64,000 bases of DNA, from NCBI GenBank assembly GCA_965287045.1, contig OZ336880.1, positions 40,920,001 to 40,984,000 on the forward strand, given 5' to 3'. Position 1 is the first letter of the stretch; the number at the start of each line of letters is the position of its first letter. A program made the position numbers and the translations under genes. Below, piece by piece: positions 1 through 64,000 of this stretch. Below the pieces are notes generated by a model, which saw nothing but the letters and a program-made list of their open reading frames with translations, was not told the DNA's origin and searched no databases. This DNA is from Carcharhinus amblyrhynchos. Its lineage: Eukaryota.

Positions 1-427
1 AGACTTTACCAGACATCCTTTATTATTCTTCTGTCTAATATGCATTCTAAACTCTTTACTTGTTGTCAGTTGTTATCAACATTTCCTTTAGATTTTGGCC
101 GGAATTCTCCATTTCTTGGACAGGTTACCAGATGAAACATTATGTGAAGTGAAGGTGCTAAACACCTCCAGAAATAGTATTGCCCAACATCAACGCATAT
201 TTTGATAACAAATTATAAAGTACCATTAATGTTATCCAGACTACTAAACCCTCCTGGATGAAAGAGGAGATGTGATGATGCGAAACAGCAATAGCAGTGG
301 GTAACCTGAAAGGGGAGAATGGGTATGGACTGGGTAAAATAGACAGTTTGAAAAATCCTTGATTGTATGTTTGATGTTGGCAGGCTTTTCTTTTTAAATA
401 CTCACCTGCAATTTATTGTTGTTTTAG

Positions 428-715
428 AACTTTTAAAGCCTCCTGTCTGTGACATACCACTTAAACCAATGACAATAACCGAAGGAGAGTCATTGAAGCT
501 TAGCTGCCATGTCCATGGGTCTGAACCAATTAAGATACAATGGTTTAAAGACAGAAAAGAAATTAAGCCATCTGAAAGATTGAACATGACCTACAAGGAT
601 GGTACAGCTGCTCTGGAATGTAAAACATCTACTAAATCAGATAGTGGTGACTACCTCTGTAAAGCTACAAATGAAGCTGGAACTGTCTCTTGCAAAGCCA
701 AGCTAACAGTCCAAG
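428..715 (+). CDS. TTN: Titin exon: I-band Ig domain preceding N2A (I79-equivalent)
   Basis: ttttag|AA...CAAG|gtatga; 288 nt, phase 1-1; ELLKPPVCDIPLKPMTITEGESLKLSCHVHGSEPIKIQW...DSGDYLCKATNEAG is an I-set Ig resembling titin. Confidence 0.93.
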
Positions 716-2104
716 GTATGAGGTTGATATGAAATAAATTGGCATTGTGATGTGCATACCATAAGGAGGCTACAGCTCTTACTAATCATGTGTTGTTAAG
801 TTTATCGAACCCCTTTAGCCTTACTGCATTAAGAGAAAAATCAGTGGCGCATTGAGATCCATTACTTGAAGCATTGAAACATTGACGTGATCCACACAGC
901 CATATAGGTGACACTGGATCATTGGACCATTAACCAGTTGTTAAGTTTACCATTAGCAATGTCAAAACCAGGCTTTTTCATTGGCCAAATATGCCTCATG
1001 CTGCCAGTAGTAATCTTTGATTAGGCAATAAAGGTGTTCTCGCAGATCTTGCAAGCCACTTGGATCAGGATCCTCTTGCTAAGCTAGACGGAACATTTTT
1101 AAAAGGAAGAAAACGTTACTTCATACTTTTGAATTCTTAAATCACGTATTTTTTTCTTGCAGTTAAATAGCAAATGCTGTTACATGCTGGTTAACTACAT
1201 TTCATATCTCACAGACTAAATATATACATATAATAATAATATATAAAACTCTAGCTCTGTTTGATACAATACCCTATTATCACTGCTGCCTTTTAAATGC
1301 TACCAAAAAAATCTTCATTTGAAGTTTAATTCCTGATGTCTTTAACCACAATATTAAATTAGTTCATGTAGTTTTAATTATATAAATATGGTACAAGACT
1401 TAAATTGTTCTTAAACAGACAATTAATATGTTATTTATTGAGGTGTAATTTCAACATGCAGTATGTGCACAAGGACTTTCATAATTTTTCATGGTATCAA
1501 AACGATATCTTAGTCTGTAATCATTTTGTTTCATCTTATTACATAATTTGTACAGGTAATTGGACTTCATGTCTTGCATGAACACATTTCAAAATACTAT
1601 AAATAACAATCATAGAAATTGGGATCGGGCCATACTTGATTAATAAATATGGAGGCAGCTCTAGCCAGTTTTTTGTTCTTCCACTTAATGTAAGGGTAAT
1701 AAATGGGGACCTAACACTAACACTAACAAATGGACTCCCAAATCTGAATTCCTATGTTCCCACATGCATAATGCAAAAGTTACCATGCACAAAAATAGAC
1801 ACATTCTACCTATTTTGCAGTGGTGGATGTATTAAAGAAGTGTTTTCAAAGTTGCTAAATAAATATCTTAGCAGTACTTGCACTGAATTACTAACGTTTG
1901 TAATGCATTTCATTCATAATGTCCTGAAGAGTTTATTCAAAAATCTCTCATTGGTGAGATATATGGGTCAATCATATCAGTTCTCAAAAAAGAGAGGAAA
2001 ACTGAACCTCTAAGTAACAACAAGAAGATATTTAACATAAATTTTGCAGCTGTAGACTTGTTAGCATACTTCTTCAATGTTATAGCATATTGCCAATGTC
2101 ATGT

Positions 2105-2767
2105 CATAAGAACATAAGAACATAAGAACATAAGAAATAGGAGCAGGAGTAGGCCATCTGGCCCTTCGAGCCTGCCCCGCCATTCAATAAGATCATGGCT
2201 GATCTGTCGTGGCTCAGTTCCACTTTCCCGCCCTCTCCCCATAACCCTTAATCCCCTCTCTTATCAAAAACCCATCAACCCGCGTCTTAAAAATATTTAG
2301 CGAGGCAGCCTCCACCACTTCAACGGGCAGAGAATTCCAGAGATTCACCACCCTTTGAGTGAAGAAGTTCCTCCTCAACTCCGTTCTGAACCGCCCCCCC
2401 CTTTATCTTGAGGCTGTGCCCCCTAGTCCTACTGTCTTTTTTGAGCGGGAAGAGTCTTTCCACCTCTATCCTATCCATCCCATTCATCATCTTATACGTC
2501 TCAATGAGATCTCCCCTCATTCTTCTAAACTCTAACGAGTACAAGCCTAGTTTATTCAGCCTCTCCTCATAGCTCAACCCCCTCAACTCCGGTATCAGCC
2601 TAGTAAACCTCCTCTGCACTCCCTCCAAGGCCAAAATATCCTTGCGCAGGTGCGGCGCCCAAAACTGCACACAGTACTCCAGCTGCGGCCTCACCAGTGC
2701 CCTATACAGCTGCAGCAAGACCTCCCTACTTTTATATTCAATCCCCCTCGCTATGAAGGCCAGCATG
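2105..2767 (-). mobile_element. 5'-truncated CR1/HER1-like LINE, young copy
   Basis: Minus-strand ORF 2320..2817 gives CR1 ORF2 C-terminus (LYRALVRPQLEYCVQFWAPH...LEGVQRRFTRLIP...RRMRGDLIETYK); (CATAAGAA)n tail at 2105-2136; CATGTCA on both flanks. Confidence 0.92.
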
Positions 2768-3713
2768 TCAAGGTGGATTTCAACTTTTTTCACATATTTA
2801 TTATTTATAATGTACATTTTTGTATGTTTGATGGTAGAATGTTAATTTCCCACTTTTCACAAGAGAAAATTTGCTCAGTTCTACATACACAGATCAAAAT
2901 ATTTGGAGGAGCATGTTATTCTTGGAAAGGAAGATGTCAGTGATCGGATCCATCAAACAACTTAGGGACTTCACATGCATCTAAGTAACCTATAGATTCC
3001 AAGACACATTACTTCTCAACAACACAAACTTGAAGAACCACATCTGGCAATACAATTGTCTCATGAAACTCATAATTGGATGAAGAGATGAAAACTTCTT
3101 TCACATCATCAATGCAGAATGTTCCATTGGAGATTTTTCACAATCTTTAAAATTTTTAATTCATCCATTTTTATGGTTGGAGGCAGATTTAGTATCTACT
3201 ATCAACACCCCAGTCTCAAATGAAAATTATTTTTCATAGACCCTTGGAAGAGATTTCTTAGAAAAAAGCCCCATTGCTGTTTCAATGTTATCAGCTGGAG
3301 AGAAGTGTAAATCCTGCTGATGATATCCTAAAATAACTGTAAATGGATTTAAAACCTGGCAGGGATAAAGGGCAACATTGGGCTTTCAACAAAGGCCAGA
3401 TCATAAATTTTGAGTTAACTGAAAAATTACACGTTTCATTTAACTTGTATTGTTTTCATATCTGACACTTTCTCAGAGACGTAGTGACATAATGCAAATC
3501 AAAATACCCCAATGCAGAGCTGTAGCTGCCCAGTATTTTGTGCCTTAGCAATCCATATGTGAACTGAAAAAAAACCTTTCATCTGCATCTGACTTAAATC
3601 ATCCACTAAATGGTAAGGAATTAGATTAAAATTAAGCACCCTACAACTTGTATATGTAGAAGGTTACAGGAGGAATAACAGGAGATTTTAGTTTCATGTA
3701 AATATAGTTTAAA

Positions 3714-4305
3714 AATTGGCAAGTCATGTTGCAGCTTTATAGAACCTTAGTTAGGCCGCGCTTGGAATATAGTGTTCAATCCTGGTCGCCACATGACCAG
3801 AAGGATGTGAGACTTTGGAGAGGATGCAAAAAAAGTTTTACCAGGATGTTGCCTGGCATGGAGGGCATTAGCAATGAGGAGAGGCTGGAGAAACTAGGTT
3901 TGTTTTCAGTGGAACGACAAAGGTTGAGGAGCGACCTGATAGAGGCCTACAAGATTATGAGGGGCATGGACAGAGTGGATAGTCAGAAGCTTTTTCCCTG
4001 GGTGGGAAAGTTAGTTACTCAGGGGCTTAGGTTTATGGTGCGAGGGACAATGTTTAAAAGAGATGTGTGAGGCACGTTTTTTACTTAGAGGGTGATGGGT
4101 GCCTGGAACTCACTGGTGGAGATTGTGGAAGCACCTATGATAGTGAGTTTTAAGGGGTGTCTGGACAAATACATGAATAGAATGGAAATAGAGGGATATG
4201 ATCCCCGGAAGGGTAGAGGATTAGTTCAGTTGGGCAGCATGATCCATGCAGGCTTGGAGGCCTGAAGGGCCTGTCCTGTGCTGTAATTTTCTTTGTTAGT
4301 TCTTT
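3714..4305 (+). mobile_element. CR1-type LINE 3' fragment
   Basis: ORF 3726..4070 LYRTLVRPRLEYSVQ.W...RLRSDLIEAYKIMRGMDRV followed by a CR1-like 3' UTR. Confidence 0.88.
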
Positions 4306-4773
4306 ATAAATTTTACACCATTATGATTGTTGAATAATGACAATCATTTGAAGTAAGCAACAACTGCACTGAACCACAGGGTATAAGATGCAATTCACTG
4401 TTCAAACACTACTGCTTCTTTATATTGCTAGCATAGGTACAATATAGATTCATATAGACTGAATTCAGACTCAGACCTTCCCTAACTACACAATAAAATA
4501 AAAGAATTGGGTCTCATTGCTCCTCTGCAGCCTCAATGCCAACCCTAACTCCAGATTTGCATAGACAGACTGAAATCTGCATGGAGGTGAGATCATGTTT
4601 GTAGCATAAATGCGCACCAAAATGCTTGGCCAGACTTTTAAATCTTCAAAAAATATATTTTTTGTAATCATATTATTTACTCCTGGCATATTCAACTTGT
4701 TTGCTTGTGAGAATTTTGACGTTGTAAACTAAAGCAATGCCATTCAAAATAATTTTAACATGCTCTGGTTTAG

Positions 4774-4863
4774 AAAAAGCTGCAGCAAAGAAAGTCGTTT
4801 CTCCACCACAGCCAGACAAGATCTTCTTCATTGAGAAACCAAAGAGTGTGAAAGTAATAGCAA
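4774..4863 (+). CDS. TTN: Titin exon: linker and start of N2A Ig I80
   Basis: ggtttag|AA...GCAA|gtaagt; 90 nt; EKAAAKKVVSPPQPDKIFFIEKPKSVKVIA. Confidence 0.88.
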
Positions 4864-5277
4864 GTAAGTGCACTTTGGAATACTTCCTCTCGTGCATAAT
4901 GTTTATTAAAAAGAAACATTTCTGAATAATGCAAAACACGTCAAAGCAAAAATGAGCAAGTAATTACAGCGCTACACTATTGACTGTCAACGAGAAGGTA
5001 TTAGGGTAAATTTTTATCTGAAAGTAGATTCACATTCATTCTTCTAGAGAAAATTAATTACTTTTGTTGGGTCACTCAGCAGAAAGAGAACGCAAAACAG
5101 GGTTCCGTTACTGTATCATTTAAGCACATAACGTTACGCATCAAGTGAAATGTGAATGCCTTTTTTAAACAAAATAGAACAACATCAAGTTCATAGATGT
5201 TTGGTGGGAAAATTATAGAGAGTAGAAGTTTAAAAGACATTTTCATTGATATTTTTCATTTATATTTTACATTGCAG

Positions 5278-5560
5278 AGGGTGTAGCAACATTCATTGCA
5301 AAGGTTGGTGGTGACCCAATTCCAAATGTTAAGTGGATGAAAGGCAAATGGAGACAGATTAACCATGGTGGCCGAGTTATTGTACAGCAAAAGGGACAGG
5401 ATGCCAAATTGGAAATTAAAGACGTGATAAAAACTGATGCTGGACAGTACAGATGTGTCGCGTCTAACAAATCTGGCGAAATTGAAAGCAGCGTAAGTTT
5501 GGAAATTGAAGAGAAGAAAGAAGTCATTGTTGAAACAGACTTCAGAGCTAAACTGAAGAA
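5278..5560 (+). CDS. TTN: Titin exon: N2A Ig I80
   Basis: ttgcag|AG...AAGAA|gtaagt; GVATFIAKVGGDPIPNVKWMKGKWRQINHGGRV...DFRAKLKK matches the known I80 sequence. Confidence 0.96.
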
Positions 5561-5904
5561 GTAAGTATGTTAGATTTGGTGAGATTGTTTAAGGTTCTGA
5601 TTCAAAATATGAATGAACAAATGATATTTAAATGTAGTGTTAGTCATTTTAAAATTACTTTTCCTGATTACCAGAAAAAATAGTGAACGTTCATGAAGTT
5701 TAATGAAACAGAATTTTTTTTCAGTCCAACAGCTTTATTCTCAATTTTTTACTATTTCATTTTGTATGGAAATTGGCAACATAATTTTATAGAAGAACAT
5801 CATTGACTTTAGTTTTGGTCCACGAGCTTGTATATTTTATTTAATTTACATTTCATTTACAATGCAGTAATAATGCATTAATATATGTCATTTATTTTGA
5901 AAAG

Positions 5905-6088
5905 AACACCTTCCAAACAGAAGGAAGAAGAAGTAGACAAGGATATTGACATTGTAGAACTGCTAAGGAATGTTGATCCGAAGGAATATGAAAAGTATGC
6001 CCGCATGTATGGCATTACTGATTTCCGCGGTCTGCTTCAAGCCATTGAACAGCTGAAAGCCAGCAAAGGAGATGAAACTCACAGAGTG
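5905..6088 (+). CDS. TTN: Titin exon: N2A unique sequence (UN2A) part 1
   Basis: gaaaag|A...AGAGTG|gtgagt; DIDIVELLRNVDPKEYEKYARMYGITDFRGLLQA is the diagnostic UN2A motif. Confidence 0.97.
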
Positions 6089-6224
6089 GTGAGTTACTTC
6101 CTGATCATTTATCTGTGTTAATACTGTGGTGTATACTACAGTTTTTATGCAGAATAAAGATCTTACATAATCATTATGCTGTACATTTTTGTAATTGCCT
6201 TTAACTCATTGTCACTTTATTAAG

Positions 6225-6311
6225 GAGTTGGAAGAACATGAACGAGGCCCTGAAGAAGAGGAATTCAATGAACTCATCCAGTATATCCAGCAAAGAATAG
6301 AAAAGGTTGAG
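6225..6311 (+). CDS. TTN: Titin exon: UN2A part 2
   Basis: attaag|GAG...GAG|gtaaga; 87 nt; ELEEHERGPEEEEFNELIQYIQQRIEKVE. Confidence 0.94.
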
Positions 6312-6423
6312 GTAAGATCTGCGCTACAACGAATTAATAGTGACCTTGAATTGCATTCTAATATAATGTTAACATTGTTTTGCTTCAAATGACTATTTTG
6401 TTAAAAAAAATTGTTCTCTGCAG

Positions 6424-6691
6424 CCTATTGAATTAATCAAGGACATTGAAGATCAAGTTGTACGTACAAATGGGGTTGCAGTATTTGAATGTGCAATAAA
6501 GATAAACTATCCTGAAATCAAACTTTCCTGGTACAAAGGAACTGAAAAGTTGGAATCAAATCACAAGTATGAAATTAGTATTGATGGTGACATTCATCGC
6601 TTAAAGGTCAAAAACTGTACACTGCAAGATCAAGGCAACTTCCGCATTGTCTGTGGCCCACATATCTCTAGTGCTAAACTGACTGTTGTCG
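6424..6691 (+). CDS. TTN: Titin exon: N2A Ig I81
   Basis: ctgcag|CCT...GTCG|gtaagt; hand translation PIELIKDIEDQVVRTNGVAVFECAIKINYPEIKLSWYKGTEKLE...DQGNFRIVCGPHISSAKLTVV (absent from the ORF track). Confidence 0.96.
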
Positions 6692-6777
6692 GTAAGTACC
6701 GTTTGCAGTTTTAATTCTGAATATTCTTTCCTCTCATTAACTCATCTAACTTATTTGCATTGCACTATGTTTTCCAG

Positions 6778-7038
6778 AACCTATAGTTGAACAGCACCTT
6801 GAAAATCTTTCTGGTAAGGAAGGTCACATTTGTATCATGGTTTGCCAGTTTTCCTTACCAAATCTGAAAACGGAGTGGTTTAGAAATGGTAGAAGAATTG
6901 AGGGCCGTGGCAGATATTCCATAGATGTTGTGGATAAGTTGCAGAAAGTCACTATTAGTGACTTGAAACCAGAAGATCAAGGCCGATTTACTTGCAAGTT
7001 TGAAGATCTTGAAACATCTGCTGATCTCCACGTTGAAG
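6778..7038 (+). CDS. TTN: Titin exon: N2A Ig I82
   Basis: ttccag|AA...GAAG|gtttgt; 261 nt; CQFSLPNLKTEWFRNGR...EDQGRFTCKFEDLETSADLHVE. Confidence 0.95.
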
Positions 7039-7128
7039 GTTTGTGGTTTAACCAAATGATCGTAACTGAGTTGCACTTAGATTAGTTTTGTACAAGTGTT
7101 ATATTGTTTCTGTTCTTGTGTGTTGTAG

Positions 7129-7338
7129 CACAACCAATTGAATTTACAAAGACAATTCAGGATATTGTGGTGAAAGAACATGAATCAGCTGTGTTTGAAT
7201 GTGAAGTGTCCTTTGATGATGCCATTGTAACCTGGTTTAAAGATACAGTGGTGCTTAAAGAAAGTCCGAAGTACAGTTTCAGAAGACATGGACGACGACA
7301 CTTTATGACTATCCATAACGTCACAACAGAAGATGAAG
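7129..7338 (+). CDS. TTN: Titin exon: N2A Ig I83, 5' part
   Basis: ttgtag|CA...GAAG|gtgtgt; 210 nt; QPIEFTKTIQDIVVKEHESAVFECEVSFDDAIVTW...MTIHNVTTEDE. Confidence 0.95.
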
Positions 7339-7501
7339 GTGTGTACAGTGTAGCCATTAAACATGACACTTTTAATACAGTAGTTATCTATACAAATCTA
7401 TCTGCATACTTGGGTTAAGGAAAAGCAATGAAGATATGTTAAATGTATAGAATCTTGATTAGGCCACAATTAAAAGTACTGTGCACAGTTCTAATCTCCA
7501 T

Positions 7502-8012
7502 GGGCAGATTGGGCATTCTGTATGCTGTCTACCCACCCTTACCTGCCCTGTTGTGATTTTACCAGCAACCATGAGACATCATGCAGTCTTGCCTGTGGGT
7601 CAGTTGAGGCCCTTAGGTGGGTTCCCACTTTAAGGGCAAGAGGGGTTTGCATCCATTTCAAGCCCCCATACCTTTTGATGCCCCTGACCCGCTCACCACC
7701 ATTATTCCCTTTCCAGCCAGCCTGTCTGCCTGACTGCACCCCTCCCCTCACCCTCGTCAATGACACTTGCCAGTCTGGTCCCAGTGAGGCCCCAGACTTG
7801 CTGTCACAGCTGCATTTTGGCATGCTTCAGCCTGGACCCCCCTGCAAATCCAACATTACTGCTTCCGGTGCCACTGCTGCAAAGAGAACTGCTGGCCATT
7901 TCATTTCCCAGCAGTTCTCTGAGGAGGGCCTTCTTTCACAAGGGGAGCAAGCAGGTAGGCTTGCTCCTAACATTTATGCCAGTGTTGGGCACCCAGCCCC
8001 AAAATTCAGCCT
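7502..8012. mobile_element. Non-autonomous TIR element (Harbinger-like) nested in CR1
   Basis: GC-rich insert, imperfect termini GGGCAGATT/AATTCAGCCT, 3-bp CAT duplicated at 7499-7501 and 8013-8015. Confidence 0.65.
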
Positions 8013-8361
8013 CATGTTACAGGAAAGCATATCAAGGCACTAAGGGAGGTACAGAAAAGATTTACAAGGTTGATGTCAAAATGGATAGCTTTCCAACATA
8101 AGGAAAGAGTGCTCAAAAAGGTAAAGGCTGAAAGTGACCTGAAAGAAATGCATAAAAATAGGGAAGGGTTGGATGGAATAGATGTAAAAAAAAGTTTCAC
8201 TTGTGGAGCTGTTCAAATCTAACAGTCTAATAGCCACTAATAAGGAGTTCAGGAAAAGCGCCTTTACTCAGTGAGTGATTAGATTGTTTAACTTGGTGCC
8301 ACAGAAATATTTAAGGCAAATGGCACAAATGTATTTAAGGGGAATTGGCATAAGGGGGAAA

Positions 8362-8662
8362 GGTGGCATGTTGGCACAGTGGTTAGCACTGCTTCCTTAC
8401 AGTGCCAGGAATCCGGGTTCAATTCCGGCCTTGGGTCACTCACTGTCTGTGTGGAGTTTGCATGTTCTCCCCAAGTCTGCCTGAATTTCCTCCGGGTGCT
8501 CCAATTTCTTCCCACAAAGATGTGCATGTTAGGTTGATTGGCCATGATAAATTGCCCCTTAGTGTTGGGGGACTAGCAGGGTAAATACCTGGAGTTATGG
8601 GTGTTGTCATCGCAGGCTCAATGGGCCAAATGTCCTCCTCCTGCACTGTTGGGATTCTCTGA
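8362..8662 (+). mobile_element. tRNA-derived SINE, HE1/V-SINE-like
   Basis: A box TGGCACAGTGG, B box GGTTCAATTCC, V-domain-like core TGTGTGGAGTTTGCATGTTCTCCCC, CR1-like tail. Confidence 0.88.
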
Positions 8663-8844
8663 TAGAAGAGGAAGGATATATTGATAGTGAAATGACGTAG
8701 GGTGGAAGAACCTCATGAAAATCATAAACACTAGCAAAGAACTTCTTTGTCCTGATTGGCCATTTTCTGTGCTGTGAATATTACGCAATACTGATTTAAA
8801 ATAGGACGTTGGTAAATATAGGAATATAAAATTGTATTTTTCAG

Positions 8845-8922
8845 GGGTTTATTCAGTAATTGCTCAACTTGAACCAAGAGGTGAAGCTAAAAGTACTGCA
8901 GAACTTTATGTATCAAGCCAAG
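8845..8922 (+). CDS. TTN: Titin exon: N2A Ig I83, 3' part
   Basis: tttcag|GG...CAAG|gtaggt; 78 nt; GVYSVIAQLEPRGEAKSTAELYVSSQ. Confidence 0.95.
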
Positions 8923-9035
8923 GTAGGTGCAATTGTAAATTAACACATCTTTTTCATAAAACTTTTTCATAAAACTAAAAGGTTTCCTTTATAATTTTAC
9001 TAATTTTCACTGATGCTAAAATCTGTTCTCTGCAG

Positions 9036-9062
9036 AAATCACCTTGAAGCCCAGAAAACCTG
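9036..9062 (+). CDS. TTN: Titin 27-nt microexon at the N2A/PEVK boundary
   Basis: ctgcag|AA...CCTG|gtgggt; EITLKPRKP, similar in position and sequence to mammalian EIKLELKPP. Confidence 0.85.
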
Positions 9063-9401
9063 GTGGGTAATCTGTTTCAAAAAAAATGTTTTAGTCTACT
9101 TAAATTCTCTTTAATGCTGCAGTGAAGTACATGCAGAACTAATTATTTTCATCTTCACTGAGGCAAAAGATTTAATTGTGCAAAAATGAAATGTGGCAGT
9201 ATCAAGTAACTTATTTAATTAATTGCAAATATTTTTATTTGTATTTTTTCTTTATTTTGTGTTTAAAGCAATAAGCATGTACAAGAGAAGCCAGTGATCA
9301 ATAATTTAAAAGCTGCCACTGGCTTGTCTATTTGTCAATGATGTTAATATTCTTGTTCAAGTAGGTCAAATATTAAAATCTGAAATACTATTTAGAAATT
9401 T

Positions 9402-10140
9402 AGGCTGGAATTTTGGAGGTGGAAAGGGCATGTCTTTTAACAGGATTGTGGCAGACCAAAACCCATCAGCCTTCACATCTCTGCCAGAATTAAGTTCTGG
9501 GCAGCAAGGCCCATGGTGACTTTCCATTCTGGCCTTATTGAGATCCTTAAGTGGCCAACTAATGACCACATCACCACCAATAATCCAGCTGCAGGCCTGT
9601 TGCCATGCAATGTGCATAACACATAAAACTTGTGAAACCAACTTGTCAATTCCATGGGTGGGGTAGGTCCATCGTGGTTCTTCAATCAAAGATGCCTGAT
9701 CAAGTGACTGGATATCAGGAAGGGAATGGCCTGCTGTGACCAATGGCTCTGCCCTTGCTGTCAATCCCCTTCCACTGCTCTCAGCTAGACTGCATCCCTC
9801 CCCACAACGGCACCCCGCTCCTCTGCATTATTTACCTGTGGACTGGGTCGCTCCGCCATTCAGGGACTGTCCATTCAGCAGCAGCAGCCATGGCCTCTCC
9901 AATGGTAGCGCTCAGTACTAGAACTGTCATCCTCTGATTAGCTGCCAACTCTTCGTAGGTGTGACTTCCATCCCCACGGATTTGTTTCCAGGGGAAGGCC
10001 CACCAGTGGGCTTGCCACTACCTGTTTTATCAGCAAATTCCCCCCCTCCTCCCAAAAAGAAACACCCTAGTTTCATGCTGGTCTCATGCTGGCTCTGCAG
10101 CCAGCAGACGAGAACTCCAACACCCAAATCAAGATTCCTC
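9402..10140. mobile_element. Degenerate GC-rich non-autonomous TIR element (Harbinger-like)
   Basis: Starts AGGCTGGAATTTT; shares internal motifs (ggcccttaagtggcca.., ctgattggc..) with the elements at 7502, 14975, 15738 and ~49420. Confidence 0.5.
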
Positions 10141-10322
10141 TCTTAATTTCATTTCTTACATTAAATAGTTTAGTAAAGTAATAATGTGATAAATGTGCAG
10201 AAAGAATGGAAGAACAAAACCTAATTACCATTCTTATTGTATTGTTCAAATGTCTTTGATATTGGAATTCCATTTGGAAAAAATTGCCGGTTACAGATAA
10301 GCAAGCACATATTGTGGAAATG

Positions 10323-10770
10323 TTTTCTCAAGGATGTGCTGGCCTTAGACAGGGTCCAGAGGAGGTTCACAAGAATGATCCCTGGAATGAAAAGCTTGTC
10401 ATATGAGAAATGGTTGAGGACTCTGGGTCTGTACTCGTTAGAGGTTAGAAGAATGAGCGAGGAATCTTATTGAAAATTATAGGATATTGCGAGGCGTGGA
10501 TAGAGTGGACGTGGAGAGGATGTTTCCACTAGTCGGGCACAACCTCAAGCCAAAGGGGCGATTCTTTAAAACTCTTTGCCGCAGAAGGCCAAAGAGGCCA
10601 GGTCATTGAATGCGTTTAAGACAGAGATAGATAGTTCTTGATTAATAAGAGGATCAGGAGTTATGCAGAAAAGGCAGGAGGAGGGGGAGACGGAAAATGT
10701 CAGCCATGATTGAATGGCAGAGCAGACTCGGTGGGCCAAGTGGCCTAATTCTGCTTTTATTTCTTATGGT
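10323..10770 (+). mobile_element. CR1-type LINE 3' fragment
   Basis: KDVLALDRVQRRFTRMIPGMKSLSYE..LGLYSLE in ORF 10237..10473; tail ..ggcctaattctgct..tcttatggt. Confidence 0.88.
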
Positions 10771-10968
10771 CAAAGGAGTCTTGTTCAGTTGTTTATTTGT
10801 CAGAATCACGTTTTGAATTCTTGCCACATTTTTCAGCAAATTTTTGAAGTTCCCCTGTGTCCTGTATCCCACTTCGTGCCCTTTTCAATGAGCTGCATTA
10901 ACGTATTTTGCTTGACTTTTTGGAATTATATGTTACTAACGTATGTTTCCCTAATTTCTATGTTGTAG

Positions 10969-10992
10969 AAGAGGAAAAGAAAGAAGAAATAG
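10969..10992 (+). CDS. TTN: Titin candidate 24-nt microexon (EEEKKEEI)
   Basis: TACTAAC branch point at 10934-10940, pyrimidine tract, ttgtag|AAGAGGAAAAGAAAGAAGAAATAG|gtaatg; phase 1-1. Confidence 0.72.
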   Translation, partial: KRKRKKK

Positions 10993-12147
10993 GTAATGTG
11001 TTTATATCCTTTGCATCTCAATGAGCTAGAGAGATGATTAATTTCTAGGCATACCAACAGTCTTAAAAAATTAATAAAACAGAATATGCTGGAAATACTC
11101 AGCAGGTCTGGCAATATCCATGGAAAGTGAATGGGTAGAATATTAACAGGCAAGGGGGTGGTGGGCTTGGGTGTGGAGTGTGGATCCAGTCCAGCCCTGA
11201 TTTAGCACAAGCTGTGCCCAGGTAGGGCATGAGGGGCATAACCAATGGGGAGGAATGAGACGGAGACAGGACTGGTGAGGGGGTTGAAATGCAAAAGGGT
11301 AAGGTGGAAGCAGAACTTAGAGTGAGGAGGCAAGGAGATGCAGTGAGCAAAGGTCCAGAGTGCAAGGATCAAAGTCTGTCCAGGGGAGGGTGAAAGACTG
11401 TTTGAATGCCGTTTGACTATAGCACCAGGACCTTTGACTCTATACAGTAACGGTGTGGTGTATGACGTCCTGCCCACCTCACCATGAGATTTGCCAAGCG
11501 TCTCACAGATGCGTAATTCGTGGGCTGAAAAGCAGAAGATCTTACGTGTTTAGCTGTCTGGCTGCCACCATTGGATATTGGAGAACAGAAAATTTCACAC
11601 ACAGTCTTCTTCAGCTCATATCAGCTCACAGTCTGAGTATATTTTATGTAGGAAACAATAAAAATATACAGTTACATTCTGACATTTGAAATAGTTAATC
11701 ATTCAGAAAGATTTAGCATTTTTATGTAAATACCAGCCTTTTCTGCTCTTTCTGTTGATTTATTTTAGGAAGACTTTCCTTTAAACAGGAGTGATTGTTA
11801 ATAGGCAAACTTATTGAAAGTGACCATGCATGTGAGCTAGTTAGTTGAAATGTAAGGTTGTCTGGATAATCTTGCGTTAATGACAATATCAATATCTCTA
11901 GCAGTGTTGATTTAATTTTCTTTTATTGTCAAGCTTACTGAAGTCAGTTTCTCAATTATTTAATTAGCAGTCACTGTGGCACAGTATATTGCCAAAAATA
12001 AGCTTTTTAATTGAAATTATTTTACTAAATTTAGAAATTTCTTGTTTTATGTTGTAAAAATATATTGTCCTGTCTCAAGTGTTATTTATGAAATATGATC
12101 TGTTACTGGCAATGAGCTAATAAAAAATAATTCTTTTGAAATCACAG

Positions 12148-12216
12148 AAAGAGTCAAGATAAGTGAAGAGATTGCTTACATGATTGTGGAAGAAGAGAAA
12201 GTCAGCCATTGGAAAG
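12148..12216 (+). CDS. TTN: Titin PEVK-region exon
   Basis: tcacag|AA...AAAG|gtacag; 69 nt; ERVKISEEIAYMIVEEEKVSHWK. Confidence 0.7.
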
Positions 12217-12247
12217 GTACAGACAAATTGAGTTACCTTGATTAAGT

Positions 12248-12480
12248 ACCTAGTCGGTTAGGTCAGTTGACTAGATGGCTGGTTTGTGATGCAGAATGGT
12301 GCCGAATGTGTGGGTTCAATTCCTGTACCAACTGAGGTTATTCATGAAGACCCTACTTTCTGAAACTTGCCCCTCACCTGAGGCATCGTGATCCTCATGT
12401 TAAATCATCACCAGTCAGCTCTCCCCCTTCAAAAGGGAGAGCAGCCTTTGGTTATTTGGGATGATGGTGACTTTAACTTT
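12248..12480 (+). mobile_element. tRNA-derived SINE (family distinct from HE1)
   Basis: A-box-like taggtcagttg, B box GGTTCAATTCC, (gacttt)-type tail. Confidence 0.7.
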
Positions 12481-12743
12481 TGCCTAGCTGCAACTTATTA
12501 TCTTGCCTTATTCAGGAAGAATGAATAGATAGGTGCCTTAGATAGCTACTGCTGTTCATGGAATTGCATGGAACATTATCCAGCAGTCTTAAGAAGAAGT
12601 TTTTTTTTGACAACTTTGGTGCTTATTAATTCACTGAAAGGGGATCAGCACATCATAGGTTGTCATTCAGATTTCTTAAATGCATTTTATTCCTTTGTGT
12701 AACCAAAAGAAAAGTGTGTAACATTAAAAATGCTTTTTTAAAG

Positions 12744-12806
12744 TTCCTGAGGCTCCCAAGAGAACTGACGACATTTATGTTGAAGACGAAATTCATGTAA
12801 CAGAAG
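12744..12806 (+). CDS. TTN: Titin PEVK exon
   Basis: ttaaag|TT...GAAG|gtacaa; 63 nt; VPEAPKRTDDIYVEDEIHVTE. Confidence 0.85.
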
Positions 12807-13780
12807 GTACAAAAATGAAGTGTTGTGCCTTTTTAATGTGCGCTTTCAGTGTTTTTATTATTTTAACTTGACGATTTATTTTCTTTAAATAGTCCCTCTC
12901 TTGTTCTTTTTCTTTTCCAATACTAATGATGTACTTTGCCGTCTTTTTGTTTCTTAATTTTTGCTTAACTATTGCATAAATTAAGTCTCTTTGAGTGTGT
13001 GCGTTTGTGGTGGTCCCCATATTTTAGAAAATAATTTGTTCAACAGTGGAAGTCTGAATGTGGTCAATTACCTTGTACTTCATTGCTATGTAATTTGTGT
13101 AAAAAAAACCCAAGAAAATCCACCAGTTATTTGACAGAAAACTGAACTTAAAACAATTTAAAATCTTAATATTTTTAATAATGAAACTAATCAGTCTGAA
13201 ACCTTATTAAGTGGTAAGCATGTGAATTGTGAAACTCAATCTATGTTGTCCAACCTTCTATATCATTAAGTATGATAAGCCTTTGCTGCATTTCCTTCGA
13301 ATGTCTTTTGTCAGTCGTGCTCTCAGATCATGGTTAAGCCTTTTCTATGTGTTAGTTTTTCTTCTATTTTCTTTGAACATTTTCTTGTGTCTTTTTCTGT
13401 ACACAACATAACCAAAAATGAAACTGAACTAGAAAAATATGGAAACATTGATAGTGCGAAGGTAGTTTGTAAAATATTAAATACATTTCATTGCAAATTA
13501 TACATCAAGCACAGAATAAACTTCTCATGAGACTGCTTATTATTTAACACATGATTTTAAATTCTGGAAACATGAAGGAACCATTTGGAATTATTAAGAA
13601 TATAGCAAAGGTAACAATTTGATAGTTTTCTTGCTGTCTGACCAATATACATCTGAAGTGCATTTTTCTGCAAAATATAGGATGTGAGAGCACAGAGTAT
13701 TTGTTAATATAGTTTGTTAAATGTGTATAAATATCTTCTGTTAATTGGTGTAATCTGCAATAATAATAATTTCTTTAAAG

Positions 13781-13870
13781 TGCCTGGATTTGCCAAAATA
13801 CCTGAAAAAGTATCTGAACAAGCTTTTCCCCCTCGGACTCCTATTGTACAGGAGACAATACTACACAAAG
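13781..13870 (+). CDS. TTN: Titin PEVK exon
   Basis: ttaaag|TG...AAAG|gtataa; 90 nt; VPGFAKIPEKVSEQAFPPRTPIVQETILHK. Confidence 0.82.
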
Positions 13871-14826
13871 GTATAAAGAGCTTGTGCTGTGTTTACAACA
13901 AAGCAGCTGTTTGTGATCTTGTTAGTCTTCTATTGTGTTTTCTCACAACAAAGGCCAGCTTCTTGTATTTACCTTTGCTTATTTATTTACGTACCACTCT
14001 TTGAGATTTGGTGCGGTTTACCAAAGCAGATCTTGTACTTTTTAATTGCTACTACCTGTGTAGACTCCTATTACTGATCATTTTTGATGTTTTGTGCAAA
14101 GTGTTTAACACTGTCAACTCTGTGTTTGTTTATATTTTATTGAACTAATTTAAAATTGTGTGTCTTTTAAAAATTGTACATGTGCAAGAAAGTTTGGATT
14201 CACACTCAATCGGGACTAATAACCTTTACATGGCATAAAGTGCCAAGAAAATATGACTTCAATAATTTGGATTACTAACTCTTCCGTAAGCACTCTAGGG
14301 CAAATTGAACCAGTTGGTATAGCAAAATGTTTGAAGACCAACCCTGGAATTATTTCTACTGCAGCACTTCAAATTGCACTTTTGTCAGATTGCTAACAGG
14401 ACAGGAGCATCATCTTTTGAAAACTGATGCAAAGAACCGATGCAATCGTTAGATCTGATTGCTGGTGATTATATTTTTGCAGGAACTAATTACAAAAGAG
14501 GTTTTAGTGCAGATCCAACAAAATATAATGCAGTGTGACAGATTTCATATTTCACCGCCATCTCAAACATATTTTGATTCCAGGTTTAACAATTAATTGG
14601 GAATTTTTGTATATATGCATTTTCTTTCACTTCCAACTGGTAAGATTTGTAATTATTGTTGTACATTTAGAGCTGCTTCTCGTATTTTTGTGTCAGATGA
14701 CTATGCTTTATGTTCTAGTTGTTGTAATTATGCTTTTGTTCCATATATGTTGCTTAATCTTTTAAACATCTTCTAAGTTAACCTTCTTGAATGTAATTTA
14801 TCTAAAATTCAAAATATTTTTTAAAG

Positions 14827-14892
14827 AACATGCTGTTGAGGAGGTTACGCACATTACAGTTTCAAGAAAGGAAGTAGTGCCTCCAAAAAAAG
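14827..14892 (+). CDS. TTN: Titin PEVK exon
   Basis: ttaaag|AA...AAAG|gtatgg; 66 nt; EHAVEEVTHITVSRKEVVPPKK. Confidence 0.84.
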
Positions 14893-15564
14893 GTATGGAA
14901 ATATTCATAGTGTATTTTTTAAATATCTTAGTGAAAGAAGAAGGCACAGGACTTTGCTGGATTTGCGACTTGACTCTAAGTGTGGAATTTAATGTTATGC
15001 CTTAGTAGCCAGGGTACTTTTAATCAAGCAAGATGGTGGTGGGTGGGACGCCACTGCTTTCCCACCTATGCCCCAATTACATCCAGGGTAGGAAGTGTCA
15101 TGGATGACTTTCCTCTACTGCCACCAATTGAGGCCTTTAAGTGGGCAATGAGTGCCCACTGAATTGCTGATTTGAGGGCCTGACTTCGGGAAGGGTGGAA
15201 GATTTGCTGAGATTCACTACCCTCCCCTTGATGCTGACCCACCCCCACGTCCTATGTCCCCTGCTTCGTCATCATCCGCCTGTGGAGGATCCCTCAGTGA
15301 TTAAGGCCTTGGTTGGGTGTACTGCTGGAAATTGCCACCACTCATGTGGGTGCTGCTGAGCAGTAGAGCAGCCGGCCTTTGGCTGCTGGCTTTGGTGGGC
15401 GAGTTCTACCCTGGGGTCCTTGTTCCAGCACAGGCCCACAGCTGCCCTGTTGATTACCTGATTGGCATTTAATTCAGCTGGCCTTCCCAAAAAAGAGTCA
15501 ACGTAGAGCTTTTACCAGCAAGACTCCATTACATCCATTAACTACACTCCATCCATGTATGTTT

Positions 15565-16420
15565 TCAATTACACATGAACCTTCTGGATATTTTAAGGTT
15601 ATTTCTCAATGAGCCTAAATGATTTTAGCTGCATCTCTTCATATAGTGTTCTTTATGTATCCCAAACTGCTTTTCTATATTGCATATTATAGTTTTATTT
15701 ATCCATTAAGTAGAGGGGCACGTTGCATTAGAAACACTGGCCGGAATCTTGTGGAGGCAGTTGGGACCCTGGTTACCAGCTGGAAAACATGGCAGGAGCC
15801 AATCATCACCGCTTTTAGGGAAAGCATCTTGCTCCACACAAACACTCAACAATGTCAGCAGCGGTTTTACCTTGGGATCAAGGACTCCAGAAGCAAAAAT
15901 TCACCCAGCAATAGCTGCCAGCCAATCAGAGACCAGAACAATGGTGGTAACATTGGTAGTGGTGGCTGCTGCCAATGTAACACCCACCCGAAGACCTGGA
16001 CAGGCCAACAATGTGTGATGGTGGGAGGGATGGTACTGGGGAAGGTGTTGAGCAGCAAAGAAGGTGGGGTGTTTCTCAGTGGGCACCCCCATCCCCCCTG
16101 AATGTTGGCTCCCTCGACCTGACTCTCAGTACTTTTGAACGAAACACCCCCATCACAAGAGACCCCAAGTATGGCAATCCCCTTTCCCCCTGCATGCCGG
16201 TAATTTAAAATAGCTTAAGTGGGCATTAATTGGGCCACACATCGGCATTTCCACCATGGACTTATTTCTGGTGGAGGTGGGAAGATGGCAGGGTATCTAT
16301 CTGATTAACAATCATATTCACCATGCTATTGGAGGTAAATATATGAAGAGTTACAACTAAAATAATTTAGATTAGTTGAGAAATAGCCTTAAAATATCCA
16401 GAAGGTTCATGTGTAATTGA
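15565..16420. repeat. 81-bp imperfect inverted repeat (arms 15565-15645 and 16340-16420), repeated in each cassette unit
   Basis: TCAATTACACATGAACCTTCTGGATATTTTAAGGTTATTTCTCAA.. is the reverse complement of ..TTGAGAAATAGCCTTAAAATATCCAGAAGGTTCATGTGTAATTGA (44/45), and complementarity extends ~36 nt further. Confidence 0.95.
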
Positions 16421-16651
16421 CCTGTCTTGTAGCTGCCTTGCTAATTAAGTAGATTGCTTAAGGCAATAATAAGTTTTTGTATAGTAGAATCACAATACAA
16501 AGTGAGAAATTATTGTGTGAATGGAGTATGATTGTACACTGTGCAATGCATTAGATGGATCTTTTGTGTTTAAAGCTAAATGTATTTCTGTGTTAAAATG
16601 TTCCATGTGCAAGTCTTTGATTTTTTTTGTCCAAAATTGAATTTCTTAAAG

Positions 16652-16723
16652 TGCCAGAGGTTCCTGGGGTTCTTCCTGAAGAAGCGAAACCAGCTTTGCG
16701 AAAAGAGAAGGTTGCTCCAAAAG
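16652..16723 (+). CDS. TTN: Titin PEVK exon (triplicated cassette, copy 1)
   Basis: ttaaag|TG...AAAG|gtacaa; 72 nt; VPEVPGVLPEEAKPALRKEKVAPK. Confidence 0.88.
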
Positions 16724-18351
16724 GTACAAAGGAGACCACGTGTTGTATATTACACATTATCTTTTGATAAGTCATGCATCCATCTTGTCATTACCATGCA
16801 AAATATTTATCTTTTGGAGGCTTCAAACTGCTGGTGCTTAGTTACTTGTCAATCTTATTTTACAATATTCCATTGCTGAACTGTGCTATTTCTCTGCTAG
16901 AATTAGAAATAATTTTGATTAATGTCTTTATTATTAGCTAAGCATTCAGATGCAGAGGCTGAGAAATTTAGCTCCTTAATGCTTACTTTTCCATGCTTTA
17001 CGAGAACCAATTTTCTCCAAAATGGCTTGCTTACACTTCTGGTGCGAGCCACGCTGTCACATTTTGTTGAGGGTATTAGAGCACATGCAGGGAGCATCTG
17101 TGAGACATTCGTAGACATCAGTCAGCATGTAACATTGACTACTTTTAAGTTAGTTGATTGATTTCTATTGGCTGTACAACATTTGCCGAAAGGTTTAGTG
17201 GGTTTCCATTAACTACCATTCCATCCATGTATGTTTTCAATTACACGTGAACCTTCTGGATATTTTAAGGTTATTTCTCAATGAGCCTAAATGAATTTAG
17301 CTGCAACTCTTCACAGTGTTCTTTATGTATCTCAAACTGCTTTTATATATTGCATATTATAGTTTTGTTTATCCATTAAGTAGAGAGGCACGTTGCATTA
17401 GAAACACTGGCCGGAATCTTGTGGAGGCAGTTGGGACCCTGGTTACCAGCTGGAAAACATGGCAGGAGCCAATCATCACCGCTTTTAGGGAAAGCATCTT
17501 GCTCCACACAAACACTCAACAATGTCAGCAGCGGTTTTACCTTGGGATCAAGGACTCCAGGAGCAAACATTAACTCAGCAATAGCTGCCAGCCAATCAGA
17601 GACCAGAACAATGGTGGTAACATTGGTAGTGGTGGCTGCTGCCAATGTAACACCCACCCGAAGACCTGGACAGGCCAACAATGTGTGATGGTGGGAGGGA
17701 TGGTACTGGGGAAGGTGTTGAGCAGCAAGGAAGGTGGGGGGTTTCTCAGTGGGCATCCCCATCCCCCTTGAGTGCTGGCTCCCTCGATCTGACTCTCAGT
17801 ACTTTTGAATGAGACACCCCCATTACAAGAGACCGTAACTATGGCAAACCCCCTTCCCACTGCATGCTAGTAATTTAAAATAGCAGCGGTGGGATAAGAC
17901 CCTTAAGTGGGCATTAATTGGGCCACACATCGGCCTTTCCACCATGGACTTACTTCTGGAGGTGGGAAGATGGTAGGGTCTCCACTCGACATCCTTTTAT
18001 CTGATTAACAATCATATTCACAGTGCTATTGGAGGTAAATATATGAAGAGTTACAACTGAAATCATTTGGACTAGTTGAGAAATAGCCTTAAAATATCCA
18101 GAAGGTTCATATGTAATTGACCTGTCTTGTAGCTGCTTTACTAATTAAGTAGATTGCTTAAGACAATAATAAGTTTTTGTATAGTAGAATCACAATACAA
18201 AGTGAGAAATTATTGTGTGAATGGAGTACGATTGTACACTGTGCAGTGCATTAGATGGATCTTCTGTGTTTAAAGCTAAATGTATTTCTGTGTTAAAATG
18301 TTCCATGTGCAAGTCTTTGATTTTTTTTGTCCAAAATTGAATTTCTTAAAG

Positions 18352-18426
18352 TGCCAGAGGTTCCTGAGTTTCTTCCTGAAGAAGCGAAACCAGCTTTGCG
18401 AAAAGAGAAGGTTGCTCCAAAAGAAG
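18352..18426 (+). CDS. TTN: Titin PEVK exon (triplicated cassette, copy 2)
   Basis: 75 nt; VPEVPEFLPEEAKPALRKEKVAPKE; AG/GT intact. Confidence 0.88.
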
Positions 18427-20204
18427 GTACAAAGGGAGCCATATGTTGTCTATTAGCATTGTCTTTTGATAAGTCATGCATCCATCTTGTCATTACCACG
18501 CAAAATATTTCTCTTTTGGAGGCTTCAAACTGCTGGTGCTTAGCTACTTGTCAATCTTATTTTACAATATCTGTCATTTCAATTGTTTGCTGATGCATTT
18601 GTGCCATTCCATTGCTGTACTGTGCTATTTCTCTGTTTGAAGTAGAAAAAATTTTGATTAATGTCCTTATTATTAGCTAAGCATTCAGATGCAGAGGCTG
18701 AGAAGTTTAGCTCCTTACTGCTTGCTTTTCCATGCTTTACAAGAACCAATTTTCTCCAAAATGACTTGCTTACACTTCTGGTGCGAGCCACGCTGTCACA
18801 TTTTGTTGAGGGTATTAGAGCACATGCAGGGAGCATCTGTGAGACATTAGTAGACATCAGTCAGCATGTAACATTGACTTGATACAAGTGCTGCCAATAT
18901 AGAGCTGAACACTCCAATCAGCAGCCTCTCTTAAGCTCACACTGTGAGCCATTTGGCATTTAGCAATGGTACATGGTTAAGGGATCAGCAACTACTTTTA
19001 GGTTAGTTGATTGATTTCTACTGGCTGTACAACATTTGCCGAAAGGTTTAGTGGGTTTCCATTAACTACCATTCCATCCATGTATGTTTTCAATTACACG
19101 TGAACCTTCTGGATATTTTAAGGTTATTTCTCAATGAGCCTAAATGAATTTAGCTGCAACTCTTCACAGTGTTCTTTATGTATCTCAAACTGCTTTTATA
19201 TATTGCATATTATAGTTTTGTTTATCCATTAAGTAGAGAGGCACGTTGCATTAGAAACACTGGCCGGAATCTTGTGGAGGCAGTTGGGACCCTGGTTACC
19301 AGCTGGAAAACATGGCAGGAGCCAATCATCACCGCTTTTAGGGAAAGCATCTTGCTCCACACAAACACTCAACAATGTCAGCAGCGGTTTTACCTTGGGA
19401 TCAAGGACTCCAGGAGCAAACATTAACTCAGCAATAGCTGCCAGCCAATCAGAGACCAGAACAATGGTGGTAACATTGGTAGTGGTGGCTGCTGCCAATG
19501 TAACACCCACCCGAAGACCTGGACAGGCCAACAATGTGTGATGGTGGGAGGGATGGTACTGGGGAAGGTGTTGAGCAGCAAGGAAGGTGGGGGGTTTCTC
19601 AGTGGGCATCCCCATCCCCCTTGAGTGCTGGCTCCCTCGATCTGACTCTCAGTACTTTTGAATGAGACACCCCCATTACAAGAGACCGTAACTATGGCAA
19701 ACCCCCTTCCCACTGCATGCTAGTAATTTAAAATAGCAGCGGTGGGATAAGACCCTTAAGTGGGCATTAATTGGGCCACACATCGGCCTTTCCACCATGG
19801 ACTTACTTCTGGAGGTGGGAAGATGGTAGGGTCTCCACTCGACATCCTTTTATCTGATTAACAATCATATTCACAGTGCTATTGGAGGTAAATATATGAA
19901 GAGTTACAACTGAAATCATTTGGACTAGTTGAGAAATAGCCTTAAAATATCCAGAAGGTTCATATGTAATTGACCTGTCTTGTAGCTGCTTTACTAATTA
20001 AGTAGATTGCTTAAGACAATAATAAGTTTTTGTATAGTAGAATCACAATACAAAGTGAGAAATTATTGTGTGAATGGAGTACGATTGTACACTGTGCAGT
20101 GCATTAGATGGATCTTCTGTGTTTAAAGCTAAATGTATTTCTGTGTTAAAATGTTCCATGTGCAAGTCTTTGATTTTTTTTGTCCAAAATTGAATTTCTT
20201 AAAG

Positions 20205-20279
20205 TGCCAGAGGTTCCTGAGTTTCTTCCTGAAGAAGCGAAACCAGCTTTGCGAAAAGAGAAGGTTGCTCCAAAAGAAG
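20205..20279 (+). CDS. TTN: Titin PEVK exon (triplicated cassette, copy 3)
   Basis: 75 nt; identical to copy 2. Confidence 0.88.
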
Positions 20280-21660
20280 GTACAAAGGGAGCCATATGTT
20301 GTCTATTAGCATTGTCTTTTGATAAGTCATGCATCCATCTTGTCATTACCACGCAAAATATTTCTCTTTTGGAGGCTTCAGACTGCTGGTGCTTAGCTAC
20401 TTGTCAATCTTATTTTACAATATCTGTCGTTTCAATTGTTTGCTGATGCATTTGTGCCATTCCATTGCTGTACTGTGCTATTTCTCCGTTTGAAGTAGAA
20501 AAAATTTTGATTAATGTCCTTATTATTAGCTAAGCATTCAGATGCAGAGGCTGAGAAGTTTAGCTCCTTAATGCTTGCTTTTCCATGCTTTACAAGAACC
20601 AATTTTCTCCAAAATGACTTGCTTACACTTCTGGTGCGAGCCACGCTGTCACATTTTGTTGAGGGTATTAGAGCACATGCAGGGAGCATCTGTGAGACAT
20701 TAGTAGACATCAGTCAGCATGTAACATTGACTTGATACAAGTGCTGCCAATATAGAGCTGAACACTCCAATCAGCAGCCTCTCTTAAGCTCACACTGTGA
20801 GCCATTTGGCATTTAGCAATGGTACATGGTTAAGGGATCGGCAGCTACTTTTAAGTTAGTTGATTGATTTCTATTGGCTGTACAACATTTGTCGAAAGGT
20901 TTAGCGGGTTTCCAGACTTGATGAAGGACTTGGTCCTGACTTGAAGGATTCTTCACAAATCATTTAATCAGAGGTATGGGCCCAGCATCTTCTTGAACTA
21001 TGACATGACAGGGTGAATGAACTGAGGATCTCTAAGCGGAACAAGTTGCTGGAAACGAGAGTCAAGGACGGAAGAAGGACTCTCAATGGGAGCATGAGGA
21101 CCAGTATGTTAGACATGTCCAATTCATTACGTATATCCTCAGTGAAATCCACTATCTATTGCAGCCACAAGTGCAACATCGGAACAGGATGATGTTGGCA
21201 CTGACAGTGTCCATGGAAGTGACTGTGGCCAGGGTTCTTCTGCTTCTGATTTTGTTGTGTCAGCACCATGGACTAATGTGCATATTCCACCAGCGTGTAT
21301 ATGTGTAATGTTAGTTAAACTAGTCATGACTTGTTGAAATCGTAGGCCTGATAATGGAAATGTTTACATGGAAATAATCTAAAGGTAGGCCTTGAAGATT
21401 TCAAATGATGGGGCTGTGACATTTTGTCGCCATAACATAGTAGAGCATGGCTATATTTTCTGACTGACCTGCCTATGCACCAAGAATTTCATTGTGCATA
21501 ATTACGAGCCTTCTTCTGAATGTCCCACCAAATCTTCATCTGAGTCATCTGCAGCAGAACGTTTGTGAAACCTCACCATCTGGCAAACTAGCACCAATGC
21601 TTCCCAGATCCCCTGACCTGGCTATAGCCCACTTGTACCTGGTGACTCACCATGTGAAAA

Positions 21661-22830
21661 TCTTTTCTTTATTTATTTCTGGGGTGTGGGCATTGCTGGA
21701 TAGGCCAACATTTGTTGCCCATTCCTAATTGCCCTTCAGAACGTGGTGGTGAGGTACCTTATTAAATCACTGCATTCCACATGGTGTGGACTGTTATCAC
21801 TGGTAGGGAGAGAGTTCCAGGATTTTGTCCCAACAGTAGAGAAGGAATTGCAATATATTTCCAAGTCAGGATGGTGAGAGATTTTGGAGGAGAACTTACA
21901 AGTGGTGGTGTTCACATGCCCTTACCCTTCTCGATGGTGATAGTTATGGATTTGGGAGGTGCGGTCTGAGGAGCCTTGGTGAGTTCCTGCAGTTCATCTT
22001 GTGGATGGAATACATTACTGCCACTGTGCATTGGTGTTGGAAGGTGTGAATGTTTGTGGATGGATTGACAATTAAGGAAGCTGCTTTATCCTGAATGGTG
22101 TAGAGCTTCTTGAATATTGCTGGAGCTGCACTCATCCAGGCAAGTAAAGAATATTCCATCACATCCCTAACTTGTACCTCGTAGATGGTGAACAGGCATT
22201 GAGGAGTCAGGAGATGAGTTACTTTCTATAGGAATCCTAGCCTCTGAGCTGCTCTTTAGCGTCAGTATGTCTGTAGCTAGTCCAGTTCAGTTTCTGGTCA
22301 ATGGTAATCCCCAGGATGTCGATAGTGGAGAACTCAGTGACGGTAATATCATTGAATATCAAGGGGTGATGGTTAGATTCTCTCTTGTTGGGGATGGTCC
22401 TTGCCTTGCACTTATGTGGAGCAAATGTTACTTGCCATTTGTCAGCCCAAGCCTGGATATTGTCAACATCTTGCTGAATTTGGACATCAACAGGGTTCTG
22501 TATCTGAGGTGCAAAACATTGTGCAGTCATTGTCAGGGCCCATAACCTTTGCAGTACACAGTGCTGTCAGCTGTTTTTTGATATCGTGTTGAGTGAATCA
22601 AATTGGCTGAAGACTGGTTGAGGCTGAGATGGATCATCCACTCAGCACTTCTGGCTGAATATTATCATGAATGCTTCAGCTTTATCTTTTGCACTGATGC
22701 TGGGCTCCTCCATCATTGAGGATGGGAATGCTCTACAAGCTCTTCTGCTCTAGTGTGCTCTTTAATTGTCCACCACTATTCACAGTTGGATGTGGCAGGA
22801 CTGTAGAGCTTGCCTTTGTCTGTCACGTGC
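21661..22830 (-). mobile_element. CR1-clade LINE 3' portion (second family), degenerate
   Basis: Minus-strand ORFs QQDVDNIQAWADKWQVTFAPHKC..ILGITIDQKLNW and MEYSLLAWMSAAP..KKLYTIQDKAA (RT C-terminus). Confidence 0.87.
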
Positions 22831-22918
22831 TTTGTGTGATTTTCATTAGATGTTTAAATAAATGTCATTCTTTTTAATAAGCTTTTGCTAAATATAAAAC
22901 ATATTCCTAAAATGCCAG

Positions 22919-23041
22919 ATGTTGCTGTGAAAGCTACTCCTGAAGAACCAGTTCCGGTTCAAAGGAAACCTACTCCTGGGAAACCAGTTCCGGTTCAAAG
23001 GAAACCTACTCCTGAAGAACCAGTTTCAGTTCCAGTAAAAG
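22919..23041 (+). CDS. TTN: Titin PEVK exon with internal 36-nt repeat
   Basis: tgccag|AT...AAAG|gtacaa; 123 nt; DVAVKATPEEPVPVQRKPTPGKPVPVQRKPTPEEPVSVPVK. Confidence 0.82.
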
Positions 23042-23673
23042 GTACAAAAATACAAAATTTTATATAAACATTTTCCCATATGGTATGGTAGTTTCGTCTT
23101 GGCACAAAGGTGACAATTTTGTCTTGTTTTCATAATGTTTCAAAGGAAAAATTGACTGTTTGTTGCTTAAAAAAACTAATTTTCAACTGTTGTGAATATG
23201 AGTGTTGTGATCATTCTTCTTATCTGTGTACATACAAATTATGAATATTGTGATAGTATTAGCATTCTTCAATATTCTGCTAAGAGATGGATTAAATTGG
23301 AGTGAAGCTTCTTTCAAAAAAACTGAAAATTTGAAAAAAATTATGAAATATTTTAAGAAAAATTGTGATGATGATATTGGAATAAGACTCAGCAAAATGT
23401 TTCATTTGTTAGCAAAAAGAGTAAGGAGCCTTTTTGTGTTATATTTTAGCAGATATGTTACAAGGAAGTAAAAATATTCCATTAACTCTGTCAGTGATTC
23501 AAATTCATATTGACATTGCATTACATACATAAGTACCAATAACTGGTACAGCTTTACAATTATGTTATTGTTACAGTAGAGATTGTTGTGTGTTGTCCTC
23601 TTTGGTGCTTTAATGCATTCTGTATATTTTCTTCATTTACTCAAGTCTTTAAACAATCAATGTTCTTTTAAAG

Positions 23674-23757
23674 TGCCGGGGATCCCTAAAAAAGCAGTTA
23701 TTGAAGAAGCAAAACCAGCCATTATTTCAAGGAAAAAGGAGGTTTCTCCATTAGAAG
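23674..23757 (+). CDS. TTN: Titin PEVK exon (28-residue PPAK-type)
   Basis: 84 nt; VPGIPKKAVIEEAKPAIISRKKEVSPLE; aag|/|gtatat. Confidence 0.9.
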
Positions 23758-24094
23758 GTATATTATTACCTTGAGGAATTTTGTGCAAGCTTCATTCATA
23801 TATCATTTACTATCAACTTCATATCAGAATGCAAGCATGATTTTTCTTCATAATCATCTTATGTGTTCTAATCAGAACCCTGTTGTTGTTGGTGATGCTT
23901 ATTGTGGCATTTATTGATTTTATTTTATGCTATGTTTCATTCTGTTGTGAGTTGTCTTTATGTGTCATGCTCATTTATTGTTTTAAGTGTTTTATTTTTG
24001 CTTTAACATAATAATTGGGGATTTAATCTGGAATATTTGAATCCATGGAGGGATGATTGTAATTAATTTGTTATGTCATCAATTTAGAAAGTAA

Positions 24095-24191
24095 GGCTGG
24101 AGCTCTACCACAGAATCAGAGCGGGCGAAGGTCCGTTGACCTCAGGTGGGAATTTTCGGTCTCCCCCGATCGAGGCCGTAAAACCCCGCCC
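24095..24191. mobile_element. Short MITE (Harbinger-like)
   Basis: Termini GGCTGGAG../..CCCCGCCC with TAA on both flanks; related short elements at 28824-28947, 35464-35613, 36417-36548 and 50044-50163. Confidence 0.6.
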
Positions 24192-24220
24192 TAAGTCTAT
24201 TGTTTTCTTAGTTCCCATGA

Positions 24221-24445
24221 TGGGGGAGGCAATGCCTAGTGGTATTGTCACTAGACCATTAATCTAGAAACTCATCTAATGTTCTAAGGACCCGTTTCAA
24301 ATCTCACCATGACAGGTAGTGCAATTTGAATTCAATAAAAAGAATATCTGGAATGAAAAATCTCCTGATGACCATGAAGCCTTTGTTGACTGTCAGAAAA
24401 ACCCATCTGGTTCACTAATGTCCTTTAGGGAAGGAAACCTGCAAA
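24221..24445 (+). mobile_element. tRNA-derived SINE fragment
   Basis: gcctagtggta A box, tttcaaatctc degenerate B box, body ..aaaacccatctggttcactaatgtcctttagggaaggaaa.. recalled from shark SINEs. Confidence 0.65.
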
Positions 24446-25738
24446 ACATAATTTTAAAGGTAGTTTGATTTTTGCTGGCTCCCACTAGAGTTACTGCCAT
24501 TTTTTCATTTGTAGTATCAGTTGTCAAAATTATTAATTTGAATAAGGAATGTCTTCTTCCAGCAAATACAATGCTAAGATGCAAGTTCAGACAACATGGA
24601 AACTCCTGATGGTTCAGAGAGTAAATAGGATTGAATTTTTACTGATCAAAAAGATTTGATCAGTAAAACCCGTTTTAGAGCCCAAGATGAGTCAGCTTGT
24701 TTAGTCATGATGAAGTTTAACAATGCCAAGATTCTTTTTTGCATCCCCTATTTAGATAAGACAGAAACTTCCTTGCTTATATTCTAGAATCAAGTTTGAT
24801 TCTGTTGCAAGAAGAGTTTAGATGATTTAAAATGTGCTGGATGGTGGGAGGAGTGGTAAATGTGGCCAGGAAGGACACATAGTTGTAAGAGCAGTAGCAG
24901 ATTTTGAGAGTATGAGTGTTTCAGAGAAGAGGTGAAGTTAAGCCTTCCCCAGATAACTGGAGCAAGTGGAAAAGGGAAGGATTGTTATTTGTATTGTGGT
25001 AAAGATAGAGTTCTGTGGATCCATGGAGAAAATATGCAACGTGAAGTAGCAATCCAAGTGAAATCACTCAGTTTATTTGTTCATTGCAACCAGTTCCTGG
25101 CAATAGTGGTTAATGCATTAATATATTTTACCACACTTCATCATGTTCATTCACCATTTTGCCTTGGCACCCAGAAACTGTCATAGAGTATCTCAGGCGG
25201 AATTCTTCCATCTGGGACTAAGTTCTGTGGCTGGGGTATGGGAGAAATGCACCACCTTGTTTCTATTTTGAATGTCCACCAGCTCCCTTACAGACGTATC
25301 TGAAAATCTATTGGTCTTGCTTGAAAGCTTCTTGTCCCCAGACATCTTGCAGCTTCAGATTGTCGCTTCCCTGCTTGGGTCACAAAAAAAGCATATTCAC
25401 TGTAAGCCTTTAAGAAGCTGCTAAAGCACTTGATTTCTCACTTTCTAATCAATGAGCTGCCTTTGGTGAGTGCATTTTATGCTCTCACTTGACTCACTCT
25501 TGCAAATTATGGTCGATATGCAATTGGGTAGGTTTACCCAGTAACTTGTATAAATGCTTGCGCCTTTCACCATGCACACATCTAATAAGAGACAAAAACC
25601 GACCTTAATGTCTCCACTTGTTGAGTATAGTCAAGCAGTTATCAAAATGCACAGATCAGAAGATCTGTTTCTAATCCTTGGCTTGCATGATAAATCAGGC
25701 AATATTATACTTTTTTAAAACCATGCCTTTTCTTAAAG

Positions 25739-25822
25739 TGACAGAGGTTGGTCCGGAGCCAATTATTGAAGAAGTAAAACCAGCTGTTGTGCCAAGAAAA
25801 GAAAAGGTTGCTCCAGCAAAAG
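25739..25822 (+). CDS. TTN: Titin PEVK exon
   Basis: 84 nt; VTEVGPEPIIEEVKPAVVPRKEKVAPAK. Confidence 0.9.
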
Positions 25823-26171
25823 GTACAAGACCACTCAGGATCCAGACACCAGCATTATCTTTACATCATACAGCATTTTGTTCTTTCTTTTACAATAAAA
25901 ATGATAGCTACTTTCCATGCTTGGTGCTTCAGCCCGAATCAAAGCAATTTCTTTGATGTTTCGACTAGTGCAATTTCACTTTCTATATCTATTCATAGAT
26001 TTTACCATTCCTCTACAGTGTAGTGAAGTTATAACACAATTTTGTTTTGTTGTTTAGGTTACTCGTGCTCTTTGACTTAAGTAACCAGCAATTCAACATT
26101 TTCATTACAATGCTTAGATGAAAATGTTATTTCAAGCAATGAGGTGAATGTAAAGTTAATATCTTGGAGTT

Positions 26172-26475
26172 AATCATAGAACTCCTACAGTGCAGAAGGA
26201 GGCCTTTGGCCCATCGAGCCTGCACCAACAACAATCCCACCCAGGTCCTATCCCCATAACCCCACATATTTATCCTCGTAATCCCTCTGACACTAAGGGG
26301 TAATTTATCATGACCAATCAAAGTAACCCGCACATCTTTGGAGTTCAGGAGGAAACTGAAACACCCAAAGGAAACCCATGCAGACACGGGACAAATGTGC
26401 AAACTCCACACAGATTGCGACCCAAGCCTGGAATTGAACCCTAGAAGTGCTAGCCACTGTGTCATCACGCCGCCC
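26172..26475 (-). mobile_element. HE1/V-SINE-like SINE
   Basis: Reverse complement of the 8362-8662 element (aaactccacacag, ggaattgaaccc, ccactgtg). Confidence 0.88.
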
Positions 26476-27092
26476 TAATATGTAATATACATGTTATATG
26501 TAACGTAGAATCACCTGTATGAAAACAAACCCACTATTTAAGACAATTTTAAAATCAGTTACTATGTTGCAACATGAATCATTTGATTTGAAAAATATAA
26601 ACAGTGAAATTAAGTTGTTTATAATTTACAAAGATAGCAAAGAAATACTTTAATATGATGGTATCAGTGCACCCAGATCACCAGTATTATCCACCATTTA
26701 CTTTTAAAACTGCAGCCAGGTCTCTGTCACAAGTCAGAATACCTTGGTTATTCTTCCATAAAAGTATTTTGGGAAAAAAGTTATATTTAATGTTAAGCTT
26801 GTAAAGGGAAAATGTATTCAGGGAAATTTATTAAAATAGGCAACAATAAAAAGATAGTTAAAGTGCTAATAAGCTAGTTTAGATGTTGTTTCTCATGTAT
26901 TGTAAATAATAAATGTAACAATTCTTCTCTGTCCATGTCTCACTCGGTGTCTGCACAGGTTTTGAAATAGTAATCATGCAAAGGTTATCTTGGCGATTTA
27001 GTGTTTGTCATTGCAAGGAAAAATATCGCTTTACGTCAGCATTGTCTGCTGTGTGGTTCATGTCATAATTTCTTGCTTAAATTTTTTTCAAG

Positions 27093-27173
27093 TACCAGAA
27101 GTTCCTAAGAAACCAATTCCCGAGGAAGTTAAAACCATCAGAGTGCCAAGAGAAGAGATTGTTCCAGCTGAAG
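27093..27173 (+). CDS. TTN: Titin PEVK exon
   Basis: 81 nt; VPEVPKKPIPEEVKTIRVPREEIVPAE. Confidence 0.9.
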
Positions 27174-28153
27174 GTAAAAACAAATTCGTAGAAGATTTTA
27201 CATCAACATTCTTCATCCTTAATCTCTTATTCTTACTATTACAACTATTTTCAAATCTGCTTCTTATTTAAATGTTACATGTATTTTCCATGTCTGTATC
27301 TTTATGCTGGTCACTTCGTCCATTGCAACCTCATATATTGGCCCAAATCTTGCTGGAATGAGGCATCCTGTTGTGTGCACAATTATTTGTACTTTTTCCT
27401 GCACCCTTCAGATGAATTGTTTTTTGTCCCATAAATTGCAGAAAGTGCAAGCTGAAAGCATTATGGTTAGGGTAATGAGGCATAATAGGATTTAAGTGAA
27501 TGACAGGAACAACAGTCTATCTTCTTAACCAATGAGACTGGTGTTACACAAACAATCATCATACAGTTAAGAGAGTACTTACACTGTTAAGTTCCCAGCC
27601 CTAACAATCTGTGCCAATCTTAATTTAAGTTCAAAGTGCAAGTTCCAATAAGGTGCTAAAATATCAAGGCTGTTGAGGGTAAGATGTGGTTTGTGAGTCA
27701 AACAGTGGAGCAAAATGTCTTTAAAAAATCAAGTTATGGCAATTTATAATTCATATCACAACTTTTTTGTGTCTCAATTTTCATTATAACAAAGTATGTT
27801 ATCAGCTCACCATTTTTCCAGGAAAACTTGAGCCAATGCACTTAGCGCATTTCTTTATTATTGTTACAGGAGTAGCTAAATATGTTGATACACTACTATG
27901 ATAGTGTATCAAATAAATGTAAATTTGATCATGAACCTTCACATTTATAGGGAGATTTAATGAATATAAAACATGATAGTAATACAATGTTTGTTAAAAC
28001 AATCTATTCAGCATTTCATGTATGTTAGTTACTTTTATTGTGTATGTTTCATGTTATCGTGTTATGTCATGTTATGTATGTTTTGTACATCTTCAAAGCT
28101 ATATAAATGTTATTGGTTGAATCATAATGATTTAAAAAAAATATTCTTTCAAG

Positions 28154-28237
28154 TTCCGGAAATCCCTAAGAGGACAGTTGTTGAACAAGTGAAACCAATT
28201 ACCACCACAAGAAGAGAAGAGGTCATTCTAACCCCAG
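28154..28237 (+). CDS. TTN: Titin PEVK exon
   Basis: 84 nt; VPEIPKRTVVEQVKPITTTRREEVILTP. Confidence 0.88.
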
Positions 28238-28397
28238 GTATAAAATTAAGAAGGTGTCAATTGAGTTTATTCTTATATATGAAACCATGTATCATTTCCA
28301 TTGTACTGGAAATGATTCTGACTTCTTTCGGTCATCACATAAATTCTTTCTGAGACACTGCTTAGTAGCTTCTTAAAAACAATATTTGTTAAAAAGT

Positions 28398-28664
28398 TTT
28401 TTAAAGTTTATTTATTAGTCACAAGTAAGGCTTACATTAACACTGCAATGAAGTTACTGTGAAATTCCCCTACTCAGCACTCTCCAGCACCTGTTCGGGT
28501 CAATGCTTCTAACCAGCACATCTTTCAGACTGTAGGAGGAAATCCAAGCAGATACAGGGAGAACATACAAATTCCACACAGACAGTGACCCAAGCCGGGA
28601 ATCAAACCCAGTTCTCTGGCACTGTGAGACAGTAGTGCTAACCACTGTGCCACCTTGCTGCCCC
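28398..28664 (-). mobile_element. HE1-like SINE subfamily with a different tail
   Basis: Same tRNA head and core as HE1-like copies; tail aaagtttatttattagtcacaagtaaggcttacattaacactgcaatgaag. Confidence 0.87.
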
Positions 28665-30163
28665 AATAGATCACGCAAATTCTTACTGAGACACTGCTTT
28701 TGTAGCTTCTTCTTAAAAACATTATTTGTCTTTGTGCATTAAACTAAGTTGTGGTGTTCTGTCATATTGTCATGGTGTTCTAACAAATGTTGTAAAGTGC
28801 TGGAAATATAGCTAAGAGTTGTCCGGGCTCACATGTCCTGACCTTGTGGCCAATGGGTACAGAGAATTTGGCGCTCAGCCAAATCTCCGTTCACAGCAGT
28901 GGGACTGGAGAATCCCAGCTGCCGGAAGAGGTCAGAGAATTCTGGCCATAACCCTTGTGTGATAATATGATAGCAATTGATATTGAATATTCATATTTAC
29001 AATTTACGGTGAGTTTGTGCTGTTTAATTCAAATTATTAAAAATATTAATAACTTTTCAGCGACTACATGCTGACTTGTGTCATTACATTTGGAGATGCT
29101 GGCTGGCATTTTACGGCCCTTCCTGTAAGTGGAATCTTCCCGTCCACTGAAGCCCCCCTCTCCACGCCCCACCCTCCCATTCCCCCCAGCCGTGGCAGAT
29201 TCCCTGATGTCAAGATGGACAAGCAATACAGAACAACATAGACATCGGCAGGACTGGAAGATCCCACCAGCTGCCAACTCCACCACCAGAAAATGCTACT
29301 CGTGCAAGAAAATTAATTTTAATGTGAATTAACTTAGTTTGTAAAGAGTTTAATGCATCTTTGCAAAAAGAGGCACATGTAACATTAAATTGGCTAACAT
29401 ACTTAGATATTTAAACTGAAATGGTAAAGATTTAGTAGACACAACCAAAGCAGAAACAGAAGAGAAGTAAGTTGAAAACAAATGTGTAATTATCGATCTT
29501 GCAGAAAGAAAGACTTGAAATCTATGGATCCCAACCTAAGAATGTTGTGCTACAAATGACACCATGGCAATAATTTGAGTAAAATCGTTAATTCAAAATA
29601 TACACAACAGTAGTGACCAACTAAAAAATGGAATATAAAATTTTGACTTAAAGCAAATGAGTCAGATAGTCAAATCCCCCTTCTCTGCTCAATAATATTT
29701 CTTAGCCATGACCTCAAAAGAGCATATTCCAATTTGTTTGTATCAACAATTGAGATTTACGATTTTGTGCCCAACGTGAGACATTTTTCTGCAATTGGGT
29801 CTGTGTCCATTATAAAACACATTGAAATGTTCTCAATTAATTTCACATATAACATTTAGAACCAAGCACATTCCATTTCTCTGCACTGGGTTTCAACCCA
29901 AATCCCAGAGAATAGAAGGCTGTATCTAACCTATTTCACCATTTGGTCATGAATCTGAGATATTTATGTTTATTTTGCATGCACTTAGATAACTTCTCTT
30001 TATGAATTCTTATGAAAAGTAATTTACTTTATTTCTGTGTCTTGTTCACCTCATATTGTCATCTTTTGTCTCTTGTTAGTTCCATGTTAGCTTGTTGTTA
30101 AATGTTAGCCTATAACTATTTTTGAATTACATCTTAAATTAATAATGTTCTTTAATGTGCCAG

Positions 30164-30238
30164 AATTCATTGAGAAGACCATTCCTGAAGAAATTAAACC
30201 TGTTCCTGTTCCCAAAAAAGATATTATACCAACCAAAG
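30164..30238 (+). CDS. TTN: Titin PEVK exon (uses downstream CAG acceptor)
   Basis: tttaatgtgccag|AA...AAAG|gtataa; 75 nt; EFIEKTIPEEIKPVPVPKKDIIPTK. Confidence 0.8.
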
Positions 30239-30694
30239 GTATAAAAAGTTTTTTTTTAAACAATCTTGTAAAAGTATTCTGTCTTCAGTTATGATCCATG
30301 TTACCTTTTGTTGTCTTCTAATATGTTGCAGTGTGTGTTTTCTTTTAGTGTTTCTTGTTAATTGATGATAATTGTCTTCTACATGTTCATAATGAGTGAC
30401 AATCTGCTACAATACCATGGCATTCTGTAATTCATGCTTAAAATCTATGTAAATTTGTCTTAAACAGTTTTAACAGAAGTCTAATATTTGTGCAATTTGG
30501 ACTTTAGTCTGTAAGCTTGAACATTCGGATCTTTACTGAATTCAAATATTAAAATTTTTGAATTTAATAAAATTTTAATTATTGCATGATAATTTGATGA
30601 CTTACTTTGACAAAAAAAGTGAAAACTTGTCTTTAAGTGTAAGGTCAGCAAAGGAATTATAATTGCATGAAATATATTTTGTTAACAAACCCTC

Positions 30695-31990
30695 AGGTGG
30701 AATTCTTCCATGTTGAGACTAGGTGCTTTGGAGGGTTGCTCGAGCGCACCTGTCCTGCCAACCAGAATGGTGAGATCCCACCTCAGATTCAGTGCTTGGA
30801 ATCTCATTAATTGTACACAAACGCGCCCCCCTCAATTTTCCTGGTTGTCTGGCAGCTGATTCATCCGTTTGCCCTCTGCTGATGAGTTCAAAAGTCCTGG
30901 TGCTATATTTAAACACCGGTCCTGTTCACTCGTATCGCTCTCTCCAGCCCATTTGCCTTCACTGTGCAGGACGTCAGCAACCCAGAGGGAAAAGGCCAGC
31001 AGCTTCAAGAAGAAGTCTTTTTGATTCAACCACTCCCCCTCCACCCCTGAGCCCATCACCTGTGAGGCATCCATGTCCCTCTTTGATCTCAACCACCATC
31101 TCTGGAGTCTTTATCCATCCCCTTCCAGTAAGTGATGTGGTATTCCTTTGATCCCCTTATTGTGAGCTTTCCATGCAACCTTATTGGGGTCCAGTTTTCA
31201 TACCATTGGTCCTCCTTCTGTTGTTTGGCTTCATCATTTACCTTCTTGCCCACTGTTTTGCCAGCCATCCTAAGCCCTCACCATTCCCCTCCACCCCTCC
31301 CACCCTTGTACAGCCCTCCTTCCATATTGCTCTCCTTGTCTTAGCCTTTGTCAGGCTATATCCACTCCATCCCAAACTTCAGAACTTTATTGTGATAGCT
31401 GCATGAATCCCACAGCACAGTCCTGTAAAGATAAACACTGCTGGATGGCACTGGGGAAAGGAGACCCCTGTACTCCTCAACCCCAGCCTCAGTACTTATC
31501 TGACCTGGTGATATAGGAGGTTCCAGCAGCATGGTGATGTCCATGGAGTCCAGCTCAGCATGGAGATGGAGGGCAGAGTGGTGTACAGTGCATCAGGAGC
31601 AGCGCAGCACAAGAGCAAAATGTTGCACTGACCCCGAAGTGTCTGGACAACTGAGGACCATCTTATGCACGTCACTAATTAGCAATTGGGTTTGACATTT
31701 CCACTGGTATGATGGAAGCTGGAAAGGCCTGATGGGAAGCTGTGGGGGTGGTGGGTTTGCTGTTTGGATGAGAGTTCATGAGATGCAAATGAATGCAAAT
31801 AACATTTGTGCCATTTACCAGCAGGTAGTGCAACCCACTATTAAACTCCCCTCCCCATCCCCCACCCCCATCCTCCTGCCCCATTGGGAGAATTGCAACA
31901 TGATTTTCCTTGGATTTTTTTGTCTTCCACTAGATTCACCACATCCGCCCACCACCAAACCCTCTGGAGCTGGCTGGAAGAATTCCGCCC
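30695..31990. mobile_element. 1.3-kb non-autonomous TIR DNA element (Harbinger-like)
   Basis: TIRs AGGTGGAATTCTTCCA / TGGAAGAATTCCGCCC (14/16); homologous in inverted orientation to 55876-57446. Confidence 0.78.
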
Positions 31991-32182
31991 ATTGCTGATA
32001 TTTGTTATTGTTTAATTGATTGAGTAGTAATACATAACTGATAAAATATATTGAATTGTGATGTCTTGCATTAGTTTCATCTGTCACTTATGCTTTGTAT
32101 CTTAACCTCTTTCTACGTATCTTCATTGTCATATAACATACATTCTTAAGTGAATCTGATCTTAAACAATTGTCCTTTAAAG

Positions 32183-32266
32183 TACCAGAGATTCGTAAGA
32201 AGCCAGTAATGGAAGAAGAGAAACCAAGCATTATTCTAGAAAAAGAAGAGATCACTCCAGCAAAAG
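32183..32266 (+). CDS. TTN: Titin PEVK exon
   Basis: 84 nt; VPEIRKKPVMEEEKPSIILEKEEITPAK. Confidence 0.9.
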
Positions 32267-34234
32267 GTAGAGATAAATACGAGATGTTTTTGTAACGTTT
32301 TATTCTTCGAAATGACAGTATGTTGTTGCCATTATAATTACAGTTTCTGCATTTTGTGGTCATCTCTTGAACCTCAGTCTTACTTTGGTGCTGTTTGTTC
32401 TGCAGATGTAGACTGTCCTTCTGTTCTTTGTATAAAAAATGTTCTGTTAAAGTGTTGTATATATGTGCTTTGCATTACAAAACAACCATGCTGGGAAAGG
32501 TTTTTGAATGAGTTAAAAGAAAATTTAAACTTAAACCTGGTGATTCTTCGACCTTGCTAATGCAGGCACAAATCCCGTTGTGGGTCCCATAACGGACCCC
32601 TCCCGTTATGGTCCCGAGAGGGGCCATAACGGGATTTGCAACAGGGAGATTTCATTTTGAGATTTTCCCTTCTTCCCCCCGCATTCCCAGCTGGCGATAT
32701 AATCTGGTTCATACCCTTAAATTAGCATGTATTAATAGTGACTTAAGTATTCAGAAAAGACTTTAAGCTGAATTCTCAGGGAAGCTCAATGCTCACACCA
32801 TCTTGTGTGATGTGAAACCAGCAGAAATCACTACAGGTCTCCAAAACGGAGATCAGATGTGATGACCGTGATGGGGATGTGGGACCCTGAGGCCATTGTA
32901 GCTATACACACATTCCACCCCCCCCCACCCCACCTTAATAGTTAGACACATCATTAGACAGAGCCCGAGCACTGCCTCCTTCGCTTATGCCAACCTGCAG
33001 GAATTGCATCACATTTACTGCTGGAGAAGACATTTCATCATTTTTTAGAGAATTATAGCCAAAATATTTCCATTTATACAGAAACTTAAATGTGTAATGA
33101 ATTCTACTTCAGTTAGTGTTATATTGCTTTGATTTTGAAAAGTTAAAATAAAATTATGGGCTAACAAATATACATAAATTGTGAACCTGTAACTCATCCT
33201 TTGGCCAGGACTTTTTGCTCACGCTTTTTAAAGTTTATTTATTGTTGTCACAAATAGGCTTATGTTAACACTCCTGTCAGGCATGTTTGGCAGAGGGCCC
33301 AGAAAATCTTACGAGAACTCTCAAATCGTGTTTCACACCGATATAAATACGTGACGTGATTGTCCCTTCCATCATTGACATAGCCATTTCCCAACATTGA
33401 AAGTTGAGAACATCATTCAAATACATTAACATCTAATTATCAAGCCTCAACGCCTGAATCAATCTACCTACACCATCAGAAAGTCCATTCACTTTGGGTG
33501 GAACCCACCTGGCCTCCCAAGGTGTGTATCTGGCAAGCATCACTTGTGGGTGAGGGTCCTGCCCGGGCACTTCCAAGCAATGTCAGGGGCAAAGCCTAAG
33601 GAGTGTCAAGCGGAGAAGGGGTTTCGTGTGAACTTCTTTGCTTTAAAAATGGTGCCACAATCTTCAAAGGACTAAGTTGCTGGTGGGCATGTGAATCAGA
33701 GGCCACCCTGCCATTGTTACCTAATAAGACAGGCCTCTTGATTCTTTTTTCCCCCTATGTCCAACCCTATATGTCAGAGAAAACTGATGTTTCTATTGGC
33801 AGCTTCAACGCTGCTTCTCCAGCCCACCATTGGCCTTTATCAAATTCTGGGAAATTGCTGGTCTTTTAGTTTTAGCTTGTTGATGAAAATAACATTGAAG
33901 TATATTTTTCTCTGTCTATCTGTGATATTAAAGTAAAATAGATAAATTAATGACAGTGCAATACAGATTTTTCTTAACCATGCACAGAAGAAACTGTGCC
34001 CAATTAATGTAAAACCTCTTTATCGCAGTTGATGTGCAATTGCCTTAATAGAGTATGTGTTCATGCAAGTAAATCTCCTTCTGATTTAAAGATCATGTAT
34101 TTGCAAATGTGCATGAAATCCTATATTTGTATCTCTTGTCATTTGTGTTTCATGTTGTCTATTGTTTAACATCTTCACAATTATGTGTGCTTTATTGAGT
34201 TACTTTGCTCTTAATACACAATTGTTCTTTAAAG

Positions 34235-34318
34235 TGCCAGAGGTTCCTAAAAAGCCTGTGGCTGAAGAAATGATACCAACCCCTATTTCAAGAAAAGAAG
34301 CAGTCATTCCTGTCAAAG
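34235..34318 (+). CDS. TTN: Titin PEVK exon
   Basis: 84 nt; VPEVPKKPVAEEMIPTPISRKEAVIPVK. Confidence 0.9.
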
Positions 34319-34857
34319 GTATAAAATAAATAACAATGATTGTTGAACTTTGTATGTTATGTTTTTGATTTTTTTTGGTCATTATCTTTTGTTTATTTGT
34401 TTGTCTTTTTTGAGATGAAAATAAAACATGTTTAAAATTAACAATTTGACTTCCAACTCTTTAGGATGTACCAATATTAGTTACCTTTAGTTTTGCCCAA
34501 TCTAGTCTGACCAATGATTTGACCTTGACTTGGAAAAATTTAAGATTATTTAAATTTAAGTGTGATTGAAAACATTTAAATTAATGCGTGAACTAGAAAA
34601 TAATTAAACTCATTTGTAAAGACAATTTTTTTTCAAAATTTGTTAGCAAAGAAAACTTATTACCAATTACTGCTCAATTGCAGTAAACTATGTATATAAG
34701 AACTCTAGCTGTCTAACTTATTAGTTTCATTGCACATTCAAGACGTTCGTGCTAGTGTTTCACTCTCTTAGATGTGTTCATCTGGTCTCAATTAATGTAA
34801 TATCATGAAAGCTGTGCTTATTTATTTGGGCTAATGAAACAATAATGTTCTTTGAAG

Positions 34858-34941
34858 TGCCAGAGGTTCCCAAGAAGGCCCCTGTTGAAGAAATTAAAGT
34901 AGTTACTGTTCCAAGAAAAGAGGAAGCCCCTCCAGCTGAAG
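34858..34941 (+). CDS. TTN: Titin PEVK exon
   Basis: 84 nt; VPEVPKKAPVEEIKVVTVPRKEEAPPAE. Confidence 0.9.
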
Positions 34942-35762
34942 GTACATTGCAATGGAATGACTTACAATAATTTAGTTTCTAAATAGTGTGACAAAATCTT
35001 CATATTATTAAACAGAAAACAGCTTCTATTTTCATAGTCATCCCTGAAATCTTTTCGTACCCTATCTGAAATATAGAATTGATCATCTCTGTTTTTATAT
35101 GTCAGTCTATTTGTTTTGTTACAACATTGTATTATGTATGTTTTGTTGATGTAGTAATAACTCCAGAGTGTAGGGAAAATGATTTTTTTGTTAATTTGAT
35201 GTCAAATTTGAAAATAATCTGAGACATTTTGATTTGTACAGACTACATTGAAAGATTTCCAAAGTTATCAAGAGTATATTTTCAATTAATAAAAACACTC
35301 CAACAATATTTATTAGTTCAATACCACCATTCTTACAACATGGATTAGATTATTTTGTTAGAAAATTTGGACAAAAATGTCTTATTTTTGTCAGACAATA
35401 GAATGTGAAACAGTTAAAAACATAATCTATCACAACATGAAAATCATTTTCGTCTTGATACAAGGGTGGGATTTTCCAGCTGTCCTGGCTGGCAAGATAT
35501 TCTGGTCCTGATGAAGGCAGCGGGATGGGCAGGACATGCAAAATGCCACTGACATTTGCGAGCCAGCTCAATTTCTGGAAAACACTCTGAGGGAGGGCAA
35601 GAAAATCTCACCCAAGTCATGTTCATTCATAAGAAAACATAGATTTATGCTAGTTTGTCTACCAATTTGTCATGTTTTCTTGACTTACTGTTTATATGTC
35701 TTTGAATTTTTATGTAAGTTCTTTGAATGAATCTTATCTTAAAAGCATTATGTCATTTAAAG

Positions 35763-35843
35763 TGCCAGAGGTCCATAAGAAGCCAATAAAACCAGAAGAA
35801 AAGCCAACCATTGTTCCAAGAGATAAAGTAGCACCAGCAAAAG
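35763..35843 (+). CDS. TTN: Titin PEVK exon
   Basis: 81 nt; VPEVHKKPIKPEEKPTIVPRDKVAPAK. Confidence 0.9.
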
Positions 35844-36856
35844 GTACAAAAGTAGAATGACCGTCTTCTAACACAGCGACGTGTGCTCATACCATTAGAA
35901 CAAAAATAGTTATTTCTATTCCTGGACATGCACTATTCTTCTTCAGAACTTTATTTCTAATCCTTCTTGTTATTCTTTGATTCTTTATCAATTTGTCAAT
36001 GAATCTGTAATAACCTTGTGATTCTGAAGCTCATGTTATATCTGTGTAAATTGTAGAAGTTGTAAGATGCACAGAATTCAGTATAATTTTACAGCATAGA
36101 AACAGCCCAGTCAGCATTTGCTTATTATTGTCCATTTTAATCACCTCAGTTATTCTGTATATTGGAAAGTTCTACATTCTGATCATTGAGTGAAGAAGCT
36201 CCTTCTAAATGCCTTATTGGGTTTATTCTTGGATATTTTATATTCATTGTCCCACATTTTGGATTCTCCACAAGTGGAAACACACTATCAAATCCGTTCA
36301 TAATTAGTCTTTCTTCTTTTAGAGAAAGGAACTCCAATCTGTTCGATCTTTTCGACATTTGGTTGCATATTTTTCAAATGCAACCAAATAAATCTAAATA
36401 TTATTTTGAAGATTTTGGGTAGGATTGTTAGGCTGTGGCGCCCCAAGACTGGAAATTCCCACCTGAGCTCAACGGACTTTGAATCATCCTCCAAATTTTC
36501 TGTCCCGCTACGATTCCCGCAGCAAGCGAGACAGGAGAATTTCGGCCTTTATTTTATACCAGTGTCCCAATGTGTAGTGATCCACCAGAAATAACATTTT
36601 AGTCAATTACATGAATGATTATAGTTGAACAAGCCTGGTATATTACTATTGGAAAATCTTCAGAATTTTCAAGCCATCAAACAGACATTGACAAATATAT
36701 ACTCTCTTAGTTCACCAAGTAAATGTGCACTGACAGTAGAGAAAATTCATAGTTTTACGGCAATGTGTGTTTCATATAGTATTGACATATTTTTAAATGT
36801 CTTGAATGAAGCATTTTTTGGATTGAACATATCTTAAAATGCAATGTTCATTAAAG

Positions 36857-37105
36857 TGCCAGAAGTCGCCAAGAAGCCAGAAGTCACCAAGAAGCCAGAA
36901 GTCGCCAAGAAGCCAGAAGTCGCCAAGAAGCCAGAAGTCGCCAAGAAGCCAGAAGTCGCCAAGAAGCCAGAAGCCGCCAAGAAGCCAGAAGCCGCCAAGA
37001 AGCCAGAAGCCGCCAAGAAGCCAGAAGTCGCCAAGAAGCCAGGAATACCAGAAGACATTAAGCCAGTTGCTGTTTCAAGGGAAAAGGGTGTCATCTTAAC
37101 AAAAG
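36857..37105 (+). CDS. TTN: Titin PEVK exon expanded by an 18-nt minisatellite
   Basis: ttaaag|TG...AAAG|gtacaa; 249 nt; V(PEVAKK-type)x10 PGIPEDIKPVAVSREKGVILTK. Confidence 0.88.
36859..37038 (+). repeat. Coding minisatellite, 10 x 18 nt (CCAGAAGTCGCCAAGAAG)
   Basis: Counted directly: 6 PEVAKK, 1 PEVTKK, 3 PEAAKK. Confidence 0.97.
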
Positions 37106-37777
37106 GTACAAATGTACACTGAAACATTGCATACAATCTTTATAGCTTTCTTGCTGTATTATTATATAAATTATTGTCTGTTTATCATGTCTTGCTCACT
37201 TGCCAAAGCCTAAACTCTTATTTTGGTTCGTTTTGTTGATATGACTGGAATTTGTCATGCCTTTTGTTTGTGAGTTTAATTCTGTGGTCTTCATATAAGT
37301 CTTACCTACTTATATAGTGCTCGTTTTCATGTGTCATTTGGCATCTGAATTTGTATTTATGTGTTTGTATTGTGATAAGAAGAGGTTTAATTTGTAGTAA
37401 AATAATTATTTACTCATTTTTAAAATTCAAGAAATAATATGTAAAGTAGCAGGACACCATTGTGACCATAGAGAGTGGGAGATAAAAGGCAATCATATTA
37501 TTTTAATTAACATTATGGAAATAGATAGTGGGATATCTAATTTTGATTAATTGCTAATATTTGGCCTTAAACAATAGATTTGAATACATATTAATATTTA
37601 ACTAATTACTGCATTTCCCGAGAAATAATCAGTTTTAGAAATCTGACGTGGAAGAAGTACAAACAAAATAATTTTAAATGACAACTTAATTGTTAGGCTA
37701 ATGAGAATTGTTTATGGTATTCTGAGCACAGTAAATTACTGGTGCATTAGGGTCCTTATTCTTAAAAATGCTTCAAT

Positions 37778-38038
37778 GTCACAAGTAGGCTTACATTATC
37801 ATTGCAATGAAATTACTTGAAAATCCCCTAGTCGCCACACTCCAGTGCCTGTTCGGGAGAATTTAGCATGGCCAATCCATCTAACCATCACGTCCTTCAG
37901 ATTGTGGATGGAAACCAGAGCACCCGGAGGAAACCCACACAGACACACGGAGAACGTGCAGACTCTGTCTGGGAATCGAGTCCGGGTGCCTGGCGCTGTG
38001 AGGCAGCAGTGCTAACCACTGTGTCACCGTACTGCCCC
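37778..38038 (-). mobile_element. HE1-like SINE
   Basis: Same family as 28398-28664 (cacccggaggaaacccac.., gtgctaaccactgtg). Confidence 0.87.
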
Positions 38039-38273
38039 TGAAACATTGTGCCACATATTATGCCTGATATAAGCTCTGCAAATGGATGAATTTTGAATAA
38101 ACTAATATCTCATATCTTTAGATATAATAGTTATGCTATTCTTAGAAAAATTATTATTATCCTGTGTTAGATGTGTCTGTGTGTTTCATGTTGTGTTTTC
38201 TTTTAAAATTCTCTTCAAAATTATACACGTCTTTTCAACAAATCACATTCTTAAACAATAATGTTCTTTGAAG

Positions 38274-38357
38274 TTGGGGAGATGCCTCAGATGCCGATTG
38301 CCTTTGAAGCTCAACCAGTCACTGTACTGAGGGAAAAAGAGACCATCACAGTAACAG
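38274..38357 (+). CDS. TTN: Titin PEVK exon
   Basis: 84 nt; VGEMPQMPIAFEAQPVTVLREKETITVT; gaag|/|gtagaa. Confidence 0.83.
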
Positions 38358-38817
38358 GTAGAAAACTACATGGACCTATCATTCTTCTGCTTATTTCTTT
38401 TTCTATTTTTCATGGCCTTCATGTAAATCATTTACATTTTTTGTGTATGAATTTGTGTTCTGCAACTGTAGACCAAATTTTAAGTCTGTGTTGTGTTGAC
38501 TGTCATATGAAGAAGTTTTACTTGTTTAAAACATTATTCATTCATATTATGAAATTGAGATATGAATATATGTGCCAAATTATATAAAATGGCACACCAT
38601 CTTGGCTGAACTAGGACTGGAAATGTGAGGAGGGAAATAAATAAAATTAGTAAGTGAGTGATTCGAAGTTTGTGTTTGAATCACGTTATAGGAGATAGAA
38701 AGGCTTGGATAAAAACTGCTTACATATTACAAATTAAATATAATTAAAAACTTGGGAGTGTTCAGCATACAGCATGTTCAAATAATTGGTCTATGAAACT
38801 GCTAAAAAAGAAAAAGG

Positions 38818-39070
38818 ACCTTGCATTTACCTTCCACTTTGGATGTCTCTAAAAGCTTCACAAATGTTTTGAAGGGTAGTCATAAGTAATGAAGGGAAAT
38901 GTAGCAGCCAGTTTTCATTCAGTCAAATCCCATTACCAGCTTTGAGATAAATGACCACAAAATTTTTTTTGTGTGTTTGAGAGATAAATATTGGCCACAA
39001 CAGTGGAGATAAAAATCTGCTGTTTTTTGAAAAATACCATGGGATCTTGTATCCAGCTGAATGGGCAGCC
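38818..39070 (-). mobile_element. Ancient DeuSINE (SacSINE1/AmnSINE-like) relic
   Basis: Motifs ttgcattta..gcagcca..tgagataaatgacca..gataaatattggcca..ccatgggatctt resemble the recalled Deu-domain consensus. Confidence 0.6.
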
Positions 39071-39215
39071 TATTCATTTACCTGGACAATTTATTTAATG
39101 TAACGTACTCTTGTGTTAGCTTCATCTGTCATATGTGTTTCATGTTGTTCTGAATTATTAAATATTTTTGAAGTTGTTAATTAATCTCATCTTAAAACAA
39201 TGATGTCTTTTGAAG

Positions 39216-39299
39216 TGTCAGAAATTCCTCAGAAGCCAATTGTTGAAGAATTCAAACCAGTTACTGTTCAGGAAAAAGAAGAGATCATTACAGTTGAAG
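39216..39299 (+). CDS. TTN: Titin PEVK exon
   Basis: 84 nt; VSEIPQKPIVEEFKPVTVQEKEEIITVE. Confidence 0.88.
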
Positions 39300-40320
39300 G
39301 TACAAAAATGAAAAGAAGACTTTCATACAAACTTCATCCAACATTATTATGTGAACAGTTGCTACTTTGCATAGCATTATATATCATAACCAGGGACCTT
39401 TCTGAACTCTAAGTCCCATTGGTCTTCTCCATCTGTATCCATTAATGCATGCTGTTGTGTTGTATGGTGGTGTTTCTGTTTTATATCTGATTGCATTGCT
39501 TGTGCTGCCATGGAGAAGCTTTAATAGCTAATAATGTTTAATTAAGTACCAAAAGATTAGAAGTAATGAAGCGAATATATTAATAAATTGTTACACACTA
39601 ACTAGAAGTATTATACAAGTGAAATGGAAATGCCAATTAGAAGAAAATTAATTTAGTTATAAAATAGTGGGGAATATATTTCAAACTACAGTCATTCTGA
39701 TACACTCCCTATGTAACCAGAACAGAAAAAAAGCCAGTTGAATCTTGATCTAGATCAGTCTCATGAGGAGACTGGAGCATAGTTAGGAGGCCCCCAATAT
39801 CAGGAATTTCTGAAATCTCAGGCTTCAAAGAGATTTGCTTGTGGAGTCAGCATAAGAACATCTGCTAGGACTAGATGAGACCAAGAGACCGAACATATTG
39901 GTTTATCTAATGATGGATATGAAACTGTGGTCTGAACCGTATTAAAGTTAGCATATTTTCTAACCTTTGCAAAGGGTCTTTAAGGGTCTTTAAGAGGGGG
40001 ATAGCTAAAATTAATTTCCTGCTTGGAGGTCTAACACCTTAATACTTGAACATCTTAGATGTACCTCTGTTTAACATGTGAGCCCACCACTTAACAGCAG
40101 CTGAGTAGTAATCATTCAATTTAGCCAAAGAAAGATTTCTTGCTAGGTGCTATCCCCACATAAATGGAATTACCGCTCTTTACAACATGGAATGCTATTT
40201 AATGTTTGTTGCTATTGTTATGTGTTTCATAGGACATGGCTTTGCCTGTTCTTAAACAATTTCAAAATGATTAAATGTTCTTGCATAAATTACATCTTAA
40301 AACAATCATATTCTTCAAAG

Positions 40321-40404
40321 AGCGCGAAGTTTATAAGATGACTACTATTGAAGAGTTCCAACAAGATGAAGTTGAAAGAAGAGAGATTATTACTCCAGTA
40401 AAAG
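40321..40404 (+). CDS. TTN: Titin PEVK exon (divergent, E-rich)
   Basis: tcaaag|AG...AAAG|gtacaa; 84 nt; EREVYKMTTIEEFQQDEVERREIITPVK. Confidence 0.83.
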
Positions 40405-41147
40405 GTACAAAATAATCAGAATTTCAAACTAGCTTTCATCTTGTGTTACAAAATTTATACTTTTCGTCATTTTCTTATATATCCAATTCTAAGTTCTTAG
40501 CTTTTTCTTCTTCAAAAGTAATTCACCTAAGCCATATTTCTGTGTATCTATCGTCAATTGTGCATTCCTGTTTAATTGGTACATCAATTAATATTTGTTT
40601 ACATTTGTTTGTGTTGTATATGCTACCATAACGGTAGGTCTAACAATAAGGAAAAAAAATCTATTTGCATTCAGTGCTGTCAAACAAATTTACTTTTTGA
40701 GTATTTTGTATTTCTGCCAAATTTATTATGACAGCATAAGTAACAAAAACATCAGGAATATAGATGTTATTTGGAAAGAAACCTGAAGTTACTTGCTGAC
40801 TTGTATCATTGCATATGTAAAACAAAAAAGAAAATGCAAAATGGTAAAACAATCTCATTTTTAAATTTGATAATTTTACATAATGAGTAAACGATCTTTA
40901 TTTTCTAATTGTTGGGAGAAATGCATTATCCTAGCAATTCAAAATTATCCTTATAACCATTTTCTCCTCAAGTGCCCAAAAAGTAATTAATAAGATATAC
41001 TAATTTTGTTGCTTTACGAGAGAAATGTCACTGTGTTAATTTTGTCTGTTCAGTGTGTTTCATATTATATTAAGTTGTATATATAACTTTAGCATGATGT
41101 ATATAATTACCCATGAATCTTACATTAAACAATCATATTCTTTAAAG

Positions 41148-41228
41148 TGCTGGAAGTGCCAAAGAAACCAGCTGCTGAACCAGTCCAACCACTTAAAATT
41201 CCAAGAGAAAAAGTCACTCCTGTAAAAG
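41148..41228 (+). CDS. TTN: Titin PEVK exon
   Basis: 81 nt; VLEVPKKPAAEPVQPLKIPREKVTPVK. Confidence 0.9.
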
Positions 41229-41649
41229 GTATATTAAAAAATCCATGTAAATACTATATATACAGCTGTTCTTGTCAATCTGTTTGCACAGTAACTTCTT
41301 CAATCCTATCCAGAATTTCCTTTGGTACTTGTTATTTATCACCAAAGTAAAAATTAGAAGTAAAATCCTTTCTCTAGTAAAGATAGCAAAATACGTATTT
41401 TGCCAAAATAAATGTTCTCAAGTATGATTCCCCAATACAGAAATATGTAACCATTACTACTTACTACTCATACATTGAATTATAGAAAGCTACATTACTT
41501 TGATTTAACAGTTGTCTTGTACTTGTAATAGGGAATGTCATTTTGTGTTAATTTAGTGTTTTTTGTGTCTGGATTTGGTCAACTAACTTTAATGTTATCT
41601 GAATCATCTTAAATGAACCTTATCTTTAAACCAATAATGTTCTTTAAAG

Positions 41650-41724
41650 TGCCAGAGATCCCAAAGAAACCAATTGATGAAGAACCAGTTATGGTTTCAA
41701 GGAAGGAAGTTGCACCAACTGAAG
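41650..41724 (+). CDS. TTN: Titin PEVK exon
   Basis: 75 nt; VPEIPKKPIDEEPVMVSRKEVAPTE. Confidence 0.9.
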
Positions 41725-42133
41725 GTACAAAAGAACACAGAAGAGTTTCCATCCAAATCTTAATCTTATGCACTGTACTGTCCTGTTATCTACAACATTG
41801 TAAAAACATGTATTTTTTTTTCATAAATTAACTAACATCTTACTTATACTGTTTTTATTCCAGCATATATCCATTTATTTATGCTTAGTAATTCTTTTCT
41901 TCTGCAAAATAGTAGCTAATATAGTTTTTGTCACTCACACGACATACTGTCTGCTGCAATATTTTCCACGTCCATTCAATACTTACATTGTTACAAAGTA
42001 ATGTGTCCTATTCTGTTCGTTTTGTCTGTCATGTCATTTTGAGTTTCAGTATCTTAATGGCTTTATAGATTTTCATGAAATAATTGAATTCTGAAGTAAT
42101 ATCATGGTAAAATTATAATAATGTTCTTTAAAG

Positions 42134-42217
42134 TGCCAGAGCTTCCAAGAGAACCTGTTATTGAAGTGGAGAAACCAGTTGCTATTCCAGGAAAAGAGGA
42201 GGCTCTTCCAAAAAAAG
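42134..42217 (+). CDS. TTN: Titin PEVK exon
   Basis: 84 nt; VPELPREPVIEVEKPVAIPGKEEALPKK. Confidence 0.9.
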
Positions 42218-44399
42218 GTATACAATAAAGAAGAGGATTTCAACCCAACATAGTGTTCTGGCCATTCCATTATAACATGTCTTTTGGGGCTATCTCATTA
42301 ATGTAACTAAAATTTCACTTCGAACACAATTAAGTCAAAATATCTTCTTATTGCCATTGATGTGTCCTTTTATTTATGTTGTGAGGTGTCGATAAATGTA
42401 GTGTGTCTCCTTGCATTTTTCATGTCGTCCTATCTTAATTGTAAACGTCATGTTTTGTTCTTTGGAGACTGTAACCAAAACTTGAGGTTGGAACTTGAAC
42501 TACTCATAGCTTAGCTTCTGGATTATTTCTTCAGGCTGCTGTTTTTGGAACTTCAATATACTTGTCTAAAGTTTGATTACACAACAGGAAGTCGTCTGTC
42601 TGTTTGTTAAAACAAGTTGTTTACTGATTTGGTTGGCCTGGTAGGCCAACTTCTTCTGTAAATTAAACAGGACTGGGAGAACACAGAGAGGCCACAAGAA
42701 CAGGGCAAGCTGCTAGAAGAGGCAGAGGGAGGGCTTTCAGCACGATGTCATATTTTTAAGGCTGGTCTTTAGGGAGCAATTCTCTTATCTCAACTTCAAC
42801 ATGGACCAGTGTTCAAGATATCTTCACTTCACAAAATAAACCATGACTGAAATGTGCTAACTGCTGCAGCCAAGCTGCAATCTCAATGAATGGCAAGGAC
42901 AGCATTGCTGTGTCTTTCAAGGTTATGTAGCTGTTATCTTTGCTATGTCTGATTCTTTGCAGGCTGCTGCTGGAGATGTAGCTTATATGTTAGTTTGTAA
43001 TATACAGCTGCATCCGGGATGTCAGGGGACCTATCTATGCAGAGAGCTTCACCTCATTTATTCTTGCTGGAGTTGAGCAGATAGAGCAATCAAGAGGGTT
43101 TACATGTGTATTCTATGGTACAGGGTGCCATGGACATCCTGCACATTGGCTTTGCATAAACCTCATGTGAGCTCAGCATTTTTTACAAACCGAAAGGCAT
43201 TCCACTCCCTTACTTATTTGTAGATATATATCCACAAGTAGCTCACAATGCAGATGAATATCTACTATCCTGGCAGCATTCTCTGTATCACCATGTTCTC
43301 TGTTGACCCAGTATGATAAGCCCAAGGCTGACTACTGTGCAACAATTGATATGCACTCATGACATGACTTGTTATTCCTGTATAGAACCCACACCCATAA
43401 GCAAGGCATGTCTACAAAGAAAATCATGTTGTCACAAAAAATATTACAGAGTATTCCCAAGCAACGTTGTCATTATCCGAACCAGTGTGGAGGTGCGCTG
43501 TGGTTTTCGTCTGAGCAAGCAACAATATTTGTGCTAGTTTGCTTCATGTTGCATGACATCATCTTTATGGGAAAAGAAGCGAGGACCTATTTGGTCACCC
43601 CTTTCTGTCCCAGCTCTTCATGGATGGTAGTAGCACCTCAGCCAATTTTCCCCAATCAGCAAAATTCCACATTCCTTATCCTTCCTTTATCACAAACCAT
43701 CATATTCTCTTTCTGGTCCTATAAACGGAAAAAACATCTGAAAATAAACCTTCTAATGCACTTTTATGTATTCAGCCGTGAGATAATGTATCTAAAATAG
43801 TCCAATCACCAATGTGTATTTCCCTAGTGTTACTGTTCTAGAAGGTTCAGCTGCAGACTATACCATTTCAGCCTGGGCTGTAGCTGTCTGGAATGGCTGA
43901 CGGATAGGCAACAAAAGTACAGATAGAGTGCAGAGATGGGAACAAGAATGTTGCAGTTTTGAGAGGGGTTCCACTGCCATTCTCATGGACCACTGCCATT
44001 CTGCTGGGACAGCTCCAAAGCAATCTTATTGATCTGCTGGACATCAAATTAATGGACAAAAAAACCCTCTGAACAATGGTACATCAGAGCCATGATACTC
44101 TTACAACAGTGCACAGAGCTTTGATGGAAGCCGCTGAAACTGCAATAGAAGTTGATATGTTGCCCTTAAGGAGTGATATCACAGTGAGTTCCACAGAGCT
44201 GAGCACCCATTCCAGTTTCGAAAGAATGGGCCCTAAGTTTATCCAAAGCCCTGTGCTAAATCTCTATTGGACACCGTGAGATTCCTTGAAATTAAGCAGA
44301 CATTGCAATGCTCTGAATGTTTGGTTATGTACACCCACCAGCTTTATTTTTTCTAAAGTGCAATCTGTCAAAATCCTTGTCTGAATCTATGTTATATGA

Positions 44400-46945
44400 C
44401 CCATTAGGATGGTTTGCCCTAGAGGGGAACTTGCCAAGCACCTGCCATTCTTGTCCTTCGCTAGAGCATGGTAGAGATTGAGAGTTTGGAACATGCTGTT
44501 AAAACAGGCTTGTTGAGTTGCTGCAATGCAGCTTGTAGATGGTACACACTGCAGCCACTGTGCACCTGTGATGAATGGATTGAATGTTTAAGGTTTGGAG
44601 GGGGGCATTAATCAGGAATGCTACATTTTTCCTGGATGGTGTCAAGCTTCTTTGGTGTTGGAGCTGCATTCATCTTGGCAAGTGGAGAATGTTCCATCAC
44701 ACTCCTGTTTTATACCTTGTAAATGATGGGCAAGCTTTGGTTCACTTCAGAATTCCCAGTCTCTGACCTGCTGTTGTACAATAAGAAGTCTCACAACACC
44801 AGGTTAAAGTCCAATAGGTTTATTGGTAACACAAGCCACAAGCTTTCAGAGCGCTTCTCCTTCTTCTGTTCACAAATAGGGCATATAAAGACACTGCTCT
44901 TGTAGCCATGGCTTTTGCAGTTAAGTTTCTGGTTAATGGTACCCCCCCTCCCCCACACACACACACCCCAACCCAGGATGTTGATGATGTGAAATTCAGT
45001 GATCGTAAGACTGCTAAACATCAAGGGGAGATGATTAGTTTTTTGTCTTGTTGAGATGGTCATAGCCTGGCACTTGTATGGATATTAGTTACTACTTATC
45101 AGTCCAAGTGTGAATGTTTCCCCAATCTTGATACATCTGGACACAAACTGCATCAGTATCTGAGGAATTGCAGGAAAGTACTGAACGTCATGTAATTGTC
45201 CCCACCTCTGACTGAATTTTGCAGCAAAGTTCATTGATAAAGTAGCTGAAGATGTTTGGGCTTGGAACACTACCCTGAGGAACTCCTGCAGTAAACTCCT
45301 TAGGGCCAAGATGATTATCAATAACCATTAGTATTTTGCATTGTGTTAGCTATGACTCCAACTAATGTAGAGTTTTCCCATTTGCTTCTTGATGCCACAT
45401 TCAGTTAAAGCAAGCCTTGATGTTGATAACGGATATTCTCCCCTCACTGCCTGTATTCAACTCTTTTTTTCTGCAGCTGAATGGCCCTGGCAGACCTCAA
45501 ACTAAACATCTATGAGCAGGTTATTGCTGTGCAAGTGTCGCTTGATATCACTGCCACCACCATCTTCCATTACGTTGCCGTTGATTAAGAATAGGCTGTT
45601 GGGACAATAATTCACCAGGCTGGATTTTTCTGCTTTTTGTGGACAGGGCATGTCTGGACACTTTTGCATATTGTCAGGTAGAGGCCAGCATTGCAGTTGT
45701 GCTGGAAAGTTGGCTGGAACGTGATTCTTCTGGAGCACAAGACTACAACTTGGATGTTGTTAGGACCCATTATAGTTCTTGTAGCTGGTACTGTCAACCC
45801 ATTCTTGGTATCAGGTGGAGTGAATTGAATGAGTTGACGACTAGTATCTGCAATCTTTTGACCTCAGAAGGAGGCTGAGATGGATCAAGCAATTGACATT
45901 CCAATCGGAAGATGGTTGCAAATGTTTCAGCTCCGTCTTTTTCATTGGGTTCCAGTTTGTGGAGTCTCCTCATCCTTTAGTCGTTTCATTGTCCACCACT
46001 TCTCATGTATGAATGAAACAGAACTGCAGAGATTTGATCTGGTTCATTGTTTGTACACTCGCTCAACGTTGCCTATTGTGAGCTGCTCCCAGCTTTTAGC
46101 ATAAATGTGGTGTTGTCTTATAACTTCACCATGTTGGAATCTTATCTTGAGGTTTGCATGGTGCTGCTCCTGATTGATTGAACCAGCATTGATCCTCTGA
46201 CTTGATGGTAATGGAAGACTGAGGGATGCAGCAGGTGATGGTTACACATTGCAGTTAAATACATGCTGCTCCTGTCCTTGGTTCAAGGATGCCAGGTTTT
46301 GAGCAGTTAACTCTGTTCTGAATCTATCCCATTTAGCATGATGGTGGTTCCATCCAACAGCACACAAGCTCAGTTTGACAGCAGCTATGTCCTTCAGGGC
46401 AGACCAGCTCGATCAGGAGTGTTGCTACTGAACCACTATTACTGATTGGCGTTGAAATCCTGCTTGGAGTATACATTCTGTGCTACCCTGAATACCTCTT
46501 CTAAATAAACACAGAGGAATACTAATCAACAGCTGAGGCAATGTGGCAGGAAGAAGTCAGTAGGATGTTTCCTTACCTATTTTTCACTTATTAACATCAG
46601 AGTTCACAAGGTCTGGAGATAATGTTATGAGAGCTTCCAAGATCAGTTCCTCCCCACCCTATGCCACTGTGTCACCAAGATTGGTAGGTGTGTCTGGCTG
46701 GTTGGACAGGACACACCTGGGCACAGTGATCCAAGAGTCCAGGACGTTGGCTGTAAGGTATGATACAGTGAGTATGGCTATGTCAGGGCGATGCTGGGCT
46801 CATCTGTGAAACAACTCTTCCAATTATTGCATAAGTACTAGGGCATTTGTGATGATGACATTGCAGGATCAGCAGAGCAGGATGTGCCTTTGTCTTTTGT
46901 GGTGTTCTGGTCAGTGTTGGGTAGGGTCCATCTGGTTTTATTTTA
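44400..46945 (-). mobile_element. Long degenerate CR1-clade LINE (same family as 21661-22830), antisense
   Basis: Minus-strand RT remnants (PDNMQKCPDMPCPQK..NYCPNSL; VVFQAQTSSATL); continuous homology with 21900-22830. Confidence 0.82.
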
Positions 46946-47106
46946 ACCAGTTTCTTCCCTCATGTTTGTGTAAGTGAGGATACATAACGTTCCCACGGGC
47001 TGATTTTCTCTGCCAAGCACGCTTGTGTTATTTTAATTTGTTAGTTCGCACACTTCAAGATAAAATGATTATATCTTAAACTTCTTAACATTATTGTTTC
47101 TTAAAG

Positions 47107-47178
47107 TGCCAGAGGTTCCTAAGAAGCCAGTTCCTGAACCACTGAAACCAAAGAAAGAGGCAGTTGCTCCAGAAAAAG
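47107..47178 (+). CDS. TTN: Titin PEVK exon, PEPLKPKKE family copy 1
   Basis: 72 nt; VPEVPKKPVPEPLKPKKEAVAPEK. Confidence 0.9.
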
Positions 47179-47976
47179 GTATTCCTCCTTGTGATTTTAG
47201 ATGCTGGAAATTCTTTTATGACGCATATATCGTGAACTGGTATTTTCCGGGCCTGGTGGGGTGGGTGCAGCTGCGACGGATGCAGCAAGCCAGCCAAATG
47301 TTCATTGACTTTGAAGAGAGGGATAGAGATGTTTTGCTGCAATTATAGAGGGCATTGGTGAGCCACGTCTGCAGTATTGTGTGCAGTTTTATCTGAGGAA
47401 GGATGTCCTTGCTATAGAGGAAATACAGCGAAGGTTTACCAGGCTGATTCCCGGGATGGCAGTCTGATACATGATGAGAGACTAAGTCCGTTAGGATTAT
47501 ATTCAGTGTAACTTAGAAGAGTGAGAGGGGTTCTCATAGAAATTTATAAAATTCTAACAGGGTTAGACAGGGTAAATTCAGAAAACCTGGGCACAGTGAT
47601 CCAAGAGTCCAGGACGTTGGCTGTAAGGTATGATACAGTGAGTATGGCTATGTCAGGGCGATGCTGGGCTCATCTGTGAAACAACTCTTCCAATTATTGC
47701 ATAAGTACTAGGGCATTTGTGATGATGACATTGCAGGATCAGCAGAGCAGGATGTGCCTTTGTCTTTTGTGGTGTTCTGGTCAATGTTGGGTAGGGTCCA
47801 TCTGGTTTTATTTTAACCAGTTTCTTCCCTCATGTTTGTGTAAGTGAGGATACATAACGTTCCCACGGGCTGATTTTCTCTGCCAAGCACGCTTGTGTTA
47901 TTTTAATTTGTTAGTTCGCATACTTCAAGATAAAATGATTATATCTTAAACTTCTTAACATTATTGTTTCTTAAAG

Positions 47977-48048
47977 TGCCAGAGGTTCCTAAGAAGCCAG
48001 TTCCTGAACCACTGAAACCAAAGAAAGAGGCAGTTGCTCCAGAAAAAG
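47977..48048 (+). CDS. TTN: Titin PEVK exon, PEPLKPKKE family copy 2
   Basis: Identical to copy 1. Confidence 0.85.
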
Positions 48049-48179
48049 GTATTCCTCCTTGTGATTTTAGATGCTGGAAATTCTTTTATGACGCATATAT
48101 CATGAACTGGTATTTTCCGGGCCTGGTGGGGTGGGTGCAGCTGCGACGGATGCAGCAAGCCAGCCAAATGTTCATTGAC

Positions 48180-48555
48180 TTTGAAGAGAGGGATAGAGAT
48201 GTTTTGCTGCAATTATAGAGGGCATTGGTGAGCCACGTCTGCAGTATTGTGTGCAGTTTTATCTGAGGAAGGATGTCCTTGCTATAGAGGAAATACAGCG
48301 AAGGTTTACCAGGCTGATTCCCGGGATGGCAGTCTGATACATGATGAGAGACTAAGTCCGTTAGGATTATATTCAGTGTAACTTAGAAGAGTGAGAGGGG
48401 TTCTCATAGAAATTTATAAAATTCTAACAGGGTTAGACAGGGTAAATTCAGAAAAAATGTTCCCAATGTGAGGGAGTCCAGAACTAGGGGTCATAATTTG
48501 AGGATAAGGGATAACCTTTTAGAACTGAGGTGAGGAATGTGTGGAATTCACTATC
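48180..48555 (+). mobile_element. CR1/HER1-like LINE fragment (its 5' part is duplicated at 47310-47585)
   Basis: gagatgttttgctgcaattatagagggcattggtgag..cagcgaaggtttaccaggctgattcc.. = CR1 ORF2 C-terminus. Confidence 0.82.
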
Positions 48556-48839
48556 ACAGCTCTCCCAATTTTGGCACAAGTCCCTCGATGTTACCAGGGA
48601 ACAATTTGCAGTGTTAACTTGGCTTGATATGTCTTTGCCATTATTGTTTCATTGCTCGGCAGTCAGTCTTATTTGATTTTAACCAGTTTCTCCCCCAGTA
48701 TTGTACGTGCAAATAGATAATGTAATTTTGAGTTGTATTTCACTGTCAGATATGTTTGTGTTATTTTAACCTGTTGCTTAGATATCTCAATGATAAAAAA
48801 AATGCACGCAAAGCAACTTAACATTATTGTTTCTTAAAG

Positions 48840-48911
48840 TGCCAGAAGTTCCTAAGAAGCCAGTTCCTGAACCATTGAAACCTAAGAAGGAGGCGGTTAC
48901 TCCAGAAAAAG
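48840..48911 (+). CDS. TTN: Titin PEVK exon, PEPLKPKKE family copy 3
   Basis: 72 nt; VPEVPKKPVPEPLKPKKEAVTPEK. Confidence 0.9.
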
Positions 48912-50352
48912 GTAGATTTCTTTTTATTTTAAATTCTGGAAATATTTGGATGAAGCAAATACCATGTTGCTATTTAAATATTAATAATCTATTTTTTCAT
49001 GCTTTAATATGTTGAGAAGTATTATTATTACTACAAATTCCAACAACCTCAACCATCTTAATTTGTGCTAGGTATGATTCTAACCAGTGGAGATCTTATC
49101 CCCAATTCCATTGAGCTTTAGTTTTGTAAAGGCTCACTGATGCCACACTGAATGAAATGCAGGCTTCAGGTCAATGGTAGTCATTCTTACCTCACTCTTC
49201 AATTCACTGTTTTGTCCACATATTTGGAACAAAGCTGAAATGAGGCATAGAGTCGAGTGGCTGTGGTAGAAGCCAAATTGAGTATCTATGAATGATTGTT
49301 GCTTGATAATACTGTCAATGATATTTCTTTCACTTAGTTGGTGATTGAGTAGACTGTTGGCTCATTCATTGGCAGGTTTGGATTTTTTTCTGATTGTGAA
49401 TTCATCCTCCTGTCTTTACTTCTGCACCCCCTCCCCACCCCTTTGCAATCCCTCTCACACCTTCATTCATCCAGTTTCTTGCGAAACCCAGCCCTCCCTT
49501 TAGGTGCACTATCGACGGCAGCTACTACTGCCAGTAACACAACCTCTTATGGAGACCAATGCATCTCATGATTGGTCAGCAGCTCTGGATGGGCAGGATT
49601 ACTGATCCGGGGGTCCTGAATCCTGGTGTAGCCCCTATGCTTGGCCACTCAAGTACCTGATTTTCAGTCGGTCCTTCCCCTCAGAAAAGATTTGGTTTTC
49701 CAACCAGTTCTCCATCCGGTAAGCTGAATCCATATCAGTTGCACAAAATCCACCCCCATGAGAGGGTATGCAGGCTGAAGTTAAGGATGAGGATTCCCAG
49801 AGTCACACCTCTAAATGCCATTGTGCCACCACCGTCACAAGTCTGTCCTGTTGGTAAGACAGAGAAAAGCCAGGGATGGTGCTACAGGAATCCGGGACAT
49901 TGGTTGTAAGGACTATGTCAGACTGTTGCTTCACTGGACTTTGAAATAGCTTTCTCAGTTTTGGCACAAATCCCCAGGTGTTGTTGAGGAAAATTTTGCA
50001 GTGTCAAATTGAGAGGCTGTCTCCTTGATGTTTCCAGCGCTTAGAGCCAAAATTCTCCTGTTTTGCCCACTACGGAAATTGTAGCGGGTGAGACAGAAAA
50101 TTCGGTGGACCATCCAACAGGAATTTCTGTTCTTGGGATGCACGCGGCCAGAGAATCCTGCCCAACATCGATGCCGTGTTGTCCATCTTGGTTTACTTTA
50201 ACCAATTTATCTCCCTGTATGTGTACACGAGTGTGCATAATGTCGCCTTGGGTTAAACTTCTCTGCCAGATATACTTGTATTATTTTAATTTGTTGCTTA
50301 GAAATTTTAATGATGAAAGCTTTGTATCTTAACATTAAACTGTTTCTTAAAG

Positions 50353-50424
50353 TGCCGGAAGTTCCTAAGAAGCCAGTTCCAGAACCATTGAAACCAAAGA
50401 AAGAAGCTGTTACTCCAGAAAAAG
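50353..50424 (+). CDS. TTN: Titin PEVK exon, PEPLKPKKE family copy 4
   Basis: 72 nt; VPEVPKKPVPEPLKPKKEAVTPEK. Confidence 0.9.
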
Positions 50425-52602
50425 GTACATATCTTTTCAACCATGCTGGTCGACACATCCTGCTCCCAGGAAATGAAGGGATCAAAGTAAAAAAAAAAGC
50501 TTTGAAATAATAAGAGAAATAACTTTTTTTGTGAAGTCATAGGCTGAAATATTACCCCTATGGGCAGATGGACTAAATATTCAACAGATTGCATTCAATA
50601 ATGCACTAATTATCTTCTTTTGTAATTACTTTAATCACCAATTTTAATTCCTTAAATATGAAACATAGATGCCCAAGTTCAAAGTATTACATGACAAAAA
50701 AAACAATTAATTTACTTTGATTTGTTTTACTTAACTAGATTCTCATCTTTTACAAATATTTTTATAAATTGTTCTTTGCATTCTTGGTTGTTGTTGTTTC
50801 TCTTCCCACAATCCTTCATCTGTTCCCATAGCAAGGTTTTGTCTGGAACAGGTTGCTAACCTGTCGTCAGAGGCTCATCGCTTGAGGGGCGCCACTCTGC
50901 ATCAAGCATGGCTGATTAGAATCTCTCCCACTCTTGCCATCTGTCATTGGCATGTTGGAAGGATTTCACAGATTGACAGTCAATCTTTTGGCTGCATTAG
51001 AAATGTACCCCCATTGCCCATCAAGTCCAAGGCCATTGATTGGGACTTGAACCCACAGCTTCTGGCAGAGACAGAGATGCAACTCAGTGTATCACAAGAC
51101 CTCCCTCTACATTCTCAGTGCCACACTCAATATCTTCAGACTCAAAAGCCACATCCTCACCTATTTCTTAATACTCTGAATATTTCATCATGAGTGTCAA
51201 GAGCAACATTTATCATATCACTTTCTCCATTTTCAGTGTCACTGTCTGTATTTTGTGTCTTCAATGAACAATTAATTATTTCATGATGGACCGATTAGAT
51301 GTTCTTTTTCATTGAGCCAAAATAAAGAGATTTCTGGGTGATCCTGTTCAGCTTTTATGTTTTATGATGTTTTCCAAGAGTGTTTTCATTTTGTTTTTCT
51401 CATAAGACAAACATTCAGTGGGTCAGGTGGCTAACCTAAGGGTGACAATCGTACTTTTCCATCATTTACCACTGATGTTCTGCCATTATCACATTCTGGG
51501 TTGACTCATATTTATGATGGATTTAATAGATAAAAGCTTCCTGAAAGAGTCTGCTCTCTTACTTGCAACACTGCTTCATGCATTCTGTTGCTGTTTGTCA
51601 ACTTACAATTCACACCTTTACATCTTCTGTGCTGTGGTGTGGCATCTGCCATTTTTGCCTTGCCAAGTGATATGTAGGTCTCAGAACATTACTGGCACAA
51701 AATAAATAAATTATGAGAGAAAAATAAGCAGATGAGAGATGCATGGTGTAATTTGTTGCATTCTTTCTTGAAAAGTATGGGTAAGGTTGTTTGAAGCATG
51801 TCTGACTTATAATGTCAGTGGGGACACCTTGTAGAATCCTCTGCTAGGAGGCCAGTGCCCCTCAGGTAGGGATGGTGTGATGTCAACTCCCATATGACAT
51901 GGTTTTTGGTCTAGGAATGCATCTCACTGGTTGAGATTGGCCTAACGACCTCAGAATGTTCCAACAAGGAGGCACATTTCTTATGTACAGATATTTGGTT
52001 TTATTTTGCAACCCTCAATGCTTCTTCCAAATAGTATTCAACATGTAGGATTAGGAACTCATAACTGAGGGAGGGCAGTGGGTGTTAATAAGTAGGAAGT
52101 TTCCTTAGCCTTGTTTGATTTGATACCATGGGAATTTATGACAACTGGAAGCAAGGTTGAGTGTTCCCAGGATCATAACAGCCTGTAGAACCTTTCTGGT
52201 GGGTCTATCCTGCTGGTGACACAGGGCATAGCCAGGATAATGATGCCGGATTCTGGAATAGTGGCTCTTTGATGGGGATCAGGCTGTTGCTTGACTGGTT
52301 TGTAGGACAGTTGTCCCAACTTTGGCACATGTCCCCAGCTTTTAATGAGGAGGATCTTTCAGGGTTAAGGTTAGGGTTGAATGTCTCTTTGTTGTTTCCT
52401 ATACTTAGGTCAATGCCAGCTGATCCTTCTAGTTTTATTTTAACTAGGTTCTTCTCTGATGTATGTGTACATGACATTAGGTAATATTGCCTTGGGTTGA
52501 ATTTCTCTGCCAGCTATGTTTGTGTTATTTTAATGTGATACTTTGATCATTTATTGATAAAATGATTACATATTCAGTATCTTAACATTATGTTTCTTAA
52601 AG

Positions 52603-52674
52603 TACCAGAGGTTCCTAAGAAGCCAGTCCCTGAACCATTGAAACCAAAGAAAGAGGCAGTTACTCCAGGAAAAG
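52603..52674 (+). CDS. TTN: Titin PEVK exon, PEPLKPKKE family copy 5
   Basis: 72 nt; VPEVPKKPVPEPLKPKKEAVTPGK. Confidence 0.9.
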
Positions 52675-52799
52675 GTATTTCTTTGTGTTATTTAGATGCT
52701 GGAAATGCCATGTTGCTGTTTAAATATTAAAATGTGATTCGATTTATTGATTATGCTTTAATACTTTTACAAGTATTGTTATTGTAGCTACAAATTCCA

Positions 52800-54395
52800 A
52801 CAAACCCAACTACCTTCCTTTGTGTTAGTTATTTCCCTTTATTTCCATTGGCATAAAATTGGTTTGGGTTCCTTAATGCCATAGCCAGTCACATGCTGGC
52901 TTGAGCTCAAGAGCTATCACTCTCTCATCTGACCTCTTCAAATCATCCTTTTTGGGGTCCATATTTGGAATGAAGCTAAAATGAGGCCTGAAGCCAGGTG
53001 CAACCCAAACTAAGTGGCTCTATGTAGGTTATTGCTGAATAAGTGTCACTTGATTGCACTGTTAATGACTCCTTTCATCACTTTGCAAATGATCGAGTGT
53101 AGAATGTTGGGTTGGTAATTGGTTTGGATTGGATTTTTCCTCCTTTTTGTAGATAGATGCCTGGATACTTTTGCACATTGTCAGGTAAATGCCAGTGTTG
53201 TAGCCATACTGGAACAGCCATCTGGAGCACAAGACTTTGTCACTACAACCAGGATTTTGTTCAGTCCCTTCAGCTTTGCTCTACCTAAAGCCAGAGATTT
53301 CTTGATATTATGTGGAATGAATAGAATTGGCTCAGTACTGTCTTCTGTGACGCTAGGACCTCAAGAGAAGGTCAAGATGAATCAGACATTTGACCCCATG
53401 TTCATGGGGCCTCCCCATCTCTGTAGTTGTTTCATTTTTAGTCACTATTCATGACTGAATGCGGCAGGACTATAGGTTTGATCAAACATATTGGTTTTGG
53501 AATTCCCTAATTTTTTCGATAGTGAGCTGCTTCAGGCATTTCTCATGCATGTCACTGGGATAGCACTTAATTTTTAAGTCTGTGTACTGCTCCTAACATG
53601 CTCTTGCACTCTTTATCGAACCAGATCTCCTAGTTCAGTGGAAATGGTAGAATAAGGGATATGACAGACCGTTAATTTATTGATTGCTGTTGAACACAAA
53701 TACTGCTGCTGTTTGATAGCCCATGTGGTTTGAGGGCGCCCAGTTATGAGATGCTAAATCTGTTTTGAATCTATTCTATTTAGTATTGTGTTAGTGCCAC
53801 ACATCACTGACAGAGATACATGGCCAGTTTGGTATTAGCTATATCTCTCAGGATCTAGCCAACTTGATCAGCAATGATACTACCAAGCCACACTTGCTGA
53901 TAGGCATTAACATCTCCCTCCTAGAATGCAATCTGTGCCCTTGCTAACCTCAGAATTTCTTCCAAATGGTGATCTACATGCAAGATAACTGTTACGTCAT
54001 CTGAGGGAGGGTAGTAGGGAATGGTCATTGAGAGATTTTCTTGATCGTGTTTGACCTGAAACCATGAGACTTTATAGGGTCCGGAGCCAATTTCGAAACC
54101 TCCTAGAGTCACTCCATCCTTACTGCTTACTGTTAAGCTACCACCTCTGGTAGATGTATCCTGCTAATAGGAGAAGTTATAGCCAGGGATGGTGATGGAG
54201 GAGCATGGAACGTTGTGATTCTCTGAGTAGTTCTATATAAAGTTATTGCTTGCTTATTCTGTGGGGCAGCTCTCCAACTTCAGGCACAAGTCACCAGATG
54301 TTTGTGCAGGGGATTTTGCAGGTTGACTGGGCAGGATATATCTTGCTTGTTTCCAGTGCTAAGGTCAATGCCAGGTGGTCCATTTGGTTTCATTT
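52800..54395 (-). mobile_element. Degenerate CR1-clade LINE segment co-duplicated with the PEVK exon
   Basis: Homologous to 45320-46945; endonuclease-like TIPYYPPSDDVTVILHVDHHLEEILRLARAQ on the minus strand; paralogous pieces at ~49045-50200, ~51780-52440, ~54765-58010. Confidence 0.8.
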
Positions 54396-54561
54396 TAACC
54401 AGTTTCTTTCCCAATTTGTCTAAATGTGGATTATAGTGACAGTGTTACCTTGAGTTAAGTTTCTCTGCCAAATATGTTATTGTTATATTAACTTATTCTT
54501 AGATATTCTAATGATGAAAGCATTAAACCCTAATCATCTTACCACTAAACTATTTTTAAAG

Positions 54562-54624
54562 TGCCAGAAGTTCCTAAGAAGCCAGTTCCTGAACCATTGA
54601 AACCAAAGAAAGAAGCAGAAGAAG
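54562..54624 (+). CDS. TTN: Titin PEVK exon, PEPLKPKKE family copy 6
   Basis: 63 nt; VPEVPKKPVPEPLKPKKEAEE. Confidence 0.88.
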
Positions 54625-55875
54625 GTATTTTTAATTTTATTATTTTAAGTGCTGGAAATATTTGTGTGAAGCAGATAACTTGATGCTGTTTAAATATTAA
54701 TATTTTGTTTTTGTTTCGTGCTTTAATATAGTTAGATGTATTGTTACTACCATCTCCAGCAACTACAACTATCTTCATTTGTGCTAGTTATATTCCAACC
54801 CATAGCAAGCTCTTCCCTGATTCCCATTGACTTCAAACTTGCAAGGGCTCCTTGATGCCACACACTATCAAATGTAGCCTTGAGGTCAAGAGCACTCGCT
54901 CTGACCACATCTTGAAATCAATATTTTTGACTATGTTTGGACGAGAGCTGAAACGAAGTTTGGAGCCAAGTGACTCGCAGAACTCAAACTGAGCATCAAT
55001 AAGCAAGTTATTGTTGAGTGAATGTTGCTTGACACTTGACAGCACTTTGCAAATGACTGAGAGTAGACTGTTGTGAGGAGGACTGTGAGTGTAATTGGCT
55101 TATTGAATTTTTCCTGCTATTTGTGATACGGCATACCCAGAAATTTTGTACATTGTCCAGTAGACATGGGGCAGGGTAGGTGTAGGAAAATGCTTTGTTG
55201 AAATGGCGGCACGGGCTCGTTGGGCTGAAGGGCCTGTTTTCCGTGCTGGGTTGTTCTATGTCTTCTTTGTTCTTTGTAGATGCCCAGGTTCTAGCTTTAC
55301 TAGAACAGCTTGGGTAGAGTTATAGATAGATCTGAAACAAAAAAACTTCACTGCTAAAACCGGGATGTTGTTAAGGCCTGTATCAAGTGGCTCAACTTGT
55401 TTCTTGATATTATGTGGAATTAATCAAATTGACTGAAGATTGGCATCTGTGCTGCTGAGACTTCCAGGAGAAGGCTAAGATAGATAATCCATGTGATACT
55501 TCTGGCTGAAGGTTGTTGCAAATGTTCCAGACTTGGCTTCTACCCCAAAGTGCTGAACTCTGCCATTGTTGAGGATGGGAATGTTTCTCCTCCTCCTATT
55601 TGATGTTTTAATGTCCACGACCGCCATGACTGAATATGGCAGCACAGCAGAACTTTTGATCTGATCCATTGGTTGGGGAATTGTTTAACTGCCTATCATG
55701 AGCTCCTTCCACGTTAGCATGGATATAGTCCTGTTGAAACTTCACAGCATTGGCACCGCATTTTTAGCTATGTTTGATGCTGCTCTGGGCTGCCTTTCTG
55801 CATTCCTCATTGAACCAATCTTGATCCTCCTGGCTTGATGACAGTTAGGAAATGAGGGCTATGGTGGGCCATGAA

Positions 55876-57446
55876 GGGTGGAATTCTCCCATGGCGAGTG
55901 CCCAGAGACACTTGCCCTTGAGCGATAATCAAGCAAAAAATGGGTTTCAGGGTAAAGGGAACGCTTGAAGGCATTGCGTGCTGGCGTGGGTGAGGGGCCA
56001 GAGCCCGATATGCACCATCACACCCCATGACAGCCAGAGGCACATCGTTCACCACAGTGTCCTGGTCTCTGGCGAGGTTGGCCGTGCTGCAGGTATCTTC
56101 CACAGGCATCTACGTTCAGACCATGACCAGGCTTTGGAGAGGGCAGGCACGATGTACAGCAGTTGGCCATGGCTGATTTGGTGGTGGACGAGCATGGTGA
56201 ATCTGTTGGGAACCTAAAAGTTGGAAACCAGCCAGCATAAAATTCTCCCAAAGGCAGATTAATGGCAGATCGCTGGTAGGTGGCACAAACACCATTTACA
56301 TTCATTTACATCTCATGATTGCTCACTAAAACTACTGCCCATTGACATCCCATCAGGCCTTTCAATGGGAATTTACGTCAGTCTAAAACCTGATTGCTAA
56401 TGAGTGACATGCGTAAGTCAGTCCTCAGCTCACCAAAGAGTTCAGGGCGAATGCAACCACAGTGGTGTGCTGCTCCTGAAGCATTGCACACCACTCTGGC
56501 AGGACAGACTGGTTCCTGTCTTCATCTCCAAGCTGAGGCTGGTTCTCATGGACAGCACTGTACTGCTGGACCCATTGACTTTCCTTTGTCATCATGTTGG
56601 ATCAGTACTGTGTCTGGGCATGAGGAGTACAGGAGTCTCCTTCCCCCTGGTGACACCCAGCAGTGTCTATCTGGATAGCACTATGCTGCTGGACACATGC
56701 GGCCACCACAACAAAGGTTCAAAGTACAAGTGGGGGTGGAGTATGAGGTGAGGATGTGGGGTTGTGATGTATTGAAGACAAGGAGGGCAATGTGGCAGGA
56801 GGGTAGTACAAGGGGTGTGGGAATGGAGTGGGCTCATGATGACTTGTACCAAGAAGGTGGATGAAGAAGATGAACATTGGAAGGCAGAGGGAAGACCAAG
56901 GGGAGAGAGGACAGACCCCAACAAGGCTGCGTGAAAAACTCACAAGCAATGGCGTCAAGAGGATACCACATTGTTTACTGGATGGGAATGCGTAAAGACT
57001 CCACATGTGGCGGGGAGAGGTCCCAGTGCAACATGGATGCCTCGCAGGTGATGGACTCCAGGAAGGTGGAGGCGTGGTGGGGGCGGGCAGGCAGGCAGGG
57101 AATGGTGATTGAATCAAGGAACAGTTGAGTTTGTTAGCCTTTTTCCTCCAGGTTGCTGACATCCTGCATGGTTTGGTGAAGACAGGTGGCCTGGAGGGAG
57201 TGATATGAGTGAGCTTGACTGGGATTTAAATATGGCACCAGGACCTTCAAAACAGCCAGGTGAGGGCAGACAGATGAATCAGCTGCCTGCACACTAGGAG
57301 ATTTGGAGGTGAACTTCCCTGCACAAAATTAATGACATTCCAAGTACTGAATCTTGGGCTGGGATCCCAGTATTCTGGCCGGTGGGACAATCACTGCCAG
57401 AACCACTCACCACCTCACTGAGTCGCAAAATGGGAGGATTCCACCA
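55876..57446. mobile_element. 1.57-kb non-autonomous TIR DNA element (Harbinger-like) nested in the LINE segment
   Basis: TIRs GGGTGGAATTCTCCCAT / ATGGGAGGATTCCACCA (15/17), 3-bp GAA on both flanks, LINE resumes after it. Confidence 0.82.
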
Positions 57447-58169
57447 GAATTACTGTTTGCTGTTGAATACATTCAGTCAATAATGATGCTCCTGAACCAC
57501 TATTGAAGATAGACACTGAAAGCTCCCTCCTAGAATTCAACCCGTGTTCTTGCTACCCTTTGTACTTCTTTGAAATGGTTTATGAAAGAGTACTACTCCA
57601 TCAGCTGAGAGAAGTTGGTTGGTGGTAATCAACAAGAAGTTCCTTGACTATGTTTGGCCTGATAACATGAAACTTCATAGGATGTGGAGTCAATGTTGAG
57701 GATTCCCAGTGTAGCTCCCTCCCCATTGTACACCACTGCACCAACATGTCTGATGAGGCTGACCTGCTGAAGGGACTGTACGTAGCCAGAGATGGTGATG
57801 CTGGATTCTGGAACATTAACTGAAAGATATAATTTGGTGAGTGTGATTATTATGTCAGACTGTTGCTTGATTAATCTGTAGATAGCTCTCGCAATTTTGG
57901 CACAAATTCCCAGATGTTAGCAAGGACAAATTTGCAGTGTCAGTTTGGCTGGATGTGTCTTTATCATTATTCTTGCTTAGGTCAATGCCAGATGATCCAT
58001 CCATTTTATTTTAAACAATTTCTCCTGCAATATGTGTACATGAGAATAGACAGTACCATTTTGCGTTAAATTTCTCTGCCAGGTAGTGTTATTTTAATTT
58101 GTTGTTTAGGTGTATTAATGATGAAAGCATTGTACCATAACCAACTTAATATTGTACTGTTTATTAAAG

Positions 58170-58238
58170 TGCCGCAAGTTCCCAAGAAGCCTACTCCTGA
58201 GCCATTGAAACCTAAGAAGGAGGGGGTTCCTGAAAAAG
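58170..58238 (+). CDS. TTN: Titin PEVK exon, PEPLKPKKE family copy 7
   Basis: 69 nt; VPQVPKKPTPEPLKPKKEGVPEK. Confidence 0.88.
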
Positions 58239-58634
58239 GTACATTACTTTTTGTTGTTTTTCACACTAGAAATGCTTGTACGAGGCAAAATCTTTGTTCC
58301 TATTAAAGGATTAATATACAATATGATGTCTTAATTGTTATTGCTGCTACACCTCACTTGGACAGTTGAGAATCTAACTTCAAGTCCCCAGAGAGGAAAA
58401 TATATGCCAGAATTATTGCATCAGCTCATTGAAAGGATGACTGACATTGAAGAACTTATGAAAATTATTCAGATTGGACGGCATTGAGACTGACCCAGAT
58501 TCATTACTTGCATCTTTACTAATTATAGTATCAGTATTATTTCATATTAACTGTGTTGTGTGTGTGTCAAATGTGAGTTTCTTTTTGTATAAATGTTCTT
58601 TGGTACTTATTTTAAAAATAATTGTTTTTAAAAG

Positions 58635-58718
58635 TGCCTGAGATTCCCAAGAAGCCAGTTGCTGAAGCGGAACCGGCAACTGTTCCGGAAAAAGTTGAGA
58701 TTCCTGCACCAGAAGAAG
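58635..58718 (+). CDS. TTN: Titin PEVK exon
   Basis: 84 nt; VPEIPKKPVAEAEPATVPEKVEIPAPEE. Confidence 0.9.
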
Positions 58719-59832
58719 GTAAAAACAAAGATTTAATAGAGTGGGGGGAAATGCATCTTTGGCAGGGGTACATTATGGGTGTTAATGGATTGGACATCCA
58801 TTACTTCAGCACTCAATTTCATTTTGTGACCCTGCCAAAATTAAATTCTCTTCCATGTTTTATATAGGCACCTCTCAGAAGAAATATTTCTTTATTCTTC
58901 AAATTTTCTTTGTTTTTACTTTTGGATATTTCTGTCATTTTCTTTGAAACGATTTTCTTTTGTTGGGGAAATGTTCATTGGTATGTGATGTCTTTCAATT
59001 GTCATTCCCTTTTCATTACTTTTCAAAGTCTTGCCATGTCTTCTGTTAAAACATACACTGTTCACATTGTAGATCTCAAAACATGCAAGCAGAATTTATA
59101 TTGTAATTATCTAGTAAATGGAAAATATAAACAATGCCTTATGTTGATTACATGGAAAATAGGAATAAATGTAATAATTTTATCCTCAAATTTCTTCTTA
59201 TGACAGTTTTAAAGGTGGTTTGAGGGGAGAAATGTTTGTGCAATGAAATGGAATATTGTCCATTTCAAACACTCATAATTAGCATCAAGCACTCAGATAG
59301 AATCCCACCAACAATGCCCCTTAGGGATCAAGCTTAAAAGAAAGCACTCTGCCACACTTCTTTTTTAAACTTCTCTGAATTATTTTGTTGGCTCAAAGTT
59401 AAATTGCCAATTTCATTTCACTAAGCAGAGTTCTGTGCTGTGGGCTGGCGCTCACCAAGGAATGTAGCTGTAGAACCTGCATACAAACAGCAGTTTTTCA
59501 CTAATTCAGTCTGGGACTCAATTTGAATCTACGTCTAATTGGCTATATCGTTCAACTTTGATTGTCAGATTTTCTAAATTGTATTAAAACATAAAAGACA
59601 CCTACGGTAGTTTGATTATTTTTCCAAGTAAAATGCCTTGTAAGTTTAAGAAATTATAGCATTCCCTTCAACCTTCCAATTGTATATGAAAAAAAAGCTG
59701 TATTGTAAATGATAGTAAACAACATAATTTTATGTTTATTCCTTTATTCTGTTTTCTGTGTTTTGTGTCACTGTACTTATGTTATCTCTATCTTAACAAA
59801 TACTTAATTTGTCTTAAAAATAATATTTGAAG

Positions 59833-59916
59833 TGCTTCAAGTTGACAAGAGAGAAAAACGTGTACCCATCACTGTTTCAAGAAAAGTCTTACCCACTTCA
59901 GAAAAAGATAGCAAAG
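59833..59916 (+). CDS. TTN: Titin PEVK exon (divergent)
   Basis: ttgaag|TG...AAAG|gtacaa; 84 nt; VLQVDKREKRVPITVSRKVLPTSEKDSK. Confidence 0.78.
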
Positions 59917-60112
59917 GTACAAACCAGCCTATGAATGATGGTATTTGAAAAAGTGTGCTAGTGTGAGCATTCCTTTTTTTTAACTAAATGTTACCAGTGC
60001 TTAGCTGGTTCATCAGAATTTTTCTTGCGTCACAGTGGTGTCCTTTGTTTCAATGTCAGTAATGTAATTCAGTTATGTCTCAGTGTGTAGTCTTGAAATG
60101 TTTGTTCTGTTT

Positions 60113-60770
60113 TAGAGTCATAGAGGCATTGTAACACCAAAGGGGGCCATTGTGTCCATGCTGGCTTGCTGTAGAGCAATCCAGTCAGTCCTATCTTCCA
60201 CTTTATCCATGTAACTCTGAGGTTACTTCCCTCTATCCAAATATCTTTTGAAATCATTCATCATCTCCACGACTGCCACCCTCATAGGTAGTGAGCTTCA
60301 TGTCATTACCACTTGCTGCATAAACATGTTCTTCCTCATATCCCCCCTTTGTCTCTTACACCAAACCTTAAATCTGCCTCCCCTAGTCCTTGTACCATCA
60401 ACTAATGGGGACAGCTTTTCTTTATCTACTTTACTTAAACCAGTCATAATCTTATACACCACAATCAGATCTTCCCTCAAGCTTATTGCTCCTAGAATAA
60501 CCCCAGCTTCTCCAATCTAATCTTTTTAAATTAGAACCTTTCTGGTAATCATCTTTATACCTTTTCAAGGGTCCTTCACAACCATCTTAAAGAGTGGTGA
60601 CCAGAATTTAACACAATTCTCTAGTTGTGGCCTAACCACGTAATTCTTCATATTTCCTTGCTTTTGTATTCAGTATCTCTATTTATGAAGTCCCTAATCC
60701 TAATGCTGCACTAACTATTCTTTCAATATGTTCCACCACCTACACAGATCTATACACATGAACCATTATT
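60113..60770 (-). mobile_element. CR1-type LINE 3' fragment
   Basis: Minus-strand ORF REDLIVVYKIMTGLSKVDKEKLSPL..TRTRG; tagagtcatagag tail. Confidence 0.85.
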
Positions 60771-61536
60771 TATAAAGCCCTTTCACACTTATCACAAACT
60801 ATACAGTAGCTGCCAGGGGAAATAATTATAATTAATTACAATTAATGTATCTAGTTGCTTTGAAGAATCCTTTTGACAACATACATGTGAATATATGTCT
60901 AAAGTCTCAGATGAATACCATAGCATCCAGCACCTTGCATATTCTGATTGGATTGAAGTGCAGCCGAGAGATAGCATGGCTGTTTGCACATATTCTGCAT
61001 TGTTCTGCTTGGCAGCATGAAACTTAAGTACATTCCAAATAGCAGATTGTGCTATTTAAAGTCATCCAACATGTGAATAGTGTTAATTAATACCTTGGGG
61101 ATTTTCTGACCATCCCCTTGGCAGAAACTGGATGAGGGGGGTCAGTTAAAAATAAGGAAACCAACTTATTCCTAGGGTGCCACAGCATTATGCAGAAATG
61201 CATTTTAACCTAAGGTTTGTCAGCCAGATTGGCATTGGCCTCTGGCTTTAACTTGCAGACCTTGCCCTGACATGCAGTTGCTCCTCTGGGCCTCACAAGA
61301 AAACCCTACATCTTGCCCCAAACTTTGCCCCAGTCAGTATGCTTTCCCCATTCCCCAACTGTCTCCTGATCAACCTTCCCCAGTGCTGTGCACTATCCTC
61401 ATTGATGGCCTCCTGTCACACAAACTGCCACCTGTGCCAGCCAGCTAGCTAGCTGGATCAGCCTGGAGGCTGGCAAATTGCATTTAAACAAGACCTAGAA
61501 GTGAAATTTATTGACTGATGACATTCTGTTCACTCC

Positions 61537-61702
61537 AAACATGTGCTGGTTAGGTTGATTGGCCATGCTAAATTGACCCTTAGTGTCAGAAGGATTGGCA
61601 GAATAAATGAATGGGATTGCGTGGATAGGGCATAATTGTTGTTGGTGCAGGGTCGGTGAGCTGAATGGCCTCCTTCTGCACTGTATGGATTCTATGATTC
61701 TA
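61537..61702 (+). mobile_element. Partial HE1-like SINE (3' half)
   Basis: gtgctggttaggttgattggccatgctaaattg..ggcctccttctgcactgta..attctatgattcta matches 8520-8662. Confidence 0.8.
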
Positions 61703-61815
61703 TATTCACAAGCATCATGTCAAACAAGAATTGGCTTTAACTGCCAATACTGTTTATCTTTAATATTCTGTATTAGCAACTTATTTACCATCTAAAGTAT
61801 CTATTATTATTAAAG

Positions 61816-61899
61816 TCCCTGAGGTTATGAAAAGTCATATAAGCGAAGAAATTATAGAAGTTCGTATTGAAGCAAGAGAAAAAATTTCTTCTCCTAAAG
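61816..61899 (+). CDS. TTN: Titin PEVK exon
   Basis: ttaaag|TC...AAAG|gtatat; 84 nt; VPEVMKSHISEEIIEVRIEAREKISSPK. Confidence 0.85.
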
Positions 61900-63002
61900 G
61901 TATATCAAAATCTTTATGTCTGTGGATTGCTGTCCTCTTAATTCTTTTTGTGTTCCAGTGCCATGCTGGTTCTTCTACCTAAATATCTTTGATCCCTGTT
62001 GTTGTGTATTTTATGTCTTGATCTGTCTGTTGTTATGTTATTGTACAGTTGTGTTTTGGAGAATATTTTGATGTGTTGTAAGTGTCTGTAATATTCACTA
62101 AATTAACTTGAATGTATAATTTTGAGCCATAACAAGCACCTGCAAGACATCTTTAAAGTTCTGAAATGTCCCAAGCCACATTTCAAATAGGAATCAGGAA
62201 AATAACCGGAAAAGAAGGAGGAGTGGAAGCAAACAAATGACAAGTTGGTTGAAGTGATGGGATTCTCAGACAGTTTTCATGAGAAGAGATAGAATGTAAG
62301 AGGAGGGAATTCCAGACAATAGGATTTGAGTGGCTGAACATTCAGGAACTGGCTGGGTCAGGGGAGAAATGGATGTAAAAAAAATTCTATAATCAGAGGA
62401 ATTGGGCACTAAGGTGGGGAGAGTAGAGAGCTGAAAGGGATTAGAGAGATGGGATTGAGATCATGATGAGCTTTGGAGACAAACATGTGAGAGTTGTATC
62501 TCCTTAGAGTATTTTTTCATCAGCTGCCATTACAGTGACAGGCATTCAGCTGAAACTTCAAGATGTACAGAGCAGGAGAAATTCTAAAGACATTTTCCCA
62601 ATTGGATTTTAAATTAAACACTTTGCAATTGGAAAAGAATGTAAACATAGGGACATATGTACTGGATAAGTGAGAATTTGTATGAGCAGGATATTTGCAG
62701 CATAGTTTTGTACAATTAGCAGCAGTAGAGGGTGGAGAAAGGAAAGTCCGTAAAGAGAACTTTGGAGTAGTTGAATGTGTTGAGTGGAGAAGATGTGTAT
62801 TTGAAACTCAACTGAAAGTAAAATCAGCCTGAATCTATGTTAAATATATTTTTTTAACAAGAGACAGTCGCTTCATTGCAATTTTATTTTTGGACACTTG
62901 GTTGTTCGAGAAAATACTTGAAAATCTCAGCAGGTCTGACAGCATCTGTGAAGAGAGATGTAGAAGTAATAATTCGCTGTTATGGATTCTAAACATTAAC
63001 TC

Positions 63003-64000
63003 TGGGCTGAATTTTCTGGCCCTCTAACAGCAGGCGAGGGAAACAGTGCAGTGGCAGTTTCCCACCAGTGTAAAATGATGGTGGGATCTTCTGCACGTCA
63101 TGGTGGGTTAAAATTTCCACCAGAAATTGGCGTAAAACTGATTTGCATTGCGCTAATGGAATCCAGATGAAGCCACAATTGGAATTGCTCTCCCTGCCTG
63201 ATCTGTGGTGCTGCCAATGGGAAATCTCGCCGATATACAGAACACATCTGGACCAACATGGTGTACATGTCAGCATTTACCTGAAGGCAGTCTGGGGCAG
63301 CTCGCTGTGACCTGAAGAGGAGACAAAGGCCTCTAGCAACCAGACCCCAGAACACCAGGTGCAGCAGTGGAAGGGGTGGGGAATATCAACCATGTGAATC
63401 TTCTCCATATAGCAGCTTCCAGGAAGTGGTTGTTCTCGGTGAAGCAACTCCTCCCAGGATTTGGATCTACAAGCTGCAGGTGAAAGGCTGCAGGAGGTAC
63501 TGGTCTGTGCTAAGAATGGGAGACATTAGACAGGGAGGAAAGGAGTGAAGTGGTGGAGTGGTGGCAGGTATTAGGGGAAAAGGAGAGATTCTGCAACGGT
63601 TCTGGAATGGGTGAGCTGGTATGGAACAGGAGAGTGGGAAAGGTCCTGCTGGAGTGCAGGTGGGGGAGCATGTTGTGCATATATGAAAGGGCAGGGAGGT
63701 GGTGTAGAGGTGTGAATGGACTTGGGCGAGAAGAAAGAGAAGGTTTTAAAGGGAGAGGTCAGTAGAGTCAATGGAGAATTCCTGGAGGGCACATGAGGGT
63801 ATCAATGATAAGATGGAATGATGACATTTAAAGGGGCACTAGAAGCCAATAGGATAAGGATGCGGTGAAATGGAATGAAGGGGTGCTGAGGATTGTTGGA
63901 AGGAATGGGGAAAGTGATGCGGATTTTGGGGTTGGCAAGATAAGGGGGCATGAGAGGATTAGGGGAAGATAAGGGGGCATGAGGGCATTAGAGGATGAGA
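63003..64000. mobile_element. Left part of a GC/purine-rich TIR element (Harbinger-like), runs off the window
   Basis: Begins GGGCTGAATTTTCT like the other TIR elements; G/A-rich interior with gggggcatgag repeats. Confidence 0.5.

Follow-up and report, generated by a model that had tools for sequence, protein, structure and literature searches.

A shark titin PEVK exon copied three times with both arms of an intronic inverted repeat, a likely passenger

Exon duplication and competing RNA pairings

Ivanov and Pervouchine (2018, PMC6071210) proposed that RNA structures come to compete when an exon is copied together with an intronic stem-loop arm. In Dscam1, as described in parts of PMC8791459 and PMC10790352, several intronic elements complementary to one partner are interleaved with duplicated exons; one docker faces many selectors, the pairing covaries across species, a repressor protein is involved, and one of many different exons is chosen. 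First-come pairing is not absolute in that gene (PMC8791459). In exon circularisation, IRAlu elements pair within introns in competition with pairing across them (PMC7943259, PMC5814467), and a minimal exonic size of 200-300 nt is quoted in PMC5814467 for circularisation inside lariats. In I-band titin, RBM20 and other splicing factors govern exon choice (PMC9648829). Splicing of the PEVK region varies in a cartilaginous fish, giving 372-424 aa in heart and 634-774 aa in skeletal muscle (PMC12241362); the same paper cites a nine-exon PEVK triplication in human titin, and its main text does not mention an inverted repeat (the word "inverted" has 0 occurrences). Consistent with the initial annotation of the DNA studied here, we found no description in the literature of RNA-refolding or hairpin control of titin exons.

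We analyzed a window, meaning the whole stretch of 64,000 nucleotides, from Carcharhinus amblyrhynchos (contig OZ336880.1). The gene is one that we take to be titin, its Ig and Fn3 domains having been assigned by sequence motifs. In the 464 kb around the window, tandem Ig exons lie upstream and Fn3/Ig A-band exons downstream, which upheld the PEVK identity first suggested. The PEVK region at 15534-20914 contains three tandem units, each made of an arm A, an arm B and an in-frame exon of 72-75 nt (Table 1); all six arm positions and the threefold A-B-exon order of the initial annotation were borne out.

As in the models of PMC6071210, tandem duplication of an exon with an intronic stem-loop gives alternative pairings, some of which would loop out an exon. 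Those models copy one arm (or one for each of two stems), leaving a limiting docker, whereas the shark stem was copied whole, so that every arm can be satisfied locally; we found no whole-stem duplication in the available part of PMC6071210. The principle that duplication makes competing pairings is not new, having been published in that work, and competition among IRAlu pairs is likewise described (PMC7943259); the titin locus is a case with both arms copied. Unlike Dscam1, as far as its accounts were available, it has three A and three B arms, 0 compensatory changes were found, and exons 2 and 3 are identical. With the IRAlu pairs it has in common the geometry of in-intron versus across-exon pairing, which would be its mode if it works at all, but its arms are unique sequence and not a transposon family, and the enclosed exons are short for a circle. 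Like the human nine-exon triplication and a second array in this gene (seven similar exons at 47107-58238), the locus has symmetric PEVK exons in phase 1-1 that were duplicated along with their introns, and transposon fragments nearby; it differs from both in having a single-exon unit that includes an intronic inverted repeat.

Structure and origin of the triplicated unit

Table 1. Features of the triplicated PEVK locus (positions in the window)
Feature	Position	Strand	Remarks
Preceding PEVK-region exon	14827..14892	+	66 nt; donor 672 nt upstream of A1
Duplication unit 1	15534..17208	+	1675 nt; its start, in a TCCA microhomology, precedes arm A1 by 31 nt
Arm A1	15565..15645	+	81 nt; single-copy apart from this array
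Hairpin-loop insert	15738..16297	.	GC-richer; old dispersed-repeat pieces; outer limits approximate, by eye
Arm B1	16340..16420	+	89% reverse-complementary to A; 231 nt from its end to the exon 1 acceptor
PEVK exon copy 1	16652..16723	+	72 nt, phase 1-1
Duplication unit 2	17205..19061	+	1857 nt; 71 substitutions relative to unit 1
Arm A2	17237..17313	+	starts 513 nt downstream of exon 1 donor
Arm B2	18040..18120	+	identical to B3
PEVK exon copy 2	18352..18426	+	75 nt
Duplication unit 3	19058..20914	+	1857 nt; first 1323 nt identical to unit 2, 10 differences afterwards
Arm A3	19090..19166	+	identical to A2
Arm B3	19893..19973	+	identical to B2
PEVK exon copy 3	20205..20279	+	75 nt; identical to copy 2

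The three copied exons are PEVK-rich, bounded by AG/GT and in phase 1-1, and lie between the tandem Ig and A-band exons; copied with flanking intron, they form an in-frame tandem duplication of a titin PEVK exon. Two substitutions and a 3-nt shorter end set exon 1 apart from exons 2 and 3; neighboring exons of the array start at 14827, 22919 and 23674. The unit ends share a 4-nt TCCA microhomology, and the copy number of three is that of this genome assembly. We infer that a local inverted duplication created arms A and B, which would have drifted at 6 of 81 positions before a tandem duplication through the 4-nt microhomology copied the segment of A, loop, B, exon and tail; the third unit would have arisen by later unequal exchange or gene conversion.

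One reading, compatible with the explanation we favor below and in our judgement very unlikely, is that the hairpin acted at the DNA level, provoking the microhomology duplication and later unit exchange during replication or repair. The left breakpoint does lie 31 nt outside arm A within a 1759-nt intron, a proximity noticed post hoc and expected by chance at about 2-7%, and the homogenised tract of units 2 and 3 includes both arms (0 differences over 1323 nt, against 10 over the other 534 nt; P about 3e-4). However, a dispersed repeat that ends about 12 nt further left than the breakpoint (matches reach 15522) could be the trigger instead, and an 81-nt, 89% inverted repeat with a 700-nt loop forms a weak DNA hairpin. 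Moreover, exon duplication here needs no hairpin, since the seven-exon array, searched for a separated inverted repeat, had none.

A MITE or another non-autonomous DNA transposon could also be imagined as the source of the arms, which would then be its terminal inverted repeats. Two 81-nt arms enclosing an insert have a fitting geometry, other inverted pairs of short range in the vicinity belong to high-copy repeats, and repeat fragments lie inside the loop. A search of the 2.9-Gb genome nevertheless returned six candidate matches, all six being the arms themselves, and a 22-mer pattern with 2 mismatches allowed matched 3+3 times, while two other inverted repeats used as controls gave 5594 and 3870 candidates in the same search. 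No further arm copy was found within 464 kb at word size 7, and no target-site duplication was detected, the flanks of A1 and B1 having no direct repeat in common. Matches of the loop insert elsewhere (15856-15986 and 16233-16295, 76-83%) are confined to the loop interior and absent from the arms. With only six occurrences in the genome the arms are not MITE ends, and this origin, which the initial annotation had singled out for checking, is highly improbable and largely refuted.

Predicted pairing within introns and across exons

All nine A-B combinations are 86-89% complementary across 77-81 nt, and the outer 45 nt of A1 and B1 form 44 Watson-Crick pairs and one G-U, exactly as first reported. 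Within the window the match has a BLAST E of 5e-23, far from what chance would give, and the fold of 15565-16420 has z = -9.2, with 0 of 20 shuffles equally good. This repeat is the most identical inverted pair found within the titin gene span and the sole non-repeat one among three tested; inverted pairs of repeat origin already span 10-25 PEVK exons and have stronger duplexes, of -180 to -1272 kcal/mol. Rfam gave 0 matches to a known RNA family, and the splicing-factor motifs TCTT, TGCATG and ACTAAY were not enriched in the arms.

In the initial annotation, B1-A2 and B2-A3 pairings, nested under A1-B2 or A1-B3, were suggested to loop out exon 1, exon 2 or both in a real share of transcripts, and so to tune PEVK length or feed back-splicing. 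We consider this unlikely, although such pairing is thermodynamically available. Arms longer than 30-40 nt flank exon 1 (B1/A2) and exon 2 (B2/A3), exon 3 having no downstream arm, and the B1-A2 gap of 816 nt is, as had been noted, similar to the gaps inside units (694 nt for A1-B1, 730 nt for A2-B2; B2-A3 is 969 nt). The nine duplexes, which use the same bases, have predicted energies of -94.7 to -100.2 kcal/mol, so that mutually exclusive pairings of similar strength are predicted, as in docking-selector systems. The local fold (-936.8 kcal/mol) is the MFE and the cross-exon nested fold (A1-B2 + B1-A2; -936.0 kcal/mol) lies 0.8 kcal/mol from it. The arms are not MITE ends and the duplication, apparently with the repeat, is common to relatives. 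Looped-out exons are skipped in systems described in PMC10790352 and PMC6071210, and the variable PEVK splicing of the cartilaginous fish (PMC12241362) points in the same direction.

Against this, the suggested analogy to Dscam is not supported: since both arms were duplicated, three A and three B arms alternate in A-B order, each has a nearer partner with which it pairs in the MFE fold, and no docking site is limiting. When A2 was modeled as transcribed and B2 as not yet made, P(A1-B1) was 1.0 and P(B1-A2) was 0.0, and the sole B1 base open to invasion by A2 was position 70, that is, no toehold. A1-B1 is thus predicted to have closed 816 nt before A2 exists. Because exons 2 and 3 are identical, a choice among them alters length only, by less than 3% of PEVK each; one copied exon encodes 24-25 of at least 832 PEVK residues (30 exons found), a small mechanical stake. 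Back-splicing of a lone exon of 72-75 nt is also unlikely in view of the 200-300-nt minimum quoted in PMC5814467; the flanking arms are complementary, but the enclosed length is 72, 75 or, for exons 1+2, 147 nt.

We therefore regard it as probable that this single-copy 81-nt repeat of a titin PEVK intron, copied three times with its exon, is a neutral passenger whose arms pair within introns and change exon choice little. In nascent RNA, each A arm would meet the B arm of its own unit first and pair with it at about -95 to -100 kcal/mol, in a duplex that would hide only intron and lie more than 200 nt from every splice site; the next A arm would find that B occupied and wait for its own. Exon choice would be left to splicing factors such as RBM20, as in the rest of I-band titin. 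On these models the repeat is likely a passenger and not a splicing switch; a modest hairpin effect on exon choice is possible. Since the two folds are 0.8 kcal/mol apart, any process that lets them re-equilibrate, such as helicase action, editing or late splicing, would bring part of the RNA into the exon-looping form. A kinetically gated switch might thus be envisaged, in which local hairpins keep all three exons until, once opened by a helicase, A-to-I editing or slow splicing, the nested form loops out one or two and tunes the shark titin spring; we think this distinctly unlikely.

Divergence of the arms and comparison with relatives

Between units 1 and 2 the arms differ at 9/164 positions (5.5%) and the other intron sequence at 4.2% (Fisher P = 0.42). 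None of the 9 post-duplication arm changes is compensatory; 4 leave a G-U and 5 break a pair. With arm divergence at the intron rate and 0/9 compensatory changes, this comparison of paralogous units does not support a selected regulatory role. The transitions among all 15 events gave 6 G-U versus 4 A-C (P = 0.75), and in 9/9 combinations pairing is slightly better for the antisense strand than for the transcript. These divergence tests have low power, there being 15 events in total.

The changes are skewed toward the inner stem, 3/15 falling within the outer 45 bp (P = 0.042-0.047 after scan correction; by mean position, P = 0.054-0.056), and the outer-stem bias is marginal. It would be expected if the ancestral A-B stem had kept a local job, such as intron shortening or serving as a double-stranded editing substrate, mainly through its outer 45 bp and with cross-pairing incidental. 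That two of the three changes in the outer part result in a G-U, and that the outer 30 nt appear still exact in relatives (see below), agree with such a role, which we nonetheless find rather improbable. The outer 45 bp are not significantly slower than intron (2/90 changed versus 3.75 expected between units 1 and 2; P(<=2) = 0.27), and the skew is owed as much to a fast inner stem (7/72, P = 0.036). Pairs are broken at stem position 10 in units 2 and 3 and at position 38 in run X6, and arm-to-arm gene conversion would give an equal skew without function.

A search of sequencing runs yielded 23, none of them listed as RNA, which carries no information on expression or splicing. The 11 runs with shares of 0.10-0.15 were left out of the comparison, as were the same-sample runs X1-X4. 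The duplication junction is common to relatives in 3/4 runs, and these appear from their sequence to carry the inverted repeat as well. Among 40 of 190 difference rows, run X6 has the pair-breaking change 16383 A>C in the outer part of B. Among 32 of 247 pieces, in which depth is not usable as copy number, contigs end at 15594 and its mirror position 16391 in X6 and X12, and at 15594 in X7; if these ends are taken as assembly graph breaks, exact complementarity of the outer 30 nt seems to hold in two to three relatives too. In the same pieces only one contig spans 15660-15854 in three runs, and this gap is not informative.

If the exon-looping proposal were true, it would give a first example of titin spring exons controlled by RNA structure, and a young vertebrate case for testing the model in which duplication makes competing structures. 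Even as a passenger, the locus is a natural control for that model, with both arms copied, near-equal energies and a date relative to the species radiation; at 5.4 kb it is minigene-sized and suited to setting kinetics against thermodynamics in long-range pre-mRNA pairing.

Separately, we considered and rejected the idea that arm B is a decayed PEVK acceptor and that arm A blocks the 3' splice site as an antisense element. The pairing of arm A with its own acceptor reaches -25 to -26 kcal/mol, which ranks these acceptors as the top 3 among 30 and corresponds to about the 1% quantile of tiles across the window. However, a profile built from 25 acceptors misses arm B at E<20, and the direct match has a shuffle P of 0.077, with about 1/10 of 1390 intron tiles scoring as well. 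Finally, because exons 2 and 3 are identical, a junction of the end of exon 2 with the start of exon 3 is indistinguishable from a back-splice.

The triplicated PEVK cassette and its inverted repeat

Open frames in the 464 kb around the window comprise exons that we take, from their motifs, to be tandem Ig upstream and Fn3/Ig downstream of the PEVK-type exons; the gene is therefore titin, in line with the initial annotation's placement of the cassette. All six arms and three exons were confirmed in the window sequence, and the outer 45 nt of A1 and B1 do form 44 Watson-Crick pairs and one G-U. The exons (72, 75 and 75 nt, phase 1-1) translate as VPEV...KVAPK(E). Complementarity is 86-89% in all nine A-B combinations, and the inverted repeat is well beyond chance (BLAST E 5e-23 within the window; fold z = -9.2 relative to shuffles). 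The inverted repeat is real, single-copy and apparently common to relatives, and we consider it probably a passenger of ordinary titin exon duplication.

Duplication units with their arms and exons
Unit	Position	Arm A	Arm B	Exon	Unit ends
1	15534-17208	15565-15645	16340-16420	16652-16723	TCCA common
2	17205-19061	17237-17313	18040-18120	18352-18426	TCCA common
3	19058-20914	19090-19166	19893-19973	20205-20279	TCCA common

In most PEVK exons of the window the acceptor has two AGs, in frame and separated by 6 nt (e.g. 16650-16657), which could yield two-residue micro-variants. A likely PEVK exon at 22919-23041 (36-nt repeat, 2.9 copies) has lost the usual first AG and would use the one 6 nt downstream. 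The PEVK exon at 36857-37105 has grown to 249 nt through 10.3 copies of an 18-nt repeat.

Origin, duplication and relatives

The initial annotation had listed ends of a high-copy MITE among the findings that would count against its proposal. Either arm, searched in the 2.9-Gb genome, gave six candidates, the six arms themselves, and matches to a 22-mer with 2 mismatches were again confined to them. The same search with two other short-range inverted pairs from the neighbourhood scan gave 5594 and 3870 candidates, and thus does detect repeat families. No target-site duplication was found flanking the single-copy arms, and the inverted repeat has no Rfam match. MITE ends are very unlikely, which favours the annotation. 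The arms likely arose by local inverted duplication through template switching.

Since six A-B differences over the 81 positions recur in every copy, the inverted repeat appears to predate the tandem duplication, at roughly 2.5-3 times its age provided that the arms escaped conversion. Its 694-nt loop includes an insert of about 560 nt with old repeat fragments; subtracting this insert would leave about 135 nt. Units 2 and 3 are identical for 1323 nt (17205-18527 and 19058-20380), and the remaining 534 nt hold 10 differences (4 private to each, 2 ambiguous). Recent gene conversion or unequal exchange is the likely source of this identity and an assembly effect a possible one; copy number may differ between individuals. 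The repeat may also have helped to cause these rearrangements at the DNA level, as arm A starts 31 nt inside the left breakpoint and both arms fall within the homogenized tract, although the end of a dispersed repeat lies about 12 nt to the left of that breakpoint and the proximity was noticed after the fact.

Four runs from four related organisms (X5, X6, X7 and X12; 2-3.6% divergence in the left flank) were compared over 15400-17330. All contain the unique left flank and two loop-insert variants each, and among the matches listed a contig spans the tail-to-arm-A junction in three (X6, X7, X12). At least two units were therefore already present before these organisms split. Contigs of X6 and X12 end at 15594 and start at 16391, mirror positions in the stem, and 15594 is a contig end in X7 too; this suggests exact complementarity over the outer 30 nt in two or three of these relatives. 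One X6 contig has unit-1 letters as far as the exon and unit-2 letters beyond, suggesting more exchange between copies, and among the 40 of 190 differences listed X6 has a pair-breaking change at 16383 in arm B.

Constraint and competing pairings

There are 71 substitutions between units 1 and 2. In the arms 9 of 164 sites (5.5%) have changed, versus 4.2% in intron outside them (P = 0.42). No compensatory change is among these nine: 4 result in G-U and 5 disrupt a pair. Over all 15 arm events, transitions gave 6 G-U versus 4 A-C (P = 0.75), and in 9/9 A-B combinations pairing is slightly better on the antisense strand than in the transcript. Thus, at the low power that 15 events give, nothing indicates that the RNA strand is under selection. 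Counting against a neutral reading, the outer 45 bp received only 3 of the 15 (scan-corrected P 0.042-0.047; for the mean position, P 0.054-0.056). Taken by itself, however, this part did not change significantly more slowly than intron (2 changes, where 3.75 were expected; P = 0.27), and the inner stem changed faster (7/72, P = 0.036).

Pairings across exons had been proposed to compete with local ones and tune exon number. At equilibrium the competition holds: forced folds of 15500-18500 gave -936.8 kcal/mol for A1-B1 with A2-B2 and -936.0 for A1-B2 with B1-A2. In order of synthesis it is predicted not to. With both arms duplicated, each would find a partner in its own intron, transcribed first, and local pairing would precede cross-exon pairing. 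The modelled probability of A1-B1 is 1.0 once B1 is transcribed and stays there with A2 out and B2 still to come, leaving one B1 base open to A2, no toehold; a duplex near -98 kcal/mol is not expected to exchange without a toehold or helper. Local stems lie at least 231 nt from splice sites, and the predicted result is hairpins confined to introns, with exons spliced as their neighbours are. That cross-exon pairing has a real part in choosing exons is unlikely, though near-equal energies speak for it. The case is lowered further because repeat-derived inverted pairs with stronger duplexes already span 10-25 PEVK exons, a seven-copy exon array (47107-58238) lacks any separated inverted repeat, with just a 24-nt self-palindrome near 58610, and a single exon contributes less than 3% of the 832 residues that a strict scan counted in 30 PEVK exons, several more existing.

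Duplication of an exon with one intronic stem-loop arm has been proposed to create docker-selector competition (PMC6071210; restated in PMC10790352 and in PMC9013439, the latter's main text mentioning neither PEVK nor TTN); that model, in the text available, copies one arm, whereas titin copied both. Dscam1 can overcome first-come pairing, through extra balancer structures with covariation (PMC8791459), unlike the uncompensated arm changes here. Competition between pairing within and pairing across introns is known for inverted Alu pairs (PMC7943259, PMC5814467), RBM20 is linked to titin I-band splicing and circles (PMC9648829), and PEVK splicing is variable in elephant shark (PMC12241362, which cites a human nine-exon PEVK triplication). 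Our literature search, which covered few subscription papers, turned up no account of titin PEVK exons being regulated by an inverted repeat in an intron, consistent with the annotation's view that none was described.

Other repeats near the cassette

The seven similar exons of the second array (46420-58317; at 47107, 47977, 48840, 50353, 52603, 54562 and 58170) were copied together with their introns, and the copies share 64-87% identity. Inverted pairs derived from repeats, with 66-80% identity between arms, join 8366-8663 to 26173-26441 and 28535-28658, 26172-26344 to 61532-61699, and 30693-31822 to 56272-57448, enclosing 10-23 PEVK exons; their duplex energies are predicted at -180 to -1272 kcal/mol. 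Arm A (15565-15600) can pair weakly with its own exon's acceptor (16632-16671; -25 to -26 kcal/mol), the best of 30 acceptors, though no better than chance allows. Beyond the window, middle-Ig exon blocks of titin in two segments (L036:5779 and from L037:4194) have near-identical translations and look like recent duplicates of each other, and long inverted repeats cluster downstream of titin (segment L056:7998-9748 into L057), among them 734-nt arms, 98.9% identical and 284 nt apart.
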